NCBI GenBank assembly: GCA_021108405.1
Contig: JAIOQW010000228.1
Coordinates: 1 to 63,565 of the forward strand
Direction of reading: 5' to 3'
Source: Methanosarcinales archaeon
GTDB lineage: Archaea; Halobacteriota; Methanosarcinia; Methanosarcinales; Methanocomedenaceae
Length of the DNA: 63,565 nucleotides
The notes beneath the pieces were generated by a model that was given only the letters and a program-made list of their open reading frames with translations, made no database searches and was not told the DNA's origin. Shown here one piece after another: positions 1 to 63,565 of this stretch. Made by a program: the position numbers and the translations under genes. Every line of letters begins with the position of its first letter. Within the stretch, counting starts at the first letter, position 1.

Positions 1-268
1 AAACATCAGGAATTGTAAGAACGGCATGTCGATGGGGAACATTGAACAATGCTTTTCTTAAAGAGTTTGCCCATTTATCAGTGTGATTCTTACCGCAATT
101 TGTACAGATACGACTGTTACATCCAAAATGAACAGTTTTTTCTGTACCACAGTTTTCACAGTAATAGGTAAAGAAGCCACGATCTGCATCCTTGCAGGTC
201 ATCATTTTAGTAACTTCATTGATTTCGACATCTCGGAGATTGGCTTTTTCAAAAAAGTTGAAATGCAT
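1..268 (-). CDS. IS91-like transposase, N-terminal zinc-binding region only; the gene continues off the left edge of the window
   Basis: Manual minus-strand translation from the ATG at 268-266 gives MHFNFFEKANLRDVEINEVTKMMTCKDADRGFFTYYCENCGTEKTVHFGCNSRICTNCGKNHTDKWANSLRKALFNVPHRHAVLTIPDV. The CxxC...CxxxxCxxC spacing followed by HAVLTIP matches my memory of IS91-family N-termini. It is absent from the ORF track because it runs off the edge. Confidence 0.55.
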   Translation of the reverse strand, partial: MHFNFFEKANLRDVEINEVTKMMTCKDADRGFFTYYCENCGTEKTVHFGCNSRICTNCGKNHTDKWANSLRKALFNVPHRHAVLTIPDV

Positions 269-428
269 CCCAATTGTTATTATCTGCAAATATAGATTTA
301 ACTGTGATAGTCGAATTATTGTTGTGAAATGTTCCGGATGAAAGGATGTCGCATTGCACCAGAGTAATGAAGTATTGAGATAACTAATAATTTTTGAATT
401 GTTGGTATGAAATTATATACTTTATATA

Positions 429-1325
429 CTATAAAAAATCAAGATTGTCATAGGAAGAATATCCTGCATCTGCCACCAATATTGTTGGTTTAATACCCAT
501 TGTAGCCCAGATATGGCGTATCATTGGTTTAACTTGATGTACGTCATTTTGCTCATCAACGAGATCGGCTGCAACAATCACCTGTTCTTTATCATCCACA
601 GCAATTTGGCCATTATACGATGGTTTTTTTGAGCCATCCTTGTGTTTCATAATTTTTGCATCATTGTCGGTAACGTTTATTTTATCAAGGTCTTCTTCTT
701 CTTCAAGTTTCTCTTTTGCCTTCTGAATCGTTTCCAATCTTCTCTTCTTGTTTGCTAATTCTTTTGGTATTTGATATGGTGATGATTCACCATACATTTC
801 ATCTTCTGCTTCATCGATTTCAATACTTTCTTTGAATATTCGATCTATTTCCTTATTAAGAGCATCGGCATCTTTGCTTTGCTTCACAGAAGCACTTGCT
901 TTTATTTTGGTTCCGTCAAGTGATATCTTTCCAGCACCTAGCATGCCCATTTTTTTGCAAATTGTGACAACTTGTGAAAACACATCTCTGATTGAATCAA
1001 GGTGGGTTGAACGAAATCGACAAATTGTTCGAAAATCGGGATGTTGCATGGCAGCAAGATACACAAAAGCAGTATCAGTATACGTCATACTGTGAATGTC
1101 TCTTGAGCTTCGAATGTTAATAGTATAGCCATATAGCAATATTTTCATAAGAAGTAGTGGATGATAAGCCGGACAACCATTTTTAGAATATGTAGATTCA
1201 ATACCAGTTATGTCGATTCCCTCTATTATGTCGTTAAGAATTCTGGCAATATGGTCTTCTGGAATAAAACTTTCTAAGCTTACGGGAAATAAAAATTGTT
1301 GATTCTGATCATATTTTTTGAACAT
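429..1325 (-). pseudogene. IS1182/IS5-superfamily DDE transposase, C-terminally truncated
   Basis: The N-terminus has FIPEDHIARIL...GCPAYHPLLLMKILLYGY...SSRDI...FRTICRFR, typical of the DUF772-type domain, followed by DGTKIKA and LVADAGY acidic motifs. The ORF stops just after DAGYSSYDNLDFL, so the third catalytic region is missing. AT-rich non-coding DNA and then the IS91-like gene follow. Confidence 0.75.
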
Positions 1326-1467
1326 GATACCACCATTGTACTATTATCATAAAATGCAAAGCTACAATAAAAGCAAGATAAATTATATATTGCTCTTAAA
1401 ATACTTCTTGACTACAATTTGATACTATTTTATATGATATCAGTTCATTGGAACATGTGATCTCCTT

Positions 1468-2201
1468 ATGGCGTATGAGGATCTAAGTATTGTACTGGTA
1501 ACGTTAAGAAAGAAATTGATAATACTTGCATTAATCCTGATTTTAGGTATCTTCGTATCCTTTCCATTAACAGGCAGACTGATCAATAATATAAACAATA
1601 ATGTATTACCAGAAGGTGCTTCTGTTATATTTCTATCGCCTCTGGAAGTTATTTTCCTTAAAATGAAGATTGCACTTATTATAGGTGTGCTACTTATCAT
1701 ACCGCTGGTATTATATTATATTTATTCAGCAATAAAAACGAGAACAAACAGGAAGATCTTTATATCCAGGTCATCAATATTTCTTATCTGTCTGGCGCTA
1801 TTGTTTTTTTCCTGCTGGGGGCTGGATATGCATATTATTTGATGCTCCCGTCATTTATCGATTTCCTGTACCAGAATGCTGCATCTTCCGGAGTGGTTGC
1901 CACATATTCTATTGCTGAATTCATATCTTTCGTGGCATTGACCACAGTTATCTTCGGGCTGGTATTTGAATTACCCTTGTTTATCATTATTCTGGTCCGT
2001 AGCAGGTTAGTGGAACGGGATTTACTGGTACATTATAGGTTTCATGTATATATCGGACTATTGATACTATCAGCTTTGATAACACCGCCCGATGTTTTCA
2101 GCCAGATCATTATTGCTGTGCCACTGATCATGTTGTTTGAAATAAGCCTGGTGATTGTTCGATTTGTGGGTAAGCCTGGTGATTGTTCGATTTGTGGGTA
2201 A
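1468..2201 (+). pseudogene. tatC: Sec-independent protein translocase TatC, split by a frameshift and with an altered 3' end
   Basis: ORFs 1468-1842 and 1839-2201 are two halves of one TatC; the second half carries LITPPDVFSQIIIAVPLIMLFEIS. The frames join across the T7 run at 1804-1810, and one extra T would restore LALLFFFLLGAGYAYYLMLPSFIDFL. The last codons are changed by a 28-bp tandem duplication. Confidence 0.8.
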
Positions 2202-2206
2202 GCCTG
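2143..2206 (+). repeat. 28-bp perfect tandem duplication (2 units plus 8 bp of a third) inside the tatC 3' end
   Basis: The unit taagcctggtgattgttcgatttgtggg occurs at 2143-2170 and 2171-2198, followed by taagcctg. The single-copy version at 3415-3457 encodes ...RFVGKPVR*. The duplicated version shifts the frame to ...RFVGKPGDCSICG*. Confidence 0.9.
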
Positions 2207-2384
2207 TTAGATGAGAATAGGTTTTTTTGGAAAAAATTCTAAAAATCAAGTATAAAATTTTAACCCCGACCCCCACCGGCGGTAGCCCTCAGATCAAACG
2301 AAGGCCAGCCCAAAATTCGCGCATATAGCCAGGCAGAGGGCATCCCACCCTACAAAACTCCATCTGACTAACGAAGGAGATATT

Positions 2385-2591
2385 TTGGATATAGTTAAGC
2401 ATAATGCACTTGAGGAGTTGAACCTTCGGTGGAGTAGAATGCATATTCGAAGGCATACAGGAAAGAGTAAGACGACTAAAGAAATGACGAAATATGACGC
2501 TCTTCTTGCTGTTTTATCTAATCTTGGAAATGAAGATCGTGTTAAAGCTATTTTTAGTGACGTGGAAGATTTTTTCCACAATGTCCCTTAA
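2385..2591 (+). CDS. hypothetical protein (68 aa)
   Basis: Open frame only, with no motif I recognise. It lies inside the segment bracketed by the tatC repeats. Confidence 0.25.
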   Translation: MDIVKHNALEELNLRWSRMHIRRHTGKSKTTKEMTKYDALLAVLSNLGNEDRVKAIFSDVEDFFHNVP

Positions 2592-2799
2592 TTAAATCTG
2601 ATGTGAAAAGACTCGAAATGCTTCGGGGATTTGTTGTACTTGTTGAGGATGAGTTTAATGACGTGTCGGATGAGAATGTTAACATGTGGCTGTCTAATTT
2701 TATTGACACAGAAGTTAGATTGACGCCATAGCTTTGAACATTTTTTTTGCGAATTCTTTTTAACAGATTGAGGAAATATACATTTAAGGAAGTTAGAAA

Positions 2800-3015
2800 A
2801 TGAAGTTCAAAGTAATTATTGGAGAGGATTTAGAAGATGAGGGATACAATGTAAGCTGCCCTTCATTACCAGGATGCCATTCCCAAGGTGATACGATAGA
2901 AGATGCGTTGAAAAACATCAAAGAAGCAATAGAGTGCTATTTAGAGAGCTTGGAAAAGGATAATTTATCAGTTTCAACTGAGCCAAGACTTGAGATCATG
3001 GAAGTTACTGTATGA
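2800..3015 (+). CDS. hicB: HicB-family antitoxin (UPF0150-like, short form)
   Basis: The sequence MKFKVIIGEDLEDEGYNVSCPSLPGCHSQGDTIEDALKNIKEAIECYLESL fits the HicB/UPF0150 pattern (PxLPGC.sqG.T.eEA..n..EAi). It overlaps hicA by 4 bp. Confidence 0.8.
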   Translation: MKFKVIIGEDLEDEGYNVSCPSLPGCHSQGDTIEDALKNIKEAIECYLESLEKDNLSVSTEPRLEIMEVTV

Positions 3016-3236
3016 CAAAATTGCCTGTTGTTTCTGGAAAACAAGTGATTAAAGCATTAGGAAAGGCAGGTTTTTATATTCATCATCAAAAAGGCAGTCA
3101 TGTTACGCTCCGTAAGGAAGAGTATCACCAAGTTCGTGTTATAGTACCCGTTCATCAAGTTGTGAAGAAAGGAACGCTCAGAAGCATTATAAAGGATGCG
3201 GGTTTAACAGTTGAAGAATTTGTTGAGTTGTTATAA
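3012..3236 (+). CDS. hicA: HicA-family mRNA interferase toxin
   Basis: VSGKQVIKALGKAGFYIHHQKGSHVTLRKE matches the YcfA/HicA signature (G.e.ik.L.k.Gf....qkGSH). It is 74 aa and coupled to hicB. Confidence 0.8.
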   Translation: MTKLPVVSGKQVIKALGKAGFYIHHQKGSHVTLRKEEYHQVRVIVPVHQVVKKGTLRSIIKDAGLTVEEFVELL

Positions 3237-3333
3237 TAAAAGGTTTAATTGAAGTGCACCCCTAAAAGTGGACAGGTAGTTAAGCAACTGTCAAAGGTGA
3301 AGTGAAATTTCACAATATTTTAATTATCCTAAA

Positions 3334-3457
3334 CCTGTACCAGAATGCTGCATCTTCCGGAGTGGTTGCCACATATTCTATTGCTGAATTCATATCTTTC
3401 GTGGCATTTGAAATAAGCCTGGTGATTGTTCGATTTGTGGGTAAGCCTGTTAGATGA
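3334..3457 (+). repeat. Recombinant partial second copy of tatC (mid-gene 75 bp fused to the last ~49 bp)
   Basis: 3334-3408 matches 1865-1939, and 3409-3457 matches the single-unit version of 2137-2214 through gttagatga. The antisense track ORFs 2070-2276 and 3310-3519 share HLTGLPTNRTITRL for the same reason. Confidence 0.9.
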
Positions 3458-3584
3458 TACTTTTTAATTATTTTCTGGTGACAATGACATTTAAAAATAG
3501 GGTAATTGATTATCTCCATTTACTTGACAGGGAGAAATTACACCAGATACATCAGCTTTGTGGAAGTAAATATTTGTCTTTTTA

Positions 3585-3697
3585 TAGTATATCAAGTATA
3601 ACTTGATATATCGAAAATGCTCACTCCGTTCACATTTTCTAATCTTCAGCTTCTCCGAAGCTTCAGTCAAAAAAATCCGAGCGCTAGCGAGGATTTT
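3585..3697 (-). repeat. Composite of hairpin modules just downstream of the 3707-4243 gene: a P palindrome, two short hairpins, and an H hairpin followed by a T-run (putative terminator)
   Basis: The P module agtatatcaagtataacttgatata lies at ~3587-3612. The H module aaaatccgagcgctagcgaggatttt lies at 3672-3697 and on the minus strand is followed by T7. The region 3641-3697 is the reverse complement of 19119-19175 with few mismatches. Confidence 0.7.
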
Positions 3698-3706
3698 GTT
3701 CTGATC

Positions 3707-4243
3707 CTATTCCCACATTTCAATTACCCTATCTACTAACGTATCCAAAAAGCTTTCCTTATAAATTATCAACAACCTGATAATCTCCTCTTTTTCCATC
3801 TTGATATTATACCTTTTATATCTCCCTTCTTTAATAGATCTAATAATATTATTGTTTTCTAATTTTTTTAAATGCCATGAGACTGTTGAGGGTGATAAAG
3901 AAACAGACTCAACAATGTGTTCGTGATTGCAATTTTCATTTATCAAAATATGGAGTAAAATATTTCTAACACTTTTTTGTCTCAGCAATCCTAGTAATTT
4001 AGTGTTTTGTAGTTTAAGATTATTAGGAAAATAACGCAGATTATTTCCTTCCTTTTCTCGTTTAATCAAATTATGTTTGGCCAAATAATCAAGATGATAT
4101 TTTACAGATCCGGTAGACAATCCACTCTTTCGTTCGATCTCTCGAAAATGACAGCCTGCATATTGTTGAACAAGATTATATATTTTTCTCCTGACATCTA
4201 ATTCAAGTATCCTTTCCTTTTCATTAATAGAATTAGCAGGCAT
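3707..4243 (-). CDS. Transcriptional regulator with two winged-helix (ArsR-like) domains
   Basis: Two wHTH-like blocks are present: FREIERKSGLSTGSVKYHLDYLAKHNLIKRE and EHIVESVSLSPSTVSWHLKKLENNNIIRS. Confidence 0.6.
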   Translation of the reverse strand: MPANSINEKERILELDVRRKIYNLVQQYAGCHFREIERKSGLSTGSVKYHLDYLAKHNLIKREKEGNNLRYFPNNLKLQNTKLLGLLRQKSVRNILLHILINENCNHEHIVESVSLSPSTVSWHLKKLENNNIIRSIKEGRYKRYNIKMEKEEIIRLLIIYKESFLDTLVDRVIEMWE

Positions 4244-4253
4244 ATCTGCACCT

Positions 4254-4619
4254 TTACTTTTTCAATATTCCAAAAAAGAAACACAAGAGGATTGCAAAAT
4301 CAAGAAAGCTAGCTACCGGATCCACCCAGTTTCTCTCCAAAAAGAAGAGATCAGAAGCACTCAGGAACCCTTTTACTGCAAACAAAAAGAAGGCGGCAGT
4401 TACAAATAATAACCTTTTTCTTCCATCTCTTCTATAAGCAATGAAACTGATAATAAAAAGGGCAGTTGCCAGTAGACTGCTACTTAGTATTATAATTTTT
4501 TCTAATTCAATTCCTGAATTAGAATCCAAATAATCTACTTCTATATCAGCCAGTGAATTAGGACAAAATATTAAAAATATCAAAATTATAAAAAATAATA
4601 TTTTAATTTTATTGTTCAT
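4254..4619 (-). CDS. Small membrane protein (signal/anchor plus two further TM helices)
   Basis: Hydrophobic N-terminus MNNKIKILFFIILIFLIFCPNSLA plus two more hydrophobic stretches. It lies 10 bp upstream of the wHTH regulator on the same strand. Confidence 0.45.
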   Translation of the reverse strand: MNNKIKILFFIILIFLIFCPNSLADIEVDYLDSNSGIELEKIIILSSSLLATALFIISFIAYRRDGRKRLLFVTAAFFLFAVKGFLSASDLFFLERNWVDPVASFLDFAILLCFFFGILKK

Positions 4620-4656
4620 ACATCATCACCTTAGTAAAAAGAAAAAAATTGAAACC

Positions 4657-5052
4657 TTATCTTAAGATTTCAATGCTTACTAATTCTAGTTTTTCTCCAC
4701 TATCCGGCTTGATTTCAAGGACTGATCCTCCAACATCCTCACAATAATACTTGTGTTCTACAACACCCGGCTCAAGTGGGGTATAGTCAAGTGTTTTTAA
4801 ACAACCTTTATAATTTCCAGCAGGTACTTGTACAGATTCTCCAAGCGCTAGAATTTCTGCCATATCTTCAGCCACGCCTTTATAGAATTCTTGTTGGTAA
4901 ATTTCTCCAACAACAGGGTTTGCTTTCATTATTATTCCTGGTTTTGCTCCATCAACACCAGCTTCCCAGCTACCGGCATGATTTATGATCTTACCATCAA
5001 GCATTTCTTTTGAGTCTTCACCAAAATACCAGACATTTCCGTGCTTATCTTG
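4657..5052 (-). pseudogene. 5'-truncated remnant of a secreted-protein gene (unknown family)
   Basis: The reading frame stays open upstream of the first Met (QDKHGNVWYFGEDSKEMLDGK...) back to a stop at 5053-5055, with no start codon or signal peptide. The 115-aa track ORF is probably the C-terminal piece of a longer protein. Confidence 0.35.
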
Positions 5053-5571
5053 TTATCATTAACATTTTTATTAGTATATTTCTATTAATTTCCTGGACCT
5101 CCTATTAAAAGTCTAAATAAAAAATAGATATACACGTTTAAATAATTCGTAGTTCAAAAATAGAACAGTAGTACAATCATCGAATTATCCCGTTATCGTT
5201 TGGAGGCACCAGATCATTAAGTGTAAAGATATATACGCTGTGGTCCTTTGCAAACCTTATTGCTGCTTATTACATGATCAGATTTTTCCATCAAATACAA
5301 TATAATTTTTTTTTATTAACATAAGATGAATTATCATAATTTGAATTATGTTAAATTCACAATAGAAATACTGGCTTTTATAAAGCTGATCATAACACTG
5401 AAATAAACACAAACGGTAGATATAACACGCCTTTACTTTCTTCCAATACATCCGGACATGCAATAACAGTCAAAAAACAGCGCCAGGGATGGGGTTCGGT
5501 CATGTGTAGGAAGGGCAGCGCAGGTGAGTGGAGGGTGGCAGGCGACGGGAGAGTGATTGGAGGAGGTAAAT

Positions 5572-6966
5572 CTACACTTCTTCGATAAATATATTTTCAA
5601 GGTCTTTCAGGTCGAAGAGCAGCACATCATCTCTTGCAGCAAGTTTTTTCATGCTTTGCGTGAATCCTGATTTTGATATCAGACAATAAATCTCCTTACG
5701 TTCTGAACCTCCCCATTTTACATATCTAATTTTATTTCTGAGGTTCAGATAGATATCAGTATTAACTTTTTTGTTTGTGTATATACATTCACAAAATAAT
5801 ATTTCTTTTGTGATGTCATTTATAGCAACTATATCGATTTCATTACCCTTATGCCACCATGAGCCAATCCCGGTGAAATTGAATGGTTTTTTCATTAACA
5901 GAAATTCAATGCATATCTTCTCGAATACACGTGAGCACATTTTGTTATTATATTCCATAATGGATTTTACAAGTTCGGAAGATAGATTCTTTTCTATCAT
6001 TTCCATATTATTAAATACATATTTAAACCAGAACACAAAAAAATTATCTTCTATTACATAGATGCCCTTTCTCGATTTTACGTTTTCAGTAACCGGTATA
6101 TGCCTCTTGACGAGTTTCAGATCAGACAGTACTGATAAATATTTGGTTATTATACCCTTTTCATAACCGGTATGGTTTATGATCTCAGATAGTATTGTTT
6201 TACCGATAGAGATTGCATTCAGTATGCTGAAATAGATTCGGGGTTCTTTCAACTCCTCACGCAGAAGAAACGGTACTTCGTTATACATAAAAGCATCTTT
6301 TTGGAATATTCTGTCTTCAATGCATTTGCCAATGGGAGCATCACCGAACTCAATAAGGTATGCAGGTGTTCCTCCACAGATTGAATATGTGGTTATTTTT
6401 TCTTCAAATGAGTACATCTCCATGAATTTGCATGAATTTTTAAAATCCATCTGAACAATGTTTATCTGTGCGGTTCTTCTCCCGTATAACGGGGATTTAT
6501 ATCCAAGAAGTGATTCCATCATGCTGATCGAGGAGCCACAGATTATGATTTTCAGATTTGTTTTTTTGAGTTTTTTATCCCAATAATCCTGAACTATCGA
6601 AGGCAGTGATGGATTTGCACTGACCGCATAGGGAAATTCATCGAAGACAATCGCGAAATTTTCGGTTCTGTTCCTGATAAAAAAATCCAAAAGCGAGTCC
6701 CATGTTGTAAAAGGTGCTTCTTTGATGTATTCCATATCCATCTGTTCTGCAAGCTGTGAAGAGAATCGTTCGAGCATCTCTTTCTGGGATTCAATTCTGC
6801 AAAAAAAGTAAATTCCATCAGCATCTTCCATGAACTTCTGTAAAAGCGTGCTTTTTCCAATCCGTCTTCTCCCGTATACAACTATAAATTCCGCACCTTT
6901 TGTGCTGAACCGCTCTTTTAGTGCTGTCAATTCCTGTTCCCTGTTTATAAACTTTGGATACTTCAT
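5572..6966 (-). CDS. Archaeal-type AAA ATPase (Arch_ATPase plus DUF234-like C-terminus)
   Basis: Walker A VYGRRRIGKSTLL, Walker B-like AIVFDEF, and a wHTH-like C-terminal part. The architecture matches my memory of ATPase/DUF234 proteins. Confidence 0.65.
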   Translation of the reverse strand: MKYPKFINREQELTALKERFSTKGAEFIVVYGRRRIGKSTLLQKFMEDADGIYFFCRIESQKEMLERFSSQLAEQMDMEYIKEAPFTTWDSLLDFFIRNRTENFAIVFDEFPYAVSANPSLPSIVQDYWDKKLKKTNLKIIICGSSISMMESLLGYKSPLYGRRTAQINIVQMDFKNSCKFMEMYSFEEKITTYSICGGTPAYLIEFGDAPIGKCIEDRIFQKDAFMYNEVPFLLREELKEPRIYFSILNAISIGKTILSEIINHTGYEKGIITKYLSVLSDLKLVKRHIPVTENVKSRKGIYVIEDNFFVFWFKYVFNNMEMIEKNLSSELVKSIMEYNNKMCSRVFEKICIEFLLMKKPFNFTGIGSWWHKGNEIDIVAINDITKEILFCECIYTNKKVNTDIYLNLRNKIRYVKWGGSERKEIYCLISKSGFTQSMKKLAARDDVLLFDLKDLENIFIEEV

Positions 6967-7272
6967 AGTAGACTACTTGGGAGTATCCTATATTTAAATG
7001 TTAGCACAAACTTCGTGAATCCAAGGAATAATATGTCTATTTCAAAAAGATACAAGAGCTTGCCCTTGGATTAGCAATTACAGAATTTAAGGATTTGTAA
7101 CTGGATGTACGAGAGCGACATTTTCGGGGTTAAGGACCCGGTAAGCGGTGAAATATGATACTGCTGCATTATGGGCGCTATAAGCGAGCAAATTGCTAGA
7201 TAAGATACCGCTGACCCGGCCCGCTGGAAAAGTCATTGACCATCAGACGATGGACAGAATCGAGCTTACATC

Positions 7273-8904
7273 CTACATTTCGAAATCTTTCAACCCAGGA
7301 GCTACTTTCTCTCCCGAACCCTTGGATGCCGAGATCATATCATCAATACGCAGTATCATACTGGCTGCTTCTGAGGCCGAATCAATTGCCTGGAGTTTTA
7401 CCTTCAATGGTTCCACAACGCCAGCGGCTTTCATATCCACTACTTTATTGGCAAAAATATCAAGACCTGCATATTTCTCGCCTGCCTCATGTCTGCTCCT
7501 TAATTCTACCAGTTTATCAATAGCATCTAGACCACTGTTCTCTGCCAGTGTGATTGGAATTATCTCAACAGCTTCTGCGAATTTATTCACTGCCAGTTGC
7601 TCCCTGCCTTCAATAGAATCAGCATATTCTCTTAAGCGCAGTGCCAGTTCTATTTCGGGAGAGCCGCCACCAGCTACCACACGACCATCCTCTATAACCA
7701 CACCAACTACACGTAAAGCATCATGTACCGCACGTGCCAGACTTGCTACTACCTGTTCAGTACCGCCTCGTAAGATTATAGAAATAATATTAGAATGAGG
7801 ACAATCACGGATAAATATCATTTCACCATTACCAACCATGACCTCTTCCACAACGCCAGCCGTACCCAGATCATCAGGGGTCAGTTCATCCAGGTTGGTG
7901 ATTATTTTGGCTTTAGTAGATTCAGCCAGCAGTTTAAGTTCCTTTTTTTTAACCCTATGGATAACGAAAATACCTGCCTTAGCAAGATAATGGCGGGCCA
8001 GATCATCCACACCCTTCTGGCAAAATACAGCAGTAGCACCACTATTTATTACCTTGTCCACTACTTCTTTGATCATCTGTTCTTCACTGTCTATAAAGGA
8101 CCTGCGCTGATTAATAGAAGTAAAAGATATCTCACTTTTAAATTCCATTGTTCTTACTTCAATAGGAGTAGCTAAAAGAGCGATCTTTGGATTTTCAACC
8201 CTGGTGGGCATACTCTCATGAGTACGTGTTCTATCAATGATCAATCCATTCACCATATCAGTATCATTAATACTGCCTTCTACTCTACGCTCTATTAGAA
8301 TATCCTTAATATCCACTATTCTTTTCCCGTCAGGTTCGGTTTGTGCAATAGCTTTGACTGCTTTGACTATTAAAGGTGCCAGTACATTCTTTTCTGATTC
8401 CGCACCTTTTCCTGATAATGCAGTATCAGCGATCCTGATAAGTGTTTCATCATCATCTTCACTGACCTTGATATAGATATCATCAAGTATTTCATGAGCT
8501 TTATTTGCAGCCATCTTGTAACCTGAAGAAATGGTAGTACAATGGATATTCAATTCCATCAATTCTTCAGCCTTAGCCAGTAGTTCACCTGCCAGTACAG
8601 CAGCAGTAGTTGTACCGTCACCAACTTCATCGTCCTGTGTCTTGGCTACCTCTACTATCATCTTGGCTGCCGGATGTTTGATATCCATCTCATCAAGAAT
8701 TGTGGCTCCATCATTGGTAATTGTTACCTGGCCGGCTGAATTTGCCAGCATCTTGTCCATTCCTCTGGGACCCAGGGTAGTACGTATCGCCGCAGCTACT
8801 ACCTTAGCAGCCATAATATTGCCTTTTTTTGCTTCATTACCCGTTGTCCGTTGTGTACCTTCTTTAAGGATCAGAATTGGCTGACCGCCTAATTGTGCTG
8901 CCAT
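7273..8904 (-). CDS. ths: Thermosome subunit (group II chaperonin)
   Basis: Motifs [36 protein letters not shown] and [12 protein letters not shown], in a 543-aa protein. Confidence 0.95.
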
Positions 8905-9003
8905 ATTTATTCTCCAATTATTATTAATATTATCATCATTATTTTATAATTATTATATATATTATTGTTGGTATCGCAATTCGATTTGCGTATGTTTGAA
9001 CTT

Positions 9004-9867
9004 CTATATGTAGGTTGTGGTAAGTTCTATCTCAACATCATATATCTTCTGTGGATTATCCTTGTGGATCTTCCAAAATACTTCCGAACCCCACTGTTTA
9101 GATAGTGCAAGACTCTTACGAGGTACGGTTTTAGGACCTAATACCGAACCCGGACGCTGGGGGTCATCTATATAATCTGTCTCCATCACGAACCTATCAC
9201 CCTGAAGAAGTGCTTCTTCGATCATACCTTTACCAGTCAATACTCCTGGCCACAACCCGCAATCCGCAAATTCTTTTATCATAGGTGATGAAAAATGTTT
9301 CACTACCTTTTGCGGAGCTAGACCAACTGCCTTTGCCATATCAGCAATCTCTTTAATACCTTCTTGTGTAGCGCTCTCAGTATGCAACTGAAGAGCACAT
9401 CCCGCTTCTTTAGTCAGTACCATAGCATATGATAATATCTCATTGGATGCATCCCATATACCAGTCTCAACATCATAATGAGGTCGGCCTGATTTCAATC
9501 CTACGGCCAGACCTTCTTTTACATATGTAGCTGCTATCTCCAGTCCTGCTTTCATCAGTTCTATAGTTCTCTTTAGTCCTACTCTGTCATACATATTGGT
9601 AATTGCAGCGGGATGGACTCCCAGTACAGGAAAGGCAGTAACACCCACTTGTGCCACATCATTAGCCATCTTAACAGTTTCATCAAATACCTTACGGTAA
9701 TCATCAGGATGATTAATAGTAACACCAATGGTCCATGAAGGTTTTGAAACCAGGAATATATGTGTGCCGCCAGCGCGCTGAAATGCTCGTGCAGCTTCAA
9801 CCCCCTGGCACCGGGGGTCCAAATGCATATGATGATCTGTTATTGGAAAAAATGAGTTTTTATTCAA
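9004..9867 (-). CDS. TatD-related metal-dependent hydrolase
   Basis: N-terminal ITDHHMHLDP metal-binding motif, later LQLHTE and METDY. The size and layout fit archaeal TatD-family hydrolases. Confidence 0.6.
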   Translation of the reverse strand: MNKNSFFPITDHHMHLDPRCQGVEAARAFQRAGGTHIFLVSKPSWTIGVTINHPDDYRKVFDETVKMANDVAQVGVTAFPVLGVHPAAITNMYDRVGLKRTIELMKAGLEIAATYVKEGLAVGLKSGRPHYDVETGIWDASNEILSYAMVLTKEAGCALQLHTESATQEGIKEIADMAKAVGLAPQKVVKHFSSPMIKEFADCGLWPGVLTGKGMIEEALLQGDRFVMETDYIDDPQRPGSVLGPKTVPRKSLALSKQWGSEVFWKIHKDNPQKIYDVEIELTTTYI

Positions 9868-10430
9868 ATCAGTCCCAGACCGTCCAGTTCTTCAACAATC
9901 TTATCTACTGCCGCACCTGCATCGTCGGTCTTCTTTCCACCAGTGACCACAAGTTTGCCTGAACCGAATAGAAGCATTACTACTTTCGGTACTGCGAGCC
10001 TGTATACCAATCCAGGGAACTGCTCTGGCTCATATTCAATATTTTCAAGTCCCAGCCCAATAGCAATAGCATTCAGATTGAGCACAGTGCCCAGATCAGC
10101 AGATGCCACGATATTCTGGACAATGATAACCGGGTCGTCCATGACTTCAATACCCATATCCCGTAGTTCATTAAATACCTTTTTCAGACCGTTATGGACG
10201 TCGTCTATACTTTTTGCTCCAGTACATACGATCTTGCCGCTTCCGAAAATAAGAGCAGCCGTTTTTGGGTTTTTTGTTCTATATACTACACCCGGGAACC
10301 GTGCTTTATTATAGTCAGCCCCCTCTAACTGTGCAGTGATCTTAGGAAGGTCGAGTGTTGTGCCAATGGCTGTCGAAGCAACCACATTCTCGATCTTAAT
10401 TGTTTTCTTTGGATCATCAAATTTTGACAT
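9864..10430 (-). CDS. tbp: TATA-box binding protein
   Basis: Two direct repeats (IENVVAST...FPGVVYR...LIFGSGKIVCTGAKS and VQNIVASA...FPGLVYR...LLFGSGKLVVTGGKK) in 188 aa. Confidence 0.95.
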   Translation of the reverse strand: MSKFDDPKKTIKIENVVASTAIGTTLDLPKITAQLEGADYNKARFPGVVYRTKNPKTAALIFGSGKIVCTGAKSIDDVHNGLKKVFNELRDMGIEVMDDPVIIVQNIVASADLGTVLNLNAIAIGLGLENIEYEPEQFPGLVYRLAVPKVVMLLFGSGKLVVTGGKKTDDAGAAVDKIVEELDGLGLI

Positions 10431-10500
10431 TATTAATCACTATCGTCTTATGGGCATTTAAACCTTTATATAGTTTGTTTAGCATATTTTATAATAATCA

Positions 10501-11190
10501 ATGTCAGAAATTTCAAATAATAATAATATTTTAAACATCCGGCTTCATAATTCAGCAAAGATCTATGGCCAGACGAAGATAGGGGATGGCAGTATCATAC
10601 TTGAGAATGTTATGCTAGGTTACCCTGACAGAACACTGCTCAAGGAAATATTTGCCCGGAACCTGTCAGTTGAAGAATATGAATATCAGGGCACTGTATT
10701 AGGAAAAAATTGTGTGATTAGATCCAATACTGCTATTTATTGCAGGGTCAAGACAAAAGACGGATGTCAGACCGGACATAATGCACTGATACGCGAAGAT
10801 ACTGAAATCGGCAGCAATGTACTGATCGGGACCAATACGATAATTGACGGAAATGTCACAATAGGCAACAATGTCAGTATTCAAAGCCGTGCATATATAC
10901 CTACTAATACGAACATAGGTGACAATGTTTTTATTGGGCCCTGTACTGTATGTACAAATGATAAATATCCTATTCGAAGAGATACCGGGTTACATGGCCC
11001 TAATATATGTTCCAATGTGTCTATTGGTGCAAATGCTACTATCTTACCCGGAATAGAGATTAAAGAAGGTGCAATGGTAGCAGCAGGTGCCCTTGTGACC
11101 AGGGATGTCCCTGCATGGAAAATGGCAATAGGAGTCCCGGCAAGGATTGCAGATCTCCCGGAAGGATTAAGAACAGTGAATAATATTTAA
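10501..11190 (+). CDS. Hexapeptide-repeat (left-handed beta-helix) acyl/acetyltransferase
   Basis: Repeated [LIV]G.N..I hexapeptides (IGSNVLIGTNTIIDGNVTIGNNVSIQ..., IGANATILPGIEI). It lies next to a sugar aminotransferase. Confidence 0.75.
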   Translation: MSEISNNNNILNIRLHNSAKIYGQTKIGDGSIILENVMLGYPDRTLLKEIFARNLSVEEYEYQGTVLGKNCVIRSNTAIYCRVKTKDGCQTGHNALIREDTEIGSNVLIGTNTIIDGNVTIGNNVSIQSRAYIPTNTNIGDNVFIGPCTVCTNDKYPIRRDTGLHGPNICSNVSIGANATILPGIEIKEGAMVAAGALVTRDVPAWKMAIGVPARIADLPEGLRTVNNI

Positions 11191-11210
11191 TATTTAGGGA
11201 AATCAATACC

Positions 11211-12299
11211 ATGATCCATATCGCTAAACCGTTAATAGGGCATAAAGAGATAAGTGCAGTTAATGAAGTATTAAAATCAGGGATAATTGCCCAGGGGCCG
11301 AAAGTCGGTCAATTTGAACATGAATTTGCCGAATATATAGGCACAGATTATGCTGTAGCAGTAAATTCCGGGACTTCTGCACTTTATACCTCACTCCTCG
11401 CACATAACATTGGAAAGGGAGATGAGGTGATAACAACACCATTTTCCTTTATTGCGACAGCCAATATGATACTGGCAGTAGGGGCCGTACCGGTATTTGC
11501 TGATATTGTAGATGATAGTTTCAATATCTCGCCGGATTCAATACTTGAAAATATCACTCCGAAGACCAGGGCTATTATACCAGTCCACCTTTATGGGCAT
11601 CCTGCCCGAATGGATGAAATCATGAAGATCGCAGATGATCGTGATATATCTGTGATCGAGGATGCCTGCCAGGCTCACGGTGCTGTATATCACGGACGTA
11701 AAGCAGGAGCTATCTCAACAGGTACATTTAGCTTTTATCCCACAAAGAATATGACCACAAGTGAGGGAGGGATGGTAACAACTAACGATAAAACAGTTGC
11801 TGATAAGATCAAGATGATACGAAATCATGGTTCGAATGAACAATATATTCATGAGATATTCGGAGATAACCTGAGAATGACAGATATTGCGGCTGCAATA
11901 GGAATTGAACAGTTGAAAAAGCTTGATGGGTTCAATAAGGCCAGGCAGGAAAATGCCCGTGTATTAAATAAGCTGCTACAAGGAATTGATGGAATAATAA
12001 CACCTTCGACATCAGAAAATAATATTCATGTTTTTCATCAATATACCATCCGGGTGACTAGGCAATTCCCAATTACCAGGGATGAATTGCGTGTACATCT
12101 GACAGAGAAAGGGATCGGTACTGGTGTATATTATCCTGTACCAATACCCAAGCAGCCCTTTTATCAAACCCTCGGATATACTTCTACAATCCCTGTTGCG
12201 CAAAGGGCAGCAAGTGAAGTACTCTCACTACCTGTTCACCCAGGACTAACTGAAGATGATGTTTTGACCATAGCTGCTGCAATACAAAATGCTCACTAA
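11211..12299 (+). CDS. DegT/DnrJ/EryC1/StrS-family PLP-dependent sugar aminotransferase
   Basis: VNSGTSALYTSL, EDACQAHGA and SFYPTKNMTTSEGGMV (PLP lysine context), in a 362-aa protein. Confidence 0.85.
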   Translation: MIHIAKPLIGHKEISAVNEVLKSGIIAQGPKVGQFEHEFAEYIGTDYAVAVNSGTSALYTSLLAHNIGKGDEVITTPFSFIATANMILAVGAVPVFADIVDDSFNISPDSILENITPKTRAIIPVHLYGHPARMDEIMKIADDRDISVIEDACQAHGAVYHGRKAGAISTGTFSFYPTKNMTTSEGGMVTTNDKTVADKIKMIRNHGSNEQYIHEIFGDNLRMTDIAAAIGIEQLKKLDGFNKARQENARVLNKLLQGIDGIITPSTSENNIHVFHQYTIRVTRQFPITRDELRVHLTEKGIGTGVYYPVPIPKQPFYQTLGYTSTIPVAQRAASEVLSLPVHPGLTEDDVLTIAAAIQNAH

Positions 12300-13207
12300 C
12301 AATTCCCCTTCATATGATCAATCAAACTGATAAGACCATTTTGTATATCTACCTCTGTCTTCCACCACTGCGAGATTATCGTAATATCAGCAGATGAGAA
12401 CCTGACATCTCCTTCTCTGACGTCCGCATGGATCACATTGGATCGGGACCCTGTTATTTCAAGAATTATCTTAACAACTTGATTAATAGTAATAGATAAT
12501 CCGGAGGCTGCATTAAATACACCACCATCCCCGTGTGTCATCATTACTTCATTTGCATGCACAATATCGCTTACATAAATAAAATCACGAGTCTGGTCTC
12601 CATCCCCGTAAATAATAATATCTTCTCCTAAAAGTGCTTTTTTAATAAATATCGGTATGGCAGAAGCATATGGTGAATTAGGGTCCTGCCTGGGCCCGTA
12701 AACATTGAAGTACCGTAACACTGCAGTGGAGAGACCGTGATAATTAAAAAAAATCCGGGCCAGGTATTCACAATCAATTTTAGTAACAGCATATGGTGAT
12801 TCGGGAACCGGTGCCATACCCTCATGTTTAGGCAAGACCGGATCATTTCCGTAAACGGCTGCAGATGATGCAATTATCACCTTTTTTACACCTGCGTCTT
12901 TGGCTGATTCCAGTACATTCAATGTTCCCAGAGTATTGACCTTAATAGTACCATATGGGTCTTTCATACTAAGAGGAACTGATATCAGGGCAGCTTCATG
13001 AAAGACATAGTCCATGTCCTGCATAATGCTATCCAGAAGTTCTTTATTGCGGATATCACCTTTTATTGTAATGCATCTATCCTGATCGATATTTTGTAGT
13101 TTCCCGGTACTAAAATTGTCCAGTATAAATACTTTATTTTCCTTAGAGAAATGGTCAGCCAGGTGTGACCCAATAAAACCGGCGCCGCCTGTTATCAATA
13201 TATTCAA
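12296..13207 (-). CDS. NAD-dependent sugar epimerase/dehydratase (SDR family)
   Basis: ILITGGAGFIGSHL Rossmann motif and YAVTK (YxxxK) catalytic motif. Confidence 0.85.
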   Translation of the reverse strand: MNILITGGAGFIGSHLADHFSKENKVFILDNFSTGKLQNIDQDRCITIKGDIRNKELLDSIMQDMDYVFHEAALISVPLSMKDPYGTIKVNTLGTLNVLESAKDAGVKKVIIASSAAVYGNDPVLPKHEGMAPVPESPYAVTKIDCEYLARIFFNYHGLSTAVLRYFNVYGPRQDPNSPYASAIPIFIKKALLGEDIIIYGDGDQTRDFIYVSDIVHANEVMMTHGDGGVFNAASGLSITINQVVKIILEITGSRSNVIHADVREGDVRFSSADITIISQWWKTEVDIQNGLISLIDHMKGNC

Positions 13208-13236
13208 TTTATTTCACCCTGTTATTATACACGACA

Positions 13237-13318
13237 CACTATCATTTTCCAGTTATTTTTCAGACACGGATTTAATAATCCTCTATTGAAATAACTGGTT
13301 TTTAGGATAGTGCCATTA
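13237..13318 (+). repeat. Intergenic repeat modules X (13237-13274) and Y (13275-13318)
   Basis: X (cactatcattttccagttatttttcagacacggattta) recurs at 24454-24493 and, reverse-complemented, inside 35007-35084 and 41955-42052. Y (ataatcctctattgaaataactggtttttaggatagtgcca) recurs at 19901-19950. Confidence 0.8.
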
Positions 13319-13387
13319 TACACAAATAAATTAATTTTAATTATATATATACTACTCTGCAAGTGTAATTTGGAATTCTATATAACT

Positions 13388-13437
13388 GCCGCCGATTAAG
13401 GAGGGAACGGGTAACTGCTCCCTCCTTAATCGGTGGC
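13388..13437. repeat. Strong isolated hairpin (19-bp stem with one G-T pair, 12-nt loop) in a divergent intergenic region
   Basis: gccgccgattaaggaggga / acgggtaactgc / tccctccttaatcggtggc. Confidence 0.8.
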
Positions 13438-13584
13438 AAAAAATTACAAAAATAGATACGGTTTAGTATAACATTGTATTCCAGACTCTTTCCAGCGAAG
13501 CGTAGATTAATATTACAAGAACCACATCAGAATAAACTTGAATCATTTAATGTTCAAACATAACACCATACTCAAGGTGAGTCC

Positions 13585-14892
13585 ATGGAATTCAGACGAA
13601 CTCATTACACAACTCAAATAACACCCCAAATGGATACACAGACTGCACGTCTTGCAGGCTGGGTCCATGAGATACGCGACCTGGGAGGTATCATGTTCTT
13701 GATACTTAGAGATCGGGAAGGCTTAACCCAGGTAACATTATTTAAAAAGACCATTGATCCTGATGTCCTGCAAATTGCCAAATCCTTAAGTCGTGAATCA
13801 GTGATCACCATAGAAGGTGTGGTTAAAAAAGAACCAAAAGCACCAAACGGTTACGAGCTTATACCTACACAGATTGATATACTCAATCCTGCACAATCTC
13901 CACTTCCCATGGATACTACTGGTAAAGTAGATGCGGAACTCGACACCAGGCTGGATAACCGGTTCATGGATGTACGCCGTCCGAAGACACAGGCAGTATT
14001 TCGCATTAGACATCATATGCTTTCTGCAGTAAGAGGGTTTTTAGAACAGGAAGGGTTTATTGAGATAACCACGCCCAAGGTAGTAGCGACTGCCACAGAA
14101 GGAGGAACAGCTCTGTTCCCTATCACATATTTTGATACAGAGGCTTTCTTAAATCAAAGTCCGCAGCTCTTTAAGCAGATCATGATGAGCGGGGGCATGG
14201 ATCGTGTATTTGAGATTGGAGCTATTTTCAGGGCAGAAGAACACGATACTCGCAGACATCTTAATGAAGCTACCAGTATAGATGTTGAAGCCAGTTTTGT
14301 TGATCATGAGGATGTAATGCAGGTACTGGAACGGCTGGTAGCTCATGTATACTTAACAGTATCAGAGGATGCGGCCTCAAGTCTTAACACTCTGGGTATA
14401 GAGTTAAATATCCCTGAATTACCATTTAAGCGTCTAACTTATGATGAGGCAATTGAGGTTAATAACGAGCATTCTAAAGAACTGCTGGAATGGGGCGATG
14501 ACCTGTCAACCAATGCTGAAAAGGTTATAGGTGAGGTTATAGGTGCACACTACTTTATTAAGGACTGGCCTACAGAGATAAAGCCCTATTATACTCAACC
14601 GTATGAGGATGAACCTGTTATTACCAAAGCTTTTGATCTTATGCATCCCAGAATGGAATTGTCCTCAGGTGCACAGCGAATACATGACTATGATCTGTTG
14701 CGTAAGCGCATTCAGGACCAGGGGCTAAACCCGGATGGTTTTGAATTCTACTTAAAAGCATTCAGATATGGCATTCCGCCTCATTCCGGTTGGGGACTGG
14801 GTGCGGAAAGACTGCTGATGACTATGCTGGATGTAGACAATATAAGAGATGTAGTGCTGTTCCCAAGGGATAGAAAAAGAGTATCTCCGTAA
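13585..14892 (+). CDS. aspS: Aspartate--tRNA ligase, archaeal/eukaryotic type
   Basis: N-terminal OB fold ([22 protein letters not shown]), class II motifs [14 protein letters not shown] and GWGLGAERL, in a 435-aa protein. Confidence 0.95.
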
Positions 14893-14963
14893 TTACCAAA
14901 AAATATTTGACTAACCTGCCCCACATATAATATATATATAAGGCTTAATATTGAGGGGATACT

Positions 14964-15506
14964 ATGATCAGTGAAAATAGGGATATTCTACTTGAACGTC
15001 TGGAGCAGCAACTGGCTGCAAAAGAAAATGATATCAATGAACTTCGTAGTTCTCTTAAGGATTCAATAATTGATGAACTTCGAGACGGTATGAAAGAAGA
15101 CCTTGACTTTGATAGAAGAATATCTTATCTTGAGAGAAAGATTAAAGAGACGAATATTGCTTATAACGGTGTCATGAAGGAACTGCTTGATCAAAAGACT
15201 GTGATCCTGGATCTGAAGAATCAGCATCTGAAAACAGATAATGATATAGTAAAGACCAATACAGAGAAGCCGTCTATGGAAGAGAAGAGACAAAATAAAA
15301 AAACGCCATTCATTATTGCCAATAGTGATGAGAACAAGACTCCTCCGGATAATAGGAAAAAGAACAGATCTAATTTTAATACAGATCGTGATGATACAGG
15401 TGATATAATTATTGCAGACCACCCGGTGTCAAAACCAGGTAGTAAAGGTAAGGTCATTGTAGAAGCCAGAGAAGATGAGGATGTTGTAATAGAATATAGA
15501 AAATAG
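14964..15506 (+). CDS. Coiled-coil, low-complexity (K/E/D/N-rich) protein of unknown function
   Basis: Heptad-like N-terminal half, then a basic/acidic low-complexity tail. It lies 89 bp upstream of smc on the same strand. Confidence 0.4.
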   Translation: MISENRDILLERLEQQLAAKENDINELRSSLKDSIIDELRDGMKEDLDFDRRISYLERKIKETNIAYNGVMKELLDQKTVILDLKNQHLKTDNDIVKTNTEKPSMEEKRQNKKTPFIIANSDENKTPPDNRKKNRSNFNTDRDDTGDIIIADHPVSKPGSKGKVIVEAREDEDVVIEYRK

Positions 15507-15595
15507 ATTATATATCATATATTATAAATAATCGAAAATAGACTTTCGTCATCTTTTTAGAGGTATATTATAATAACTTTGTATAGAGGTATTAG

Positions 15596-18500
15596 TTGCA
15601 TATAAAAGAAATTGAATTCCAGAATTTCAAATCATTTGGAAAGAAGATAAAAATACCTTTCTTTGACGGTTTTACTACGATCTCAGGTCCGAATGGAAGT
15701 GGTAAATCCAATATCGTTGATGGAATCCTTTTTTGTCTTGGTCTTTCCAGTTCAAGGACACTACGGGCTGAGAAACTAACAGACCTGATATATAACGGGG
15801 ATAATGCAAAAAAACCTGATTTTGCCCGGGTTACTATACGATTTGATAACTCTGATCGCGAGATGCCTGTTGATCTGGATGAAGTGAATATTACCAGGAA
15901 GATCCGGCAGACTGAATCAGGATATTATAGTTATTATTATTTTAATGACAAGGCCGTTACTCTGGGTGATATTCATACTCATCTTGCCAAGGCCAGGATC
16001 ACACCTGAAGGATATAATGTGGTTATGCAGGGAGATGTTACACGGATCACTGAAATGACTCCTACTGAGAGGCGTAAGATCATTGATGAGATAGCTGGTG
16101 TGGCAGAATTCGATCATAAGAAAGACCAGGCAATGAATGAACTGGAGATTGTCAGAGAGCGTATTGAACGAGTAGACATTATATTGGAAGAAGTGGATAT
16201 CCAGCGTGATAAACTACAAAAAGAGCGGGACCAGGCTCTAAAATATCAGGGCTTAATAGAGGAAAGGACACGGTTTGAGGGATATGTCCTGCATTCTAAG
16301 CTTAACAATGCTAACAAGGAACTTGAAAAGATCATTCAACATATCAATTCTTTATTAGACGCAGGGTCGGACCTTGAAGCACTTCTTTTATCAAAAAGAA
16401 AGAAGATGAGTGAACTTGAATCCGAACTGGAACAAATGAACCGGCAGATCACCAGGATGGGAGAGGATGAACAGATATCTATCAAGCGACAGATCGAGGA
16501 GATCAAAGGCGAGATATCGCTGGGTAATAATACTATTACTCTTACTGAATCAGAAATTACTGATATAGACTCCCAGCGCAGGAGAGGACTGGTCGAGATC
16601 GATAATATTAAAGAGAAGATAGCAGAGCTGGTCTCAAAAGTGCAGGAAGAGCATATTCATAAAGAAGGTGTCAATAGCGAAATGGAAGATCAGCGCACCG
16701 GACTGCTGGTACTGCGCTCAAAGATCGCCGAAGTAGATTCAAAGTTCGTGCAGACCCGCGATGAGCTGACTTTAATAAAAAATGACTTAGAAGATGCCCG
16801 CAACCGCAAGAACGAGTTGATGCGCAATGAAGACCGCATACTGGATGCTATGAGGCGGCGTAGTGCTGAAATAAGGGATATTGAAGATGAGATTACCCAA
16901 TCAAGATCAAAAATAAAATCTGCTGATGATGATAGAGAAGATGCGACCCTTGAAATGCAGGCACTTGAGCAGCAGATCAAGGAACTGGAAAAAGATAATG
17001 ATGATCTGGAGTCTAATCGCTCCCAATTAAAAGGAGTACTTAAGGACTTAGACGATACACTACGGGAATTACAGCAACAGTATATGAAAGCCCAGGCCAG
17101 GATCAGAGCTGCTAAGGAAATTTCCGGATACAGTGGTGCGGTTGAAAAAATATTAAAAGCCAGGGAGTACAGGGAACTCCCGGGGATATATGGTACAATT
17201 GCACAGCTTGGAAAGGTTGATCAAAAATATGCAACAGCACTGGGAATTGCTGCAGGCGGGCGCATGCAAAGTATTGTTGTGGATACTGACGAAGACGGGG
17301 CCCGGGCTATTCAATTTCTTAAAAACCGGCGCTATGGCAGGGCTACTTTTTTACCGTTAAATAAGATAGTAGGTTCATCCGGTTATCGTGACATTTCAGA
17401 TATGGTTGGTGTGATCGATTATGCAATAAACCTGGTTGAATTTGGAGACAAATTCGAACGTGTGTTCCATTATGTGTTCAGGGACACACTTGTAGTAGAA
17501 GATATGGATGCTGCCAGGCGATTAATGGGTGGGCTGCGGATGGTAACACTCGAGGGTGAACTGGTAGAGAAGAGCGGAGCTATGACAGGCGGCAGTCGTG
17601 CAAGAAGCGTCCTGTCATTTGCTGATTCACAAGAGGATAAAATAACTGGTTTAGCAGAGCAGATCACAGAGTATGAGTCAAGACGCAGTACGCTTATCAA
17701 TCAAACAGATACTACCGAGAGACATATATCTACTCTACAAAAAGAGATCAGGGATATTGAGACAAATATTGCAAAAAAACAAATGGAGATCTCAGAGATC
17801 AACAGCCGGGGTGAGAGGCTCACCAGTCTTATCACCCAGAAAGAAGTTGAACTTAAAGAAAAAGAAGAAGGTAAAGGTAAGCTTCGTATTGAGATGGAAA
17901 GTATAGATGATGATAAACAGGCAATAGAGAGCGAGATTACCGGGCTCACAGTGAAAGCCCAAGAACTGGAGGAGCTGCTTAAGGGTTCGGAGGTGCCTGA
18001 ATTAAATGAACAGGCACAGCATATCGAGGACGAGATCAAAAGACTGGAAATGCGTATAAGGGATATTGATGCAAATATCAATGCCATTAATACCGAATCA
18101 AGTTATGCTGGTGATAAAAATGAACAGACCATGACCAGAATTACAGAACTTGATACCAGGAAGCAGGAATTGAAACAGAAGATCGAGCAGCTTACTACCA
18201 GGATCAATGAACTGGAATCAGGTCTCAATGAAAAATTAATGCGTGAGCAGGAACTGGATAAGGATCTAGCTGATATGCGTAAATGTCGTGAGGATCTTAG
18301 CAAGGAATATACAAAAATCCAAAAACAATACAATGAGACCAAAACCCAACAGGAGAGTTCACAGCGTCAGATGATCGCACTAACAGCTACCAGGGATGCA
18401 CTTATTGAACAAATATCTGAATTTACGACCGAGCTGGAAAAAAGAGGAGTGGATATGAGCGATGAGGTACCGGGCCTGGAAGAGGTACAAATAAGGATTG

Positions 18501-19117
18501 ATTCTATTAATAGGGCTATGGTTAAGCTTGAACCTGTAAATATGCGTTCTATTGATGAGTATGAAGAAGTTGAGCGCAGGAGTACTGATCTACGGGATCG
18601 TAGAGACATTTTACATCATGAGCGTAATGAGATACTGGTGCGGATCAAGAAGTATGAACAGATGAAGAAGCAGTCATTTATGGACTGTTTTGATGGTATT
18701 AATCTACATTTTACTGGTATTTTTGATGAACTCTCAGACGGACCCGGGGAACTGGTACTTGAGAACCCTGATGATCCTTTTGCAGGCGGACTTACCATTA
18801 AGGCACAACCCAGGGATAAGACCCTGCAGCGTATGGAAGCTATGAGTGGAGGAGAGAAGAGTCTGACCGCACTGGCTTTTATCTTTGCTATACAGGGGTA
18901 TAGACCTGCACCGTTCTATGCATTTGATGAGATAGATATGTTCCTTGATGGTGTTAATGCCGAGAGGGTGGCGCAAAGATTAAAAAAGGCAAATGAGTAT
19001 GCCCAGTTCATTGTGGTTAGTCTGCGTAAACCCATGATCCAGGCTGCTGAGCGGACTATTGGTGTGGCTATGCAGGATGGGGATATTAGTAGTATTACCG
19101 GGGTTAGGTTGAATTAA
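15596..19117 (+). CDS. smc: Chromosome segregation protein SMC (TTG start as called by the track)
   Basis: Walker A GPNGSGKSN, long coiled coils, a hinge (GIAAGGRMQSIVV), signature LSGGEKSLTALAFIFA and Walker B FYAFDEIDMFLD. Confidence 0.95.
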   Translation: MHIKEIEFQNFKSFGKKIKIPFFDGFTTISGPNGSGKSNIVDGILFCLGLSSSRTLRAEKLTDLIYNGDNAKKPDFARVTIRFDNSDREMPVDLDEVNITRKIRQTESGYYSYYYFNDKAVTLGDIHTHLAKARITPEGYNVVMQGDVTRITEMTPTERRKIIDEIAGVAEFDHKKDQAMNELEIVRERIERVDIILEEVDIQRDKLQKERDQALKYQGLIEERTRFEGYVLHSKLNNANKELEKIIQHINSLLDAGSDLEALLLSKRKKMSELESELEQMNRQITRMGEDEQISIKRQIEEIKGEISLGNNTITLTESEITDIDSQRRRGLVEIDNIKEKIAELVSKVQEEHIHKEGVNSEMEDQRTGLLVLRSKIAEVDSKFVQTRDELTLIKNDLEDARNRKNELMRNEDRILDAMRRRSAEIRDIEDEITQSRSKIKSADDDREDATLEMQALEQQIKELEKDNDDLESNRSQLKGVLKDLDDTLRELQQQYMKAQARIRAAKEISGYSGAVEKILKAREYRELPGIYGTIAQLGKVDQKYATALGIAAGGRMQSIVVDTDEDGARAIQFLKNRRYGRATFLPLNKIVGSSGYRDISDMVGVIDYAINLVEFGDKFERVFHYVFRDTLVVEDMDAARRLMGGLRMVTLEGELVEKSGAMTGGSRARSVLSFADSQEDKITGLAEQITEYESRRSTLINQTDTTERHISTLQKEIRDIETNIAKKQMEISEINSRGERLTSLITQKEVELKEKEEGKGKLRIEMESIDDDKQAIESEITGLTVKAQELEELLKGSEVPELNEQAQHIEDEIKRLEMRIRDIDANINAINTESSYAGDKNEQTMTRITELDTRKQELKQKIEQLTTRINELESGLNEKLMREQELDKDLADMRKCREDLSKEYTKIQKQYNETKTQQESSQRQMIALTATRDALIEQISEFTTELEKRGVDMSDEVPGLEEVQIRIDSINRAMVKLEPVNMRSIDEYEEVERRSTDLRDRRDILHHERNEILVRIKKYEQMKKQSFMDCFDGINLHFTGIFDELSDGPGELVLENPDDPFAGGLTIKAQPRDKTLQRMEAMSGGEKSLTALAFIFAIQGYRPAPFYAFDEIDMFLDGVNAERVAQRLKKANEYAQFIVVSLRKPMIQAAERTIGVAMQDGDISSITGVRLN

Positions 19118-19118
19118 T

Positions 19119-19190
19119 AAAATCCTCGCTAGCGCTCGGATTTTATTGATTGAAGCTTCGAAGAAGCTGAAGATTATAAGATTCGTAGAA
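19119..19190 (+). repeat. H hairpin plus T-tract (putative smc terminator) followed by two further hairpin modules
   Basis: aaaatcctcgctagcgctcggatttt lies at 19119-19144, immediately after the smc stop. It is followed by tgaagcttcgaagaagctgaag and aagattcgtagaatctt. The block is the inverted counterpart of 3641-3697. Confidence 0.7.
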
Positions 19191-19546
19191 TCTTCGCCTG
19201 AGGCTCTATACTATGAAAATTAAGATTATTCTTTCCTCATTTTAGTAGGAGTAATGTTATTGTCAACTTATACAGCGATAGCAATAGCAGAGCCACCTTA
19301 AATTCTCACTACAACACAAAGGCTGCAGATTATAACTACGAATCAGTTTGCAGTTAAAACAAATTTTATGTGTCATAGTACTCATGGTATGATCTGATAA
19401 TCTTAACATAGACGTAACCACTGGCATTGGCAGTCAAATCTCTGGCAATGATATTAAAAAGTTCAAGAAGTACAATAAATTGGGACATATATATAATAAA
19501 AATTAATTCGGAAATTATTTATAAATAAAAGCAAATGTAAATAACC

Positions 19547-19894
19547 ATGATGAAGATATACACACACGGAATACTAATTGGGATTGTATGTTTGAGTGCA
19601 CTTTTTTTAGGCTGGATTTGGGTAGAGAATCACAAGATAGAACTTCCAATTGATAATCCCGAAGAAGCCATTGAATATGCAAAAACTGACCCTCCTGTTA
19701 AAGAATGGATTAAAGAATGGTCAGATCATGAAATAATAGCAACTGCTAGCGTGGAAAGCCAGAGGATTTGGTATGTAAAATTTGAAGCGGTATTGCATGA
19801 AGAAAATAGTCCCTTCAGGTTGAATAACCCGAATTATGTTATATTAATGCAACCTGACGGGACTATTATATTTAGACTTGAAGAACCAAAATGA
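19547..19894 (+). CDS. Small N-terminally anchored hypothetical protein
   Basis: One N-terminal TM helix (GILIGIVCLSALFLGWIWV) and then a soluble domain, with no recognisable motif. Confidence 0.4.
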   Translation: MMKIYTHGILIGIVCLSALFLGWIWVENHKIELPIDNPEEAIEYAKTDPPVKEWIKEWSDHEIIATASVESQRIWYVKFEAVLHEENSPFRLNNPNYVILMQPDGTIIFRLEEPK

Positions 19895-19900
19895 AAAAGA

Positions 19901-19950
19901 ACTCATTCTTGATTTCAATAATCCTCTATTGAAATAAATGGTTTTTAGGA
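19901..19950 (+). repeat. Copy of repeat module Y
   Basis: gatttcaataatcctctattgaaataaatggtttttaggatagtgccaat aligns with 13270-13318. Confidence 0.8.
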
Positions 19951-20031
19951 TAGTGCCAATTTATGTTAAAAAATGACCTATATGGATTTTTTTTGGGAAA
20001 TAAACCCATATTTTAAAAAAATTGAGGAGTT

Positions 20032-20514
20032 CTAAAGAGAATCCAATTGATTCAAACACTTAAGACCCCATCTCTCCATATTCCAATATACACAATTGCC
20101 TGGTGATGAACAGCAAATTTCCATATACTTCCCTGAAACTTTCGATAAAATTAATGGGTTATCAGGATATTTCTTCAATGTATTTATTGCACCTTCTTTC
20201 GTCACAAATCTTGCCTTTCCAGCTCCTGTCATTCCTTGTGCCAGTTCATCTAAGAACACTGCTTCTGTAATTTCCGAATTTGTATATATTGCCCTACATA
20301 CACGTTCTCCTACTGCACATTCCATTGATTGATGAATTAACTTTGATGCTCTGTTTACATCCAGTAATCTTGGGTCGAATGTGGAAATTTTATTTTGTAA
20401 TTTTTTTCTAATTAAAGAACCGATCACAGGAATTTTTATAAATTTAAGATAGCGAAGAGCTAATTTCGTAGAGGCAAGGATTTTTCCATTAGTATAATCA
20501 TCTACCTCTGCCAT
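20032..20514 (-). CDS. Hypothetical Cys-containing protein (160 aa)
   Basis: Open frame preceded by the 66-bp repeated leader. No motif recognised. Confidence 0.35.
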   Translation of the reverse strand: MAEVDDYTNGKILASTKLALRYLKFIKIPVIGSLIRKKLQNKISTFDPRLLDVNRASKLIHQSMECAVGERVCRAIYTNSEITEAVFLDELAQGMTGAGKARFVTKEGAINTLKKYPDNPLILSKVSGKYMEICCSSPGNCVYWNMERWGLKCLNQLDSL

Positions 20515-20536
20515 GGTTTTTCTTACTGCATTTTCT

Positions 20537-20602
20537 AATAAACGTCTTTATAATAGCAATACAATCGTATTTCTAACTATATAGTATTTGTTAGTTCAAT
20601 AT
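20537..20602 (-). repeat. 66-bp repeated leader/promoter-like segment, copy 1
   Basis: It is near-identical to 23375-23440; the core atagcaatacaatcgtattt[c/a]taactatatagtatttgttagttcaatat has one mismatch in 50 bp. Read on the minus strand it carries a TATA-like actatatagtta upstream of the 20514 start. It also supplies the last two codons and the stop of the 20596-21948 ORF. Confidence 0.8.
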
Positions 20603-21948
20603 TTATGGAAGTGATATTTATTATCCAGGGTAAGCATAAGCTTTTTTTCTTTTATAAGTTGATCCAGATACTGACTCATATCCACACACCTTTTAGAATT
20701 GTAACAAAATCCTGATATTATAAGGACCTTGGGAGTTTCCTTTGAGAACTGTTGTGTGAACCTCTCCTCAAGTTGCTGTTTTGTAAGTGGAGTTTCTTTT
20801 AATAGTCCTATAATCCATCTCATTATAATCTTATTTTGTGCTTTTTTTTCTTCTCTTCCCATAAAATGAGAAACAATCGTACGTTCACTTCTCGATTTGA
20901 AAAATTCAAAGCTCATTTCCAGTGCACTACAAAGAATTAAAAAGCCAATAATTACCGATGCCATAGCATCTCCATAATAAAGCCAGGTAATGTTGAATAT
21001 TTCTGCAAGGATAGAAAGAACGATCACGAAGCAGATAAGAAGTGACATGAAGCAATGATTACGTGAGTCAATTGACCGGCACATAAGCATGAAATTTGAA
21101 AGCTTCATTCCGGATTCAAATTGATAAATGGAAAGAATAAGCATGATAAAGGCACATAATGCTGAAAAGATAAAAATATTAATACTTTGTTCTACCGGCC
21201 CCGGATTCATAATTTTATTAATACTTGCCATTGCTATCGCATAAAATGAGATAAACATCAGGATTATATAATATAATGCAAATATTTTCTCTTTGTCAAA
21301 TTTTTTCAATCCAATCATTGCAAGAACAGCTATAACAGGGGCAATAAGATATTTACCGAACAAAGCAGATGTACTTCCCAGCCAGATAAAAATATAGGAC
21401 AAAGACCCCACCATACTATTAATTCCATCTGCTATCAGACCCGCACAATCAGAGGCCATACCAAATTGTATTTTTAAAACTGATAATAAAACAAGTAATG
21501 AAATACTAATAATAGAAACCATTTTTTCTGAAAAAAAATTATCCATTACAATATTAACTATTTTTTGCATAAATTTTGCTATTTCCCTACCTCTTAAAGT
21601 CAAAAAGACTTTTCCATTTTTTTCTTCGATCATATCATATTCAATAGCAAAAGTAATATCCTCATCAAGATCTATTTCAGTATACTCCTTATCAATTAAA
21701 TTCCCCAATCTTATTTTAAAGTGATATACAAATTGTAAGATCTCCTTATGGGACATCGGTCTTTCTAATAGCTCAATAGTAATAGCTTTAAAATAACCTG
21801 ATAAATGGCTATTGGCGTTTCGTAAATCACCCCTATCCTGCCAGTATTCAGTCTTAGGATGAAAAAACATGATGATGATAGGAAATAATATTTTATTTAT
21901 TATTTTAAGGCATGTAGGGAGTATTCTTAACATCGACAAAACGTCCAT
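20596..21948 (-). CDS. Polytopic membrane protein, possibly cation-diffusion-facilitator-like, with extra N- and C-terminal soluble domains
   Basis: GLIADGINSMVGSLSYIFIW and YGDAMASVIIGFLILCSALEM resemble CDF TM2/TM5 metal-site helices from memory. This is a weak call. Confidence 0.35.
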   Translation of the reverse strand: MDVLSMLRILPTCLKIINKILFPIIIMFFHPKTEYWQDRGDLRNANSHLSGYFKAITIELLERPMSHKEILQFVYHFKIRLGNLIDKEYTEIDLDEDITFAIEYDMIEEKNGKVFLTLRGREIAKFMQKIVNIVMDNFFSEKMVSIISISLLVLLSVLKIQFGMASDCAGLIADGINSMVGSLSYIFIWLGSTSALFGKYLIAPVIAVLAMIGLKKFDKEKIFALYYIILMFISFYAIAMASINKIMNPGPVEQSINIFIFSALCAFIMLILSIYQFESGMKLSNFMLMCRSIDSRNHCFMSLLICFVIVLSILAEIFNITWLYYGDAMASVIIGFLILCSALEMSFEFFKSRSERTIVSHFMGREEKKAQNKIIMRWIIGLLKETPLTKQQLEERFTQQFSKETPKVLIISGFCYNSKRCVDMSQYLDQLIKEKKLMLTLDNKYHFHKY

Positions 21949-22164
21949 TCATTATATGTATATTGAAACATAAAAAGACTACTTAGATGTCAGGATAAAA
22001 TGGTATAACAGGATTGTTGATATATCAGATCAATAAATACAATACATCAGCGAAACCTTTATATCAATACAATAATGAATTATATCTGTTGAAAGTATCC
22101 GAGTGTTAATAAGGATTTTGTTCCTAATGCCCCAATTTAATAAAAATTTAAAGGAGATACAATA

Positions 22165-22425
22165 ATGATTGAATTAATAGTCCTTTTATTAGCGATTGTA
22201 ATTGTTATAATTCTATATAAGATTTTTAAAGCCACTACTAAACTGGTTATAAATTCCATTCTTGGAATAATAATGCTGTTTCTTACGAACTATGTTATCG
22301 GATTATGTAATCTTGGATTTTCAATAGACATTAATATAATAACAGTTTTATTATGTGCTATTGCAGGAATACCAGGTTTGATCCTAGTTATTATACTTGC
22401 ATACCTTAATGTGCCTTTTGTGTGA
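22165..22425 (+). CDS. Small three-TM membrane protein (BofA-like?)
   Basis: 86 aa; NSILGIIMLFLTNYVIG...LLCAIAGIPGLILVIIL loosely resembles the BofA family. Confidence 0.35.
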   Translation: MIELIVLLLAIVIVIILYKIFKATTKLVINSILGIIMLFLTNYVIGLCNLGFSIDINIITVLLCAIAGIPGLILVIILAYLNVPFV

Positions 22426-22463
22426 TTTCCTGCAAAAGAATTAAGAGTGTAAAGTTCGATTAA

Positions 22464-22497
22464 TTGTATCCACTTCAAAAAGCATGGTATTTTGACA
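22464..22497 (+). repeat. Repeat module R3, copy 1
   Basis: ttgtatccacttcaaaaagcatggtattttgaca matches 41922-41956. Confidence 0.75.
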
Positions 22498-22532
22498 GGT
22501 TCTACAGGATGTTGATGTTTCGATGTATCCTG

Positions 22533-22964
22533 TCATATATTTTTATTTTCGAGAAATAATTCAATAGCTTTTTTAAACATGTAAAAATCATCAAGATAAT
22601 TGGATAAATTATGATAGACTATTTCATCATCTACGTGAGCATAACGGTGAATCAATACATTTCTAAATCCTTTCATATCTTTTAGCTTTTCACTAATTTC
22701 TTTGCTTAATATGTTTCTATCTACTAAAATATCAAAAATACCTTCTTCACTAGAGGGTAAACCAAATTTCTCAGAAGAAATTATCATTGCTGACACATCT
22801 ATCAATGATTCAATTGCGATTTCAATAGTCTTTTCACAAGCTCGTCTCTTAATCAAGTCTTTAGAATATTCTTCATTCCCTGGTAATATTTCATTTAATT
22901 CTTCTACATACTTTATCATTTCATCCAATTTTATAAAGATACGTCTTCTATCTGATTTATCCAT
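22533..22964 (-). CDS. hepT: HEPN-domain toxin of the DUF86/HepT type
   Basis: Rx4H motif in GFRNVLIHRYAHVDDEIVY. It is 143 aa and lies immediately downstream of an MNT-type nucleotidyltransferase. Confidence 0.8.
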   Translation of the reverse strand: MDKSDRRRIFIKLDEMIKYVEELNEILPGNEEYSKDLIKRRACEKTIEIAIESLIDVSAMIISSEKFGLPSSEEGIFDILVDRNILSKEISEKLKDMKGFRNVLIHRYAHVDDEIVYHNLSNYLDDFYMFKKAIELFLENKNI

Positions 22965-22966
22965 TA

Positions 22967-23374
22967 TTATACTCCCAACTTTGAATAATATAACTCAAGA
23001 TAAGGTTTGAAATCCTCAAATTTCTTGATTATTTGCATGAAGACATCAAATATTTCATTATAATTCTTAAAATAAATTACTTTACCAGTAGATATAATAT
23101 CTTTTTGAATATATATTGGTAAATCTTGGAAAATCTGGATATCATATATATTATCAACTCTACCAAGTACTGATACCCTATATTCAAATCGCTTCTGCAT
23201 ATCTGCATTGTAGAACACAGCAAGATCAATGTCAGATTTATCAGTTAATTTTCCTTTAACTGCAGAACCATATATAATGATAAATCTTACCTTATCTCCA
23301 CCGATAGTTTTTATTTTCTCAATAACACTTGAAATATTTTGTGGCAAAATATTCAATGAAGATAGTTCTTCCAT
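22967..23374 (-). CDS. mntA: Minimal nucleotidyltransferase antitoxin (MntA-type)
   Basis: IIIYGSAVKGKLTDKSDIDLAVF matches the GS-x(n)-DxD polymerase-beta-like NTase motif. Confidence 0.8.
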   Translation of the reverse strand: MEELSSLNILPQNISSVIEKIKTIGGDKVRFIIIYGSAVKGKLTDKSDIDLAVFYNADMQKRFEYRVSVLGRVDNIYDIQIFQDLPIYIQKDIISTGKVIYFKNYNEIFDVFMQIIKKFEDFKPYLELYYSKLGV

Positions 23375-23440
23375 AATAAACCTCTTTGTGATAGCAATAC
23401 AATCGTATTTATAACTATATAGTATTTGTTAGTTCAATAT
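23375..23440 (-). repeat. 66-bp repeated leader/promoter-like segment, copy 2
   Basis: It starts directly upstream of the mntA ATG (23374) and ends exactly where the IS630 remnant begins. Confidence 0.8.
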
Positions 23441-23442
23441 GG

Positions 23443-23685
23443 GACAGATTCGAGTTTGTGTACACCCCGAAGCATGGGAACTGGTTGAATATGGCAGAGA
23501 TTGAGCTGAATGTGCTCACAGGGCAGTGCTTAAACAGAAGAATCGATGACATTGAGTTTGTCAGGAAAGAGGTATTAGCATGGCAGAAATTCAGAGACAA
23601 TAAAAATGCGAAAATTAATTGGCAATTCACAACCAAGGATGCCCGGATAAAGTTATCTCGACTCTATCCGACAATTGAGAGTTGA
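23443..23685 (+). pseudogene. IS630-family transposase, C-terminal remnant only
   Basis: DRFEFVYTPKHGNWLNMAEIELNVLTGQCLNRRI...INWQFTTKDARIKLSRLYP matches the conserved IS630/Tc1-like C-terminus (TPkhgSWLN.aE...QCL.RR...W.Ft...AR.KL..LYP). The N-terminal ~250 aa are absent. Confidence 0.8.
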
Positions 23686-23692
23686 CTCGACA

Positions 23693-24385
23693 CTAAGTAC
23701 CTGCACTAAGATATAATTCCTCATATGGCTGTACTACTACAAAACCTTCACCTTTAAATGCCATCTGCAGTGTTTCACCGCTTCCGCGTCCGACAATTGT
23801 TTTAAATGAAATATCAGTTTTAAGATCAGGCTGTAAATTTCCAGACCATGCTACAGTAGCATTGGGGTCTGTAAATACCGGATGATCAGGTGTCACTTTA
23901 AGCGTTAACGGATCATAGTGAGTAGTAATTGCAATCATACCTTTTCCCTCTAATTTTACATTGAAGAGACCACCAGACATCATTCCTGCAATTTTTTTAA
24001 GCATTTTAATATCCCATTGTATAGAATCTTCGAATGCAAGCAGATCATTTCCATTAACAAAAATAGACTGGTTTTCAAGATTGAGTATGGAGATCTTCTT
24101 TCCTCCATCCGCTAAATATAATTGTCCGGATCCTTCTGCTTTTGTCAGGCTTACTCCTTCACCGGTAAAAGTTCTTTTGACAAGTTTTCCCAGTCCGTGT
24201 TCCATCACACCTTCACGAGTAAATTTGATATCACCAAGGTAGGCTACCATTGATCCTTTCTTTGTCCACAGCTTGCCATTTAAGTTAATTTCAAGTAAAC
24301 GATCACGTTCCAGTTCAAACGTACCTTCTCCCAGATCACACTGTCCAGTTAATTCAACAAATTCATCAATTGAATATTTAGTCAT
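23693..24385 (-). CDS. AIM24-family (DUF124) protein
   Basis: 230 aa; GSMVAY..., [28 protein letters not shown] and [20 protein letters not shown] fit the AIM24 family pattern. Confidence 0.6.
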
Positions 24386-24453
24386 TAAATTATCTCCTGA
24401 TGAATATTAGTTTGTACTAATTAGTATTTAAATTTTTTTAATACTTTTATGGA

Positions 24454-24493
24454 CACTATACTATTTTCCAGTTATTTTTCAGACACGGATTTA
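24454..24493 (+). repeat. Copy of repeat module X
   Basis: cactatactattttccagttatttttcagacacggattta lies between the AIM24 start and the ATPase stop. Confidence 0.8.
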
Positions 24494-24504
24494 TACATGC
24501 ATTA

Positions 24505-27222
24505 TCACTTAGCAATAAACCGCTTAGTCACCCACTTCTCGATCTCGATCACAACAAACCCACCAATTGCAAACAATATCATCAACCACCACCATTCAAG
24601 CGGTATTGGTGCTGTTTTAAGTAGATTAAACCCGGTGTGGGGTAAAACATACACAATAATAAGTTGAGTCGCCATAGTAACACCTATACCTAACAATACC
24701 CACTTATTTGAGATAGGACTGAACGTGAATGCAGATTCAGTAATTGATCTCGCAGTAATAAGATAACAAATATGTACCATGATCACTGTGGTAAATGCAG
24801 CAGTCTGTGCCTGCCTGAGCAGATCATAATACACTACGGATCCACTAAGCGCGGGTGAACCGTAATAATAATATATTGCAAATCCGGATACTGCCACTAA
24901 TAAAGAAACCAGTCCGACCTTTTTAAAGAAAAGAGGATCAGTGATCCGTTCATCCGAATCTCTCGGAGCTTTATTAAGCAGGTCCTTTTCCATGGGTTCT
25001 TTGATTATCGGCAGTGCGAGTGCTACTGCAGCAATCAGGTTGATCCATAATATCTGTACAGGTTCAAGAGGAAGTTGCTCACGGAAGAGCTCAAAAAAAG
25101 GTGCCAGCATTATAGCCCCCAGGATAAGCAGTGCCTGTCCACCATTTGTCGGAAGTAAGAACAGGATCACTTTTTTTATATTATCATAAACATATCTTCC
25201 CTCTTCAACTGCAGATACAATGGTTGAGAAATTATCATCGGTAAGGATCATATCAGATGCCTCCTTACTCACTTCAGTTCCTGAGATCCCCATAGCAATT
25301 CCGATATCTGCTGCTTTTAATGCAGGTGCATCATTAACCCCATCACCGGTAACAGCAACAACATGTCCGTGTTTCTGCAGTCCCTGGGTTATTCTGAACT
25401 TATGCTCAGGCGAAACCCGTGCATATACTGATACATCCTCCACAACATTATATAGCTCATCATCACCCATTTTGGATATTTCACGTCCGGTCAGTGCTTT
25501 TGATGAATTGATCCCCAGTTGGCTGGCTATAGCTTTTGCTGTTTTTATATAGTCTCCCGTTATCATTACAACCCGTATGCCTGCATTCTGGCATTTTTTT
25601 ATTGCTTCAATTACTTCATCCCTGGGTGGGTCGATCATTCCCTGGATTCCGAGAAAGGTCATATCGCTCAGGTCATCCGGATCAAGGGTCTTTTTATCAG
25701 ATGGTACTACCTTATATGCCATTGCAAGCAATCTGAGTGCTTTTTTGGCCATTTCATTGACATTTTCACGGATCTCGTCTTTGTGCAGAGGTTCTGTACT
25801 ACCGTTGATCATCTGGTTCTGGCACATCTTATAAATCCGCTCAGGTGACCCCTTAGCATATATGACATTCTCTTGGTTCTCCTCATGCAGAGTAGCCATA
25901 AACTGTTGTTCTGATTCGAAAGGTATCTCATCTAATTGCGCTAAGGATTCTAACATACCTGCTTTTTTAGCAGAGATCAATAGTGCAGCTTCAGTAGGAT
26001 CTCCAATTACCGTATTACTATCTTCATTAGTAAAACTGGCATTATTACACACATAACCAGCTTTTAATGTACCACTCAATTCTTCGCTCATCAGGGATGG
26101 GGGATGCTCGCCTTCAATCTCATATCCTACTTCGCTAACTCTGTAATTTTTACCACCGCTATATATCCTTGATACTGTCATCTGGTTCTTGGTAAGCGTT
26201 CCTGTTTTATCTGAGCCTATGACAGTAGTACAACCAAGAGTTTCTGCAGCAGGTAATCGTTTTACGATCGCATTTCTGCGTGCCATTGCAGTCACACCTA
26301 TGGCCAGAGCCATAGTTACCACAGCAGGGAGACCTTCGGGTATTGCAGCTACTGCCAGGGAGACTGACCCACTAAAGGCAACAGATAGATCATATCCGAA
26401 CCATAATGCCAGAATAAAATTAAGGGCTGTGATAAAGAGTATTACAATAACAAGGATCCTGGTAAAGTCGTTCAACTTCACTGTTAGCGGTGTGATGATC
26501 TTCTCGGTCTTAGTTATCAGTTCTGCTATCTGGCCGATCTGTGTTTGTTCACCAGTTGCAACTACTATTCCGGACCCTATACCCCTGGCGATAAAAGTAC
26601 CGCTAAATACCATACATTTCCGATCAGCAATAATCTGGTCTCCTTTAATCGGATCCGTATGCTTTTCAACAGGTACGGATTCACCTGTAATAGCTGATTC
26701 ATCTGCACTGAGGTTTTTTGAACAACAAAGCCGGATATCTGCAGGAACCCTGTCTCCACCTTCAAGCAGTACTATATCACCAGGAACCAGGTCTCTTGCC
26801 TGTATAACTATGGTTTTTTCTTCTCGCATTACCCTGCATTCAGGTGTTATCATATTCTCAAGTGCTTCAACCGAGTCCTCAGCTTTACCTTCTTGAATGA
26901 ATCCTATAAACGTGTTTGCGAGTACAACGGCAAGAATGACCACTGTGTCCATCCACATATTAGCATCTTTCCACATACTTAATGAACCGGTTATTACAGC
27001 GCAAATAAGTAGAATGATGATCAGCGGACTATTGAACTGTGTGAGAAAACGCATAAATGCACTGCGTTTTTTATAGGTCAGTTCATTGTATCCATATTGT
27101 TCTTGCCTGGACGTTGCCTCTTCTAATGTGAGTCCTGATCGATCTGAGTGCAGGGTCTCAAAGACCTGTTCAACTGGCAGTTGATACCAGGATATTTCAT
27201 TTGATGGTGGAGGTTCAGTCAT
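24505..27222 (-). CDS. Cation-transporting P-type ATPase (type II, Ca2+/Na+-like)
   Basis: TGES, AAIPEGLP, DKTGTLT, MITGD and TGDGVNDAPALK. I chose the start at the internal Met (MTEPPPSNEISWYQLP) because the longer track ORF would overlap rlmE. Confidence 0.9.
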   Translation of the reverse strand: MTEPPPSNEISWYQLPVEQVFETLHSDRSGLTLEEATSRQEQYGYNELTYKKRSAFMRFLTQFNSPLIIILLICAVITGSLSMWKDANMWMDTVVILAVVLANTFIGFIQEGKAEDSVEALENMITPECRVMREEKTIVIQARDLVPGDIVLLEGGDRVPADIRLCCSKNLSADESAITGESVPVEKHTDPIKGDQIIADRKCMVFSGTFIARGIGSGIVVATGEQTQIGQIAELITKTEKIITPLTVKLNDFTRILVIVILFITALNFILALWFGYDLSVAFSGSVSLAVAAIPEGLPAVVTMALAIGVTAMARRNAIVKRLPAAETLGCTTVIGSDKTGTLTKNQMTVSRIYSGGKNYRVSEVGYEIEGEHPPSLMSEELSGTLKAGYVCNNASFTNEDSNTVIGDPTEAALLISAKKAGMLESLAQLDEIPFESEQQFMATLHEENQENVIYAKGSPERIYKMCQNQMINGSTEPLHKDEIRENVNEMAKKALRLLAMAYKVVPSDKKTLDPDDLSDMTFLGIQGMIDPPRDEVIEAIKKCQNAGIRVVMITGDYIKTAKAIASQLGINSSKALTGREISKMGDDELYNVVEDVSVYARVSPEHKFRITQGLQKHGHVVAVTGDGVNDAPALKAADIGIAMGISGTEVSKEASDMILTDDNFSTIVSAVEEGRYVYDNIKKVILFLLPTNGGQALLILGAIMLAPFFELFREQLPLEPVQILWINLIAAVALALPIIKEPMEKDLLNKAPRDSDERITDPLFFKKVGLVSLLVAVSGFAIYYYYGSPALSGSVVYYDLLRQAQTAAFTTVIMVHICYLITARSITESAFTFSPISNKWVLLGIGVTMATQLIIVYVLPHTGFNLLKTAPIPLEWWWLMILFAIGGFVVIEIEKWVTKRFIAK

Positions 27223-27232
27223 ACTTTTCTCA

Positions 27233-28006
27233 CTATTTAACAGGTTCAATAATATCAGCAAAAGCAAAATTCGGATGGACTTCCCTGATACATACACGCA
27301 CATGTTGAGAGATCCGTCCATGTTTCACAAAAATAACCAGATCATCTATTTTGGCTATTCCATCACCTTTTTCACCTATGTCCAGTATTTCTATATCATA
27401 TTCCTGCCCTTTTTCTATTGAAGTAGTAATAAATTTCTTAGCTATAACATAGATTTCAGCACTCTGTTTTCGTGAAGCTTTCGGAGTAAATGACTTAACA
27501 TATACAAAATTGCGCTTTATTTCATCCAGCAGTTCCTTGAACAGATCACCCTGGAATACCTTAACTACGAAATTACCTCCGGGTATCAGCAGTTTCTTTG
27601 CCACATCAAGTGCCGAGTAGCTCAGGTCGATAGACCGTGCATGATCCAGGTTCCAGTTGCCTGAAAGATTGGGAGCAGCATCACATATCACAGTATCCGC
27701 ACCATGTTCCCCGATAATTTCTTCTATCTTTTCCAATGTTGCTTCTTTGGTGATATCCCCTTTTATAGTGTCTACTCCTTCTATCGGTTTGATCTTCTGA
27801 AGATCAACTCCTACTACTCTGCCACCGGATAGTTCCTTAGCAGCCTGGAGCCATCCGCCTGGTGCTGCACCGAGGTCAACAACCGTACTGTCTGGTATTA
27901 TAACGTTATGTTTAATGTTTATCTGCTGTAGTTTATAAGCTGCTCTGGACCGGTAGCCCTCGTCCTTTGCCTTATAATAAAAAAAATCCTTTTGATTTCT
28001 TGCCAT
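27233..28006 (-). CDS. rlmE: 23S rRNA 2'-O-ribose methyltransferase RlmE (FtsJ) fused to a C-terminal TRAM domain
   Basis: MARNQKDFFYYKAKDEGYRSRAAYKL, DLGAAPGGW and ICDAAPNLSGNW are FtsJ motifs. The C-terminal GQEYDIEILDIGEKGDGIAKIDDLVIFV is TRAM-like. The start was moved to the internal Met at 28006. Confidence 0.85.
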   Translation of the reverse strand: MARNQKDFFYYKAKDEGYRSRAAYKLQQINIKHNVIIPDSTVVDLGAAPGGWLQAAKELSGGRVVGVDLQKIKPIEGVDTIKGDITKEATLEKIEEIIGEHGADTVICDAAPNLSGNWNLDHARSIDLSYSALDVAKKLLIPGGNFVVKVFQGDLFKELLDEIKRNFVYVKSFTPKASRKQSAEIYVIAKKFITTSIEKGQEYDIEILDIGEKGDGIAKIDDLVIFVKHGRISQHVRVCIREVHPNFAFADIIEPVK

Positions 28007-28060
28007 CCAAGGGTTTATTGGTAAGAAAGTCCTTAAAGATGTCCCATAGGTGAAATAGAA

Positions 28061-28555
28061 TTGTTTATTGAATTGGATGGATGGATGGCAAAACTTCGAT
28101 TTTCCGCATGTCATTTTATACCTGATCATCCTAAATGCGGGAGATTGCATGGTCATACCTATGCAATTAATGTGCGTATTGAAGGTAAGCAGGTTGAAGA
28201 ATTTATTATGGATTTTGAAATTCTAAAAAATATAGTAACTGATATTTGCGACCGTCTGGACCATAGGGTACTGATGGCTCGAAACGATCCCAGACTTAAG
28301 ATAAAAGAAGATGCGAATTATTTTAATATAGAGATTATCAAAAGCTGTAAGCATTATGTACTACCAGCTGATGATATCATATTATTACCTATTTCTTCAG
28401 TAAGTGCCGAAGAACTGTGCAAATATTTCCTTGATGAGATATTAACAAGTATTAAGAAGAATAACCATGCAGATAATATCACTGCTATACATGTAAGACT
28501 GGATGAAGGTATCGGACAGGGTGCAGGGTGTAGTATACAGGTTAGATCAAAATGA
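28061..28555 (+). CDS. queD: 6-pyruvoyl-tetrahydropterin / 6-carboxytetrahydropterin synthase family protein
   Basis: FSACHFIP...CGRLHGHTY zinc-binding motif in 164 aa. The start is uncertain (TTG at 28061 or ATG at 28085). Confidence 0.75.
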   Translation: MFIELDGWMAKLRFSACHFIPDHPKCGRLHGHTYAINVRIEGKQVEEFIMDFEILKNIVTDICDRLDHRVLMARNDPRLKIKEDANYFNIEIIKSCKHYVLPADDIILLPISSVSAEELCKYFLDEILTSIKKNNHADNITAIHVRLDEGIGQGAGCSIQVRSK

Positions 28556-29736
28556 AATACATTGTACTCTTATGTGACGGCATGGCAGATTACCCTCTTG
28601 ATGAACTGGGTGGTCTAACTCCGCTGCAAGCGTCGGATATACCGAATATGGACCATATTGCAAGAGAAGGCAAATGCGGCCAGGCACAGACCATTCCTTT
28701 GGATCTGCCTCCTGGTTCTGATGTAGCCAATCTTTCTATATTGGGGTATGATCCTGCTAAATACTACACAGGAAGAGGACCGTTAGAAGCTGCCAGTATG
28801 GGTGTTGAGCTGGGTCCTGATGATATCGCTTTTCGGTGTAATCTTATTACCGAGTACAATGGTATTATAGCTGATTACAGTGCAGGGCATATTACCACAC
28901 AACAAGCAGGTGAACTTATTACGATGATAGATGAGCAATTGGGTACCAGTAATATTAAATTTCATCCTGGTATCAGTTACCGCCACCTGCTTGTTTTATC
29001 CGGTCTTCAATGTCTTGATGCACAGTGCACACCACCGCATGATGAGGTTGGCAGTAAAGTCGATGATTTTTTACCTACCGGACAGGGTTCTGATATTTTG
29101 GTCAGGCTTATCAGGGATTCAAGACCACTGCTGGAAGCTCATGAGATCAATAAGAAAAGGTCTGGTGAGGGGAAGAATATGGCGAATATGGTCTGGCCGT
29201 GGGCACAGGGTCACGTGCCTTCAATGCCAAAATTCAGGGAACTATATGGTATTGGCGGGGCAATGATATCTGCAGTAGATTTGTTAAAAGGAATCGGTAT
29301 CTATGCAGGATTGAAAGTTATCAATGTACCGGGTGCGACTGGTTATCTGGATACGAACTATAAGGGTAAAGCAGATTACGCTTTAAAAGCTCTTGAATCT
29401 GATGATTTTGTATATATTCATGTGGAAGCTGCTGATGAGGCAGGTCATATAGGTGATATAGAAGCTAAAATGAAAGCTATAGAGGATTTTGATAAGTATG
29501 TTGCGGGACGTGTTTTGAGGGGATTGAGGGTGTTTGATGATTATAAGGTTTTATTGATGCCGGATCATAGGACGCCGATAGCTTTGAGGACGCATACTTA
29601 TGACCCGGTACCTATTGCAGTGTTATCAAGTGAAGGGGAAGGGGATGATGTTAAAGAGTATGATGAGTTTTCTGTGGAATCAGGTTCACTGGGTATTATT
29701 GAAGGTTATAAGATAATGGAATATTTAGTTAAGTAA
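28552..29736 (+). CDS. apgM: Cofactor-independent phosphoglycerate mutase, archaeal type
   Basis: MKYIVLLCDGMADYP..., HVEAADEAGH and LLMPDHRTP metalloenzyme motifs, in a 394-aa protein. Confidence 0.85.
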   Translation: MKYIVLLCDGMADYPLDELGGLTPLQASDIPNMDHIAREGKCGQAQTIPLDLPPGSDVANLSILGYDPAKYYTGRGPLEAASMGVELGPDDIAFRCNLITEYNGIIADYSAGHITTQQAGELITMIDEQLGTSNIKFHPGISYRHLLVLSGLQCLDAQCTPPHDEVGSKVDDFLPTGQGSDILVRLIRDSRPLLEAHEINKKRSGEGKNMANMVWPWAQGHVPSMPKFRELYGIGGAMISAVDLLKGIGIYAGLKVINVPGATGYLDTNYKGKADYALKALESDDFVYIHVEAADEAGHIGDIEAKMKAIEDFDKYVAGRVLRGLRVFDDYKVLLMPDHRTPIALRTHTYDPVPIAVLSSEGEGDDVKEYDEFSVESGSLGIIEGYKIMEYLVK

Positions 29737-29789
29737 ATCCTCCCTTCGGTCGGATTTTCTTGAGTATATCAAGTTATACTTGATATACT
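29735..29789 (+). repeat. H hairpin plus T-tract overlapping the apgM stop (putative terminator), followed by a P palindrome
   Basis: aaatcctcccttcggtcggatttt is followed by agtatatcaagttatacttgatatact. Confidence 0.7.
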
Positions 29790-29840
29790 ATTAAAATACA
29801 ATAAAAACCATCAAGATAATAATCCAGGAGTACCTAAACC

Positions 29841-30725
29841 ATGAACGTCAACCGTGAAAAAATATTAATAGAAGCCCTTCCTTACATCCGCGAATTCCAT
29901 AATTCGATTATGGTTATTAAAGTAGGTGGTCATGCGATGGTAGACAAAAAAATAATGGAAGATATAGTTCAGGATGTAGTACTTCTGCGATATGTAGGCA
30001 TCCATCCTATCATTGTCCATGGAGGCGGTCCCGAGATAACCCAGAAAATGGAGATGATGGGTAAAAAGAGTGAATTTGCAGCAGGACTGCGCATTACCGA
30101 TGATGATACACTTGAGATCGCACGTATGGTACTGGTAGGAAACATCAATACCAGGATCGTATCACTGGTCGGTATATTCGGTGGTAAGGGTCTGGGGCTT
30201 TCAGGTAAGGACGGCAGGCTAATAGTAGCAAAAAAGAAAGCCATTCAGCGTATCACATATGAAGGTAAGGAACATGAAGTAGATCTTGGCTGGGTAGGAG
30301 ATGTCGAAGTGATCAATCCTGATATCCTGCGGATTGCAGCAGATAACGATTATATCCCTGTCATAGCCCCTATCGCAGTAGATGAGCAGGGTAATAGCCT
30401 GAATATTAATGCAGATACCGTAGCAGGAGATATTGCTGTTGCTCTTAAGGCAAAAAAGCTTATACTTATGACCGATGTACCTGGTGTGCTGCGTGACGTG
30501 AAGGGAACAAACACACGTATTTCCCGTATACAGATCACCCAGGTTGAAGATATGATCAAGGAAGGTATCATATCAGGCGGTATGACGCCAAAAATACGTT
30601 CCGCAGCCAGTGCAGTTACGCGGGGTGTTAAAAAAGTGCATATCATCGACGGCAGCAAATCGCACAGTTTACTGCTTGAACTGTTTACTGACAAAGGAAT
30701 CGGAACAATGATCTACGATCATTAA
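29841..30725 (+). CDS. argB: Acetylglutamate kinase
   Basis: IKVGGHAM, VHGGGPEI, NINADTVAG and the overall amino-acid-kinase layout, in a 294-aa protein. Confidence 0.85.
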   Translation: MNVNREKILIEALPYIREFHNSIMVIKVGGHAMVDKKIMEDIVQDVVLLRYVGIHPIIVHGGGPEITQKMEMMGKKSEFAAGLRITDDDTLEIARMVLVGNINTRIVSLVGIFGGKGLGLSGKDGRLIVAKKKAIQRITYEGKEHEVDLGWVGDVEVINPDILRIAADNDYIPVIAPIAVDEQGNSLNINADTVAGDIAVALKAKKLILMTDVPGVLRDVKGTNTRISRIQITQVEDMIKEGIISGGMTPKIRSAASAVTRGVKKVHIIDGSKSHSLLLELFTDKGIGTMIYDH

Positions 30726-31688
30726 TGTGATGATCAGGATCACAGCAAGAGTTAAGACAATCCCAAACCCCGGGGTTTCTTCCTGTTGCGATGTCTTGTT
30801 CGAAGCAGTAGATTCGGGATAGTGTTTAACCACAAGTACTGACACAACCGGACACAGAATACTATCCATACCTCTATCGAATTCCAATATATTATCCTGG
30901 TCAAGGCTCTTGGTAACATTCCATTGTTTAAGATCAAAGCATCCCCCTCTCCATTTATTACCCACCTCATCAGTTCCGGCACCATCTGATGCATCTGTTG
31001 CGACCAGTTCCGAATTGAACCATAACGTATCATGGACTTCATCTTCACTCTCTTTGCTACCCCAAATATATACTGTAGTAAGCTCTGCATCTATTACTCC
31101 CATCAGATCAACAGAACCAAAGGAAGTGTTTGTAGTGTTATGATACGCAGTAAATGGCGAGTGGTTACCATGCAAAAGTGGATTTCCTTCATTGACCTGG
31201 TATTCTATTAATTCAGGAGAATCACCTCCTTCATATGCCACAAGAAGCAGGATTCCCCAGGACTTGGTATTAAAACCAACCCTGGTGCCAAGATCAGCTG
31301 TTGCAGTATTGGTCCCGTTTACTATCCACTGCGCCACATTGTCATAATATACCCAGTACATACCCTTCTCTTTCTGGTAGTTTGAATATACCCTGGTGTT
31401 GTTTATAAGATCCGTATAATTACCAGGATAATATCCGTTAAAAATCATATTGATAGAGGAAGTATCCTTGGCACTCACATACAGCCGTGCCCACTGCGGC
31501 GTCCCATCAGGTACAGTAAAGTCCTGGGTATAGGTAGTTGTATAGACCTTTCCGTGACCTCCACCTATATATAATCCGCCGTTTACTGTTCCCTGTTCAA
31601 TAGTGTGTAACGGCACACCATCCTGATCCCAATCTGCTGTTGCTATTGTGCCTGACATAAGGATAGTGAGGACGATCAAGAGATACAT
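30669..31688 (-). CDS. Secreted surface protein with one DUF3344-like module and a PGF-CTERM anchor signal
   Basis: Signal peptide from the internal Met (MYLLIVLTILMSGTIATA). The module carries TVNGGLYIGGG...WARLYVS...GILLLVAYEGGDSP. The C-terminal motif is ETPGFGIVLTLAVILIITLMI. The 3' end overlaps argB by 57 bp in convergent orientation. Confidence 0.65.
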   Translation of the reverse strand: MYLLIVLTILMSGTIATADWDQDGVPLHTIEQGTVNGGLYIGGGHGKVYTTTYTQDFTVPDGTPQWARLYVSAKDTSSINMIFNGYYPGNYTDLINNTRVYSNYQKEKGMYWVYYDNVAQWIVNGTNTATADLGTRVGFNTKSWGILLLVAYEGGDSPELIEYQVNEGNPLLHGNHSPFTAYHNTTNTSFGSVDLMGVIDAELTTVYIWGSKESEDEVHDTLWFNSELVATDASDGAGTDEVGNKWRGGCFDLKQWNVTKSLDQDNILEFDRGMDSILCPVVSVLVVKHYPESTASNKTSQQEETPGFGIVLTLAVILIITLMIVDHCSDSFVSKQFKQ

Positions 31689-31879
31689 TATGACTTTCTT
31701 AAGCTGATCAGTATATGGTACTCTATCAAAATCATAATCTTCCGATGCAGTATAAACAAAGGATGAGAACATTACTAACCGCAAAGCTATTATTCTATAT
31801 ATATGTGCTCTTTGGCTCTGTTATCTCTATCCCGCAACTTAAAGTATAACAGAATTTGAGTTGCGGGACTAAATGTTTA

Positions 31880-34717
31880 TCATATTTTCTGTCTGTGTAG
31901 TATGAGTATTGCAATCAACAGCATACATATGCCTGCAATCGAACCAAAACCAGGTGAGCCGGTATTCTCCCTGGATGATGTTTGTTCCGGAGCCTGTGTT
32001 GATATATCGTCTTTACTTTCAGTCGACTTAGCTTCTGTATCTTTTTCACCTGCTACACTTGTAGATGTCTTGCCAGTTATCGCAAACGGAGAGAAACCTG
32101 GTGTTTTAGCTTTAAAGCACAGGCAATTTTCATTCTTATCTATCTGTGTAGTTTCAAGCGGTTTCCATTCTTCATCACTAAACCTGTACAATTTAATAGT
32201 GGATTCAACGATATTGTTTTCTTTGATCCAGGACCTTTCTACTTCAAATTTAATCTCTGGATCGGAAATATGTTCCGAAGTTGCCCAACTGCTGCTCCCG
32301 GCCCAGATATTCAGGTTTATAAATACTTCATCCGGTGCCTCACTATCTGCCAACGATGATCTGGATTTCAGTATCTCGACCTTTACAGCAACTTTTCCTG
32401 AGTTTGAAAGAGGTGTGAAAGTAATAGAGTTTATAAAATTATCTTCCGAATCAAAATTATAGGTTACTCTTGAACCTTTACTCAAATATTCTCTTTCAGT
32501 CTCCGATGTCTCTATATTTGCATAATTTTCACCGGATGCACCACCGCGTGAGCTGCTTCCGCCTCCACCACCGCCGTTTCCGGGTGGGGTGGAGTCTGGT
32601 GCTCTGGTCTGCAGGCATGTGAAGACAGGGGCAAAACCGTTGCTGGTTCTTTCCTGGAATTTGACAACTTCATCAGTGCCAGATGCGGTTATGTCATTCT
32701 TGTCCACATCACTCCTGTTGATACCAAGTGGATATAAGTAATTACAAGAAGGTACTCCGGCAACGCATTGCCATGCACTTACTTCCCATGAGCGGTTGTT
32801 GAACTGCTGGGATTCGCTTCCAGGCGCTACGGCATCGACTGTAACAGTGAACAGATTCGCTTCTGCTATTGTAGTGGGATCCACATCTGTAAGTGTGGTG
32901 GTCGTTGTTGCATCCTCTGGTAACACCTTGTACTGTGTACTATAATATGTAGCAAGTCGATCGTATCCATGAGCTATCGCGTACGTGTTATCGCTGCCAT
33001 CATCGTAGATGATCATCAGAGCCATGCCGGATACATATCCCTTTCCTTTTAAGGTGGGATCTGTATTATTGCAATTTGACCGAACTGCCTGATAAGCACC
33101 ATTCCCGGCAACATTGTCTGTTACATCATACACCAGCGTTCCGTACTGATACTCAGATGTGGTAAATCCTTTGATGTCAGTATAGTACTCATCGGTTGTG
33201 AGTGTGCTGCCACCGTTGATGGACATCTCATAGTCCGGTCTTGGGTCGGCGCCAGGATTGGGACCAGTTGCCGATTTTCGGTAGGTGTAGTACACATACA
33301 GTGTTGCGTTCTTTATCGTTGCACCTGCGGGAACCTCTGCAGTCAATCCGTCTACCTGATTCTCATCTCCGGATGCCTCGATGCTGAAGTTCACTGTATT
33401 GTTCTTGTACTTGAAATCTCCAACCGAGTAGATCACACCGCCTATGCCCTCGTATGCAGTGGTCATCGAATTATCTCCACGATATCCATAGCATGTATCA
33501 GGCAGCATATCATCAACAGTGCAGTTTCCTGTGGTGTTTCTGGACACGATGAGATTGTTGTTGCCTTCTTTAGTACCTTCATCCACTACACCGCCGCTAT
33601 CAGCAAACGCTGTTATCGAGATGTTTTCAAGAACGGTTGGCTTCCAGTTACCAACTTCAACTACTGCACTCTCACTACCATTCAGTACAGGCACAGTTGC
33701 CGTTAATACGGTCGGGCCGCCTGTATGTGTGATGGTTAGATTTACATCGCAACTAGCAGTGGATGCAGTACCCTGATTCATCACATTTACAGATAACACA
33801 TTCGTAAGATTGGTGAATATATACTGCGGGTAAATGTTGCTTACGACAAGGTCTGGCCTATATTCCACTGTTAGAATTGCATTGCATATGTTGACACTTG
33901 GATCAGAGCCTTGACTGAACCATGCATCATTTCCTGATGTATTCATATAATTCGTTACGCTCCATGTATGCATATCGAAGAAATTAGTGTTTATGCAACT
34001 TGTATCCAGCTCATTACCATTGAACTTCATGCAGTTGCTACAGGATGGATCATACCCAGTAAGATGCACCAGAGTGAGATTTGCCATCGCAACATTATCA
34101 GTACTCACTGTGCCAACAAAATTTGTAGTTCCTGTGGGATTAGTGGAACTAAGGGGTTCACTTCCGTTATTGATCCAGTACTGAATCTGCTTCGGGTCAT
34201 CCCCACCCTCGTAGACCACAACCAACACAATGCCATAAACTCTGCCATCAATGCTATCACTATCATTGATCTTCGATGTAGTTGCAGTGTTTATCTGTCC
34301 TGTATTAACTAAGTCGGTTACATTATACCAAAACCAGTGCTTACCAAGACCTGTACACCAGACATTATTATTACTATCGCTTTCACCCTCTAAATGTATT
34401 GGACCGAGTTTGTTGCTGGTACTATCTCCATTGAATGTAACATTCACCCAACCGTCCTTGGATACACCATTACCCCAGACACCAGTGTACAGGTAAGCAT
34501 ACTTAACGGTTCCATTCGGTACATCAGTGTTTAGTGTGCGAGTTGTGCTATCGTCCCAACCAACGCTATCATAGAAAACACCGCCGTTGACGGTGCCGTT
34601 GATCATAGTATCTACAGTCCATCCATTAGAACTATAATCTGCTTTGGATGATACTGCCAGCAAGCATACAATTAAAATGCTAAATAAAATTATTGAATAT
34701 CTATTTCTACTAACCAT
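31880..34717 (-). CDS. Large cell-surface glycoprotein: two DUF3344-like modules, a CARDB-like domain, a Gly/Ser linker, a PGF-pre-PGF-like domain and PGF-CTERM
   Basis: Signal peptide MVSRNRYSIILFSILIVCLLAVSSKA. The module recurs (GIVLVVVYEGGDDP, GMALMIIYDDGSDN). PDLVVSNIYP...NVMNQGTASTASCDVNLTI is CARDB-like, followed by a GNGGGGGGSSSRGGASG linker. The C-terminal motif is GSPGFGSIAGICMLLIAILILHRQKI. There are many NxS/T sequons. Confidence 0.75.
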   Translation of the reverse strand: MVSRNRYSIILFSILIVCLLAVSSKADYSSNGWTVDTMINGTVNGGVFYDSVGWDDSTTRTLNTDVPNGTVKYAYLYTGVWGNGVSKDGWVNVTFNGDSTSNKLGPIHLEGESDSNNNVWCTGLGKHWFWYNVTDLVNTGQINTATTSKINDSDSIDGRVYGIVLVVVYEGGDDPKQIQYWINNGSEPLSSTNPTGTTNFVGTVSTDNVAMANLTLVHLTGYDPSCSNCMKFNGNELDTSCINTNFFDMHTWSVTNYMNTSGNDAWFSQGSDPSVNICNAILTVEYRPDLVVSNIYPQYIFTNLTNVLSVNVMNQGTASTASCDVNLTITHTGGPTVLTATVPVLNGSESAVVEVGNWKPTVLENISITAFADSGGVVDEGTKEGNNNLIVSRNTTGNCTVDDMLPDTCYGYRGDNSMTTAYEGIGGVIYSVGDFKYKNNTVNFSIEASGDENQVDGLTAEVPAGATIKNATLYVYYTYRKSATGPNPGADPRPDYEMSINGGSTLTTDEYYTDIKGFTTSEYQYGTLVYDVTDNVAGNGAYQAVRSNCNNTDPTLKGKGYVSGMALMIIYDDGSDNTYAIAHGYDRLATYYSTQYKVLPEDATTTTTLTDVDPTTIAEANLFTVTVDAVAPGSESQQFNNRSWEVSAWQCVAGVPSCNYLYPLGINRSDVDKNDITASGTDEVVKFQERTSNGFAPVFTCLQTRAPDSTPPGNGGGGGGSSSRGGASGENYANIETSETEREYLSKGSRVTYNFDSEDNFINSITFTPLSNSGKVAVKVEILKSRSSLADSEAPDEVFINLNIWAGSSSWATSEHISDPEIKFEVERSWIKENNIVESTIKLYRFSDEEWKPLETTQIDKNENCLCFKAKTPGFSPFAITGKTSTSVAGEKDTEAKSTESKDDISTQAPEQTSSRENTGSPGFGSIAGICMLLIAILILHRQKI

Positions 34718-34795
34718 GTTACCTATTCCATAAAAAGTAATACTGTTTATAAAATGTAAGTGGTTTCGTATGTTATAAATATGTTTTCATTAACC

Positions 34796-34938
34796 GAGAC
34801 CGTTACAATTCGTGTTGGTGAATCTTATGAAACCACAGATAAACACAGATGAACACAGATTTTCAGGCAGCGTATCCGTGTTTATCTGTGTTCATCTGCG
34901 GTTATTTTAATAGTACCAACATGTAATGTAACGGTCTC
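34796..34938 (+). mobile_element. 143-bp MITE, copy 1, flanked by the 8-bp direct repeat CATTAACC
   Basis: Terminal inverted repeats gagaccgttaca...tgtaacggtctc. Each arm carries three tandem 10-bp units (ccacagataa acacagatga acacagattt). The duplication cattaacc lies at 34788-34795 and 34939-34946. Confidence 0.9.
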
Positions 34939-35006
34939 CATTAACCCAGTATCTCCGGGCAATATATCAAAATTTTATAGTCCAAACTTCCTGTGTGTTT
35001 AATTTC

Positions 35007-35084
35007 CATTTGTGATCGGTTAAGGAATTTTAATCCGTGTCTGAAAAAATGCTTTCAAACTTTATCAAGATCACTTTCTATTCA
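35007..35084 (+). repeat. Repeat module R2, copy a
   Basis: catttgtgatcggttaaggaattttaatccgtgtctgaaaaaatgctttcaaactttatcaagatcactttcta aligns with 41955-42052, which carries 20 extra bp of 10-bp tandem units. Confidence 0.8.
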
Positions 35085-35251
35085 GAAGAAAAGCTACAAT
35101 TGGAATCAGTTTAATCGTTTCATCATATTTAATCCACTCCCAAAGCAGAAGATATATCATTCGCTATACAACCTGAACCCGTAGAGGATGTGCTTCTTAA
35201 AGAGCCGGATGAGGGAAATGTTATATACTATAAAAAAAGAAATACAGATCA

Positions 35252-36370
35252 ATGTCTTCAATCAAGTCAATAATATTCTTTAGTACAGTACTTATTTTAG
35301 TATTGATAAGCTCTTTTCCGGCAGCTTATGCATTTGCTCATTATGCATCTAATAATAATACCAGTAATAGCACAGGTATAATGATGGGAAATACATCCAC
35401 ATCATCAAATGTAGTGGAAATAATTATTGTACAGCATTTAATTGAAGTAGATCACCTGATAAATGAAGGTTATTTGACAGTAACCGAGACAATTATCTTC
35501 AGAAATGTTGGTACACAAAATTATACGGGACCTATTTACACATGGCTGCAGGATGATGCATTTAATCTGGTAGTATCGAAAAATAAGATGGCAATGGATA
35601 GCCAGGGTATTGCTATTACGTCATTCCAGGTCGATGATAATATTATCGGATGGAATGATTCTATCCAGAGCAGTATGGGTATGCCATCTATGTATCATCT
35701 GGAGTATATGATACCAGTAGATCCTAATAAGGAAAAAATGGGATCAGTTGATTTTATTAAGGAAATAACAGTTCCTGCGACTGTGAATTATAATTATGTA
35801 CCTATGACAGGTATGTATGCATTGGTTATTAATACAATACAACCGGAAAATACCGGGATCACGATAACTGATTGTGACGGAGTGGAAATAGAACCTGATT
35901 TTGTAGAAGAAGGGGTCAATAATATGAAGAAATATAACTGGGTAAGCCCTTCATTTACCCGGATCTGCATTGAGATCAGTCAATCAAAATCAGGTGGGTC
36001 TTCAACCATCCTTTATGCAGGCATTATACTGGTTATTATCGGAGTAGTGGGCTATTTCTTACTTAAAGGGAATGGTCAAAAGGAAGAAAACGTAGAATAT
36101 GAAGATGAGGATGCTGGAGGATATGAAGATAAGGACGCTTCTAAATATAATGATGAAGAAGAAGTTCTCACAAAAAAGGATATTGAAAATAATTCATTAA
36201 ATGAACTTAGAGCAGCTAAAAAGGCTGTTTCCAGGGTACTCAGGGAACTTGATGATGATTATTCCAGTGGTATTATATCAGAAGATGAATATGATACTAT
36301 CCGCAGTAACTATAAGAAAAAAGCTGTGGACATTGCCAAACGCATCGAGATGCTTGAAAAAGAACAGTAA
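35252..36370 (+). CDS. Single-pass membrane protein: secreted N-terminal domain, TM helix, acidic linker, SHOCT-like C-terminus
   Basis: The signal peptide ends AAYAFA|HYAS. The TM helix is ILYAGIILVIIGVVGYFLL. The acidic stretch EYEDEDAGGYEDKD is followed by ISEDEYDTIRSNYKKKAVDIAKRIEMLE. Confidence 0.5.
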   Translation: MSSIKSIIFFSTVLILVLISSFPAAYAFAHYASNNNTSNSTGIMMGNTSTSSNVVEIIIVQHLIEVDHLINEGYLTVTETIIFRNVGTQNYTGPIYTWLQDDAFNLVVSKNKMAMDSQGIAITSFQVDDNIIGWNDSIQSSMGMPSMYHLEYMIPVDPNKEKMGSVDFIKEITVPATVNYNYVPMTGMYALVINTIQPENTGITITDCDGVEIEPDFVEEGVNNMKKYNWVSPSFTRICIEISQSKSGGSSTILYAGIILVIIGVVGYFLLKGNGQKEENVEYEDEDAGGYEDKDASKYNDEEEVLTKKDIENNSLNELRAAKKAVSRVLRELDDDYSSGIISEDEYDTIRSNYKKKAVDIAKRIEMLEKEQ

Positions 36371-36379
36371 CTATTATTT

Positions 36380-36420
36380 AGTATATCAAGTAATAAAATC
36401 CGAGCGTTAGCGAGGATTTT
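36380..36420. repeat. Half P module plus an H hairpin with T-tracts on both strands, between convergent genes (putative bidirectional terminator)
   Basis: agtatatcaagtaat is followed by aaaatccgagcgttagcgaggatttt. The hairpin overlaps the cbiO stop codon. Confidence 0.7.
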
Positions 36421-37345
36421 ATTCATGATAATGAAATTTATTAAGGGTAGCAGTGACTCCCGAATGGGTATGTTTATGGCAATGCAGGTGTATATGCCCT
36501 TCCCCGTTCTCGATCGTTTGTGTCAGGTTCTTTACCGCACCTTTTAATGACAACGGAAGTTTATCACATGGATATCCAAAAAACTGGAACATCTCAAAGA
36601 ACTGCATGATCACAGGGATCTCCAGTCCTGCTCGAATAAGCATATCAGTATCTGAAAAAATTTCTCGTGTGGTCCCATCAGCGATCACTGTCTTGTTAAG
36701 TACGATCACTCTTTCTGTGAGTTCCGGAATTGCATTGATATCATGTGTGATGATAATCAGCGTTTTTCCCTGGTTTTTAAGTCCTTTCAGGATATCTATC
36801 AACTCCCTTCTGCTCTTAGGGTCCAGATTAGCAGTTGGTTCATCAAGTGCAAGAATATCAGGTCCCATGGATAGTACAGTGGCAAGTGCAGCCCGTTTCT
36901 TTTCACCTCCACTTAGATGGTGCGGGACCCTTTTCTCATATCCGGCAAGTCCGACCATTGCAAGTGACTCTTTTACTCTTAAGTTTACTTCTTCTTTATC
37001 CATCCCAAGATTAATAGGACCAAATGCTACATCATCACCAAGCATTGGCATAAATAGCATATCATCGGGGTTCTGGAACATGATTCCTATTTTCTTTGGC
37101 ATTTCATGTATTTTTTTTGAATCAATTGTAGTCCCAAATATTTCAACAGACCCGCTCCCCTTACCTGATTCACGTGTTCTTTTACCTGGCAGTATACCGT
37201 TAAGATGCAGCAATAGTGTTGATTTACCTGCACCGTTGGGTCCTGCTAAAGTTACTGATTCACCTTTATCAATATCGAACGATACATGTTCAAGTGCAAC
37301 TGTCCCATCGAGAAAGGTGTAATTAAGATCATGTATATGTATTGC
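36419..37345 (-). CDS. cbiO: ECF-transporter ATPase component (CbiO/NikO type) with a His-rich C-terminal tail; start codon unresolved
   Basis: The Q-loop MFQNPDD, signature LSGGEKKR, Walker B LALDEP and H-loop ITHD lie in the track ORF. Walker A (GESVTLAGPNGAGKSTLL) lies in-frame upstream of the track start (37213), and I see no ATG/GTG/TTG there. The tail is GEGHIHLHCHKHTHSGVTATLNKFHYHE. Confidence 0.8.
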   Translation of the reverse strand, partial: AIHIHDLNYTFLDGTVALEHVSFDIDKGESVTLAGPNGAGKSTLLLHLNGILPGKRTRESGKGSGSVEIFGTTIDSKKIHEMPKKIGIMFQNPDDMLFMPMLGDDVAFGPINLGMDKEEVNLRVKESLAMVGLAGYEKRVPHHLSGGEKKRAALATVLSMGPDILALDEPTANLDPKSRRELIDILKGLKNQGKTLIIITHDINAIPELTERVIVLNKTVIADGTTREIFSDTDMLIRAGLEIPVIMQFFEMFQFFGYPCDKLPLSLKGAVKNLTQTIENGEGHIHLHCHKHTHSGVTATLNKFHYHE

Positions 37346-37350
37346 AGCCG

Positions 37351-38136
37351 TTATAACACCTCCATTGTACTTGATATAGCTGCTATATGTATAAAAATTG
37401 CAAATCCTATTACTATAATCATATTAACCCAGTCCTGGGGTCTAAGCGTGAACTCATGTAATGTTGTTACCGTACCTGTATATCCCTTTGACCTCATTGC
37501 ATAGAACACACGATCAGCACGTTCATAGCTCTTTACCAGAAGCATTGCAATAGCTTTACTAATAGAAGTTAAGGAAAAAAGACTTGCCCTGTTCCTATAT
37601 CCTCTTGATTTGAGGGAGTGTTCCATGTTCGTGAACTCATCAGAAAGTACGAAAATATACCTGTAAGTGAATGCAAACATCTGAATTAATTTATTTGGAA
37701 GATGCAGACCCTCAAGTGCTTTAATAGTAATATCTATTCTGGATGTCCCTATCATAGGGAAGATCAGCATTACTGCTGTGAGTGCTTTTATCATGATCAA
37801 CAAGGCATATACCACATATTCGATCCCCCTATAGTAAAGTGTAATGCTACCCAAATTTGCTATTGCAATACCGCCACCTAAGAAGGTAAATGGTAAGATT
37901 ATTAGAAAAGGCAGTACAAATATGAATACCCATTTTAAGCGTGATAGAATAAAAGAAATAGGGATCTTTGATAAAAAGACTAACATAATTGCAAAGCACA
38001 TAGTGATCACTACCAGTATAAGATCATAAAGAAGCATGATCGAAAATATCAATACAAAGATAGATACGATCTTAAGACGGGGGTCCCATCTATGTATAGG
38101 CGAAGAAAGTCCGGAATATTGGTCTATTTCTAACAT
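37351..38136 (-). CDS. cbiQ: ECF-transporter transmembrane (T) component CbiQ/NikQ
   Basis: 261 aa, multi-TM, with the conserved-looking C-terminal ARG motifs (SLKSRGYR, ERADRVFYAMRSKGY). It sits between cbiM and cbiO. Confidence 0.8.
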   Translation of the reverse strand: MLEIDQYSGLSSPIHRWDPRLKIVSIFVLIFSIMLLYDLILVVITMCFAIMLVFLSKIPISFILSRLKWVFIFVLPFLIILPFTFLGGGIAIANLGSITLYYRGIEYVVYALLIMIKALTAVMLIFPMIGTSRIDITIKALEGLHLPNKLIQMFAFTYRYIFVLSDEFTNMEHSLKSRGYRNRASLFSLTSISKAIAMLLVKSYERADRVFYAMRSKGYTGTVTTLHEFTLRPQDWVNMIIVIGFAIFIHIAAISSTMEVL

Positions 38137-38142
38137 TGTTTA

Positions 38143-38751
38143 TTAAATACACAACATATCGGGTTTGACTTTTGCAAAGAACCCGGCCATCACACCGGTA
38201 AATATAGCCTCAATTATAATGACAGGGATATGAGCAAACACAACAAAAGTTGTCACTTCAGTGAACTCCGAACCTGTAATTAGAAGTTCAACAGCAAGCA
38301 TCATCACCGAAAGCGCTACTGCAATGCCGCCTGCGAGTGATCCGAATAATACTTCTTTTCGTTGAAAATCAAAATTGAGACCCATTCCGGTTCTAAATAT
38401 AAGAAAAGCTATTAACGCGGGTGCACCCATATTAAGAGCATTAAGACCTATTGTCGTGACCCCGCCGTGCTGGAACAGGAAGCACTGCATTATTATTGAT
38501 ACTACCAGGCAAGGAACTGATAATACACCAAGTGTCACACCTGCAAACCCGTTAAGTACCAGATGAACACTGGTGGGCCCTACCTGAAAATGTATCAGGG
38601 ATGCCACAAACACTGCTGCAGTAATAACAGAGAGTTTGGGGATATCTTCCATATTCATCTTTGCCAGTCCATAAGCGAGTAACCCGGCAGAGAGCACCCA
38701 GCCAAATCCCATCAGCCATGGTGCAACTATTGCATCTGAAACGTGTACCAT
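38143..38751 (-). CDS. cbiM: Ni/Co ECF substrate-capture component CbiM/NikM
   Basis: 202 aa, about 6-7 TM helices, N-terminus MVHVSDAIVAPW (His near the N-terminus, as in the MH... metal-binding N-terminus of CbiM/NikM). The operon context is M-Q-O. Confidence 0.8.
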   Translation of the reverse strand: MVHVSDAIVAPWLMGFGWVLSAGLLAYGLAKMNMEDIPKLSVITAAVFVASLIHFQVGPTSVHLVLNGFAGVTLGVLSVPCLVVSIIMQCFLFQHGGVTTIGLNALNMGAPALIAFLIFRTGMGLNFDFQRKEVLFGSLAGGIAVALSVMMLAVELLITGSEFTEVTTFVVFAHIPVIIIEAIFTGVMAGFFAKVKPDMLCI

Positions 38752-38759
38752 TTTTTCCT

Positions 38760-39218
38760 CTACTTTTCTTTACATTCTTTTTGTATTTTCCTGGCGCTGA
38801 TATACATAGATATTCCAGCCAATCCTGCCAATAACCCAAAACCGGTAATTATCTGCATATAAAGCGGCAGTTCCGCTTCTTCCTGTTGCCCCTCTGTCAT
38901 GTTGAATTTATACTCATCTCCATGACCGGTAGCTGATACTACTACTCTATACCCTGATGCACCTAATTGCGGAGTGAAGTTGTACAGTCCTTCCTCATCT
39001 GTTTTACCTGTCTGGTATAGGTTCTCTTCACCTGATTTATTAGAGTATATCTCTATATCTGCAAATGCCATTGGGTCTCCGCCTCCGTACCACGCTTTTA
39101 TCTGAACCTGTGTTATCTGTTCCCGGATATGTACCCTGTGTGCAGAAGCAGCCGGTGCAAATATCATGCAAATAATAAGTACTAGTACCAGAAGACTTAT
39201 GTATTTTATTTGTTTCAT
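38760..39218 (-). CDS. Small secreted, C-terminally anchored accessory protein in the CbiN/NikL position (Ig/transthyretin-like fold guess)
   Basis: The signal peptide ends AASA|HRVHI, followed by a beta-rich middle (TDEEGLYNF...GYRVVVSATGHGDEY) and a C-terminal TM helix (IITGFGLLAGLAGISMYI). It lies 8 bp upstream of cbiM. Confidence 0.5.
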   Translation of the reverse strand: MKQIKYISLLVLVLIICMIFAPAASAHRVHIREQITQVQIKAWYGGGDPMAFADIEIYSNKSGEENLYQTGKTDEEGLYNFTPQLGASGYRVVVSATGHGDEYKFNMTEGQQEEAELPLYMQIITGFGLLAGLAGISMYISARKIQKECKEK

Positions 39219-39261
39219 GCGTAAACTCCTTATTTATTGCATAAATAGATACCATATTACT

Positions 39262-39404
39262 GAGACCGTTACATTACATGTTGGTACTATTAAAATAACC
39301 GCAGATGAACACAGATAAACACGGATACGCTGCCTGAAAATCTGTGTTCATCTGTGTTTATCTGTGGTTTCATAAGATTCACCAACACGAATTGTAACGG
39401 TCAC
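39262..39404 (-). mobile_element. 143-bp MITE, copy 2 (inverted relative to copy 1), flanked by the 8-bp direct repeat ATATTACT
   Basis: It is the reverse complement of 34796-34938 with a single terminal difference (ggtcac versus ggtctc). The duplication atattact lies at 39254-39261 and 39405-39412. Confidence 0.9.
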
Positions 39405-39413
39405 ATATTACTT

Positions 39414-39556
39414 GAATGCAACGCCTTAAGGGACGTGAAGGAAACGCAGATTGACGCTAATATAAGGTTGCATCTGCGTAAATCAGTGTTTCCTGCACGC
39501 CCCTTTAGGCGTTGCAGGCATTCAACTCCGCAGGAGTTGAATGTATCTGCGTTTAA
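39414..39556. repeat. Z element: a ~110-nt imperfect long hairpin plus a perfect 9-bp stem hairpin
   Basis: The arms are gaatgcaacgccttaagggacgtgaaggaaacgcagat and atctgcg...gtttcctgcacgcccctttaggcgttgcaggcattc. The second hairpin is ttcaactcc gca ggagttgaa (39521-39541). A related element lies at 55383-55453. Confidence 0.75.
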
Positions 39557-39575
39557 TATAGTTGATCTATTGATC

Positions 39576-40592
39576 TTATTTTCTTCTCATTACTATCAGG
39601 AGTGCAGCTATCAGGCCAAGTACGGAAAGGATCATTCCAAAACCTGGTGATGACTGTTTTGCTTCATCTGCAGACTTTTTTGCATCTTCTGCTGCCTGAT
39701 TGGCCTGCGCTACTGCCTGGTCAAGTTCTGCACTTGATGTAGTTGATGCAGTTGATGAGGATCCGTCAGGTGGGAATGATTCAATTATAGGTACAATGAA
39801 CACGCCTCTTATATTGCGGCCGGTTTCAGGTTCCATGGTAGCTCCGACAAACCATATTCCAGGTTCATCAAGTGAATAAACAAACTCTCCCTGACCATTG
39901 GACTTGGTAACTCTTGTGAATACCATCGGTGGGTCATATGAGTACATACTTTCTGCTTTTTCCACTATCTCCACTCCAAGTTCCTTTGTGTGATATATCT
40001 CAACCTCAACTGAAGCATCTGTTAGCGGCTCATCGTTATGCATTGCCTGTCCTGCAAACACAAAACCTTCTTCCATGCCGTAGGGGCGCATATAGGGCAT
40101 TATTTCAGTTTCCTGTCCGACCTCTGCATCCCAGCCTTCCCACATCTCTACACCACAATGGATAACAGCCTTAGTATAATCTATCAGGTTTTCACCTTCG
40201 TCCTCATATTTCACAAATATTACAGAATCCCCGTCCTGATCAACAGTGAATGAAGTCTTATATGCTACGAAAATTCCATCATTTCCGTCTTCATCCATTC
40301 CATCAACTTCTATCTCGCTGGTTTCGAGTTTCTCAACAGTGCCATCAGGCTTCATAACAGATACCTCGGGTACGGATGACATATTAAATAGTATATGTTC
40401 ATATGGGTGTCCCCACATCATATATATCGTCTTTGTCTCTCCAAGGTCTGCTATATAATCCTCAGGTGTCACATCCCATATGGTATTCTCACTATCACTT
40501 GGAAATACCATAGTGAAATGTGCACATGCTGTGCCGGAAGATGCTAATAAGAGCATCATTATAAGTGAAATTCTTATAAAAGTTGTATTCAT
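39576..40592 (-). CDS. DUF4198-like (NikK/CbiK-type) extracytoplasmic metal-binding protein with a PGF-CTERM anchor
   Basis: The signal peptide ends GTACA|HFTMVFP, followed by WGHPYEH. The C-terminus has an Ala/Gln/Glu-rich linker and then SSPGFGMILSVLGLIAALLIVMRRK. Confidence 0.6.
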   Translation of the reverse strand: MNTTFIRISLIMMLLLASSGTACAHFTMVFPSDSENTIWDVTPEDYIADLGETKTIYMMWGHPYEHILFNMSSVPEVSVMKPDGTVEKLETSEIEVDGMDEDGNDGIFVAYKTSFTVDQDGDSVIFVKYEDEGENLIDYTKAVIHCGVEMWEGWDAEVGQETEIMPYMRPYGMEEGFVFAGQAMHNDEPLTDASVEVEIYHTKELGVEIVEKAESMYSYDPPMVFTRVTKSNGQGEFVYSLDEPGIWFVGATMEPETGRNIRGVFIVPIIESFPPDGSSSTASTTSSAELDQAVAQANQAAEDAKKSADEAKQSSPGFGMILSVLGLIAALLIVMRRK

Positions 40593-40855
40593 TTTTATTA
40601 CTCCATTCTAATAGTTGCATACGATTTTTATATGTCGTGTTACTTTTGTTGCTACATCATTCGCTATTTCATGTTATATAATTCTTTCGATAATAGTCAG
40701 TATCTCCAAAAAACTTTTTGATATTCCTTCAATTCCTGAGTCAGTTTCAAACGCTTTGATTTCAATTTAATTATGAAATAATTCTTATTTCTATATCCAT
40801 TTCAAAAAATACAATCTGTATTAATCATTGTTTATATTGTCTACCACAGGCTCAG

Positions 40856-41758
40856 TTATCTTTTATTTACTATTAAAAACACAACAGTATTATTAACCGG
40901 CGGCTTTGGCGGAACCCTTCGATATTCTTGAAAGACATCTGGTAATTCATAGCGTGAGAAAGTATCCAGTAATCTCCTGAGGCCCTTCTCATATTTTCTA
41001 TATGATATAACTGTCCCTGAAAGGAATACTTTTGCCATATGATTAAAGATATCCTTTTTAGGTTCGGCCTGGGCTGCTACCATAATAAGCTCACACTTTT
41101 CTTTTAAAGGAAGTGATTGGTGATTTCCTTCAATTATCTTGATCTGGTTCGAAAGTCCTAATTTTGATAATACTTTTTTTGAGAGATTAACTCTTTTGGG
41201 GTCTTGTTCTATCCCGATTCCCTTAAGCCCGTATTGATGGCAGAGGACTATGAGTGTTAAAGGCATTGGACCACTTCCGAGAAATACAACACGATCACCA
41301 GGTTTTAAACCGGCTCCCTCATATTCTACCTGAGCAAGTTGAAGATAATTTGAAAAATATGAAACATTTTCAAAAACGTCCCATGGATGATGACTTTCCA
41401 GTATAGAGTGTGCCTGTTCATTCTCTATTAATGCATAATACTGGCTTCTATACCTGGTAATTACATCAAATGCCAGTTCTAGTTCAGTATTATAAAGAAC
41501 TTCTTCGATATATTTATCGTCTATTTGTTGTGCAATCAGATTATCCAGCCTTTGAAAAGCTGATGTAAGAAATGTAGAATGATCCCGGCAATCTTGTATA
41601 TTATCAGATTTGATTAAAAGAAAATATATATCTACTATTTCTTTGATTACTGACCCTGTATAGTAACTTACAGTATTATATATATTTGGAATAGACTTTT
41701 GATATAATTGTGAACTATATTCTAATAAGATTTGATCATTGTTTTTCACGTATGTCAT
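40856..41758 (-). CDS. Nicotianamine synthase-like protein
   Basis: VSYFSNYLQLAQVEY followed by RVVFLGSGPMPLTLIVL and ELIMVAAQAEPKKDIFNHMAKVFLSGTVISYR reproduce the NAS pattern I remember (FpYy.NY..L...E; vaFiGSGPLPLTsivL; DvVflAALVGm...K). Confidence 0.65.
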   Translation of the reverse strand: MTYVKNNDQILLEYSSQLYQKSIPNIYNTVSYYTGSVIKEIVDIYFLLIKSDNIQDCRDHSTFLTSAFQRLDNLIAQQIDDKYIEEVLYNTELELAFDVITRYRSQYYALIENEQAHSILESHHPWDVFENVSYFSNYLQLAQVEYEGAGLKPGDRVVFLGSGPMPLTLIVLCHQYGLKGIGIEQDPKRVNLSKKVLSKLGLSNQIKIIEGNHQSLPLKEKCELIMVAAQAEPKKDIFNHMAKVFLSGTVISYRKYEKGLRRLLDTFSRYELPDVFQEYRRVPPKPPVNNTVVFLIVNKR

Positions 41759-41921
41759 AATATATCACAATTTTTTTGTTAAGAAGGTATTATTCAAATC
41801 TAATATAGTATCTTCGGTAAAATCAGGTGAACCCATAAAAAAAACTATATTATGCCTTAAATAATCTTGACTATTTTAAAAATCGTGCAGGAGGGTGTTA
41901 TAGATATGAATGATTGTAGTT

Positions 41922-42052
41922 TTGTATCCACTTCAAAAAAACATGGTATTTTGACATTTGTGATCGGTTAAGGAATTTTAATCCGTGTTAATCCTTGTTA
42001 ATCTGTGTCTGAAAAAAAGCTTTCGAACTCTACCAAGATTACTTTCTACTCT
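41922..42052 (+). repeat. Composite of repeat modules R3 (41922-41956) and R2 copy b (41955-42052), including three tandem 10-bp units
   Basis: The tandem units taatccgtgt taatccttgt taatctgtgt lie at 41979-42008, whereas copy a has one unit. R3 matches 22464-22497. Confidence 0.8.
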
Positions 42053-42292
42053 ATAGAAAGTGTAACTTCAACATATCCAATAGCATTTTTTCTACGTAGT
42101 TCCAGCCGGGTCTGGAACTGATCGATCAGATGCGATCTAAAAATGGAAAATATTCACCTAACCAACGCCTTTGAGATATTATAAAAAATACAATATTCCG
42201 GGATTGGTTTATTTCCAAAGTCAAGATTACTCCAAAAATTATAATTATCAATAAAACATTGTAGTTTATGCTACAAAAAATAGGAGGTTTCC

Positions 42293-42571
42293 ATGTCAAG
42301 CATTCCAATGCGTATAAAACGAAACACCAAAGACCGGATTGAAAAGATGCAATCTTTATTGAGATTGAAAAATGTAAAAATAAATCAACGACAATTAATT
42401 GATAATGCTGTTGAATTTGCTTATTTTCATGAAGATGATTTTATCGTCTATCTAATAAGTTCGAAAGTATCACTGGAAGAAGACACACTCTGGCAACTTA
42501 TTCATAATCCGGTTGATATGGGCAAGACCGACGCTGAGAAAGTTGACGAATACCTTTATGGCGGTGACTGA
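42293..42571 (+). CDS. Putative antitoxin partner of the PIN-domain toxin (VapB-like)
   Basis: 92-aa ORF ending 1 bp before the PIN gene. The N-terminus MRIKRNTKDRIEKM looks RHH-like. The call rests on context only. Confidence 0.45.
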   Translation: MSSIPMRIKRNTKDRIEKMQSLLRLKNVKINQRQLIDNAVEFAYFHEDDFIVYLISSKVSLEEDTLWQLIHNPVDMGKTDAEKVDEYLYGGD

Positions 42572-43021
42572 TTGTCATTATTTGTTGATACAGGAATATT
42601 TTTTGCTGCATTTTCAAAAAATGACACTCATCATGTTGAAGCAGTAGGATTACTTGAATGTGCACTACTGGGAAAATGTGGAGCAATATACTCCTCTGAT
42701 TACATTTTTGACGAGACTGTGACACTTGCAAGGGTTCGGACACATAATTATGAAATAACTTCAAAGATTGGAGATATGATTAAAAACTCTTCAAGAATCA
42801 GACTATTAAGAGTGGATGAAGATATTTTTAATAAGGCGTGGGATATTTTTGGGAAATATCATAATAAAGAACTTAGTTTTACAGATTGTACATCGATAGC
42901 ATTAGTAAAAACACAAAAAATTGATATGATATTTAGTTTTGATCTTCATTTTGATGGAATACTTAATCGAATTAATTCGGTACATGATCTATCTACTGGA
43001 GTGCACCCCAAAAAAAGCTGA
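42572..43021 (+). CDS. vapC: PIN-domain ribonuclease toxin (VapC-like), TTG start
   Basis: LFVDTGIFFA (first Asp), SSDYIFDET and SFTDCTSIAL...FSFDLHF give the acidic quartet layout of PIN domains. Confidence 0.75.
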   Translation: MSLFVDTGIFFAAFSKNDTHHVEAVGLLECALLGKCGAIYSSDYIFDETVTLARVRTHNYEITSKIGDMIKNSSRIRLLRVDEDIFNKAWDIFGKYHNKELSFTDCTSIALVKTQKIDMIFSFDLHFDGILNRINSVHDLSTGVHPKKS

Positions 43022-43377
43022 CCCCTTCAAAACCAGGCTGCTGGTTCCTGATATAATCTACTGTAAACCTGATACTTCTGTGTTAAAAAATATTCACAGT
43101 TGATCAATATTACCACGACCAACAATCAACCAAAACCTACCATTACAACAGCCCAAATACCCACTTCACTCCCCCATCCCTTTACCATGCCTGCGGGCTG
43201 TATACACTCCGGATTCAAAGGTACAGTAACACAGGCCGGGGACTAAGAAATAGCATGAGCACAAAGAATATACTGATTCAAATAAGACCAACTCTAACAG
43301 ACCAAAGTATTTTTGATATACTTTTCACAGGTGTCCGCATGATTTTAAGCGAGAGTGCCTGAAGTATAAAGCTCAGA

Positions 43378-45264
43378 TTACCTCTTACTCACTAACTTTC
43401 GTCTCATAACAGCAGCAGCAATCGTAAACATCACACCCACAATAAGCAATATCCCCCCACCCCACAACAGACTTGCAAAAGGATATTTCTTTACAGAAAA
43501 CTCGATATTCTCAATCCGTATGCTGGGTGTACAACTGGATCCCTGGAAATCAAGCTGTATATCACCAAGCAGACCATGTCTCACTCCGGGCTTAGCAATA
43601 AACCCGTACTGAAGGCTCTTCCAGAAAAGACTCTTCATTTCGTATGTACCACTATCGACCACTTCAACATTCAGGGTCTGGACCCAGTCAGTATCAGTAT
43701 ACTCAACATCATAATCAATAAAGCGCACACCTAAACCATTATCTTCCTTATATACCCCTTTTTCATCAAGACTATAATGAAAAGTATGTACAGTTGCAAA
43801 AGAAGTGCTTAATAACGCACCCAGAATTAGAAAAATAAAACCCGCATGGATCAAATTAATACCTGTAAGGTGAATGGCTATCTTCTTGTTCTTTACTTTA
43901 AGATCATTTATCATTTTAAAAATAATACTGGCTATGACAAAGAAAAATGCACTCAAGTATAAGAGTACATTGACTCCGGAAGGTATGACAATAACAAGTA
44001 TAAGAGACACAGCGAAATAAAACATAACTACAATAGACAGAGTATTATCCTTTACCCTGCCATACAGCATACAGACACCGGTAAGATAGGTCAGGGCCAG
44101 GATCAAACAAAAGAAGAAAAAATTATAATATTCAGGTGGCAGAATAACAGCTTTTCCGGTATAATAGAGGATTATATACACAGTAGGTCCCCATAATGAA
44201 ATAAATATCATGATAAGTAAGATCACGATCGTAAAATAAAACGTATTCTGGGGCTCAAAAACTTCACGAAAACCGCCTGTTACCGTAGTGAGAGAGATAT
44301 CATGTTTCAGTGCATATATTACCGAATAAAAAACCACTATCACAATAAAAATTAAAAGCATCCACCATGTGGGTGTTCCCGGGAAACTGTGGATAGAGCC
44401 GAAGATGTCACTCCTTGCAACTAAAGTGGTATACAAACATGCAAGAAATGCACTGATACATAACAAAGGAAAAAGTCGTTTATATTCACCCCTGTTAAAA
44501 CGTACCACAGCATGCAGAGCAGTAGTTAATAGGAGCCATATAGCCATGGTACATGATTGCAAAGGGTCCCACTGCCAGAAACCGTTCCATCCAAGCAGAC
44601 GGTTAGCCCATAATCCCCCCGTAAGCATACAGATGCTTAACATTATCCATGAAATTCGCAGATAAATCCTGATACCGGTCATCCTCTTCTCATTTACAGT
44701 AAGATAAGCAAGCGATACGGCTGCAGGTATAATAACAAACGCATATGCAATAAGAGTGGTAAAAATATGTACAGGCATAAGGATATCTATAAGTGCGGGA
44801 CTGATACCGTTACCTGATAAAGGCAACGATGCACCGCTTACAATAAATATTGAATTAAAAGGCGTCATAACGATCGCCAGAACAAGCAAGAATGCACAGC
44901 CAATTAATGCATACATGATAGCGATCTGGTCAATATGCGAACATTTTTTATTCAGTTCGGTAAATATCAAAACAACCAATACCGAAAGCCACGCCCATAC
45001 CAGATATGTTCCTTCCTGGCCTGTCAGTATAGCAGCAAGCCTGTAAAAAAGGGATAGATCCCCGCTGTCATGCTGCCAGACATAGATCAAACTATAATCA
45101 AGGAATATAAATGCATATGCCAGTAACAGTACACAAAGAGTGGATAGAACCGCTGCAGTCCTGATCAACAGGATGGCCTGCTTATTTCTCCCTGTGTACA
45201 TAACAACACCAGCTAAACAAGTAGACAGAAAAGTCAAATATAATAGAATATTTCCTACAGTCAT
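43378..45264 (-). CDS. ccmF: CcmF-like cytochrome c heme lyase / assembly protein
   Basis: 628 aa, about 15 TM helices, Trp-rich WWD-type motif GWNGFWQWDPLQS. The start overlaps the stop of the 2153-aa cytochrome by 4 bp. Confidence 0.75.
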   Translation of the reverse strand: MTVGNILLYLTFLSTCLAGVVMYTGRNKQAILLIRTAAVLSTLCVLLLAYAFIFLDYSLIYVWQHDSGDLSLFYRLAAILTGQEGTYLVWAWLSVLVVLIFTELNKKCSHIDQIAIMYALIGCAFLLVLAIVMTPFNSIFIVSGASLPLSGNGISPALIDILMPVHIFTTLIAYAFVIIPAAVSLAYLTVNEKRMTGIRIYLRISWIMLSICMLTGGLWANRLLGWNGFWQWDPLQSCTMAIWLLLTTALHAVVRFNRGEYKRLFPLLCISAFLACLYTTLVARSDIFGSIHSFPGTPTWWMLLIFIVIVVFYSVIYALKHDISLTTVTGGFREVFEPQNTFYFTIVILLIMIFISLWGPTVYIILYYTGKAVILPPEYYNFFFFCLILALTYLTGVCMLYGRVKDNTLSIVVMFYFAVSLILVIVIPSGVNVLLYLSAFFFVIASIIFKMINDLKVKNKKIAIHLTGINLIHAGFIFLILGALLSTSFATVHTFHYSLDEKGVYKEDNGLGVRFIDYDVEYTDTDWVQTLNVEVVDSGTYEMKSLFWKSLQYGFIAKPGVRHGLLGDIQLDFQGSSCTPSIRIENIEFSVKKYPFASLLWGGGILLIVGVMFTIAAAVMRRKLVSKR

Positions 45265-48200
45265 TTAATCCGTCTCCATATTAAGATCAATGACCCTGTA
45301 ATAATGATCAAAGGTAAGATCCATTTCAATATTAACTCTATAAACGCCATTCCACCTGGCTTCTTCACAGTAAGCAGGTCAATAGCATCTCTACTCCACT
45401 TACCTGATGAGTCCTTTACATGTACTAAAAAAATATACTGGCCCGGAGGCATATCCGATGTGTCGATCACAGCACCGAGCAGTACAGATGAATCGTTTGA
45501 ACCGCCAACCACGAATTGCAGCGGTTTACCAGTACCATCCTTACCCATATCATTGATGAAATACTCACCCACTGTTACCTTAGTAAGAGGCGGAAGTACC
45601 ACAGTACATTCCAAAAGGCTTACTTCCCCGCTAATTACTCTATCAGGTTTAAGTGAGACCGCAATACGGGGAATAAATTCACTGGTTGCAAGAGTATGAA
45701 GGCTGACAGGGTCACCGCCGCCGTGACATAACGTACAGTTAGGTGCAAAACCGTGAGCTGTACCAGAAGGTGAAAGTCCTTCCGTACCCATGTTAGTGGC
45801 ATTGAATGGTGATGCTCCTCCATGATAGGTATGACAGTCCTTACACCCGGTAATATTCCCTGTATCCCAGTCCTGCCACCCGGTATCCTGTACAGTACCC
45901 AGTGGATACGAGTCAAAGTGGAACCTGCTCTCTCCTGTAGCATTATGGCAGGATGTACAGGTAATTATAGTCCGGTTGAACAGAGGGTGTGAAATACTTG
46001 CCCTCATCCCACCTTTCAATTGAACTGAGGAATTATATTCAACTTTAAGAGATTCAATATCTTTGTGGCATTCCCGGCACCCTTCAAATGTTTCATCAGT
46101 AAGATTGCCAACTATTCGTGTAAGTTCATGGTATTTGTCTGCCTCCTCATTATGACAGATTATGCATGTTGTGGTCTTGTTTGCTGTCTTTATCTCTGCT
46201 CCCGCATAATGCATGGAACCGTATTCAGTGTGGCAATCCGTACACAATATACCTTCATAAGGCTGGTATTTACGTTCTTCATGCGGAGGATGACACTCAG
46301 TACATTCGACATCGTGCTTGATCGCACCTGTGAAATACCCCTTATCCACTAAAAACGGAGAATGTGACCTGCTTACACTTTCAGGGTCATGGCATTCTTC
46401 ACATCCGGAAACTACTTTTACTCCTGACCCGTGACGCAGTACATCTATCTGTGATTGTGGTTTATGCGGGAACTGTCCCTCAACACTGTGACATGGGAAA
46501 CAGTAGCCAAATGTCTCATTGGCATATTCCCTGACAATAAGACCGGTATGTATCGATTTGTTAGTAGTATTATGACATACGGAACAGGTATATTCATAAT
46601 TTTTCAAAGTGTTTACCTTATCTTCAGGTGCACCCGGATAGTGCGTGATGAGCGGGCTTAAATTGAACTTTTCCGCACCCTCTTTATCCACATGACAGTC
46701 CTCACACTGCCTGGTTATGGTTATACCAGTATCATGGAACATGGCCACTCCTTCACCTGCATGACATAGGGTGCAGTCATTGTCTGCATTGTGTTTGGTG
46801 ATCTGCGGAGCATCTCCCCATAATAGGCCGTTGGTTTCATTGTTATGACACACAGCACAGTGTGAAGTATGTAATAGATCATCCCTTGTTGAATAATGTG
46901 AAGTTGCAGCTTTTGCATTTTTTAAAGTGTCGTTGGTAAAGGTCAGTGAATGGCAGTCCCAGCACCCGGCATCTGTTGATATCTCAGCACCTGAATAATG
47001 TGTATATATCTGTACAGCATCGAATTTTGAATATGCATGACAGCTTACACAGGAGGTGGCTGGGTCAGTGCCAAAATAGGCTGTCGGGTGTTCTACAGGT
47101 TCATCACTGCTACCATTACCGTGACACGCCCAACATGCCTTGTTAGCTTCATCGGTGATAAAACCCGAATAGGTGGCATTGGAATTAAGACCAACATGCA
47201 CACCATCTTTAAATTTATTAATATCGATCTTTATAGGTGCTACACCATCACCTGCATGGCAGCTTATACAATCCGCAGTGTATATACCAGGTGTAATAGT
47301 ACCTACATGGAACGTTCCTGGTTCGCCCCCCAGAGTGATAAGGCTATCAAGAGGCAGATATTTTGGTTGTATGTTTGTCTGGAGTATAGAAGTATTTTCA
47401 TCAATGATCTTATGCTCTTGTGCGATCAACAGCACATCGCTCAGGGTAACAGACAGAGTAGACATACCTGTAAAAACACAGTCCAGCTTTGCGTGGAATA
47501 TTTCAATATCCCTATCAAGCATTTCCTGCTCATGCGTGAAATAGCTCCCCTGGGTGATCACGCTATCTTCTATCAATGTCTTGTTCCTATAGAGTCTAAA
47601 GTGTGCATTGTTCTGCTTTACACTCACATCCACAACTTGCAGACTAAAGTGCTCTCCAAGATCCCATATTTCTCCTGATGTAAGCATTTTTTTATCATGC
47701 TGTGCAAAATTGACAGCTATCCTGCCAAGAGTAATATTCTCATCTTTTCTTTGTAGTACAACATAGTCCGTACCATCCGGTATATTGGTACGGTATTCAC
47801 GGTCATGACAGGCATAGCATTGTTTATTTTCTGTTTCTATATGAATGCGTGACGAAAGCACATTTCCGCAAACTTCTGCTACAAAACTACCTCTTGATGA
47901 GAATATTTTCGTTACTATGAGATCAATAAGAGTGGTATTATTATCCTCGATCCCACTGATCTCGTATGTAAGCCTGCCGCCTTTTGATATGTAATCACGC
48001 TTAAGCAGTACACCGTTTTGCTTAATGTCAAACACTGCATCATTGGGTGTGGTCTCTATTAATACCAGTGAATAATTATCTATCAGCCTGAACGATTCAC
48101 CTGCACTCAGAGTCTCATTGATAAGGGTATAATGCGTATGATTTCTTTGATCAGGTGGATCTCCCCATCCATCTGCAATACCTGTATGACATTTGATACA

Positions 48201-51200
48201 ATCACTTGTATTCAACGCTTTTATCGGAGCATAATGAGCCGATGATATGGCAGCAGTCCTTGCAGTATATGCACCGTTCGAATGACATAGTTTGCAAGTG
48301 GCTGTGGTCGGTACAGTACTCATATCAGTAATGTGTTTATACACCAGCGGAGCATGTCCGAACTCATTAATATGACATTCATCACAGTCCTTCGGAGTGC
48401 TGCCGGGATGTCCCATGGTCACATTGATCATAAGAGTGAATTGTGCATCTCCATTTACATCCTGCACGAGTGCACTCCAGTTGCCTGGTCGGGGTAAGCT
48501 GATGTTTATACTGGTTCCAGTGTATGTGGTACCAGGTGCATACAGGACCAGGTTAAGTGTGCTGTCTCCTTCCCAATTGAGTGTAGTATTCAGGCTTGTG
48601 ATATTAGCAGGTAAGGTAAAGTTATATATTCGTGACTCTCTATCAACGACCATACTATTGATCTGCTGTCTGGGTGTGTGACAGTCGATGCAGTAGATAG
48701 TTTTATGTGCGGAATTCTTAAATTCGGCAATTGATATATGTTTATTACTCAATCTGTCATGGCATCCAAGGCAGGCATCATTTTCATCACTCATAGTAGG
48801 AAGTGTCAGGTTCTTATCATGTATCCTGGCTGAGCCATGACAGCCTGTACAGTCAATACCGTGTGTAACATTAGCAGTATATAACGGATCTGTGAATACA
48901 TCATTGAATTCCCTGCCTCCGTCAAGATGGCAGTACGAACAGTTGGTTACATTCCTACCATTCTCATTTTTCCACATATCGGTTCTCTGTCTGCCGTAGT
49001 GGGATACATAGTTTTTGGCTTCCCTGTATTTCACATCGTCTACGGGGGGTGTAGTTGTCAGTGATTTATTATGACATATCGTACAGTTAGCAATACTTGA
49101 ATTTGTGTGTATGTCCTCTCCGAGAGGCTGGTGTTCTCTTACCTGCAATGGTTTGCGGATAAGGTATTCGCTGTTAAGTGGAGTAGCAGTATCATGACAG
49201 TCCTCACACTGCGGCAGCTCTGATGCACGTCTTGTATGGAACGGGTCAATGAGTTGCTGTGAATAGTTATTATGGCATCCCCAGCAGACCTGGCTTATGC
49301 TGGTATAGTTGGATAAGTCGAAATCTCCTGTAATATTATAATGGATACTCTTGAAAAACCCGGTACTATTAATTATTGGCAAACCAGGGTTTGCATTCGA
49401 ACCTCCTTCCAAATGACATTCCGTACAGTCTCCTCCGGCAGCTTCTTCAGGCTCAAAATGAGGGTCACTGTGGCAAGAGAGGCAGTCAGTATAAGACATA
49501 TCATAATATCCGGCCATGCTATGTCCGCCTGGCCGCTGTATATGACAGGTAATACAGTCAGCAATAGTGATATCATGGAATGCATTATGGCATAACCTGC
49601 ACCCAATATCATCTTTTCCATCGTTATTAAGGTCGGTATGAGTGTATGAAAAACCATTACTATCCCATGCAGGCATGGGTTTTGATGTCCTGGCTCCTGC
49701 TAAAGTTCCATTAGCACCGGGGTTATGACATTCATTGCAATTGTAAGGTAAATGGATCACAGGTTTGTTCTTTATCGGATGACTTGAAGTGATGGTATAA
49801 TTGATGGTACCACCTGAGCGTGAAAAGACCCTGGCTATCCATATACCCTCACCAGGAACGGATTCAAAAATAACACCATGGAGATCTTCACCGGACGGAT
49901 AATATATTTTTGATCCGCTAGCAAATACAGCAGTACCATCGACATCCGGCACGCAGTAGGTACCGTCCCATCGATCATTAGTGTTCAGGTCCGCAAGACC
50001 ATTAGTATCATTGATAGGTCCGACAAGTGAGAGATATATTCTATCATTGTTATCTTCACAGTTCACTGTTATATTAATAGACCCGGAATCATCCATATTA
50101 ATGATATATGTCCTTACCTGTGCTTCATAAGACATGAACTCAGGAGAATAGTATCCTATGGTATCGGTTATCTGTGTGTCAGACCCAAAAGGCGGGTATT
50201 CCAGACCTTTACCCTGTGTTTTATGGTATATTCCATGACATGCTTCACAGATGACATTCTTATGCACTCCGGAAGGGTTCACATAAGCTGTTCCTGTTAA
50301 CGATGACGGGAATGCGATATTATAGGTAGTACTTTCGCTCTGGTCATGAATGAAACCTGTATGGCAATCAGTGCAATTGGCATCTGTTACATGAGAGGTT
50401 TCATTGAAGTTGGTCTGTGAGAGCCCACGGCCTACGGATGTATCGGAATAGATCTGTATAGTGGTATTTGATTGATCAAATATAGTGGTCCAGTTACTTT
50501 CTCCTTTAATAAACCCACCTTTATGACCATATATGAGGTCATGGAGATGGACTGGTGTTGCAGGTAAGAACTGTGATGCAAATGTACTATGGCACATTGA
50601 CATGCAATTGCCTCCCAGACCTGATGTGATGTTGTCAGGATGTATCATTACAGTTGGGTTTCTTGTCGAAGGGTCACCCTGCGGACTCCATGAATCATGA
50701 CAACCTCTTGCCTGGCAGCCCCATAGAGTAGTATTGAAACTGGTGGATACTGATAGGTCTTCTGACTGTATTGTTGTATTGAACTCAATATGATACTGGC
50801 CTGCATAGGCATCAACAGGGAAATCATATATTCCATAATAGAACAGGTGGACATAATCCTGTGCAAGATCGATAGAGGTTGTATTATTAGTAAAAATGTT
50901 GCTGACATGGTCATAATGAGGATATGTGAAATTTACTTTCAATACAGGGGGCTGGTTTTCCGCATCATCACTGAATATCACAGTCCCGCCTTTTTGCACT
51001 GTAATATCGTCAATCCACCACCCTGCATTGGCATTTCCATTTGAGACACAGTGGAATGCGACCATCATTTTTTCTCCTTCATATTTTGTCAGGTTGATCT
51101 CTTCCGTCACCCATCCACCACTATCTCCTGAGTACTGTTTGAGTATATCCCAGGTTGCTCCTCTATCTGTAGAGACCTTCACAAACCCGAAAACACCCGT

Positions 51201-51722
51201 TATATTATATGTTGTTTGGAATGTCAGGTTGGTTGTAGGGGGATCAGCCATTGGTTGTGCTCCGGTGAGCACACTATTGAGCCAATTATATAATGTTATA
51301 AAAATTCCTTTTTTTTCTGTGGAATGAGACATGTACATCAAATCAATATCATCGAATGGGTCTTGCGATGAAGAATAATTATCAAGATAATGCCAGGAAT
51401 GTATTCCATACCCTGCCTTCCAGCTATAGCTACCTCCATGTGAGATTGAACTGTCCCATGTCCATGCCGGAGGTGAAAGGCCGCTGATCGGTGTGGTATT
51501 TTCCATAATACTTACTGATATTATGTTCTTTTGCTGCATACCACTTCCCAGGTCCCACCAGCTCCATCCTGTTGTATTCCCACTACTCAGGTATCCAAGC
51601 TGGTATGGTGTCTGACCGTAGTTGATCCTTATAGAATAATCCTGTGCTTGAACAACATCTAACCATACACTGCAGGATAGTAGTATTAGTAATAATATCC
51701 CAACAGTGCATATGTACTTCAT
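45261..51722 (-). CDS. Giant multiheme c-type cytochrome (2153 aa) with non-heme insert domains and a C-terminal TM anchor
   Basis: Signal peptide MKYICTVGILLLILLSCSVWLDVVQA. By manual count there are 36 CxxCH motifs plus one CQARGCH (Cx4CH). There is a non-heme N-terminal beta-sandwich-like region (STDRGATWDIL...GWWIDDITV), two PPC-like inserts and two S-layer-type domains. The C-terminus is KKPGGMAFIELILKWILPLIIITGSLILIWRRIK. Confidence 0.9.
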   Translation of the reverse strand: MKYICTVGILLLILLSCSVWLDVVQAQDYSIRINYGQTPYQLGYLSSGNTTGWSWWDLGSGMQQKNIISVSIMENTTPISGLSPPAWTWDSSISHGGSYSWKAGYGIHSWHYLDNYSSSQDPFDDIDLMYMSHSTEKKGIFITLYNWLNSVLTGAQPMADPPTTNLTFQTTYNITGVFGFVKVSTDRGATWDILKQYSGDSGGWVTEEINLTKYEGEKMMVAFHCVSNGNANAGWWIDDITVQKGGTVIFSDDAENQPPVLKVNFTYPHYDHVSNIFTNNTTSIDLAQDYVHLFYYGIYDFPVDAYAGQYHIEFNTTIQSEDLSVSTSFNTTLWGCQARGCHDSWSPQGDPSTRNPTVMIHPDNITSGLGGNCMSMCHSTFASQFLPATPVHLHDLIYGHKGGFIKGESNWTTIFDQSNTTIQIYSDTSVGRGLSQTNFNETSHVTDANCTDCHTGFIHDQSESTTYNIAFPSSLTGTAYVNPSGVHKNVICEACHGIYHKTQGKGLEYPPFGSDTQITDTIGYYSPEFMSYEAQVRTYIINMDDSGSINITVNCEDNNDRIYLSLVGPINDTNGLADLNTNDRWDGTYCVPDVDGTAVFASGSKIYYPSGEDLHGVIFESVPGEGIWIARVFSRSGGTINYTITSSHPIKNKPVIHLPYNCNECHNPGANGTLAGARTSKPMPAWDSNGFSYTHTDLNNDGKDDIGCRLCHNAFHDITIADCITCHIQRPGGHSMAGYYDMSYTDCLSCHSDPHFEPEEAAGGDCTECHLEGGSNANPGLPIINSTGFFKSIHYNITGDFDLSNYTSISQVCWGCHNNYSQQLIDPFHTRRASELPQCEDCHDTATPLNSEYLIRKPLQVREHQPLGEDIHTNSSIANCTICHNKSLTTTPPVDDVKYREAKNYVSHYGRQRTDMWKNENGRNVTNCSYCHLDGGREFNDVFTDPLYTANVTHGIDCTGCHGSARIHDKNLTLPTMSDENDACLGCHDRLSNKHISIAEFKNSAHKTIYCIDCHTPRQQINSMVVDRESRIYNFTLPANITSLNTTLNWEGDSTLNLVLYAPGTTYTGTSINISLPRPGNWSALVQDVNGDAQFTLMINVTMGHPGSTPKDCDECHINEFGHAPLVYKHITDMSTVPTTATCKLCHSNGAYTARTAAISSAHYAPIKALNTSDCIKCHTGIADGWGDPPDQRNHTHYTLINETLSAGESFRLIDNYSLVLIETTPNDAVFDIKQNGVLLKRDYISKGGRLTYEISGIEDNNTTLIDLIVTKIFSSRGSFVAEVCGNVLSSRIHIETENKQCYACHDREYRTNIPDGTDYVVLQRKDENITLGRIAVNFAQHDKKMLTSGEIWDLGEHFSLQVVDVSVKQNNAHFRLYRNKTLIEDSVITQGSYFTHEQEMLDRDIEIFHAKLDCVFTGMSTLSVTLSDVLLIAQEHKIIDENTSILQTNIQPKYLPLDSLITLGGEPGTFHVGTITPGIYTADCISCHAGDGVAPIKIDINKFKDGVHVGLNSNATYSGFITDEANKACWACHGNGSSDEPVEHPTAYFGTDPATSCVSCHAYSKFDAVQIYTHYSGAEISTDAGCWDCHSLTFTNDTLKNAKAATSHYSTRDDLLHTSHCAVCHNNETNGLLWGDAPQITKHNADNDCTLCHAGEGVAMFHDTGITITRQCEDCHVDKEGAEKFNLSPLITHYPGAPEDKVNTLKNYEYTCSVCHNTTNKSIHTGLIVREYANETFGYCFPCHSVEGQFPHKPQSQIDVLRHGSGVKVVSGCEECHDPESVSRSHSPFLVDKGYFTGAIKHDVECTECHPPHEERKYQPYEGILCTDCHTEYGSMHYAGAEIKTANKTTTCIICHNEEADKYHELTRIVGNLTDETFEGCRECHKDIESLKVEYNSSVQLKGGMRASISHPLFNRTIITCTSCHNATGESRFHFDSYPLGTVQDTGWQDWDTGNITGCKDCHTYHGGASPFNATNMGTEGLSPSGTAHGFAPNCTLCHGGGDPVSLHTLATSEFIPRIAVSLKPDRVISGEVSLLECTVVLPPLTKVTVGEYFINDMGKDGTGKPLQFVVGGSNDSSVLLGAVIDTSDMPPGQYIFLVHVKDSSGKWSRDAIDLLTVKKPGGMAFIELILKWILPLIIITGSLILIWRRIK

Positions 51723-52729
51723 ATGGTTTCAGCTCTCTTTTCTTTTTTCTTATGCCTTAACTTGATACTTAATATAAAGAAAAAAATAGACAATATGCAC
51801 ATGAGAACTAATTGGTCAAGTGAAAATTCTGGTAGCCATGCCAGGTTATATACATTCACACTGATGATCTGCAACACCAATACCAATATGAAAATAACCG
51901 GAAATGCCATCAGGACCTTACCGGCAGTATGACGGAGTTGTGATGTGTTTATATTATTATCCAGATCAAAAAGCAGGACACCTTCAATGGTATATTTACA
52001 CCATGTATAATAAGCACTTACATATATCACCAGTCCGATACCCATACAACCGATCACTATATTATTTCCATAGAAAATGTCACCCATGATCGTGGTAAAA
52101 GGAATAACAAGAATAGGGATAAATAACCATGCCCATATTGAAGAACGCTGTAATAAATGAAAATCATAAGTAATTTCCAGCCACCAGACTGAATATAACC
52201 CGATAAATGCCAGTATAGCGTAACTGCCCCAAACATTCAACAGAAATATTAATAAAATTAGTGAAAAATTGATTAAGATGACCAATCGGAGAAATCGTGA
52301 TATCTGTTGGGAAATATCTATCCCGAATGCCGGATCTGAACCTGGTATCTTTAGTTCGACCGAACGTTTGCCAAGTCTTTCAATATTAAGATTCATGGTG
52401 TTTAGCCGTTCTTCTATGGAATTGATCACTACCTGGGTCCCGGCAATTTCTTCAAGGACCGGCTCTAACCTGGTATAAATTTCTTTTTCAAAACCAGTAT
52501 CGATCAGTTGTTCTCTTACAATGGTTCTTCTGGTAAGGTTTATTCCTCCCCACAGGGCACACAATCCGATCAATAACAATGTGAAATTAATGATAAAATT
52601 ATCGGGTTCACCTGATTTGCCTGATAGTATGTCTATCACATTCGCAAATGATAAATAGATCAGGTATAATGCTGTGCATAACAGGCAAACAATGCTAAAT
52701 TTTTCAATCAATGATATTCCCGGTCTCAA
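51719..52729 (-). CDS. Unknown polytopic membrane protein (about 8 TM helices with a ~70-aa coiled-coil loop)
   Basis: 336 aa with no motif recognised. It has 4-bp overlaps with both the signal peptidase (upstream) and the giant cytochrome (downstream). Confidence 0.6.
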   Translation of the reverse strand: MRPGISLIEKFSIVCLLCTALYLIYLSFANVIDILSGKSGEPDNFIINFTLLLIGLCALWGGINLTRRTIVREQLIDTGFEKEIYTRLEPVLEEIAGTQVVINSIEERLNTMNLNIERLGKRSVELKIPGSDPAFGIDISQQISRFLRLVILINFSLILLIFLLNVWGSYAILAFIGLYSVWWLEITYDFHLLQRSSIWAWLFIPILVIPFTTIMGDIFYGNNIVIGCMGIGLVIYVSAYYTWCKYTIEGVLLFDLDNNINTSQLRHTAGKVLMAFPVIFILVLVLQIISVNVYNLAWLPEFSLDQLVLMCILSIFFFILSIKLRHKKKEKRAETI

Positions 52730-53502
52730 TGTCTACTTCCCCCTGGTGTGAAAGTTATAAAAATATATAGTAATATACAGAGAATGAATATCACCAGTCC
52801 GAGGTTTTTAATACCCTTGATGACCTGGCTTATCCTGTACATCTGCGAACCATACTCTGTGATCTCAATATTACTGTCATCAAATAGTAGATATTCACCA
52901 ATGTTCTTCACTACTATCGGTCTACCATTGATAAGTACTGCTTCTCCCTGTATCAGGTCTTTATCCAATACCCAGTTATCTACTAATTCACACGCATCAC
53001 CCCTTGTTCGTATCTCGCTGTTTGAGCATGAATATACCCTGTGAATAACAGGCATCTTTACGTCTTCTATATCGAACATGATGATGTCTCCCTGCTGTGG
53101 GTCTACCTTCAGGTTTTGAATTAATACGAGGTCCTTTATTTCAAGGGTCGGAGACATGCTGCCTGAGGTTATAATTGCAAAAAAGACAAACGAGTTAAGG
53201 ATAACATATGCAATTGATCCGGTTATCAACAGGGGAAACAATACTGACAGAAGTTTGGGTCTTTTTGATATTTCATCATACCGTTTCATCTGTTGGTATA
53301 TAGGATATGTCTTATGGGATGTTCTTATTTTTTGTCGGTTAAGTGTGGAAGGGGTATTGTTTGGTTTATTGATACAGACCCTGTACAGGATAAATAATGA
53401 AAAAAGCCATAATAAATAAATTATAACAATAGATGGGTGATCATAACATAAGTATAATACACCATAGATTATTCCTCCGATCATCTGTTCAATAAATGAC
53501 AT
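52726..53502 (-). CDS. Signal peptidase I, archaeal/ER (Ser-His) type, with an extended N-terminal membrane region
   Basis: Box motifs SGSMSPTL, GDIIMF, IHRV and TRGDACELVDNW, plus a C-terminal TM helix. Confidence 0.75.
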   Translation of the reverse strand: MSFIEQMIGGIIYGVLYLCYDHPSIVIIYLLWLFSLFILYRVCINKPNNTPSTLNRQKIRTSHKTYPIYQQMKRYDEISKRPKLLSVLFPLLITGSIAYVILNSFVFFAIITSGSMSPTLEIKDLVLIQNLKVDPQQGDIIMFDIEDVKMPVIHRVYSCSNSEIRTRGDACELVDNWVLDKDLIQGEAVLINGRPIVVKNIGEYLLFDDSNIEITEYGSQMYRISQVIKGIKNLGLVIFILCILLYIFITFTPGGSRH

Positions 53503-53540
53503 TTTTATAAAAAAAATTAGGTTGACTTGATGTCAACCTA

Positions 53541-54257
53541 TCAACCTGTCGTCTGGTTTGGTGCCCAGTATGTACTATCACTTGTTCTTTCGCTGCTGTT
53601 CATGGAAATATCTAATTCCCAGCCGTTAGATGTGTAATTGGTGTGGTTTGCTGCTATAATTATCCCACCCTCATTACGTTCCATGGTAATATTGAGTCCT
53701 ATCATTGTGTGACATGCCAGACAGGCAGTATTTTCAGATACGTCATCTCCACTTAAGGTTTTTGTGGCATTATAGAAGTCGCCATGTGCCTCTTTTGGAT
53801 TAAGTAGTTGTGAACTGGCATTCAGGTGGCAGTCAACACATGCTATCGTCAGTGCAGCATGGGGTGTATCCTGTGTTCGCCATGATGAATTCCAGTCACC
53901 GATTTCTGTTAGACTTCCGCTTTCATTGAATATCTCAAAACCATAACCACTAATGTTGGTTGTATTGATCCCGTACATTGACAACCGAGTTTCATTAACC
54001 TGATGGCAGAAACATCCGGCTTCTTGGGAATTTCCTTCATTTTCATATGACGAGTGCGCTCCACCTCTGGCTATGTTGGCTTTCCATTCACCAACCTCGG
54101 CTGCATGACATCTCTCACACATATCATATTGGCTCTCTGCAGTTCTTACACTAAACCACTGGTGCTGGCCTACGAACATTGATAATGTACCTGGTATAAT
54201 GAATAGGCCGATAGCGATAACTGCAATACCTAATACTATTATTGCTCGTTTGTCCAT
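53541..54257 (-). CDS. Membrane-anchored tetraheme c-type cytochrome
   Basis: N-terminal TM helix (IIVLGIAVIAIGLFIIPG) and four CxxCH motifs (CERCH, CFCH, CVDCH, CLACH). It is the first gene of the operon. Confidence 0.85.
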   Translation of the reverse strand: MDKRAIIVLGIAVIAIGLFIIPGTLSMFVGQHQWFSVRTAESQYDMCERCHAAEVGEWKANIARGGAHSSYENEGNSQEAGCFCHQVNETRLSMYGINTTNISGYGFEIFNESGSLTEIGDWNSSWRTQDTPHAALTIACVDCHLNASSQLLNPKEAHGDFYNATKTLSGDDVSENTACLACHTMIGLNITMERNEGGIIIAANHTNYTSNGWELDISMNSSERTSDSTYWAPNQTTG

Positions 54258-54586
54258 CTACTAACCCCCGATTAATTATTGGATTCTCTTTCTTGTTGAT
54301 ATAAGGTATATTTTTTTATAAAATTTTTATGTAATAGTTACAGGAAAAACTGTTTTACTTTATTAATTGTTCTTCCCCCCGAGTGCTTTATATTAAGGCA
54401 ATCGTGATTATAGTATGATAATATAATAATATAATAATAACCCACTACACTGATTATATTTATAAGTTTGATACTATATATATTTATTGAAGAACTTTAA
54501 ATCTGCCATACTACTATGATTTCTTTAAGTTCAGCAGTGAACATTATATATCTTCTTACTGTCAAATCATTTAACTTGGAATAGGT

Positions 54587-55360
54587 ATGAATAAGACTAA
54601 AAAAGAGGTGGTACACATGATGAAAAAAAACATTGCTCATCTTAAATATACTCCCGGCCAGATTAAGAAAAAAACGAGAAAAATCTATCGTAAGATACTT
54701 TCAGAGTCAAAAAACCTTGATAGTGGAAATTATAATGGTATTGCAACAAGTGACGTTTATCGTCTATTTGAACTGTATGATCTGTATTTTTTTGATAGGT
54801 TTTTCCAAAATAATTATCAGGATAAGATCTTTTTTCGTTTGTCAAAAAGAATGACCCGTGCGGCAGGAAGAATCGCATATACAAAACCGGCAGAGACATA
54901 TACTATCTCTTTATCGACTACATTGATCTTCCAGACTTTTCATGATGTAACACGAGAGGTGTCAGCAAACGGAATTGTTTGTCATGATAGATTAGAAGCA
55001 ACAATGCATGTACTGGAACATGAGATCATCCATCTTCTGGAATGGGTACTATTTAATTCAACGAGCTGTTCCAAACCTCGTTTTCAACATTTGAGCTATA
55101 ACATTTTCGGACATACGCAGGTTACTCATCAATTGATAACCCAAACAGAGCGTGCCAGGAAAAAATTCAATCTTAAAGTAGGGGATAATGTGTCATTTGA
55201 ACATGATGGGGAAACCCACTATGGTTTCATCTCCCGTATAACCAAACGTGCTACGGTTATGGCTAATGACCCGAAAGGAGACTATAAAGACCCTCAGGGA
55301 AACCGGTATAGCAAATATTATATTCCATTGCCATTACTTGAAGTGGTCAAATCTTTATAG
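54587..55360 (+). CDS. SprT-like zinc metalloprotease domain protein
   Basis: FFRLSKRMTRAAGRI followed by the HEIIHLLEW (HExxH) motif. The exact start is uncertain, as there are several Met codons in the first 12 residues. Confidence 0.55.
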   Translation: MNKTKKEVVHMMKKNIAHLKYTPGQIKKKTRKIYRKILSESKNLDSGNYNGIATSDVYRLFELYDLYFFDRFFQNNYQDKIFFRLSKRMTRAAGRIAYTKPAETYTISLSTTLIFQTFHDVTREVSANGIVCHDRLEATMHVLEHEIIHLLEWVLFNSTSCSKPRFQHLSYNIFGHTQVTHQLITQTERARKKFNLKVGDNVSFEHDGETHYGFISRITKRATVMANDPKGDYKDPQGNRYSKYYIPLPLLEVVKSL

Positions 55361-55382
55361 GACTTGATATACTATGAGAAAT

Positions 55383-55453
55383 CACAGATACACTCACCTC
55401 CTACGGAGTTGAGTGCCTGCTATGCCTGAAGGGCATGCAGGTAACACAGATTT
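55383..55453. repeat. Z-family hairpin element, second copy (shorter, opposite orientation)
   Basis: agatacactcacctcctacggagttgagtgcctgctatgcctgaagggcatgcaggtaacacagattt aligns at roughly 80% by eye with the reverse complement of 39470-39550. Confidence 0.65.
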
Positions 55454-55724
55454 GTTGATGGGGTCATAGACGCTATTCATTGGAACAAAATGTCGAGGCT
55501 CACAGGTATGTCGATAAAGGACACAAAAAGGGAAATGTCGCCATAACTGTAGAACATAATAACAAAATATAACAAATTAGGAGGAATTGAAATGACAAAC
55601 AGTATCACCGATACATCACAACGCAAAGCCGCTAGAGTTGCAGGTATACTAAATATTGTTTCATCCGCAGACCATTATATACCATTGCCCTGCCCCCTGG
55701 TAAGAAGAAAATATATACAATAAG

Positions 55725-56012
55725 ATGTTATGTATTAAAAGCATAAGGAGGAATAGTAATCTGAAAGAATTGCAAATAATTCCAGGAGTTGGGAAAAGTA
55801 TTGCCCGGGATTTTTGGAATATCGGGATTAGAACTATTTCAGATTTGAAAGGCAAAGATCCTGAAGAATTATATCTTAGAATTTGTGCCGATCAAGGAAG
55901 CCAGGTTGACCGTTGCATTCTTTATGTTTGCCGTTCTTCAGTTTATTTTGCTGAAAATAAAAATCCTGAACCAGAAAAATTGAAATGGTGGAATTGGAAG
56001 GATGAAAAATAA
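55725..56012 (+). CDS. Helix-hairpin-helix protein (Cdd1 / pathogenicity-locus-like)
   Basis: LKELQIIPGVGKSIARDFWNIGIRTISDLKGKDPEELY is an HhH motif. The protein is 95 aa. Confidence 0.55.
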   Translation: MLCIKSIRRNSNLKELQIIPGVGKSIARDFWNIGIRTISDLKGKDPEELYLRICADQGSQVDRCILYVCRSSVYFAENKNPEPEKLKWWNWKDEK

Positions 56013-56129
56013 GGTGTTTTGAATAATGAAATTCACCCCTTTACCCCCTTTTAATTTTAATAATCCAAATCCGGTTGGTTTAACATCCTATACAAATATT
56101 TATTACAATAAAGGTTATAGTGAATTATA

Positions 56130-56663
56130 ATGGATGAAATTTTTCTTTTTGGTATTGCATTTTTTGGGTTCATGACAATTTATAACATAATTGTATCAGG
56201 TAGGAAAAAAGAATATTTTCCTGCAATTGTAAGCCTATTAATGACCCTGGCATCATCACTATTCTTCTTTGAACAATTCTTTTTTGGATCAGCTTTTATT
56301 TTTGCTGCTATATTATTATCTATCGCGAAATTTTCAAAAAGTATGGACATACAAAGAAAAAAAGTTTCACAAGAATTTGAGATGATTAACTATAAAGAAC
56401 CACTTAAATTAAAAGATTTTCTTAGCTGGAAAAGCTGGGGAAAAATTGCCAGGAAATATGGAGCCAAAAAAGCAGCATTTCTTTATTCATTGCTAATAGC
56501 AATTTTTATAACTCTAATGTTATTATTGCTTTTGACATTTTTTGAAGATACTCCTGATAAATCTTTTATTTTAACATTTGTTATAACATACTCTGTAGTT
56601 TCATATTATCATCATAGTAGGATTTTTAAGCAATCTTTAAAAGATATGGATGAAAATTATTAG
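56130..56663 (+). CDS. Hypothetical membrane protein (about 5 TM helices)
   Basis: Hydrophobic segments throughout, with no recognisable motif. Confidence 0.4.
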   Translation: MDEIFLFGIAFFGFMTIYNIIVSGRKKEYFPAIVSLLMTLASSLFFFEQFFFGSAFIFAAILLSIAKFSKSMDIQRKKVSQEFEMINYKEPLKLKDFLSWKSWGKIARKYGAKKAAFLYSLLIAIFITLMLLLLLTFFEDTPDKSFILTFVITYSVVSYYHHSRIFKQSLKDMDENY

Positions 56664-56748
56664 AAGTATGTAATCCCAGCTATTTTTTTAGATTGGTCTC
56701 ATGCGCCTGAAAGCAGATACTAAAATCAACAACTTTATAGAAGATATT

Positions 56749-58050
56749 CTATCTGTTGAGTTTGATAGAGAATGCAGTATCCAGAAGAAATTTCCAGGCA
56801 GGGATTACAGGTATGTCATCCACTGTACCTTCCTCTTCCAGTGTCACAATCATTGATCTTCTGACCTTATCACCAAATTTCTCTTGATACTTCTTTACCT
56901 GTTTAATAGATTTCCTGCTTTTTTTCACTTCAATTATATCCTGTTTATCATTATTAGGGATTATAAAATCAATCTCAAAACTGTTCCTATAGAAAAATCT
57001 TGCATCTATATGCGATGCTACAATGTTTTCAAGCATATATGGCAGGATATAATCTATATCCTGGTTGAATGCAAATGCAAGATTTGGTGTATAAAGATAA
57101 GCTTTTTTCAATTTTCTCATACTTGCAATAGGACTGCCCCTGTAATTAAAAACATACTTTATTAGAAGCCCGAACTCGAGATACTCAAAATAATTGGCAA
57201 TAGTTCTCTGGTCTTTTCCAAGGTCCCTGGCAATCCCCCTATAATTAACGATCATGCCAGGTTTTTTGCAGATTATATATACAAGAGTCTTAAGCAACTC
57301 AACATCCTTTATCTCAAATTCATCTGGTAGATCCTTATATATGACCCTTTCAATAACATTGTTCAATATATATTTCCTTGCGAAATCCTCATCATTTTCA
57401 GCATAAAGTTCAGGAAACATTCCGTATTTAAGATATCGATAAAAAAGGGGGATCAATTCCCTTTTCCACAGGTCAGGTTTTTCCCTTATCTTTTTTATAT
57501 CCCTGCCTTTCATCTCGATAAATTCCTCAAATGAGAGTAGCTTCATTTGAAAATCCATCATTCTCCCTGCAAGGCTTTCTGTTGATTTTCTTCTTAGACT
57601 TACCGATGCAGAACCCGACATAACGAATTTTATGTTCGGATAAAGGTCATAGTAAACCTTTATCTTGTTCTCCCAATCGTTCACTTTTTGTATTTCGTCC
57701 AGGAAAATGTATATCTTCCCTTCTGCCTCATCAAAATTGTTACCTAAAACAGTTTGTTGGTAGCTTTCAAGGACCTCTTTGAAATCAAATACAATCTCAT
57801 CGAAAGAAAAATAGAATATGTGTTTCTTATCTATATAGGTGAGTAGGTCCTGTATAAGCTGGAACATGATTGTTGTTTTTCCTGTTCTCCTTAACCCCCA
57901 TATGAGAATTACCTGTCTTTTGTCGGTATATTTTTTAATATCAGAATAGATGTGCCTTTTGTATGGTTTAAGCCAGGAATCCTTTACATTTCCTGTTTTC
58001 CACCATGGATTAAACTGTTCCAAAGCACCTATTGATGTCATAATTACCAT
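56749..58050 (-). CDS. AAA ATPase with a DUF4143-like C-terminal domain
   Basis: Walker A IWGLRRTGKTTIM and Walker B IFLDEIQ. The C-terminal half resembles the AAA_14/DUF4143 architecture. Confidence 0.65.
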   Translation of the reverse strand: MVIMTSIGALEQFNPWWKTGNVKDSWLKPYKRHIYSDIKKYTDKRQVILIWGLRRTGKTTIMFQLIQDLLTYIDKKHIFYFSFDEIVFDFKEVLESYQQTVLGNNFDEAEGKIYIFLDEIQKVNDWENKIKVYYDLYPNIKFVMSGSASVSLRRKSTESLAGRMMDFQMKLLSFEEFIEMKGRDIKKIREKPDLWKRELIPLFYRYLKYGMFPELYAENDEDFARKYILNNVIERVIYKDLPDEFEIKDVELLKTLVYIICKKPGMIVNYRGIARDLGKDQRTIANYFEYLEFGLLIKYVFNYRGSPIASMRKLKKAYLYTPNLAFAFNQDIDYILPYMLENIVASHIDARFFYRNSFEIDFIIPNNDKQDIIEVKKSRKSIKQVKKYQEKFGDKVRRSMIVTLEEEGTVDDIPVIPAWKFLLDTAFSIKLNR

Positions 58051-58489
58051 ATAGGTACTATAACTATTTAAATCTAATTACGTTATTATGTCATCATTTC
58101 ATTATTTTAATTACATTATAATGTTATTATTTTCCATCAATCAACTGACGGTTAAAAATTAGTACGAACTTTTTAAGATAAAATTTATGAGCATCATCGA
58201 GATGCTCCGGATTTGAGTGTTAGCGAAGTCCAGGGTCGTTGACCTTCAATATATTCTAATGGTTTTAAATTCATTCAAAGCACCTGCTAAATTGTTTTTT
58301 TTGGTATTCATTTTTTCTAATGCTCATCATGTCTTTTGTCATTTTAGTAATCATTCCAACAATATCTAACCATTTTGATATAATAGACGGTGAAAAAGTA
58401 CAATTGAAAATAAGAAATCCGGTCAGACCAGAAGAGTATTTTTCCTATCCCTTTGGGTATTTCAGCTTACACCTATAGCTGAATGGCAA

Positions 58490-59224
58490 ATGAGCTTTCT
58501 ACACCGGGACTTTCTTTGGTATACAGTTATGATATTAATTCCTCTGTTAATCCTCTTTTATACCAGAAAGAGTTTCGGTTCCTATGCTATTACTTTCCAA
58601 AATTTGAGGTATCACTTTGGTGTGGTATTTACTTGCTTAGCTGTTGTGATGCCGTTGTCAGCGCTTGGATTAGGCTTCTTGCTCCCAAAACTTCAGATAT
58701 CCTATGTGGACTGGGATGGAGCACTAATTTTATCAGTGATTGAAATCTGCTCACTCTTTCTAATAGCATACTTAGTGAAAAGGAAACAGACATTTAGTAA
58801 TCTCCCCTCATCAAATATTACCTTGTTTCTGTTCCTTTTGGTAGCAGCATTTTCCCTGGCTGTATTCACAACGCCTTATACAGAGAGAATTTCTGGTTTT
58901 GTGTTCTTCTTATTTTTCGTTGGATTTGGTGAGGAAATTATGTTTAGAGGTTACATTCAGTCAAGGCTGAACGAGGCTTTTGACCGTTCATATAAATTTT
59001 TTGGGGTGAATTTGGGATGGGGGCTGGTAATTGCTTCTCTTATGTTCGGTTTCATGCACGTTATAAACCCTTACAATCCGTTTCATTGGTGGTGGGGCTT
59101 CTGGACGTTCTTCGGCGGGCTGGTCTATGGCTTTATCCGAGAGAAAACCGGTAGTGTCGTAGCTCCTGCTATTCTCCATGGAACGCCCCAAGCCTTATTA
59201 ATCCTTTTTTTGGGGTGGGGATAA
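58490..59224 (+). CDS. CPBP-family (CAAX/Abi-type) intramembrane glutamic protease
   Basis: FGEEIMFRGYIQ (EExxxR), FGFMHV and ILHGT motifs in a 244-aa polytopic protein. Confidence 0.8.
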   Translation: MSFLHRDFLWYTVMILIPLLILFYTRKSFGSYAITFQNLRYHFGVVFTCLAVVMPLSALGLGFLLPKLQISYVDWDGALILSVIEICSLFLIAYLVKRKQTFSNLPSSNITLFLFLLVAAFSLAVFTTPYTERISGFVFFLFFVGFGEEIMFRGYIQSRLNEAFDRSYKFFGVNLGWGLVIASLMFGFMHVINPYNPFHWWWGFWTFFGGLVYGFIREKTGSVVAPAILHGTPQALLILFLGWG

Positions 59225-60004
59225 ATGAAAAATAAAAACCAAACAGCAAAAGAAAAAAGAGGATTTACAACAGAAGTTGAAAATAATCTTTTTATAAGCA
59301 AATCAGATATTGAACTTATATTTCTTTTAAAATCTAATAATCCAAAAGAGAGAACTTCGTCTGCAACAATATTAGGACAAAGAAAATCTGAAAAAGCTAT
59401 TTTTGCTTTGTGTGAACAACTTAAAAATGAAGAGGCTTTATATTCAAAGATTGCTATTTCCGAAGCCCTTGGAAAAATTGGAAAACCTGCAATAAATAAG
59501 TTAGTAAAATATTTAGGTGAAATAGGAAATAACCAACATAAGATTTTACCTAACAAAATATTTAATAAATGGAACTATCCCTTACCAAGAGATATTATAG
59601 CAAGAACTATTTGTAAAATAGGAGATAGTATTTTAGTAGATTTAAATAATATTTTAGTAAATGGAAATAAAAAACAAATCTATGAGGCTATAGATGCTAT
59701 TGGATTCATTTCTTTTTATTCTGAAAATAAAATTTCTTTTGAAATCTTAGAAAAATCATTACAAAAATATAGTGATGATGAAATTATAAAATGGAAAATA
59801 ACGAGAGCGTTAAGCGCTTTTCCAGGTAAAAAATCAGAGCTGATTTTATTAAATATTTTAAAAACAAGTGAAAAACCAGAATTGGAATGGGAGGCAGTTA
59901 GAAGTTTAGGTTTAATATGTAAGAAAATCCCCGAAGAATTATTAATAGCAAAAAATGATAAGAATGAAAATGTAAGGAAAATGGTTTTTCTTGCAATTGA
60001 AAAA
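59225..60004 (+). CDS. HEAT-repeat protein (the track ORF runs on to 60109, into the next gene's signal peptide)
   Basis: Repeated ...R..A...LG.......i..L...L... helical pairs (ERTSSATILGQRKSEKAIFALCEQLKNE, SKIAISEALGKIGKPAINKLVKYL, ...). There is a 1-bp gap after the CPBP stop. Confidence 0.6.
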
Positions 60005-60361
60005 ATGATGAAATTTGATAAGCGAAAGGCATTGCTATTTACAGTCTTATTAGCAGTGTTAGCCTTTACCAGCGTTGGAAATGCAAGTGAAATTAGAATC
60101 TACTGCTGATATTTTTCTTTTGTCAGGCAGACTTTTGACAACGGTTATATTATTGCAGGAGAAAAGGATTCTGCTTGCGGTGATGGTTTTAATTTTTGGG
60201 TGATAAAACTGAAAGGAGATCCAATAGAACCGGATGAAGTATCCACACGTCTCAAATCGATACCAGCACATCCATCGCATATACCTGGTTTTGGAGTAGT
60301 GTTCTCAATTGGCAATTTGCTGGTTGTGATCTGTCTGATGTTGGGAATTAAGAGAAAATAG
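60005..60361 (+). pseudogene. Small secreted PGF-CTERM protein interrupted by an in-frame TGA (60107-60109)
   Basis: MMKFDKRKALLFTVLLAVLAFTSVGNA|SEIRIYC*YFSFVRQTFDNGYIIAGEKDSACGDGFNFWVIKLKGDP...HIPGFGVVFSIGNLLVVICLMLGIKRK*. The signal peptide and the PGF-CTERM are in one frame, separated by one stop. Confidence 0.6.
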
Positions 60362-60657
60362 GGAGATATTGTTCTTTATGGGTATAAAGGCTTATAAGTA
60401 TTGATTGTGGGATGCTTTTTGAAGTTGTTTAGAAAGCTTTATATTTAAGTAACTTTCAGGAATAGTTAGGGAAAAAATATGAAAATTTATATTGACCGAC
60501 AACATGTAAAATCGGGTGGCAGGTATTATATTAGGCCTACGGTACTTAAGTCCGAGGTATAGTGACTTCAGAAGGCTGGAATGAGGTACGCGGAGGTCGG
60601 AGTGATCGTGTGGTTGATATGGTTTTGTGGGGTGGGTCGGACGACTGGCTTTAAGGT

Positions 60658-61080
60658 GTGGGGGCGGATATGATAGTGGAAAAAGTCGTTAAAACACCTG
60701 ATAACTCTAAAAAGGTTTATATTCTAAAAGAGCAGATTAAAAAACATATAAGTCCATACTTGGTAAAGGTCACTTTAATTATGAGAATAAAGATAGGTTC
60801 TCTGGAACTATCCTTTGAAAGTAAAGAAGAAGAAGTCTGGAGACATCTCAGTAGAGAAATAGATGCCGAATACGTTAAAGGTGGATTCTGGGGGAGCGAC
60901 AAAGTTGTGGCAACTATAAAAAAAATTCGTGCAGACCTTGATCTCCTTACAAATCTGTACTCAAAACTCGTGGAAAAGCTAATTCCAGAAGAAGAACCTG
61001 AAGCTGAAGATTTAAAGGCAATACATAGCATTGATAAAATAGCTTCAGAATCAGAACTTCTAAAGGTATTTGATGCATGA
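60658..61080 (+). CDS. Hypothetical protein, possible antitoxin of the RelE-like remnant
   Basis: Open frame with an acidic C-terminus. It has an ATGA overlap with the following RelE-like ORF. Confidence 0.35.
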   Translation: MGADMIVEKVVKTPDNSKKVYILKEQIKKHISPYLVKVTLIMRIKIGSLELSFESKEEEVWRHLSREIDAEYVKGGFWGSDKVVATIKKIRADLDLLTNLYSKLVEKLIPEEEPEAEDLKAIHSIDKIASESELLKVFDA

Positions 61081-61199
61081 CTTTTGAAATAAATATCAAA
61101 GAAAAATCGTTGAAATTTATCACTTCCTTACAAAAACATGATAGAGAACGTTTAAAAAAGGGATACACACACAAAAACATTGAAGTGAATGTAAAATGA
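61077..61199 (+). pseudogene. RelE/ParE-like toxin, N-terminal 40 aa only
   Basis: Manual translation gives MTFEINIKEKSLKFITSLQKHDRERLKKGYTHKNIEVNVK*, which fits the RelE/ParE N-terminal pattern (M.y.i.i...a.k.l..L.k....ri). It is too short for a full toxin and overlaps both neighbours by 4 bp. Confidence 0.4.
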
Positions 61200-61528
61200 A
61201 AGAAGAAGTTAAAACAATATTATCAGAGGTTGTTGAGAAGCTAAAGAAAGAATATAAACCTCAAAGAATTATTCTATTTGGTTCTTATGCTTATGGCAAT
61301 CCGACTGAAGACAGTGATATAGACCTCTTGATTTTGAAAAACACAAAAAAAAGAAGAGTTGATAGATTCGTGCAGGTTAAAAGGATAATCTATAATCCTA
61401 ATTGCAAAATACCTATATCACCGTTAATATATAGTCCAGAGGAGTTAGAAGAACGCCTTATAATAGGTGATGGTTTTATAAAAGAAATAATCCAAAAGGG
61501 GACAATTTTATATGAAACAGGTAGTTGA
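61196..61528 (+). CDS. Minimal nucleotidyltransferase (MNT, pol-beta superfamily)
   Basis: RIILFGSYAYGNPTEDSDIDLLIL is the GS...DxD motif. Confidence 0.8.
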   Translation: MKEEVKTILSEVVEKLKKEYKPQRIILFGSYAYGNPTEDSDIDLLILKNTKKRRVDRFVQVKRIIYNPNCKIPISPLIYSPEELEERLIIGDGFIKEIIQKGTILYETGS

Positions 61529-61892
61529 AGAATGGCTCGAAAGAGGAAAACATGACTTAGAAGCAGCAAAATTTCTTCATACCGGGGAAGAATATTCCGA
61601 TGTAGTACTTTTTCATATTCATCAGGCGGTTGAAAAATACCTGAAAGGCTTTCTTATTAATAGGGACTGGAAATTAAAGAAGATCCACGACCTTGAATTA
61701 CTTGTAACAGAAGCTATGTTTTTTGATGATGAATTTCAAAAATATCTTGATCTTGGCAGAAAATTAACAGCGTTCTATTATGAGGAACGGTATCCTCCGG
61801 GACTAATTACTTATTACTCAAAAGAAGAAATAGAAGAAATACTGGAAATAGCCGACGAAATTATAAACGAACTGAAAGAAAGAATAGAATGA
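61512..61892 (+). CDS. HEPN-domain protein (classical HEPN, partner of the MNT)
   Basis: WLERGKHDLEAAKFL...FHIHQAVEKYLKGFL...YEERYP in 126 aa, overlapping the MNT gene. Confidence 0.75.
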   Translation: MKQVVEEWLERGKHDLEAAKFLHTGEEYSDVVLFHIHQAVEKYLKGFLINRDWKLKKIHDLELLVTEAMFFDDEFQKYLDLGRKLTAFYYEERYPPGLITYYSKEEIEEILEIADEIINELKERIE

Positions 61893-62392
61893 TAAAATGC
61901 GACTAAAAGCGTATAATTAGGTATATTTGGCTCATTTCGTTCGCCAAAATTATTTCTTATCAGTAAAAATTTCGGATAAATCAGGCTTATTAGGAAAATC
62001 CAGGTTGTTTTCAGCGAATGCATACTTCATAACCCGACCTCCAGCCCCGTGATGCCTCCGACTTGCAGTCGGGGGTCTGTGACTCGTAATATCGCTAATA
62101 TGGATTTCAAGGGAAGGTTAGGGATACCTCGGAATTTATTCCGACGGTGGTGTGGTTGGGGCTGAAGATGTTGGGCATTTTATACATCCATAAGAATACC
62201 TCAAACCACTGTAACAATCAAATCGCTAAAATTTGGCACGAATGAACTACAAAAGGAGATGAAATAACTTGTTTGTCTAAAATTTTGAGTGTTGAATTTG
62301 AGGTTGGTGAAAATTTATTTAGCCGTAAACGTATCAATCTTTATAGAGTATTTAATAGAGCTGTTAGTCATTTTGTTATTAGCATCAACAAC

Positions 62393-63142
62393 TTACATAT
62401 TGAGATTGAAACCTTCCTCGTATATGTTTAGTTTACCTTTCTCAGCTTTCACAATGAAGTTAGCTATTCTTCCATCATCGATTTTTAAGTCCATTTCAGT
62501 TTCTTCATCATTAAGGCTTAATAGCAAATAATTTTTTTTAGAATACACTTTTATGGTCTTGCCATTATCGATTTTTTCAATATTTGCTGCTTTGACCCAA
62601 TCGGTATAAAATCTCTGTTCTATAAATTCTACGAGTCTGCTGTTGTAGTTCCCTGGAACTTCATTCCAGCTAAACAGATACCTATCCTCAGTGTCAATTC
62701 CCATAACTCCAATTAATGCTCCAAAAAGTGCAAGAAAAGCAATCTTAATAAATTCTCTCTCAGTAGTTAAAATAGCCCACCCTCCTTCATCAACCACTAT
62801 AAATACTCCCAAAAACGCAAAAGAGATTGCCCCTACTGTAGCACACCCTATTGCTCTGGTACTTTTTTCTTTCTCCCACCAAGTAGTGTTAGCGGTAGTG
62901 AAAGTATTTTTTTTGGTGTGGATTGTTATCGATCTACATATTACTATAATCGTCACGATGTATAACGCCACCAGAATCCCAAAGAAAATGACCCAGTAAA
63001 ATATCCAAAAATCTAAGATAAAATCCTTTCCAAATACCTCTTCAATTGACAATCCGACAATTAACCAAACTCCAGCTAAAAGAAGTATACCAATAAGTAC
63101 CTTACCGCTGGTGTATCGTTCTATTATCCTATCTGTAGTCAT
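62393..63142 (-). CDS. Membrane protein (4 TM helices) with a soluble C-terminal domain, unknown function
   Basis: Hydrophobic N-terminal 150 aa, then a YLFSWNEVPGNYNSRLVEFIEQRF... domain. No motif recognised. Confidence 0.4.
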   Translation of the reverse strand: MTTDRIIERYTSGKVLIGILLLAGVWLIVGLSIEEVFGKDFILDFWIFYWVIFFGILVALYIVTIIVICRSITIHTKKNTFTTANTTWWEKEKSTRAIGCATVGAISFAFLGVFIVVDEGGWAILTTEREFIKIAFLALFGALIGVMGIDTEDRYLFSWNEVPGNYNSRLVEFIEQRFYTDWVKAANIEKIDNGKTIKVYSKKNYLLLSLNDEETEMDLKIDDGRIANFIVKAEKGKLNIYEEGFNLNM

Positions 63143-63328
63143 ATTTCTGCAACAAGGAATATAATAGTCGATAATACTATCTAAGCTTTATTATATAATA
63201 TAAATTTAATAGAACTTATAAAATAGTGCCCTTTTTGTCAATAAAAGCTAAAACTACAAATAAGCATTATAAACCCTCATGCACCCACGCGTGGATGCCC
63301 CGCCACTTCAGTGCAGGGTCGTTGACTC

Positions 63329-63565
63329 TCAATACCATCCACTTCTTTTTTCTGATCCGGAATAGACTACATATGATTTCGCCATTAGACATTGCATTAA
63401 TTTACTTTCGGATGATTTATTTCCACTCTCCTTAATACCACCCCAGTAATCTCCCCCATCAAATGAAAAAGTAATTTCATTTATTAACGCCATTCCAACT
63501 TTAATTTTTCTACACAATTCGTTCCCTTTTTCTATATCCTTAGTCCAGATAGTTGCAGATAGACC
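63329..63565 (-). CDS. Aldehyde dehydrogenase family protein, C-terminal end only (the gene starts beyond the right edge)
   Basis: Manual minus-strand translation from the window edge gives GLSATIWTKDIEKGNELCRKIKVGMALINEITFSFDGGDYWGGIKESGN...KSYVV. This matches the ALDH C-terminal pattern (GL.a.vwT.d......i..G.v.iN......p.apfGG.K.SG). Confidence 0.6.
   Translation of the reverse strand, partial: GLSATIWTKDIEKGNELCRKIKVGMALINEITFSFDGGDYWGGIKESGNKSSESKLMQCLMAKSYVVYSGSEKRSGWY

Follow-up and report, generated by a model that had tools for sequence, protein, structure and literature searches.

Nicotianamine synthase (NAS) enzymes make metal chelators, and a gene resembling NAS lies here, in a methane-oxidising archaeon, upstream of genes for a metal importer. 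Does its product take part in nickel acquisition? We analysed the locus at 35252-41758 of the window, i.e. of the whole stretch of 63,565 nucleotides (63.6 kb). Its features are:

35252..36370, plus strand: membrane protein, convergent neighbour, no Pfam or NCBIfam match
36419..37354, minus strand: NikO (CbiO), ECF ATPase; PRK13652 206 bits, intact Walker A
37351..38136, minus strand: NikQ (CbiQ), ECF T component; Pfam CbiQ 123.8 bits
38143..38751, minus strand: NikM (CbiM family), substrate-binding S component; Pfam CbiM 156.4 bits
38760..39218, minus strand: NikL, small accessory protein; NCBIfam NikL family NF058648
39226..39502, no strand: insertion in the nikK-nikL spacer, with a palindromic MITE-like repeat at 39262-39402
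39576..40592, minus strand: NikK, extracytoplasmic DUF4198 protein, predicted nickel-binding; DUF4198 and PGF-CTERM profiles
40618..40643, minus strand: candidate operator/leader element, 26-51 nt upstream of the nikK ATG
40856..41758, minus strand: NAS-family aminobutyrate (3-amino-3-carboxypropyl) transferase, 300 aa, class-B paralogue

All six minus-strand reading frames are present at these positions. The sequence-only reading had these six on the minus strand as well; the adjacent gene at 35252-36370 lies on the plus strand, convergent with the operon.

The NAS-family enzyme

The protein of 40856-41758 is a true NAS-family enzyme. It scores 105.9 bits with the Pfam NAS profile (cut-off 27.1), and all 120 homologues listed for it carry PF03059; the family profile gives 158 bits with MtNAS (3FPE). 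In the alignment with MtNAS, its residues E112 and Y138 fall on the catalytic pair E81 and Y107, whose roles have been described (PMC10491745, PMC10248798), the position of E81 being marked by the E81Q mutant chain 3FPG. Across 20 NAS homologues E112 and Y138 are invariant. An AF2 model (pLDDT 81.5, low confidence at residues 1-29) predicts the two-domain fold of NAS, with an N-terminal helical domain and a Rossmann SAM-binding domain. Its top PDB fold matches are MtNAS (TM 0.72-0.83) followed by CntL (0.59-0.79); generic methyltransferases match only the Rossmann half with a TM of about 0.4. The outcome named beforehand as speaking against NAS, an ordinary SAM methyltransferase, was rejected for the 300-aa protein on the Pfam score above cut-off, the recovered MtNAS fold and the aligned catalytic residues, such that the proposed family membership was upheld.

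MtNAS (MTH675) is the thermonicotianamine synthase of Methanothermobacter thermautotrophicus. Both hosts are archaeal, and the two enzymes have the Pfam family, the two-domain fold, the catalytic Glu and Tyr and a glycine-rich SAM loop in common (FLGSGPMPLT in the window, FIGGGPLPLT in MtNAS). They differ in that the window protein is only 32% identical, as measured to a protein that matches MtNAS residues 47-262 with 99% identity, is longer at the N-terminus and sits in a separate ANME clade adjoining nikK. With the CntL equivalog NF033601 the window protein scores 50.4 bits, far under the cut-off of 350. The enzyme probably makes a nicotianamine-type metal chelator as its putative product. 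A second NAS copy was not found in the 63.6-kb window.

The NikKLMQO importer and its surface proteins

The five genes downstream of NAS constitute a complete NikK-NikL-NikM-NikQ-NikO ECF nickel importer of a known bacterial type. The assignments of cbiM and cbiQ were borne out by Pfam scores of 156 and 124 bits, respectively, and NikQ reaches 124.5 bits with TIGR02454 (cut-off 111.8). For cbiO the ABC ATPase is present as claimed, but the listed start, TTG at 37213, is not retained: the frame is open upstream of it and encodes an intact Walker A motif (GPNGAGKST). This upstream part of the frame contains no ATG, GTG or TTG start, and the probable start of NikO, judged from the sequence, is ATA at 37354-37352, which shares bases with the stop codon of nikQ (ATAA). 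The closely related locus L081 has ATA as well; other ANME-2 loci have ATG (TTG in L003) at the equivalent M(T)AAI... start. No NikN/CbiN candidate was seen among the operon ORFs, since all those of at least 60 aa are named genes or overlapping/antisense ORFs.

The same five components without NikN make up the proteobacterial NikKMLQO systems (Rodionov 2004/2006; Zhang 2009), in which NikK and NikL are likewise extracytoplasmic with N-terminal hydrophobic segments and which share the association with nikR. The present system differs in its archaeal host, in the PGF-CTERM anchor of NikK, in the attached NAS gene, in the order K-L-M instead of K-M-L and in the NikM start, MVH instead of MH. This start, ATG GTA CAC, was read directly from the DNA as the sequence-only reading had it; since the Val codon is GTA it hides no alternative start. 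MVH occurs in every examined ANME NikM orthologue with intact N-terminus as well as in L081 and Methanohalophilus, and the orthologue of Desulfospira joergensenii begins with MHISEG. The strict archaeal MVH against MH in this bacterial orthologue supports an X-His N-terminus. His63 aligns with His67 of NikM2 (4M58). NikM keeps X-His at its N-terminus along with His63 as a ligand of the planar Ni site.

NikK and NikL are extracytoplasmic proteins, the former tethered by PGF-CTERM and the latter anchored by a TM helix, and both have an invariant predicted mature N-terminal His. For NikK the two proposed domains exceed their Pfam cut-offs (DUF4198 93.1 bits versus 34; PGF-CTERM 20.4 versus 18.8), with TIGR04126 at 20.3 bits being under its cut-off of 24.5. 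The protein consists of a signal peptide (1-24), the mature His25, a Ser/Ala/Glu-rich linker and the PGF-CTERM anchor (316-338). Its C-terminus, SPGFGMILSVLGLIAALLIVMRRK, carries the PGF motif, TM helix and basic tail after the linker that are expected of an archaeosortase A substrate. His25 (ACA|H, A|HFTM; cleavage predicted from sequence) is kept in 21/21 orthologues with intact N-termini. None of the residues H25, H62, H66, H145 and H201 varies across 27 homologues; of these, H62 and H66 (WGHPYEH) are candidates for the second His ligand. The AF2 model of NikK is weak (pLDDT 54; 70-90 in the N-terminal half), and finds its best PDB fold match in Zcp, a DUF4198 protein (E 3e-7), with a TM of only 0.27-0.38; pairwise sequence similarity of NikK to PDB chains was not detectable.

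The small anchored accessory protein belongs to the NikL family by its best and only NCBIfam match, NF058648, albeit at 56.8 bits with a cut-off of 100. It further shows a weak CarboxypepD_reg match, an Ig-like domain and TM segments at 7-25 and 123-141, the C-terminal one being the anchor. In 20/20 orthologues, among them bacterial ones, the residue right after the predicted signal peptide is His (His27, ASA|HRVH, in the window protein).

A role of the N-terminal His in DUF4198 proteins agrees with the published binding of Ni by IsDUF4198, which uses its N-terminal His with a Kd of 18 nM (PMC12537917). In the crystal three N donors hold the Ni, malonate and water fill the other sites, and the cleft is positively charged (PMC12537917). 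IsDUF4198 and the Zn capture protein Zcp, the only two DUF4198 proteins characterised, share with NikK the domain and a Sec signal peptide followed at once by His. They differ in that NikK has mere candidates for the second His ligand and is lipid-anchored on the archaeal surface rather than free in the periplasm; Zcp belongs to no importer, whereas NikK is encoded within one.

A third protein had been counted among those with His after the signal peptide, that of 35252-36370. Here the pattern did not persist: in AFA|H the His occurs only in the closest relative, with Y, F or P in other members of a small family (34 representatives at E<1e-10). In this membrane protein a signal peptide and an extracellular domain are followed by a single TM helix and by an acidic cytoplasmic tail, at the end of which is a motif that we take to be SHOCT-like. 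Synteny of its gene extends to L081 only; the other 78 NAS loci lack it, and the protein probably lies outside the nickel system.

NAS-nik linkage and the role of the chelator

Of the 57 informative loci, 33 have a nik-specific gene no farther than 5 kb from NAS (ANME-1 5/7, ANME-2/3 12/22, Methanosarcina 14/20, Desulfobacterota 2/8). For a random gene such a neighbour is expected at a rough estimate of about 1%, and the NAS-nik linkage is far above chance. At least six architectures were found, covering two importer subtypes and two domains of life:

NAS-nikKLMQO: window and L081
nikK divergent from NAS: 13 ANME-2 loci
nikKMLQO-NAS: ANME-1
NAS pair inserted between nikMN and nikQO: Methanosarcina, with a PDGLE domain
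nikKMLQO-NAS-NAS-PLP enzyme, on one strand: isolate Desulfospira joergensenii
nikM divergent from NAS, with MFS transporter and nikMNQ nearby: Methanothermobacter

The Methanothermobacter gene of the last line encodes a relative with 57% identity to MtNAS. The proposed check of linkage to metal transporters thus turned out positive, NAS being repeatedly near Ni ECF importers in related and unrelated genomes. Recurrent neighbours in the 78 loci are a SAM methyltransferase, a radical SAM protein and a PLP enzyme of Ala-racemase fold; a cluster of CntM and exporter is not among them. ANME-type archaea and Desulfobacterota may have passed the genes to one another.

Bacterial Cnt systems (CntKLM, exporter and CntABCDF/CntO importers, for staphylopine, pseudopaline and yersinopine) likewise have a NAS-like gene beside a Ni/Co/Zn importer, both serving metal acquisition as proposed here. 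In contrast to them, the window contains neither a CntM opine dehydrogenase nor a dedicated exporter, and its importer is an ECF NikKLMQO rather than a NikA/Opp-type ABC importer or a TonB-dependent receptor. Moreover, the published ECF S component takes the bare ion and not the complex.

It is about an even call, in our judgement, that we deal with a nickel-acquisition locus of an ANME-2-type archaeon with an exported chelator feeding NikKLMQO. NAS would condense aminobutyrate moieties of SAM onto an amino-acid starter, giving a thermonicotianamine-like polyamino-carboxylate. A transporter encoded elsewhere would export this chelator, which would keep Ni(II) soluble in sulfidic porewater. The Ni-chelate would dock on NikK, whose N-terminal His brace would take the metal by ligand exchange; from there Ni would reach first the N-terminal His of NikL, then the Val-His/His63 site in NikM. 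Translocation of the bare ion would be powered by NikQ and NikO, and NikR would turn the system off at sufficient Ni. The NikM2 site reportedly binds a bare Ni ion (work attributed to Yu et al. in 2014), such that a Ni-chelate cannot be the transported species.

Between a secreted nickelophore and a cytoplasmic nickel buffer we favour the former because of three observations. In the ANME-1 locus L001, an additional nikK-nikL pair that comes with no M, Q or O follows three tandem NAS genes; MFS or MATE transporters adjoin NAS in L082, L086 and five Methanosarcina loci; and the metal site of IsDUF4198 is completed by malonate and water. Other results count against an exported chelator. CntM-type dehydrogenase and exporter genes beside NAS are absent from the 63.6-kb window (larger ORFs, Pfam scan), and most ANME loci have no exporter gene next to NAS. 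Furthermore, 24 of the 57 informative loci are without a nik-specific gene, nikKMLQO of Methanohalophilus has no NAS within 8 kb, the partner importer in Methanosarcina is without NikK, and NAS is seemingly transcribed apart from nikK. Metallophore-assisted uptake as such, suggested by the sequence-only reading, was not confirmed, given the missing exporter and CntM-like dehydrogenase, the bare ion bound by published ECF NikM sites and the Methanohalophilus importer.

A NAS product that stays inside the cell, as plant nicotianamine does, is the next explanation to consider. It would take Ni from NikKLMQO, keep it soluble and non-toxic and hand it to F430 chelatase and to hydrogenase and CODH maturation. 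The missing exporters fit such a buffer or chaperone ligand, as does the co-purification of thermonicotianamine with MtNAS (PMC10491745). NAS pairs adjoin a CobN/ChlI/ChlD chelatase in Eth-SRB2, L081 adjoins tetrapyrrole genes (sirohaem-synthase-type domain, GlutR), and the linkage also holds for NikMN-type importers without NikK. The transporter neighbours in several methanogen loci and the additional nikK-nikL pair in ANME-1 argue against it, however, and all characterised bacterial NAS-like enzymes make secreted metallophores. We regard this explanation as rather unlikely.

The architecture could also serve cobalt, or the chelator could be broad-spectrum (Zn, Fe, Co, Ni) instead of nickel-specific. 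The NCBIfam name of NikM, 'cobalt transporter CbiM' with a score at the cut-off (173.5 versus 173), would agree with this, and some bacterial NikK1ML1QO systems are predicted Co importers (PMC2667541). In addition, Zcp binds Zn, Cu, Co and Ni, FeoAB lies near NAS in L086, and staphylopine and pseudopaline are broad-spectrum. On the other hand, the regulator gene next door in the closest relatives is nikR, comparative genomics ties the NikK and NikL components to nickel, IsDUF4198 prefers Ni, and the Ni demand of ANME for MCR/F430 is very large. We consider cobalt or a broad-spectrum chelator improbable. That the adjacency reflects only shared ancestry or island structure, with a NAS compound unrelated to metal uptake, is the least probable reading: it could draw on the 24 loci without nik genes, on Methanobrevibacter L084 without metal genes near NAS and on the flanking repeats and MITE-like elements, which mark the region as rearrangement-prone, but six gene orders in two domains of life with two importer subtypes speak for a linkage kept by selection rather than by inheritance alone, nikR is adjacent, and known NAS-family products are all metal chelators.

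No description of the NAS-Nik ECF pairing was found in the literature searched. Its recurrence in both methanogens and sulfate reducers points to a way of handling nickel that has so far escaped study in these nickel-hungry microbes. Only tentatively do we extend the secreted chelator to ANME, several methanogens and some sulfate reducers in general, all of which would release a nicotianamine-type nickelophore that draws Ni out of sulfidic porewater and passes it to NikK/NikL and the ECF transporter. If true, archaea would gain their first metallophore-uptake system, and ECF importers their first coupling to a metallophore pathway. The pairing is testable in cultured strains.

Regulatory elements, repeats and transcription

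The element at 40618-40643 comprises GTAACAC followed by the imperfect dyad ACACGA-N10-TCGTAT and is kept in the window and L081; it may act as operator or leader. GTAACAC is a half-site of the predicted delta-proteobacterial NikR box (PMC545781). The full delta-type box is absent at the window locus, which has only this half-site and the dyad upstream of nikK. Other ANME-2 loci carry a different strict dyad at the same position, GAGAT-N12-14-ATCTC, with N13/14 in 12/13 of them and N12 in L012. The nikR gene is divergent beside NAS in L081 and L006 and lies within a few kb of it in three Methanosarcina loci and in L086; in the 63.6-kb window it is absent.

The insertion in the nikK-nikL spacer is skipped in contigs of related strains. 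Its MITE-like repeat is self-complementary and has a 141-bp, 100% identical inverted copy at 34798-34938.

All genes of the locus are transcribed in cold-seep metatranscriptomes, with contigs at word depths of 240-340 over NAS and of up to about 1900 over nikK. The RNA word depth in the NAS-nikK spacer was 0.4-6, indicative of a transcription of NAS apart from nikK, although spacer divergence between strains could also explain this value. In two metatranscriptomes nikK had the deepest RNA word depth of the locus, and a single RNA contig runs from nikK through nikM.

Gene content and importer components

Profile searches supported the families of the six minus-strand genes that a sequence-only reading had named, and all six were recovered in the ORF list of the window. 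That reading had also named an adjacent protein at 35252-36370.

Features of the locus
40856-41758, minus: NAS, 300 aa; Pfam NAS 105.9 bits (cut-off 27.1)
39576-40592, minus: NikK, 338 aa; DUF4198 93.1 bits (cut-off 34) and PGF-CTERM 20.4 bits (cut-off 18.8)
38760-39218, minus: NikL, 152 aa; NCBIfam 'NikL family nickel/cobalt ECF transporter subunit' 56.8 bits (under the cut-off of 100)
38143-38751, minus: CbiM (NikM); CbiM 156 bits
37351-38136, minus: CbiQ (NikQ); CbiQ 124 bits
last of the minus-strand series, minus: CbiO (NikO); ABC ATPase profile match
35252-36370, plus: 372-aa protein, convergent with the operon

The NikL-family model was the best and sole NCBIfam match of the 152-aa protein. 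From the profile assignments of the five ORFs the predicted transporter is of the five-component NikK-NikL-NikM-NikQ-NikO type. In this type, known from proteobacteria, NikK and NikL stand in for NikN (PMC545781, PMC2667541); a 2009 survey did not detect it in archaea (PMC2667541). A PDB sequence search with NikK and NikL returned no significant match. The AF2 model of NikK was poor (pLDDT 54, with the C-terminal half worst); its best PDB match was nonetheless Zcp, a characterised DUF4198 protein that binds Zn (PMC12663993).

CbiO seemed truncated because the ORF finder began it at TTG 37213. The frame upstream is open and includes an intact Walker A motif, which rules out a truncated pseudogene lacking this motif; the start codon alone is unusual. 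No ATG, GTG or TTG occurs in the open frame upstream of TTG 37213, and an ATA (37354-37352) overlaps the nikQ stop as ATAA (junction 37349-37363). At the equivalent position other ANME-2 loci carry ATG (TTG in locus L003). The sequence at the ATA is identical in L081, the closest long relative of the window locus (88-91% identical strain), which disfavours a sequencing error and points to tolerated non-canonical or coupled initiation.

NikK and NikL had been predicted to start with His after signal cleavage (ACA-H and ASA-H, the hyphen marking the cleavage site), and this feature proved to be conserved. All NikK orthologues with an intact N-terminus have a signal peptide followed by A-HFTM (A-HYGM in Desulfospira). 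The corresponding NikL orthologues have A-HR[VM], with G-HALV, A-HGVK and A-HKVT in more distant ones. The same prediction for the protein at 35252-36370 did not hold: members of its family carry Y, F or P there, with His in the closest strain only, such that a third N-terminal-His metal protein is ruled out. This protein is syntenic in L081 only. DUF4198 proteins mostly carry an N-terminal His after signal cleavage, and the characterised member IsDUF4198 binds Ni with a Kd of 18 nM via its N-terminal His and His18, while malonate and water occupy the remaining positions of the site within a positively charged cleft (PMC12537917).

NikM begins MVH as first read, encoded by ATG GTA CAC; since the Val codon is GTA, an alternative GTG start yielding M-H is ruled out. 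An MVHI(S/T)DG start was found in every ANME orthologue with an intact N-terminus, in L081 and in Methanohalophilus, and an MHISEG start in the Desulfospira orthologue. Methionine aminopeptidase removes Met before Val. From this specificity NikM would acquire a Val-His N-terminus, the same X-His arrangement as Met-His. His63 of the window NikM aligned with His67 of NikM2. As judged from its sequence, the locus thus encodes an intact Ni-type ECF importer and two surface proteins with N-terminal His after predicted cleavage.

Identity of the NAS protein and its linkage to nik genes

The sequence-only reading had called the 300-aa protein NAS-like and had considered an ordinary methyltransferase as the alternative. 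Profile, fold and catalytic residues all agreed with the NAS family. A profile built from 20 NAS sequences scored the thermonicotianamine synthase MtNAS (3FPE) with 158 bits and CntL, the NAS-like enzyme of bacterial opine-metallophore systems, with about 45 bits. Over 219 residues the window NAS shares 32% identity with a protein itself 99% identical to MtNAS residues 47-262. Residues E112 and Y138 of the window NAS never vary across the family alignment and aligned with Glu81 and Tyr107 of MtNAS, which deprotonate the acceptor amine (PMC10491745) and whose equivalents are essential in AtNAS1 (PMC10248798). The AlphaFold model (pLDDT 81.5) matched MtNAS chains best (TM 0.72-0.83), followed by CntL (TM 0.59-0.79), while ordinary methyltransferases matched through the Rossmann half only. 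Methyltransferase models gave E>1e-4, and a generic SAM methyltransferase is ruled out. CntL orthology and an opine pathway are likewise ruled out, since the CntL equivalog model scored 50 bits against a cut-off of 350 and no CntM was found among the larger ORFs of the window. From sequence and model we assign the protein to the NAS family as a member of the archaeal kind and not a CntL orthologue; it looks catalytically competent. The closest named NAS is that of ANME-2 cluster archaeon HR1 (82% identity).

A neighbour-joining tree of 123 NAS sequences contained two old paralogue classes, A and B. Translationally coupled pairs of class A and class B occur in Methanosarcina, Methanothrix and Desulfobacterota; ANME have class B only, often in several copies. 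The Desulfobacterota sequences nest beside those of Methanosarcina and Methanothrix, which suggests transfer between domains.

To place the locus among its relatives we scanned one genome per species, which yielded 141 NAS relatives, and kept the best 80, corresponding to 78 distinct loci. ORFs were called in these loci and searched with the window proteins. Linkage was defined as a nik-specific gene (M, Q, K or L) at most 5 kb from NAS, and a locus counted as informative if its flanks totalled at least 5 kb. Among these best 80 of 141 relatives a nik gene was found near NAS in 5 of 7 informative loci of ANME-1, 12 of 22 of ANME-2/3, 14 of 20 of Methanosarcina and 2 of 8 of Desulfobacterota. 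By a rough estimate the chance of a random gene lying this close to a nik locus is about 1%.

Gene order varied between groups. The window and L081 share NAS-nikK-L-M-Q-O, nikK is divergent from NAS in 13 other ANME-2 loci, and ANME-1 have nikK-M-L-Q-O-NAS. The ANME-1 locus L001 (5756-15347) contains nikK-M-L-Q-O, three tandem NAS genes, a second nikK-nikL pair (this NikL with the N-terminus G-HALVV) and a further NAS fragment. In Methanosarcina a methyltransferase and two NAS genes lie between nikM-nikN (PDGLE domain) and nikQ-nikO. The isolate Desulfospira joergensenii has nikK-M-L-Q-O-NAS-NAS-PLP enzyme packed on one strand. For Methanobacteriales a second search used the MtNAS sequence itself as query. 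On a Methanothermobacter contig, nikM is divergent from NAS, followed by a TPR protein, an MFS transporter and nikM-nikN-nikQ. Genome GCA_015657895.1 has NAS with a radical SAM protein, FeoAB, NikR and an MFS transporter, and in a Methanobacterium NAS and a CbiM gene are about 2 kb apart; in Methanobrevibacter no metal-related gene was found near NAS. The linkage of NAS to metal transporters that underlay the sequence-only proposal recurs in ANME-1, ANME-2/3, Methanosarcina, Desulfobacterota and Methanothermobacter. Its arrangements vary, and it spans two subtypes of importer as well as two domains of life; this argues for selection on NAS-nik linkage, against inherited synteny alone.

Neighbours that recurred within the 78 loci included a SAM methyltransferase in 29 of them, a radical SAM protein in 9 loci of ANME-2 and, in 10 loci of Desulfobacterota, a PLP enzyme of the Ala-racemase/D-Ser-dehydratase fold. 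The window contains no homologue of any of these three or of nikR. Three Methanobacteriales loci of the MtNAS clade, L085 (576-1208), L083 (5414-6040) and L087 (6337-6849), have a gene for a GNAT acetyltransferase upstream of NAS and on the other strand, immediately adjoining NAS in L085 and L087; one NAS among these loci is the near-copy of MtNAS (99% identical to residues 47-262).

Possible roles of the NAS product

Methanogens and methane-oxidising archaea have an unusually high Ni need (F430/MCR, CODH/ACS, hydrogenases), and in their habitats sulfide holds free Ni very low. To our knowledge, Ni acquisition and handling in these organisms are poorly understood, and no physiological role is known to have been settled for archaeal NAS homologues since the MtNAS structure, reportedly solved in 2009. 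We infer that the NAS product is a thermonicotianamine-like chelator working in the same nickel pathway as the importer. Nickel is favoured over cobalt as the metal because of nikR, the NikK/NikL components and the Ni preference of IsDUF4198.

We favour an exported nickelophore, in which the chelator would leave the cell and hand Ni to NikK by ligand exchange. This is supported by ANME-1, where three NAS genes are directly followed by an extra nikK-nikL pair, by MFS/MATE transporters adjoining NAS in several methanogen loci and by the half-open Ni site of DUF4198. The main rival explanation is a cytoplasmic Ni buffer, with the chelator staying in the cell. It would fit the lack of an exporter in the window and in most ANME loci, as well as the binding of bare ions by NikM; the NikM2 site published by Yu et al. 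in 2014 reportedly holds a bare Ni ion. It would also fit Methanohalophilus, which has the importer without an adjacent NAS, and the NAS pairs beside a CobN-type chelatase in a sulfate reducer. The latter locus (L071, 10610-18229, Desulfobacteraceae Eth-SRB2) has a CobN/ChlI/ChlD-type chelatase gene set directly beside a NAS-NAS-PLP cluster. A CntM-like opine dehydrogenase and an exporter beside NAS, partners for which the sequence-only reading had proposed a genome-wide search, were sought among the larger ORFs of the window and neither was found.

All components come from known families (NAS/MtNAS, NikKMLQO, DUF4198, PGF-CTERM). Unlike bacterial Cnt systems, the window system has neither CntM nor a dedicated exporter, and an ECF importer takes the place of a NikA/Opp-type ABC or TonB-dependent route. 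A full-text literature search found no paper tying NAS to CbiM/NikM clusters, ANME or Methanosarcina; an earlier mention may exist. The recurrent coupling of NAS to Ni ECF importers and NikR provides a concrete, testable role for archaeal NAS. Partly tractable relatives in culture share this coupling (Methanosarcina isolates, Methanothermobacter, Desulfospira joergensenii DSM 10085), which makes experiments on deletion, metabolomics and uptake feasible. A secreted chelator, if the exported nickelophore were true, would also matter for the cycling of trace metals and for how members of methane-oxidising consortia share or compete for nickel.

Regulation, transcription and surroundings

A nikR gene (RHH_1 and NikR_C) lies divergently upstream of NAS in L081 (9211-9630; NAS 86% identical) and likewise in L006, an ANME-2 HR1 contig (190-609). 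Synteny between the window and L081 stops about 130 nt upstream of NAS; beyond the break (41887-43021) follow a 92-aa ORF without Pfam match and a PIN-domain gene. The window strain's locus may have lost its adjacent regulator. No delta-proteobacterial NikR box was found at the locus, and counts in the window were at chance level. A conserved element 26-51 nt upstream of nikK (40618-40643) comprises GTAACAC, a half-site of this box, and an imperfect dyad. Of 13 other ANME-2 loci, 12 have a strict GAGAT-N13/14-ATCTC dyad at the equivalent position and L012 has its half-sites with N12; the window clade has a different dyad there. In its full form, (C)GAGAT(A)-N-(T)ATCTC(G), the GAGAT dyad sits some 31 nt before the nikK start; its spacer sequence is variable, and it could be an operator or leader hairpin. 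It occurs in the divergent nikK-NAS spacer of L003, L005, L007, L012, L013, L016, L022, L023, L026, L027, L030, L031 and L042. A search of 34500-42600 for riboswitches or other known RNAs gave sub-threshold chance matches only.

Cold-seep metatranscriptome assemblies from roughly 90% identical strains covered every gene of the locus. Word depth was 240-340 for NAS in two runs and 600-1900 for nikK in two others. A single RNA contig ran from upstream of nikK into nikQ. Depth near zero in the NAS-nikK spacer suggests separate transcripts for NAS and nikK; spacer divergence between strains is an alternative explanation. RNA contigs of X21 and X23, from related strains, joined 41938 or 42032 back to 40853 (window 40853-41938), a pattern that tandem NAS duplication in those strains would give.

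The host is an ANME-2-type archaeon of marine or cold-seep sediment, and the window DNA recurs in seep metagenomes. The cytochrome region (43378-51722 and 53541-54257) encodes a CcmF/NrfE-type haem lyase, a 2153-aa S-layer multihaem cytochrome and a smaller MtrC-like cytochrome, a set of extracellular electron-transfer genes typical of ANME-2.

About 6 kb from NAS lies a gene for a large DUF3344/CARDB surface protein with a PGF-pre-PGF domain (31880-34717). In L087 a DUF3344/CARDB/PKD protein (11058-14804) directly follows a NAS-rSAM-ABC-NAS cluster; this shared proximity may be coincidence. The nikK-nikL spacer holds a 277-nt insertion (39226-39502) that is absent from related strains. It contains a self-complementary, MITE-like looking 141-bp element with a 100% identical inverted copy at 34798-34938, downstream of the DUF3344 gene, and the high RNA word depth over 39226-39502 probably reflects copy number. 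A DDE transposase (DUF772 and DDE_Tnp_1) is encoded at 429-1325. Short repeats located at 3579-3702 and 19116-19207 recur in L081, where they flank nikR and NAS; the region is therefore rich in mobile repeats.

What the first reader, a model, noticed from the sequence alone, without database searches (positions are those of the whole stretch)
43378..54257. Translationally coupled five-gene operon for a ~37-heme, S-layer-domain cytochrome: a self-contained extracellular electron transfer module
The minus-strand gene order is:
- a membrane-anchored tetraheme cytochrome (53541-54257);
- a 38-bp gap;
- signal peptidase I (52726-53502);
- a 336-aa polytopic membrane protein (51719-52729);
- a 2153-aa cytochrome (45261-51722);
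- a CcmF-like heme lyase (43378-45264).

The last four genes are linked by ATGA 4-bp overlaps. The giant protein has a signal peptide, 36 CxxCH plus one Cx4CH by my manual count, a non-heme N-terminal beta-sandwich-like domain, two PPC-like inserts, two S-layer-type domains, an Ig-like C-terminal region and a C-terminal TM helix.

Very large multiheme cytochromes with S-layer domains have been proposed as envelope-spanning electron conduits in ANME-2 and Methanoperedens-type archaea. What I have not seen described is the packaging seen here. The conduit is encoded together with an inner-membrane tetraheme entry point, a private signal peptidase, an unknown membrane protein and a private heme lyase in one coupled transcription unit.
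Basis: partly seen in the sequence, partly recalled or inferred. Interest (0 to 1): 0.8.

Follow-up and report, generated by a model that had tools for sequence, protein, structure and literature searches.

The report
Known ANME giant-cytochrome maturation gene cluster
This is the already published gene cluster that methane-oxidising archaea use to make a giant cell-wall-spanning multiheme cytochrome, and its small upstream cytochrome looks like a subunit of an extracellular "nanowire" rather than a membrane entry point.

Summary
The five minus-strand genes are real and sit at the stated coordinates. The giant protein has 37 heme motifs: 35 CxxCH, one Cx3CH and one Cx4CH. All are conserved in orthologues; shuffles of the sequence give 0.14. 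The window comes from an ANME-2b relative (88-90% protein identity to ANME-2 archaeon HR1).

The packaging is not new. Chadwick et al. 2022 (PLoS Biol, Fig 12B) describe the ANME MHC-B cytochrome next to the heme-lyase paralogue CcmF2. In ANME-2a/2b/3 a signal peptidase and an "8x TMH" membrane protein sit upstream.

- **The "membrane-anchored tetraheme entry point".** It is a homologue of AvECN (PDB 8E5G), the tetraheme subunit of the Archaeoglobus veneficus extracellular cytochrome nanowire. It probably has a cleavable signal peptide. Its second heme motif is shortened to CxCH.
- **A conserved hairpin plus T-run.** It follows this gene in every ANME-2a/2b and GoM-Arc1-type orthologous locus examined. 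Uniform co-transcription is therefore doubtful.

Only two junctions are ATGA overlaps. The third is TTGA and is specific to ANME-2b.

In metagenomes, AvECN-like cytochrome, peptidase and 8xTMH also occur as a trio without MHC-B or CcmF2.

Interest is low to moderate.

The parts
54311..54326 (-). AT-rich TATA-like box (TTTTATAAAAAAATAT) about 55-70 nt upstream of the small cytochrome's ATG. A GGGGG Shine-Dalgarno-like element lies at 54265-54269. Putative promoter and ribosome-binding site for the cluster.
   Evidence: Read directly from the sequence. SD-like elements precede the orthologous gene in all loci checked. Promoter function is inferred, not tested.
53541..54257 (-). 238-aa AvECN-family (also called 'MmcX', a 'small ANME MHC') tetraheme c-type cytochrome. 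It has 3 CxxCH (residues 47, 140, 179) and one CxCH (82-85). Four further invariant His (32, 68, 133, 158) are available as distal ligands. It has 12 N-glycosylation sequons. The probable signal peptide would be cleaved after T-L-S26.
   Evidence: invariant residues. (8E5G_A is the only significant PDB hit, at E = 2.3e-19 with the profile and 6.6e-12 with the single sequence). (AVA|KFTGQH in distant homologues aligns with TLS|MFVGQH). (8E5G is AvECN).
53503..53540 (-). 38-nt intergenic element. A 9-bp hairpin (GGTTGAC-loop-GTCAACC, 53518-53540) starts just after the cytochrome's stop codon and is followed by T8 and then A-rich sequence up to the peptidase ATG. Probable terminator or attenuator, or an RNA-stabilising 3' stem.
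   Evidence: It is the first-listed terminator-like site in a 13-kb scan. Position and structure are conserved, with compensatory changes, in more than 10 distinct orthologous loci. Function is inferred.
52726..53502 (-). 258-aa Sec11/archaeal-type signal peptidase I (S26B). An N-terminal extension of about 85 aa carries hydrophobic helices, and there is a C-terminal hydrophobic segment. The catalytic Ser (SGSMSP), His (IHRV) and Asp (RGD) are present.
   Evidence: Peptidase_S26 scores 31.5 bits against a cutoff of 22.9. TIGR02228 scores 50.5 against 51.85. The catalytic motifs align with human SEC11A/C.
51719..52729 (-). 336-aa '8x TMH' polytopic membrane protein of unknown function, with a TTG start. 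The conserved core is residues 5-260: six TM helices plus a 79-residue charged loop (67-145). The invariant residues are WW182-183 and P210.
   Evidence: No Pfam, NCBIfam or PDB hit. Only 67 representative clusters among 1.84 billion proteins. Alignments. The low-confidence AF2 model has 8 helices plus a long helix spanning residues 42-119. Some relatives carry N-terminal TPR and zinc-ribbon fusions. Charge distribution.
45261..51722 (-). 2153-aa ANME MHC-B giant multiheme cytochrome.
- Signal peptide: aa 1-26.
- Heme-free InhA-like MAM / 'peptidase M6-like' domain: aa 27-335, with no HEXXH.
- 19 heme motifs, including Cx4CH at 336 and Cx3CH at 373.
- Two S-layer (DUF1608-type) modules with one heme motif between them.
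- 17 further heme motifs.
- A beta-rich C-terminal region and a TM anchor.
   Evidence: 90% identical to the HR1 orthologue. The architecture matches the description of ANME MHC-B in PMC9012536.
47271..48185 (-). S-layer region of the giant protein (aa 1180-1484). Module 1 spans about 1203-1284, the CxxCH motif is at 1302, and module 2 spans about 1340-1446.
   Evidence: PF07752 scores 55-56 bits for module 2 and E = 0.011 for module 1. A profile of 11 orthologues hits the M. acetivorans S-layer protein MA0829 (3U2G/3U2H) at E = 3.9e-6.
45279..45347 (-). C-terminal transmembrane anchor of the giant protein (aa 2126-2148, followed by RRIK).
   Evidence: Sequence read directly. No TM predictor was available.
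43378..45264 (-). 628-aa CcmF2, a divergent CcmF/NrfE-family heme lyase paralogue. It is translationally coupled to the giant gene by an ATGA overlap.
   Evidence: Full-length match to TIGR00353/TIGR03145, but far below the equivalog cutoffs. Cytochrom_C_asm hit. Hit to T. thermophilus CcmF 6ZMQ at E = 6e-18, with the WWD motif and three His aligned. Adjacent to MHC-B in all 11 genome loci.

Best explanation
This is an ANME-2b copy of the published ANME 'MHC-B / CcmF2' cytochrome cluster.

**What each gene is**
- **Giant protein.** It is ANME MHC-B. After Sec export and signal-peptide removal it is thought to stay anchored in the cytoplasmic membrane by its C-terminal helix. Its 17 C-terminal hemes would lie in the pseudoperiplasm. 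Its two DUF1608-type modules, with one heme between them, would insert into the S-layer. Its 19 N-terminal hemes and the MAM-like domain would be displayed outside. That arrangement gives an electron path through the protein wall.
- **CcmF2.** It is a dedicated heme-lyase paralogue, coupled to MHC-B by a conserved 4-nt overlap. It attaches heme to this very large substrate, which includes conserved Cx3CH and Cx4CH sites.
- **First gene.** It is not a quinol-oxidising membrane anchor. It is a secreted, heavily N-glycosylated tetraheme of the AvECN family, the family of the A. veneficus extracellular cytochrome nanowire subunit. It most likely acts beyond the membrane, either as an abundant shuttle or as a polymerising wire that exchanges electrons with MHC-B.
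- **Peptidase and 8xTMH.** The Sec11-type peptidase and the 8xTMH protein form a module with this small cytochrome. The module also exists on its own. The peptidase most likely removes the signal peptide of the AvECN-like protein, and possibly that of MHC-B.
- **Hairpin plus T-run.** The conserved element after the first gene probably lets the small cytochrome be made in large excess over the maturation genes.

**Shown:** gene identities, homologies, synteny and motif conservation.

**Inferred:** topology, substrates of the peptidase and lyase, attenuation, and filament formation.
For: **Known cluster**
- Literature: PMC9012536 sections 23-24 and Fig 11/12 legends.
- Orthology to ANME-2 archaeon HR1 at 88-90% identity for all five proteins, in the same order.

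**MHC-B features**
- InhA-like MAM N-terminal domain, S-layer domain, heme motif in the S-layer linker, C-terminal TM.
- The motif set is almost fully conserved across the orthologues.

**CcmF2**
- CcmF family, with the WWD motif and three conserved His aligned to 6ZMQ; a candidate fourth His is seen only by eye.
- The 4-nt overlap with MHC-B is conserved in L004, L006, L009 and L011; in L001 (HR1) the ATG reads ACG.

**Small cytochrome belongs to the AvECN family**
- 8E5G_A is the only significant PDB hit.
- All four heme sites and all four extra His are colinear with AvECN.
- 8E5G is identified as the AvECN nanowire in PMC12954529 and PMC11176372.

**Cleavable signal peptide**
- Homologues carry AVA|KF-GQH and AMA|KF-GQH where the window has TLS|MF-GQH.

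**Trio module**
- AvECN-like cytochrome, peptidase and 8xTMH occur together without MHC-B or CcmF2 in L038-L040. They also occur in a very distant locus, L050.

**Hairpin plus T-run**
-.

**Peptidase**
- Catalytic triad intact.
Against: - No expression, proteomic or structural data exist for this locus.
- AF2 models of the small cytochrome and the 8xTMH protein were of low confidence, so the AvECN relationship rests on sequence only.
- The second heme site is CxCH in ANME-2a/2b. I found no precedent for this spacing, so the protein could be a triheme here.
- In at least one ANME-2 genome the AvECN-like gene stands alone, without the peptidase.
- In other lineages the 8xTMH gene lies near CcmF2 without the peptidase (L030, L034, L043), or lies alone in ANME-1 (L045-L049). 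The functional links within the cluster are therefore not obligatory.
- There is no room for a separate promoter before the peptidase gene. The hairpin and T-run must be leaky if the downstream genes are expressed.
- The hairpin stem is partly conserved in sequence (GTTGAC/GTCAAC). It could instead be a protein-binding palindrome.
Confidence: 0.72

Rival explanations
1. A self-contained, previously undescribed five-gene extracellular electron transfer module. The first gene would be an uncleaved, membrane-anchored tetraheme of the CymA/NapC type. It would take electrons from the membrane quinol pool and pass them to the giant conduit. All five genes would form one coupled transcript.
For: - An N-terminal hydrophobic helix followed closely by heme motifs resembles NapC/NirT-type anchors.
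- One of 91 homologues carries a precomputed PF03264 (NapC/NirT) flag.
- The five-gene order is strongly conserved.
- Chadwick et al. note that small single-anchor MHCs could in principle act like CymA.
Against: - The packaging is already published.
- The window protein gives no PF03264 hit even at E <= 0.1.
- Its only solved relative is an extracellular filament subunit.
- The -3/-1 positions (T-x-S) and the aligned AxA sites in homologues indicate a cleaved signal peptide.
- A conserved hairpin plus T-run separates it from the other genes.
- Only two of the three claimed ATGA overlaps exist.
Confidence: 0.08
2. The reading of Chadwick et al. applied strictly. The peptidase, the 8xTMH protein (as a heme-handling protein) and CcmF2 are all dedicated to maturing MHC-B. 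The small cytochrome is only a neighbouring, independently transcribed soluble carrier with no special link to the peptidase or 8xTMH.
For: - PMC9012536 section 24.
- The 8xTMH/MHC-B 4-nt overlap is conserved in all lineages.
- In some lineages 8xTMH lies near CcmF2 and MHC-B without a small cytochrome (L030, L034, L043).
- The hairpin plus T-run sets the small cytochrome apart.
Against: - The peptidase and 8xTMH genes occur directly downstream of AvECN-like genes where no MHC-B or CcmF2 is present (L038-L040, L050-L052).
- The large loop of 8xTMH contains no Trp.
- Three lines of evidence place that loop in the cytoplasm: the positive-inside rule, the poly-Lys C-terminus, and cytoplasmic TPR and zinc-ribbon fusions at the N-terminus of relatives. 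This does not fit a WWD-like heme-handling loop on the outer face.
- In L030, L034 and L043, an ORF of 137-145 aa separates CcmF2 from 8xTMH. By eye it resembles an RNase P protein subunit.
Confidence: 0.3
3. The small cytochrome is a monomeric pseudoperiplasmic shuttle. It is related to AvECN but does not polymerise, and it ferries electrons from membrane complexes to the C-terminal hemes of MHC-B. The hairpin simply stabilises its abundant mRNA.
For: - Chadwick et al. propose that small MHCs act as intermediates between the membrane and the S-layer.
- The CxCH change at heme site 2 and only about 35-40% identity to AvECN over the best-aligned N-terminal stretch (by eye from the alignment) leave room for functional divergence.
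- Filaments have not been shown for this protein.
Against: - All eight His that would give bis-His ligation are retained. They include His32 only 6 residues from the predicted mature N-terminus.
- The solved filaments compared in a 2023 preprint, AvECN among them, are reported to need axial His ligands from neighbouring subunits in every case except OmcZ (10.1101/2023.06.12.544705).
- A dedicated signal peptidase next to a subunit gene is the logic seen for fibre subunits, as in B. subtilis tapA-sipW-tasA (established knowledge).
Confidence: 0.35

Closest known systems
[quoted passage not shown] 2022, PLoS Biol 20:e3001508, Fig 11 and 12B)
   Same: - Four of the five genes, in the same order.
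- The same MHC-B architecture: peptidase-M6-like N-terminus, S-layer domain with one heme motif in its linker, and a C-terminal TM.
- CcmF2 immediately downstream.
- 88-90% protein identity to the ANME-2b HR1 locus.
   Different: - The text I could read does not mention the small cytochrome as a conserved fifth member, nor the hairpin plus T-run after it. Figures are not held, so I could not see Fig 12B.
- The paper predicts a large periplasmic Trp-rich loop in 8x TMH. Here the large loop has no Trp and is predicted to be cytoplasmic.
AvECN, the extracellular cytochrome nanowire subunit of Archaeoglobus veneficus (PDB 8E5G; Baquero et al. 2023 Cell; family called 'MmcX' in PMC11176372)
   Same: - About 230-260 aa with an N-terminal signal-like helix ending P-x-T-x-S-(M/L)-F-x-G-Q-H-x-W.
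- Four heme sites and four additional His in the same order.
- The family is reported from ANME-1, ANME-2, ANME-2d, Syntrophoarchaeales and Archaeoglobales, and as very highly expressed in one Methanocellales MAG, Met12.
   Different: - Heme site 2 is CxCH instead of CxxCH in the window and in most ANME-2a/2b orthologues.
- Polymerisation is untested.
- The primary paper was not readable here, so I could not compare its gene-neighbourhood analysis.
MtrCAB / porin-cytochrome conduits of Shewanella and Geobacter
   Same: Proposed functional analogue: a multiheme chain crossing the outermost cell layer (Chadwick et al.).
   Different: There is no beta-barrel porin. A single polypeptide with an S-layer domain would do the crossing. 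There is no sequence relationship beyond generic multiheme hits (DmsE-family, 66 bits against a cutoff of 192).
NrfE-type specialised CcmF paralogues (NrfEFG lyase for the CxxCK site of NrfA)
   Same: A dedicated CcmF paralogue encoded next to its presumed cytochrome substrate, which carries non-standard heme motifs.
   Different: No NrfF/NrfG partners are present in the cluster. The non-standard motifs here are Cx3CH, Cx4CH and possibly CxCH, not CxxCK.
tapA-sipW-tasA operon of Bacillus subtilis (a dedicated type I signal peptidase for a fibre subunit)
   Same: A private Sec11/SipW-like signal peptidase encoded next to a secreted protein from a family known to polymerise. This is an analogy drawn from established knowledge.
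   Different: The proteins are unrelated. No evidence here shows that cleavage is specific or required.

Membership tests
ANME MHC-B (Chadwick et al. 2022) | N-terminal heme-free region similar to peptidase M6 (InhA) domains | tested here: met
   PF20773 InhA-like_MAM scores 29-31 bits against a cutoff of 26.9, at residues about 195-256. The first 335 aa contain no heme motif and no HEXXH.
ANME MHC-B (Chadwick et al. 2022) | S-layer (DUF1608) domain with a single heme-binding motif in its inter-subdomain linker | tested here: met
   PF07752 scores 56 bits. A second, weak module lies upstream. CxxCH at residue 1302 is the only motif between 1175 and 1485. The orthologue profile hits MA0829 (3U2G) at E = 3.9e-6.
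ANME MHC-B (Chadwick et al. 2022) | C-terminal transmembrane helix, and 20-80 heme motifs | tested here: met
   37 motifs. A hydrophobic stretch at 2126-2148 is followed by RRIK. The TM helix was judged by eye because no predictor was available.
ANME MHC-B (Chadwick et al. 2022) | Encoded immediately upstream of the CcmF2 paralogue | tested here: met
   ATGA overlap in the window. The same adjacency is seen in all 11 genome loci and in the metagenome loci.
CcmF/NrfE heme lyase (System I) | WWD motif and four conserved His (two periplasmic, two in TM helices); about 13-15 TM helices | tested here: inconclusive
   - WNGFWQWDP aligns with the WWD motif of T. thermophilus CcmF.
- Three His (in VHIF, LHAV and IHSF) align with conserved His of 6ZMQ.
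- A candidate fourth His (LIHAG) was seen only by eye.
- The TIGR00353 match is full-length but scores 141 bits against a cutoff of 569, so the protein is a divergent paralogue.
CcmF2 clade (Chadwick et al. 2022) | Placement in the CcmF2 clade of the CcmF phylogeny | not tested
   No tree was built. Support is indirect: 44-89% identity to the CcmF genes that follow MHC-B in HR1, Methanocomedens, HMMV2 and GoM-Arc1.
Archaeal/ER-type signal peptidase I (S26B, Sec11-like) | Catalytic Ser and His (no Lys) plus a conserved Asp; S26 fold | tested here: met
   PF10502 is above its cutoff. TIGR02228 scores 50.5 against 51.85, just below. SGSMSP, IHRV and RGD align with the catalytic motifs of human SEC11A/C.
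AvECN-type extracellular cytochrome nanowire subunit | Significant sequence homology to AvECN, with four c-heme sites and bis-His ligands in the same order | tested here: met
   8E5G_A is hit at E = 6.6e-12 with the single sequence and 2.3e-19 with the profile. All 8 His are colinear. Site 2 is CxCH rather than CxxCH.
AvECN-type extracellular cytochrome nanowire subunit | Polymerises into an extracellular filament with a continuous heme chain and inter-subunit His ligation | not testable with these tools
   The AF2 monomer had a pLDDT of 52 and Foldseek gave nothing. This needs cryo-EM or heme-aware multimer modelling.
NapC/NirT/CymA quinol dehydrogenase | Match to the Cytochrom_NNT family (PF03264), with an uncleaved N-terminal anchor | tested here: not met
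   No PF03264 hit at E <= 0.1. The N-terminal segment aligns with cleavable AxA signal peptides in homologues.
'8x TMH' ANME/Archaeoglobales membrane protein (Chadwick et al. 2022) | Eight predicted TM helices, no annotation, distribution restricted to ANME and their EET-capable relatives | tested here: met
   - The AF2 model has eight long helices.
- No Pfam, NCBIfam or PDB hit.
- 67 representative clusters in 1.84 billion proteins.
- Named members come from Methanosarcinales, ANME-2, Argoarchaeum and Methanophagales.
- Most distant members have only the first six helices.
'8x TMH' ANME/Archaeoglobales membrane protein (Chadwick et al. 2022) | Large periplasmic loop with several conserved Trp (the basis for a heme-handling role) | tested here: not met
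   - The only large loop (67-145) has no Trp and 11 K+R.
- The C-terminus is poly-Lys.
- Some relatives have TPR and zinc-ribbon domains, which lack a signal peptide, fused to the N-terminus.
- Together these place the loop in the cytoplasm.
- The conserved Trp residues (182, 183, 201, 243) lie in or at the ends of TM4-TM6.
- No dedicated topology predictor was available.

The most novel reading that the evidence does not exclude
The cluster joins two modules into one wiring kit.

- **Module 1.** An AvECN-type nanowire subunit with its own Sec11-type signal peptidase and a platform protein (8xTMH). Cleavage after T-x-S26 would expose an N-terminal arm (MFVGQH...). Its His32 would then ligate a heme of the neighbouring subunit, so the private peptidase would license polymerisation.
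- **Module 2.** The S-layer conduit MHC-B with its private lyase CcmF2. MHC-B would be the socket through which the wire is charged.
- **Stoichiometry.** The conserved hairpin plus T-run would set a high ratio of subunit to machinery.
- **Heme site 2.** The CxCH site would be a new, functional c-heme attachment motif with a one-residue spacing.
Probability: 0.2. Interest if true: 0.7.

Novelty: already known. Interest (0 to 1): 0.3.

Why it matters
Direct interspecies electron transfer by ANME archaea controls much of the marine methane sink, and none of its proposed parts has been tested biochemically. This locus adds no new system. It does sharpen the published model in three ways:

- **A fifth conserved member.** The cluster includes a gene from the one archaeal cytochrome family of this type for which an extracellular filament structure has been solved.
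- **The maturation genes travel with the small cytochrome.** The peptidase and 8xTMH genes are found with the AvECN-like cytochrome even where MHC-B is absent.
- **The heme-handling idea for 8xTMH does not fit.** Its predicted topology places the large loop in the cytoplasm.

These points give concrete experiments for anyone expressing ANME cytochromes in Methanosarcina.

Tried and rejected
- The search for homologous proteins timed out on the giant protein and twice on 8xTMH. It later worked for the small cytochrome and for 8xTMH. The giant protein was never searched this way.

**Structure predictions that led nowhere**
- The AF2 model of the small cytochrome had a pLDDT of 52. The model of 8xTMH had a pLDDT of 56.
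- Foldseek against the PDB gave no match with E <= 0.001 for either model. They were used only for helix counting.

**Sequence searches with no result**
- Direct PDB sequence searches with the whole giant protein, its S-layer region alone, and 8xTMH gave nothing. Only the orthologue profile of the S-layer region found MA0829.
- The 'PPC-like' inserts gave no Pfam or PDB hit, even with an 11-sequence profile of insert 1. That label is left unverified.
- Rfam and tRNA scans of the window found nothing.

**Literature gaps**
- Baquero et al. 2023 (Cell; PMC10330847) is not held. I could not check whether they already reported a peptidase or membrane protein next to AvECN genes.
- A search for a CXCH heme motif returned nothing.

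**Ideas considered and rejected**
- *A NapC/CymA-type role for the first gene.* Rejected because there is no PF03264 hit and a cleavable signal peptide is indicated.
- *A leaderless peptidase transcript starting from the TTTATAAAA box.* Rejected because the box abuts the ATG and the peptidase N-terminus (MSFIEQ) is conserved.

Full report
**1. What is in the sequence**

I re-translated them.

- **53541-54257: 238-aa cytochrome.** It has three CxxCH motifs (47, 140, 179) and a C-F-C-H at 82-85.
- **52726-53502: 258-aa S26 signal peptidase.**
- **51719-52729: 336-aa hydrophobic protein.** It starts with TTG.
- **45261-51722: 2153-aa cytochrome.**
- **43378-45264: 628-aa CcmF-like protein.**

The giant protein has 35 CxxCH, one Cx3CH (373) and one Cx4CH (336), 37 in all. 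Two thousand shuffles of its own residues give a mean of 0.14 CxxCH and a maximum of 2. The motifs are conserved in five orthologues at 54-90% identity, including the two long-spaced ones; the only exceptions are at 984 and 1113 in two ANME-2a-type loci.

The junctions are as follows:

| Junction | Form |
|---|---|
| small cytochrome / peptidase | 38-nt gap |
| peptidase / membrane protein | TTGA overlap |
| membrane protein / giant | ATGA overlap |
| giant / CcmF | ATGA overlap |

**2. Where the window comes from**

A scan of one genome per species with the CcmF-like protein returned 11 loci. The best is 'ANME-2 cluster archaeon HR1' at 89% identity. The others are Methanosarcinales and Methanocomedens MAGs (57-60%), ANME-3 HMMV2 (51%), and GoM-Arc1 (44%).

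All five window proteins are 88-90% identical to the HR1 locus, in the same order. The rest of the window is ordinary archaeal chromosome: thermosome, AspRS, SMC, a P-type ATPase, CbiMQ, nicotianamine synthase and an IS transposase. There are no tRNA or Rfam hits.

**3. The packaging is already published**

Chadwick et al. 2022 (PMC9012536) define 'ANME MHC-B' by four features: an N-terminal heme-free peptidase-M6-like region, an S-layer domain with a single heme motif in its linker, a C-terminal TM helix, and 20-80 hemes.

[quoted passage not shown] These are a signal peptidase and an unannotated '8x TMH' membrane protein. All are interpreted as dedicated maturation machinery (Fig 12B legend).

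The window protein meets each MHC-B criterion:
- InhA-like MAM domain above threshold, with no HEXXH.
- PF07752 S-layer at 56 bits.
- CxxCH at 1302 as the only motif between two S-layer modules.
- A C-terminal hydrophobic helix.
- An 11-orthologue profile of residues 1180-1484 finds the M. acetivorans S-layer protein MA0829 (3U2G/3U2H). It is the only significant PDB hit, at E = 3.9e-6.

**4. The first gene is not an inner-membrane entry point**

The window protein alone hits one PDB chain, 8E5G_A, at E = 6.6e-12. A profile of six orthologues hits it at 2.3e-19. 8E5G is AvECN, the tetraheme subunit of the Archaeoglobus veneficus extracellular cytochrome nanowire (PMC12954529; PMC11176372).

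The alignments are colinear for all four heme sites and for four further His:
- GQH32
- GAH68
- TPH133AA
- EAH158

In 30 homologues exactly eight His are invariant. That is what four bis-His hemes need.

The N-terminal segment ends in an invariant P-x-T-x-S-M-F-x-G-Q-H. In distant homologues the same position reads AVA|KFTGQH and AMA|KFTGQH, which are textbook signal-peptidase sites. These align with T-L-S26|M-F-V-G-Q-H in the window. The helix is therefore most likely a cleaved signal peptide.

Other observations agree. The protein has 12 N-glycosylation sequons in 238 residues, no C-terminal anchor, and no NapC/NirT hit.

PMC11176372 places homologues with three to five heme motifs in ANME-1, ANME-2, ANME-2d, Syntrophoarchaeales and Archaeoglobales. 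It found one of them among the two most highly expressed genes of a Methanocellales MAG. The solved filaments compared in a 2023 preprint, AvECN among them, are reported to need axial His from neighbouring subunits in every case except OmcZ (10.1101/2023.06.12.544705). Whether the ANME-2b protein polymerises cannot be told here.

**5. Synteny beyond the published cluster**

Among the genome loci, every one with enough upstream DNA, except the HMMV2-type loci described below, has the five-gene order: L001, L004, L006, L009 and L011.

I then scanned metagenomes with an 8xTMH alignment. This gave 38 loci, which I analysed with profiles built from the orthologues. Five arrangements appear:

- **(a) Full five-gene cluster.** Fifteen loci at 53-64% identity have AvECN-like, peptidase and 8xTMH in that order, followed by MHC-B and CcmF2 where the contig reaches that far (two of the fifteen catch only the end of the AvECN-like gene). 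Most ANME-2a-type loci carry a second, weaker AvECN-like paralogue further upstream, and several of these a roughly 990-aa 23-heme protein beyond it.
- **(b) MHC-B, CcmF2, a small unrelated ORF, then 8xTMH.** Seen in L030, L034 and L043. There is no peptidase.
- **(c) Trio only.** AvECN-like (duplicated in L040), peptidase and 8xTMH, with no MHC-B or CcmF2. Seen in L038-L040, in MAGs labelled 'Methanosarcinales archaeon'.
- **(d) 8xTMH alone.** It sits among housekeeping genes in Methanophagales (ANME-1) (L045-L049).
- **(e) A very distant paralogue.** At 26% identity (L050-L052), it lies in a cluster with two AvECN-like tetrahemes, a peptidase, a six-heme AvECN-like protein, and large MHCs.

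Two further cases are relevant. One ANME-2 genome has the AvECN-like gene alone (L053). ANME-3 HMMV2-type loci have a 3130-aa fused MHC plus CcmF2 and nothing else upstream.

The five-gene cluster therefore looks like a union of two modules that also exist separately. None of the linkages is obligatory.

**6. A conserved element after the first gene**

The first-listed terminator-like site in a 13-kb scan lies in the 38-nt gap. It is a 9-bp hairpin just after the stop codon, followed by T8.

The same arrangement, a hairpin followed by runs of 5-9 T, then A-rich sequence and the peptidase ATG, recurs in more than 10 distinct orthologous loci. The stems differ in complementary ways: GGTTGAC/GTCAACC, AAGTTGACC/GGTCAACTT, GTTGATCC/GGATCAAC and GATGATCCAT/ATGGGTCATC. 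L006 and L023 have a longer stem.

There is no room for a separate promoter. The peptidase N-terminus (MSFIEQ) is conserved, so the downstream genes must be read through. The most economical reading is an attenuator or an mRNA-stabilising 3' stem. Either would give far more small-cytochrome message than machinery message.

Part of the stem is conserved in sequence, so a protein-binding palindrome is not excluded.

The 8xTMH/MHC-B 4-nt overlap is conserved in all five genome loci. The MHC-B/CcmF2 overlap is conserved in four of them; in L001 (HR1) the ATG reads ACG and the nearest ORF start lies downstream. The peptidase/8xTMH overlap exists only in ANME-2b.

**7. The accessory proteins**

- **Peptidase.** It aligns best with human SEC11A/C. 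The Ser (SGSMSP), His (IHRV) and Asp (RGD) motifs are intact. It scores just under the archaeal SPase I equivalog cutoff. It carries an extra hydrophobic N-terminal extension of about 85 aa.
- **CcmF2.** It aligns with T. thermophilus CcmF (6ZMQ, E = 6e-18) across the WWD motif and three conserved His. It scores far below the CcmF/NrfE cutoffs, as expected for a divergent paralogue.
- **8xTMH.**
  - It has no Pfam, NCBIfam or PDB relatives.
  - It has only 67 representative clusters in 1.84 billion proteins.
  - Its conserved core is the first six helices plus a 79-residue charged loop. WW182-183 and P210 are invariant.
  - The loop has no Trp and 11 K+R, and the C-terminus is poly-Lys.
  - Several relatives have TPR and zinc-ribbon domains fused to the N-terminus.
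  - Together these place both termini and the big loop in the cytoplasm. This does not fit the 'large periplasmic Trp-rich loop' on which a heme-handling role was proposed.
  - I can offer only a scaffold or platform role, as inference.

**8. Most likely mechanism**

Shown: the identities, homologies, motif conservation and synteny described above.

Inferred:
- MHC-B is exported and matured by the general Ccm system plus CcmF2.
- It is anchored by its C-terminal helix and threads the S-layer through its two DUF1608-type modules.
- 17 hemes lie inside the S-layer, one within it, and 19 outside.
- The AvECN-family cytochrome is made in excess, cleaved after Ser26 (probably by the adjacent peptidase), glycosylated, and acts outside the membrane as a shuttle or polymer that exchanges electrons with MHC-B.
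- The membrane quinol (methanophenazine) oxidase is encoded elsewhere. Chadwick et al. propose Mco.

**9. Verdict**

It is an orthologue of a cluster described in 2022, in a close relative of a genome used in that study.

The modest additions are:
- the AvECN-family identity and conserved membership of the first gene;
- its CxCH site;
- the conserved hairpin plus T-run;
- the separate existence of the cytochrome-peptidase-8xTMH trio;
- the topology argument against a heme-handling loop in 8xTMH.

I could not read Baquero et al. 2023, which may already cover part of this.

Noticed in passing
window 54003-54014 (minus strand; residues 82-85 of the small cytochrome); same position in L001, L004, L009 and most metagenome loci: The second heme site is C-F-C-H, with one residue between the cysteines. 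The invariant flanks are G81 and Q86. AvECN and the L006, L011, L023 and L038-L040 orthologues have CxxCH at this position. I know of no precedent for a CxCH c-heme site, and a literature search found none.
   Followed up: partly
window 53503-53540; L001, L004, L009, L011, L014, L017, L020, L022, L028: A hairpin just after the stop codon is followed by T-runs and then an A-run that reaches the next ATG. Part of the stem (GTTGAC/GTCAAC) is conserved in sequence across lineages whose proteins are only about 55% identical. It could be an operator palindrome rather than, or as well as, a terminator.
   Followed up: partly
P0011, P0014, P0015 (relatives of the 8xTMH protein), P0021: Some family members carry long N-terminal fusions: TPR repeats, an acidic linker and zinc ribbons. 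One 1483-aa protein embeds the core between a beta-propeller/Ig region and a long charged repeat tail. This hints at a scaffold role and fixes the N-terminus in the cytoplasm.
   Followed up: partly
L014, L016, L019-L022, L025-L028 (ANME-2a-type loci), about 1-5 kb upstream of the five-gene cluster: These loci carry a second, divergent AvECN-like paralogue (255-257 aa, 3 CxxCH; E between about 1e-8 and 1e-13 against my profile). Where the upstream DNA is present, they also carry a protein of roughly 815-995 aa (ORFs cut at the locus edge) with 20-23 hemes that resembles the giant cytochrome. The ANME-2b window has a divergent SprT-like gene there instead.
   Followed up: no
L007, L008 (ANME-3 HMMV2-type), positions 606-10004: A 3130-aa MHC with 45 CxxCH has a C-terminal 1450 aa that match the window's giant protein. 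CcmF2 follows it directly. No peptidase, 8xTMH or small cytochrome lies in the short sequence remaining upstream (about 600 nt).
   Followed up: no
window 37351-41758 (minus strand): A metal-uptake neighbourhood: CbiQ, CbiM, a CarboxypepD_reg-like protein, a DUF4198 protein with a PGF-CTERM archaeosortase signal, and a nicotianamine synthase homologue.
   Followed up: no
window 31880-34717 (minus strand): A 945-aa protein with DUF3344 (245 bits) and CARDB domains, probably a large surface protein.
   Followed up: no
window 429-1325 (minus strand), 42572-43021 (+), 56749-58050 (minus strand), 5572-6966 (minus strand): Mobile or defence-type genes are scattered in the window: an IS transposase (DUF772 plus DDE_Tnp_1), a PIN-domain protein directly downstream of CcmF2, and two archaeal ATPases (AAA_14/DUF4143 and ATPase_2/DUF234).
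   Followed up: no
L030, L034, L043 between CcmF2 and the 8xTMH gene: An ORF of 137-145 aa (MRLLPSLRxRxRYLAF...) separates CcmF2 from 8xTMH in these lineages. By eye it resembles the archaeal RNase P protein component Pop5. The adjacency of 8xTMH to CcmF2 there may be loose.
   Followed up: no

Follow-up and report, generated by a model that had tools for sequence, protein, structure and literature searches.

A specialised signal peptidase (S26c) and a polytopic membrane protein (TM8), both encoded in the operon of the giant cytochrome MHC-B of a methane-oxidising Methanosarcinales archaeon, track the ECN nanowire-cytochrome family across archaea and not the giant cytochrome. The best explanation that we can offer, to which we give about an even chance of being correct, is that S26c and TM8 form a module dedicated to the signal processing and assembly of nanowire cytochromes, which ANME-2 recruited to the MHC-B operon. 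This reading is based on observed homology, catalytic residues, topology indicators, synteny and phyletic co-occurrence. The gene pair has been known since 2022, and what is new here is a reinterpretation rather than a discovery. Chadwick et al. 2022 (PLoS Biol, PMC9012536, Fig 12B, S11 Fig) described the "signal peptidase + 8x TMH" pair of the ANME MHC-B/CcmF2 cluster, reported it from ANME, Syntrophoarchaeum, Argoarchaeum, Geoglobus and Ferroglobus, suspected a role in maturation and not in anchoring, and suggested that the 8x TMH protein handles haem and has a Trp-rich loop in the periplasm. The genes that we examined are the ones described there, with their order unchanged; their study did not tie the pair to the small-cytochrome family that is now the AvECN nanowire family.

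Operon structure and the MHC-B C-terminus

The window that we analysed is a 63,565-nucleotide stretch of contig JAIOQW010000228.1 (assembly GCA_021108405.1), on the minus strand of which a gene for an AvECN-like small cytochrome is followed by genes for the S26 signal peptidase, the 336-aa polytopic protein, the ANME MHC-B and CcmF2 (Table 1). Both open reading frames of the pair lie where the original prediction had placed them, and its claim that they are overlap-coupled upstream of the giant cytochrome is borne out by direct reading of the sequence, in which the 4-nt overlaps TTGA, ATGA and ATGA join the genes for the peptidase, the 8-TM protein, the giant cytochrome and CcmF. The S26c, TM8, MHC-B and CcmF2 genes are real and translationally coupled. 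A hairpin with a 9-bp stem followed by T8 separates the ECN-like gene from that of the peptidase; it heads a list of 12 terminator-like sites in positions 43000-55000 and may act by attenuation, such that the ECN-like subunit gene would be expressed above the genes downstream of it.

Table 1. Features of the MHC-B locus, with positions in the window
Feature	Position	Strand	Length and basis
AvECN-family small multihaem cytochrome	53541..54257	-	238 aa; profile comparison with PDB 8E5G chain A
Terminator-like hairpin and T8	53518..53540	-	intergenic, ECN-like and peptidase genes; sequence read directly
Signal peptidase I, S26c	52726..53502	-	258 aa; Pfam/NCBIfam profiles, catalytic residues
"8x TMH" protein, TM8	51719..52729	-	336 aa, TTG start
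ANME MHC-B giant cytochrome	45261..51722	-	2153 aa, 35 CXXCH; class after Chadwick 2022
MHC-B C-terminal KKPGG, hydrophobic helix and RRIK	45264..45368	-	sequence; orthologue comparison
CcmF2-type haem lyase paralogue	43378..45264	-	628 aa

MHC-B fits its class, which is defined by an N-terminal M6-like domain, an S-layer domain with a haem in the linker, a C-terminal TM helix and a neighbouring CcmF2: it has an InhA/M6-like MAM domain (PF20773), an S-layer domain (PF07752), a C-terminal hydrophobic segment at residues 2122-2150 and an overlap-coupled CcmF gene downstream. Its signal peptide is of the ordinary kind (VQA|QD). The tripartite C-terminus described earlier is present as ...VKKPGG-MAFIELILKWILPLIIITGSLILIW-RRIK, and the pattern is conserved among orthologues (consensus V.KP.G..E..LK...P.......IWRRFR); within the genome, a motif-helix-basic end of this kind occurs in this one protein only. 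The helix is most simply a membrane anchor. Four genuine PGF-CTERM proteins had also been reported in the window, three of which were found (31880-34717, 39576-40592 and, more weakly, 30669-31784) and the fourth not; these are served by a genuine ArtA encoded elsewhere in the genome (TIGR04125, 240.7 bits).

The signal peptidase S26c and the polytopic protein TM8

The peptidase had been read as a Ser-His signal peptidase I with added N-terminal membrane segments, and the present analysis agrees, with one such extra segment found. S26c matches Pfam Peptidase_S26 (PF10502; 31.5 bits, with the threshold at 22.9) and is borderline for the archaeal signal peptidase I profile TIGR02228 (50.5 bits in hmmscan and 52.2 bits in a six-frame search; cut-off 51.85). 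Ser115 (SGSM), His154 (IHRV), Asp169 (RGD) and Asp175 are invariant in 20 S26c relatives, the first three also being common to both housekeeping S26 paralogues, and by its profile, its S-x-S-M-x-P serine, its His instead of Lys base and its G-D aspartate the protein is classed as a signal peptidase I of the archaeal/ER type (MEROPS S26B). Three hydrophobic segments (21-45, 83-116 and 224-256) yield a layout of N-terminal TM, basic cytoplasmic linker, TM, Ser115/His154/Asp169 domain, beta-rich extension and C-terminal TM. The extra N-terminal TM and the C-terminal TM are found in neither of the two housekeeping paralogues on contig C145, which complete the genome's set of three S26 genes, and are kept phylum-wide in the S26c subtype along with a cytoplasmic "Y.E.S.RP" linker.

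The solved structures closest to the catalytic domain are those of SEC11A/C (E 5e-7; PDB 7P2P, 7P2Q). The eukaryotic signal peptidase complex, composed of SEC11A/C and SPCS1-3, shows that a Ser-His-Asp peptidase can operate alongside membrane subunits that are not catalytic. Similarity of TM8 to SPCS subunits was not detectable. Archaeal Sec11-type enzymes are thought to work alone. The earlier analogy with a dedicated peptidase of the SipW type proved apt: as in the SipW-TasA/TapA system of Bacillus subtilis, an extra ER/archaeal-type peptidase is encoded beside an extracellular filament subunit, and the clients have a distinctive signal. S26c is not itself a SipW orthologue, scoring 21.9 bits against the profile NF046067 (cut-off 190), and unlike SipW it has an additional N-terminal TM, an obligatory polytopic partner and putative clients that are haem proteins.

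That partner, TM8, is encoded by one gene in the genome and drew no match from Pfam or NCBIfam, consistent with its earlier description as a protein with no recognisable motif. About eight helices are predicted, along with a long helix at 42-122. The core found throughout the family consists of six TMs and a helical loop of 76 aa on the cytoplasmic side (residues 66-141). Two additional C-terminal TMs (residues 262-336) are restricted to the ANME-2/GoM-Arc1/Methanoperedens subfamily, and most family members lack them. The AlphaFold model of TM8 was poor (pLDDT 64). A cytoplasmic location of the N-terminus and of the large loop is indicated by the K/R bias and by TM8 fusions that carry a TPR/Zn-ribbon at the N-terminus but lack a signal peptide; the conserved residues map to the same side, and the invariant pair W182 and W183 lies towards the cytoplasmic end of TM4. 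This orientation departs from that of Chadwick et al. 2022, as the loop and conserved residues here map to the cytoplasm and HHP features were not found. Because the conserved residues are cytoplasmic, on the opposite side from the active site of the peptidase, it is not obvious how TM8 would take a direct part in presenting the substrate.

TM8 was compared with archaeosortases, rhomboids and Ccm-type haem handlers, as had been called for, and none of these families was favoured. Neither a set of 36 family members nor a set of 24 sequences that includes distant paralogues contains an invariant or near-invariant Cys or His. An exosortase/archaeosortase (EpsH/ArtA) was rejected on this ground and on an hhalign probability of 0.1% against the genome's own ArtA; a rhomboid protease, on the lack of a conserved His for the Ser-His dyad and of any Pfam match; and a WWD haem handler of the CcmC/CcmF/CcsA kind, on the lack of a conserved His, the cytoplasmic position of the WW pair and an hhalign probability of 0.4% against CcmF2. 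We also regard as largely refuted, and give almost no credence to, the proposal that the pair is a sortase- or exosortase-like system that recognises the KKPGG-helix-RRIK end of MHC-B, cleaves it and attaches the protein. Its attraction lay in the overlap-coupled genes and in a C-terminus that is real and conserved; against it stand the missing Cys and His, the negligible score against ArtA, the cytoplasmic location of the conserved residues and loop, a genuine ArtA that already serves the PGF-CTERM proteins, and the many lineages, indeed most, that carry the pair without MHC-B. S26 peptidases, moreover, cleave N-terminal signals.

Distribution and neighbours of the pair

Among 401 sampled genomes of the phylum, TM8 was detected in 63, ECN in 64 and S26c in 59. 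TM8 is accompanied by ECN in 61 genomes and by S26c in 58, and 57 genomes carry the full trio (Fisher p ~1e-58 to 1e-66). Every S26c-positive genome holds exactly one full-length copy (at least 235 bits), all other, weaker matches scoring at most 98 bits. In line with the original prediction, the peptidase is a specialised extra paralogue, present once per genome and only where the 8-TM gene occurs. We also examined 44 TM8 loci from many families, in which S26c lies within 5 kb of TM8 in 37 loci (not in 7), an ECN gene in 29 (not in 15) and a cytochrome with at least 15 haems in only 19. Peptidase and 8-TM protein thus form a conserved pair, as anticipated. The idea that the pair is specific to the giant cytochrome fell, given that only 19 of 44 loci have a large cytochrome nearby and that 61 of 63 TM8 genomes have ECN. 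Synteny with large cytochromes is missing in most lineages outside ANME-2/GoM-Arc1, an outcome that the original prediction had named as counting against it. Five Archaeoglobi-type loci (~19 kb) hold the module with no nearby ECN gene or cytochrome, the ECN genes being elsewhere in those genomes. Co-occurrence alone cannot separate "ECN-specific" from "MHC-rich-specific", as ECN is confounded with a multihaem-cytochrome-rich, electron-exporting lifestyle.

Some of these observations would also fit a general role in multihaem-cytochrome maturation (Chadwick et al. 2022), in which the peptidase would trim the signal peptides of many ANME MHCs including MHC-B, and the 8x TMH protein would handle haem and aid CcmF2. 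Translational coupling joins the pair to MHC-B and CcmF2 both here and in ANME-2/GoM-Arc1 relatives, it is confined to cytochrome-rich archaea, the WW motif of TM8 is invariant, and the TPR repeats of some TM8 fusions weakly, at sub-threshold level, resemble the CcmH/CycH TPR domain. We nonetheless consider this role unlikely. TM8 offers no invariant His for haem ligation and no profile similarity to CcmF2, and its WW motif and large loop are cytoplasmic, whereas WWD domains work outside the membrane. Nor does TM8 follow the Ccm system in its distribution, CcmF being present in 167 of the 401 genomes as opposed to 63 for TM8. At least 104 CcmF-positive genomes have no TM8, including those of a family with complete genomes, probably Methanosarcinaceae, which places the S26c-TM8 module outside general cytochrome c maturation; most TM8 loci, moreover, have neither CcmF nor a large cytochrome nearby.

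In other lineages, TM8 is found fused to TPR domains, or beside a MinD/ParA-type ATPase and a CARDB-domain surface protein. The latter, which is C-terminally anchored, lies beside TM8 or S26c in 21 of 44 loci, in 9 of 44 the neighbour of TM8 or of the CARDB protein is a MinD-type ATPase, and an AAA ATPase sits between S26c and TM8 in three. The ANME-2 operon includes neither the ATPase nor the CARDB protein, and we detected no orthologue of the CARDB protein in this genome and no homology between it and MHC-B.

These neighbours bear on two further explanations. In one, TM8 would be a membrane dock for surface cytochrome assembly, its extra ANME-2 helices binding the C-terminal helix of MHC-B while the peptidase only trims signal peptides; such a dock was reportedly proposed earlier for ANME-1 clusters. 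Consistent with docking, the TM8 forms that bear the two extra helices (336-376 aa), helices that most of the family lacks, adjoin MHC-B in ANME-2/GoM-Arc1 loci, the MHC-B C-terminal helix is conserved beyond plain hydrophobicity (E..LK...P...IWRRFR), and in other lineages the anchored CARDB protein occupies a similar place. We think docking very unlikely, since contact between TM8 and MHC-B is hypothetical, the CARDB protein and MHC-B share no detected homology, and the conserved cytoplasmic face, the TPR fusions and the tight one-to-one link to a special peptidase would be left unexplained. In the other, to which we assign a slimmer chance still, TM8, the MinD/ParA-type ATPase and the CARDB protein would position or export a surface structure, and the link to the peptidase and ECN would reflect a shared regulon and not a mechanism. 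The ATPase neighbours and the conserved cytoplasmic face of TM8 accord with this, but the ANME-2 operon lacks the ATPase and the CARDB protein, this genome has no orthologue of the latter, and S26c and ECN are far more constant partners of TM8.

The upstream cytochrome and a proposed route for nanowire subunits

Profile comparison shows that the small cytochrome encoded upstream of S26c is homologous over its full length to AvECN, the subunit of the Archaeoglobus veneficus nanowire (PDB 8E5G). The family profile aligns with 8E5G_A at E 2.9e-42 (profile positions 1-226 of 229 with residues 1-245 of 262), and the window copy searched as a single sequence does so at E 6.6e-12, with low identity and a match mostly to residues 7-71. 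Four haem sites and an N-terminal LP.T.S(L/M)F.GQH.W are common to AvECN, the upstream gene and its paralogues. Filaments of the ANME-2 homologues are putative, unlike that of AvECN, and the window copy, with three CXXCH and one CXCH, has the latter as its second haem site. Its AlphaFold model, too poor for comparison (pLDDT 46), returned no Foldseek matches. An ECN homologue is abundantly secreted by electrode-grown Methanoperedens (PMC13748539).

The N-terminal signal of the ECN family, P-x-T-x-[SA]|[LM]F-x-GQH, includes invariant P22, T24, F28, G30 and H32, and in the window copy the predicted signal peptidase I site follows Ser26 (IIPGTLS|MFVGQHQW). When the first 90 aa were scanned for the strict form of this motif, P.[TSAVI].[SA][LMKAVY]F.G.H, it was present in 54 of 69 ECN-family open reading frames and in 0 of 715 others at the same loci. 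The signal peptides of MHC-B and the 5-haem cytochromes are of the ordinary type.

From these observations we infer substrate specificity, the cleavage position, contact between S26c and TM8 and filament formation in this organism, and propose the following route for the dedicated module. Its main clients would be cytochromes of the AvECN family, including the one encoded just upstream. Pre-ECN would be exported by Sec and stay tethered through its unusually conserved N-terminal helix while the Ccm system adds its haems; S26c, as an active Ser/His/Asp signal peptidase I, would then cleave the P-x-T-x-[SA]|[LM]F-x-GQH site, and the freed subunit, with the invariant His on its new N-terminus, would polymerise or dock outside the cell. 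TM8 may serve as a non-catalytic membrane partner that holds or presents the ECN signal-anchor helix and uses its coiled-coil loop and the conserved face on the cytoplasmic side to link the process to cytoplasmic factors. In ANME-2 and GoM-Arc1 the module shares translational coupling with MHC-B and CcmF2, and the S-layer conduit would then be made together with the machinery for nanowire subunits. The route resembles the OzpA-OmcZ system of Geobacter and Methanoperedens, in which a protease encoded beside a nanowire cytochrome is needed to free the polymerising form; OzpA, however, is of the subtilisin type and cuts a C-terminal part, whereas S26c is an S26 signal peptidase with a predicted N-terminal cut.

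A broader and more tentative reading, which we consider possible though on balance doubtful, is that archaea have a biogenesis system for extracellular cytochrome nanowires, unrecognised until now, with S26c and TM8 as its core and, in other lineages, the CARDB protein, the MinD/ParA-type ATPase and TPR domains as further parts. The dedicated peptidase would set the moment at which haem-loaded subunits are released, and the polytopic platform would couple that release to cytoplasmic factors. The literature that we searched assigns no assembly factor to ECN-type nanowires; if true, the biogenesis-system reading would supply the first assembly machinery for any ECN-type filament and a route by which ANME-2 wire the S-layer conduit MHC-B to the outside.

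The module reading would correct the published guess of haem handling for the 8x TMH protein. The three-gene signature, comprising an ECN with its private signal, a special peptidase and a polytopic partner, would provide a genomic marker for the trait, and the set is small enough for heterologous reconstitution, for example in Methanosarcina, where Ccm is present and all three genes are missing. More broadly, the finding bears on how archaea build extracellular cytochrome filaments and on how ANME hand over electrons to their partner bacteria.

Gene order, organism and earlier descriptions

The genes for a small cytochrome, a specialised S26-family signal peptidase (S26c), a polytopic membrane protein (TM8), the giant multihaem cytochrome MHC-B and a CcmF-type lyase (the haem lyase paralogue CcmF2) form a consecutive five-gene run on the minus strand. 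The original prediction that the peptidase and TM8 genes are overlap-coupled directly upstream of the giant cytochrome was borne out, as 4-nt start/stop overlaps (TTGA, ATGA and ATGA) connect S26c, TM8, MHC-B and the lyase in turn. The hairpin that precedes S26c is the first in a list of 12 terminator-like sites between 43 and 55 kb, and judging from its sequence it is likely an attenuator that would set the ratio of subunit to machinery. Among named relatives, 'ANME-2 cluster archaeon HR1' and 'Candidatus Methanomarinus' come nearest (88-89% identity), which makes the source organism an ANME-2b-type methanotroph.

Positions of the features discussed, in the window unless a contig of the source genome is named
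Feature	Description	Position	Strand
Small cytochrome	238 aa	53541-54257	minus
Second haem site of the small cytochrome	residues 82-85, C-F-C-H (CXCH)	54003-54014	minus
Hairpin and T8	9-bp hairpin then T8, between the small cytochrome and S26c genes	53518-53540	minus
S26 peptidase (S26c)	258 aa	52726-53502	minus
Polytopic protein (TM8)	336 aa, TTG start	51719-52729	minus
Giant cytochrome (MHC-B)	2153 aa, 35 CXXCH motifs	45261-51722	minus
CcmF-type lyase	628 aa	43378-45264	minus
Tandem S26 paralogues	housekeeping Sec11-type, 184 and 209 aa	contig C145:48-1296	minus
Second ECN-family paralogue	257 aa, after a 147-aa dihaem protein	contig C118:2277-3510	plus

The peptidase and TM8 gene pair had been published before: Chadwick et al. 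2022 (PMC9012536) described this cluster as ANME MHC-B with CcmF2. Ahead of it, in ANME-2a/2b/3, they noted 'a signal peptidase' and an integral membrane protein without annotation, '8x TMH', which they reported in every ANME group and also in Syntrophoarchaeum, Argoarchaeum, Geoglobus and Ferroglobus. From a conserved Trp in a 'periplasmic' loop these authors proposed that 8x TMH handles haem, and they disputed an older suggestion of a membrane anchor in ANME-1. In the open literature, leaving aside Baquero et al. 2023, we found no paper in which either a signal peptidase or TM8 is connected with extracellular cytochrome nanowire (ECN) filaments.

Co-occurrence and synteny of the peptidase, TM8 and ECN-type cytochromes

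We searched a single set of 401 genomes, sampled evenly across the phylum, for four families, and detected TM8 in 63, the small-cytochrome (ECN) family in 64, the full-length S26c subtype in 59 and CcmF in 167. Each S26c-positive genome holds exactly one copy, at 235 bits or more, and the other matches listed score no higher than 98 bits. TM8 occurs together with ECN in 61 genomes and with S26c in 58, all three are found in 57, and fragmented assemblies account for most of the exceptions. At least 104 of the 401 genomes are CcmF-positive, and so mature c-type cytochromes, and have no TM8 gene; this set takes in every member of a sister family, probably Methanosarcinaceae, complete genomes among them. 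The laboratory strain Methanosarcina acetivorans has Ccm and lacks ECN, S26c and TM8. Within one genus, G002 carries TM8, ECN and S26c and G005 (97% complete) carries none. All of the ECN-positive genomes are at the same time multihaem-cytochrome-rich, and because of this confounding the comparative data leave room for S26c and TM8 to serve a broader 'MHC maturation' role, which we consider unlikely.

We collected 44 TM8 loci spanning many families. The S26c gene is no more than 5 kb from TM8 in 37 of them (no more than 1 kb in 29), and the 5-kb range includes an ECN-family gene in 29 and a cytochrome with at least 15 haems in only 19, mostly loci of ANME-2/GoM-Arc1 type that carry MHC-B. What stays constant is therefore the peptidase plus TM8, together with ECN-type cytochromes, and the predicted tie between the pair and the giant cytochrome did not extend to the family at large. 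One locus from an unrelated genome, L072 (G194:C4), holds a homologous cluster whose sequence differs from that of the window; its contig is listed at 63565 bases, exactly as long as the window, probably by chance.

Outside ANME-2, the neighbours of S26c and TM8 look like part of a larger system. Companions common there, counted over the 44 loci, are a CARDB-domain protein that has a signal peptide and is anchored by a C-terminal TM (21 loci), a lipoprotein-like protein of about 140 aa (15 loci, with one copy on contig C2 of the source genome), a 5-haem cytochrome (14), a MinD/ParA-type ATPase (9) and wHTH regulators (5). [quoted passage not shown] The MinD/ParA-type P-loop ATPase adjoins the TM8 or CARDB gene in Methanoperedens-like and Archaeoglobi-like genomes (loci L037, L038, L040, L061, L066, L068, L069, L074 and L080), and in L034-L036 an AAA ATPase gene lies between those of the peptidase and TM8.

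A specialised peptidase and its candidate client

S26c matches the Peptidase_S26 and archaeal signal peptidase I profiles, its nearest solved structures are SEC11A/C, and Ser115, His154, Asp169 and Asp175 are invariant among 20 aligned relatives. The two other S26 genes of the genome, in tandem on contig C145, encode proteins that have neither the additional N-terminal TM nor the basic linker and are without the TM-bearing C-terminal extension. As both paralogues lack these S26c-specific segments, 'private' is a fair label for the signal peptidase that had been singled out for its extra N-terminal TM. Following the His box, both C145 paralogues share an insertion of 20 residues that S26c lacks.

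The small cytochrome is homologous to PDB 8E5G chain A, the extracellular cytochrome nanowire of Archaeoglobus veneficus, which it matches as a single sequence at E 6.6e-12 and, as an 18-member family profile, over essentially its full length at E 2.9e-42. An AlphaFold2 model built from 19 sequences was of low confidence (pLDDT 46) and a Foldseek search with it was uninformative. The N-terminus of this family is unusually conserved. A hydrophobic helix, in which Ala15 and Gly17 are invariant, leads into P22-x-T24-x-[S/A] and then [L/M]-F28-x-G30-Q-H32; the Pro breaks the helix, the residues at -3 and -1 are small, and an invariant His comes after them. This motif reads as a signal peptidase I site, and cleavage there would leave a new N-terminus that bears the His. 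In its strict form, P.[TSAVI].[SA][LMKAVY]F.G.H within the first 90 aa, it is present in 54 of the 69 ECN-family ORFs and absent from all 715 other ORFs of the same loci; MHC-B (VQA↓QD) and the co-encoded 5-haem cytochromes bear ordinary signal peptides.

The second haem site of the small cytochrome is CXCH, as it is in three close relatives (L021, L022 and L023); family members further removed show CXXCH where it aligns. Should the CXCH site bind haem at all, it would be a rare motif with a one-residue spacer. The ECN-family paralogue on contig C118 has the same N-terminal motif, and the pair that it forms with the dihaem protein recurs beside a second large cytochrome in L023 and L025.

We propose that S26c would act as a dedicated signal peptidase with ECN-family cytochromes as its preferred clients. 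SipW likewise is a dedicated peptidase for a fibre subunit, TasA, eukaryotic SEC11 likewise works alongside accessory membrane subunits, and the model resembles OzpA-dependent release of OmcZ, although the S26c/TM8 system belongs to none of these families.

TM8 as a putative membrane partner

TM8, single-copy in the genome, had been described as lacking any recognisable motif, and indeed neither Pfam nor NCBIfam gave a match even at E 0.1. An HMM search, exhaustive over 1.84 billion representative proteins, returned a family of 83 clusters only, a second homologue search covering 8000 candidates gained few distant members, and a narrow-pattern scan of genome contigs gave 17 loci only. About eight helices are predicted, one of them long (42-122), and the core common to the family spans profile positions of about 5-260, comprising six TMs and a loop. 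An AlphaFold2 model from 36 sequences had low confidence (pLDDT 64, pTM 0.29); Foldseek found no PDB match to it with E < 2.6, and the family profile matched no PDB sequence. An NrfD-like quinol-interacting subunit was rejected for the missing Pfam match and low similarity, a cytochrome b for the lack of a conserved His, and a CcmI-like protein for a different domain order and the cytoplasmic location of the fused TPR domains.

Alignments of 24 and 36 members show G55, F80, P90, W182, W183, I186, P205, L207, P210, L233, Y236, Y240 and Y246 to be invariant and contain no conserved Cys or His. This excludes a sortase-type Cys/Arg/His centre, no obvious example of which had been seen at the outset, and likewise the Ser/His dyad of a rhomboid and haem ligation by His. 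In several members an N-terminal TPR domain, in some cases with a zinc ribbon too, is fused to the core, and these proteins have no signal peptide and no TM between the domains. Together with the Lys/Arg distribution, these fusions place the N-terminus, the loop of 76 residues (66-141) and the majority of the conserved positions (D77, F80, P90, the WW pair and Y236-P253) on the cytoplasmic side. A haem-handling WWD loop must sit outside the membrane. Four natural fusions of the 6-TM core are P0075, P0078, P0080 and P0101; three bear the cytoplasmic TPR domain, one of these also the zinc ribbon, and the fourth (1483 aa) extends outside the cell as a beta-propeller/Ig region and into the cytoplasm as a long, repetitive tail.

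The giant cytochrome, which contains InhA/M6-like and S-layer domains, does end in the predicted tripartite KKPGG-helix-RRIK arrangement, and PGF-type tails are present elsewhere in the window, in three proteins and not four. For the suggestion that the pair processes and attaches MHC-B in a sortase-like manner, we found no evidence of cleavage or covalent attachment. The genome encodes its own archaeosortase A on contig C2 (TIGR04125, 240.7 bits), and the proposed comparison of TM8 with the exosortase/archaeosortase group gave a profile-profile probability of 0.1% against this protein; against CcmF2 it was 0.4%. A weaker version of the same idea, a docking contact between TM8 and the MHC-B anchor helix, is kept alive by two additional C-terminal helices of TM8, missing in most family members and present in forms that adjoin MHC-B in ANME-2/GoM-Arc1 loci, but we regard such docking as quite improbable.

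Our preferred reading, which we hold to be evenly balanced between right and wrong, is that S26c is a dedicated ECN signal peptidase and TM8 its non-catalytic membrane partner, perhaps in physical contact with it, or else an assembly platform for subunits that may form filaments. In ANME-2, this module has been joined to the S-layer conduit MHC-B and its lyase CcmF2 as a single translational unit.
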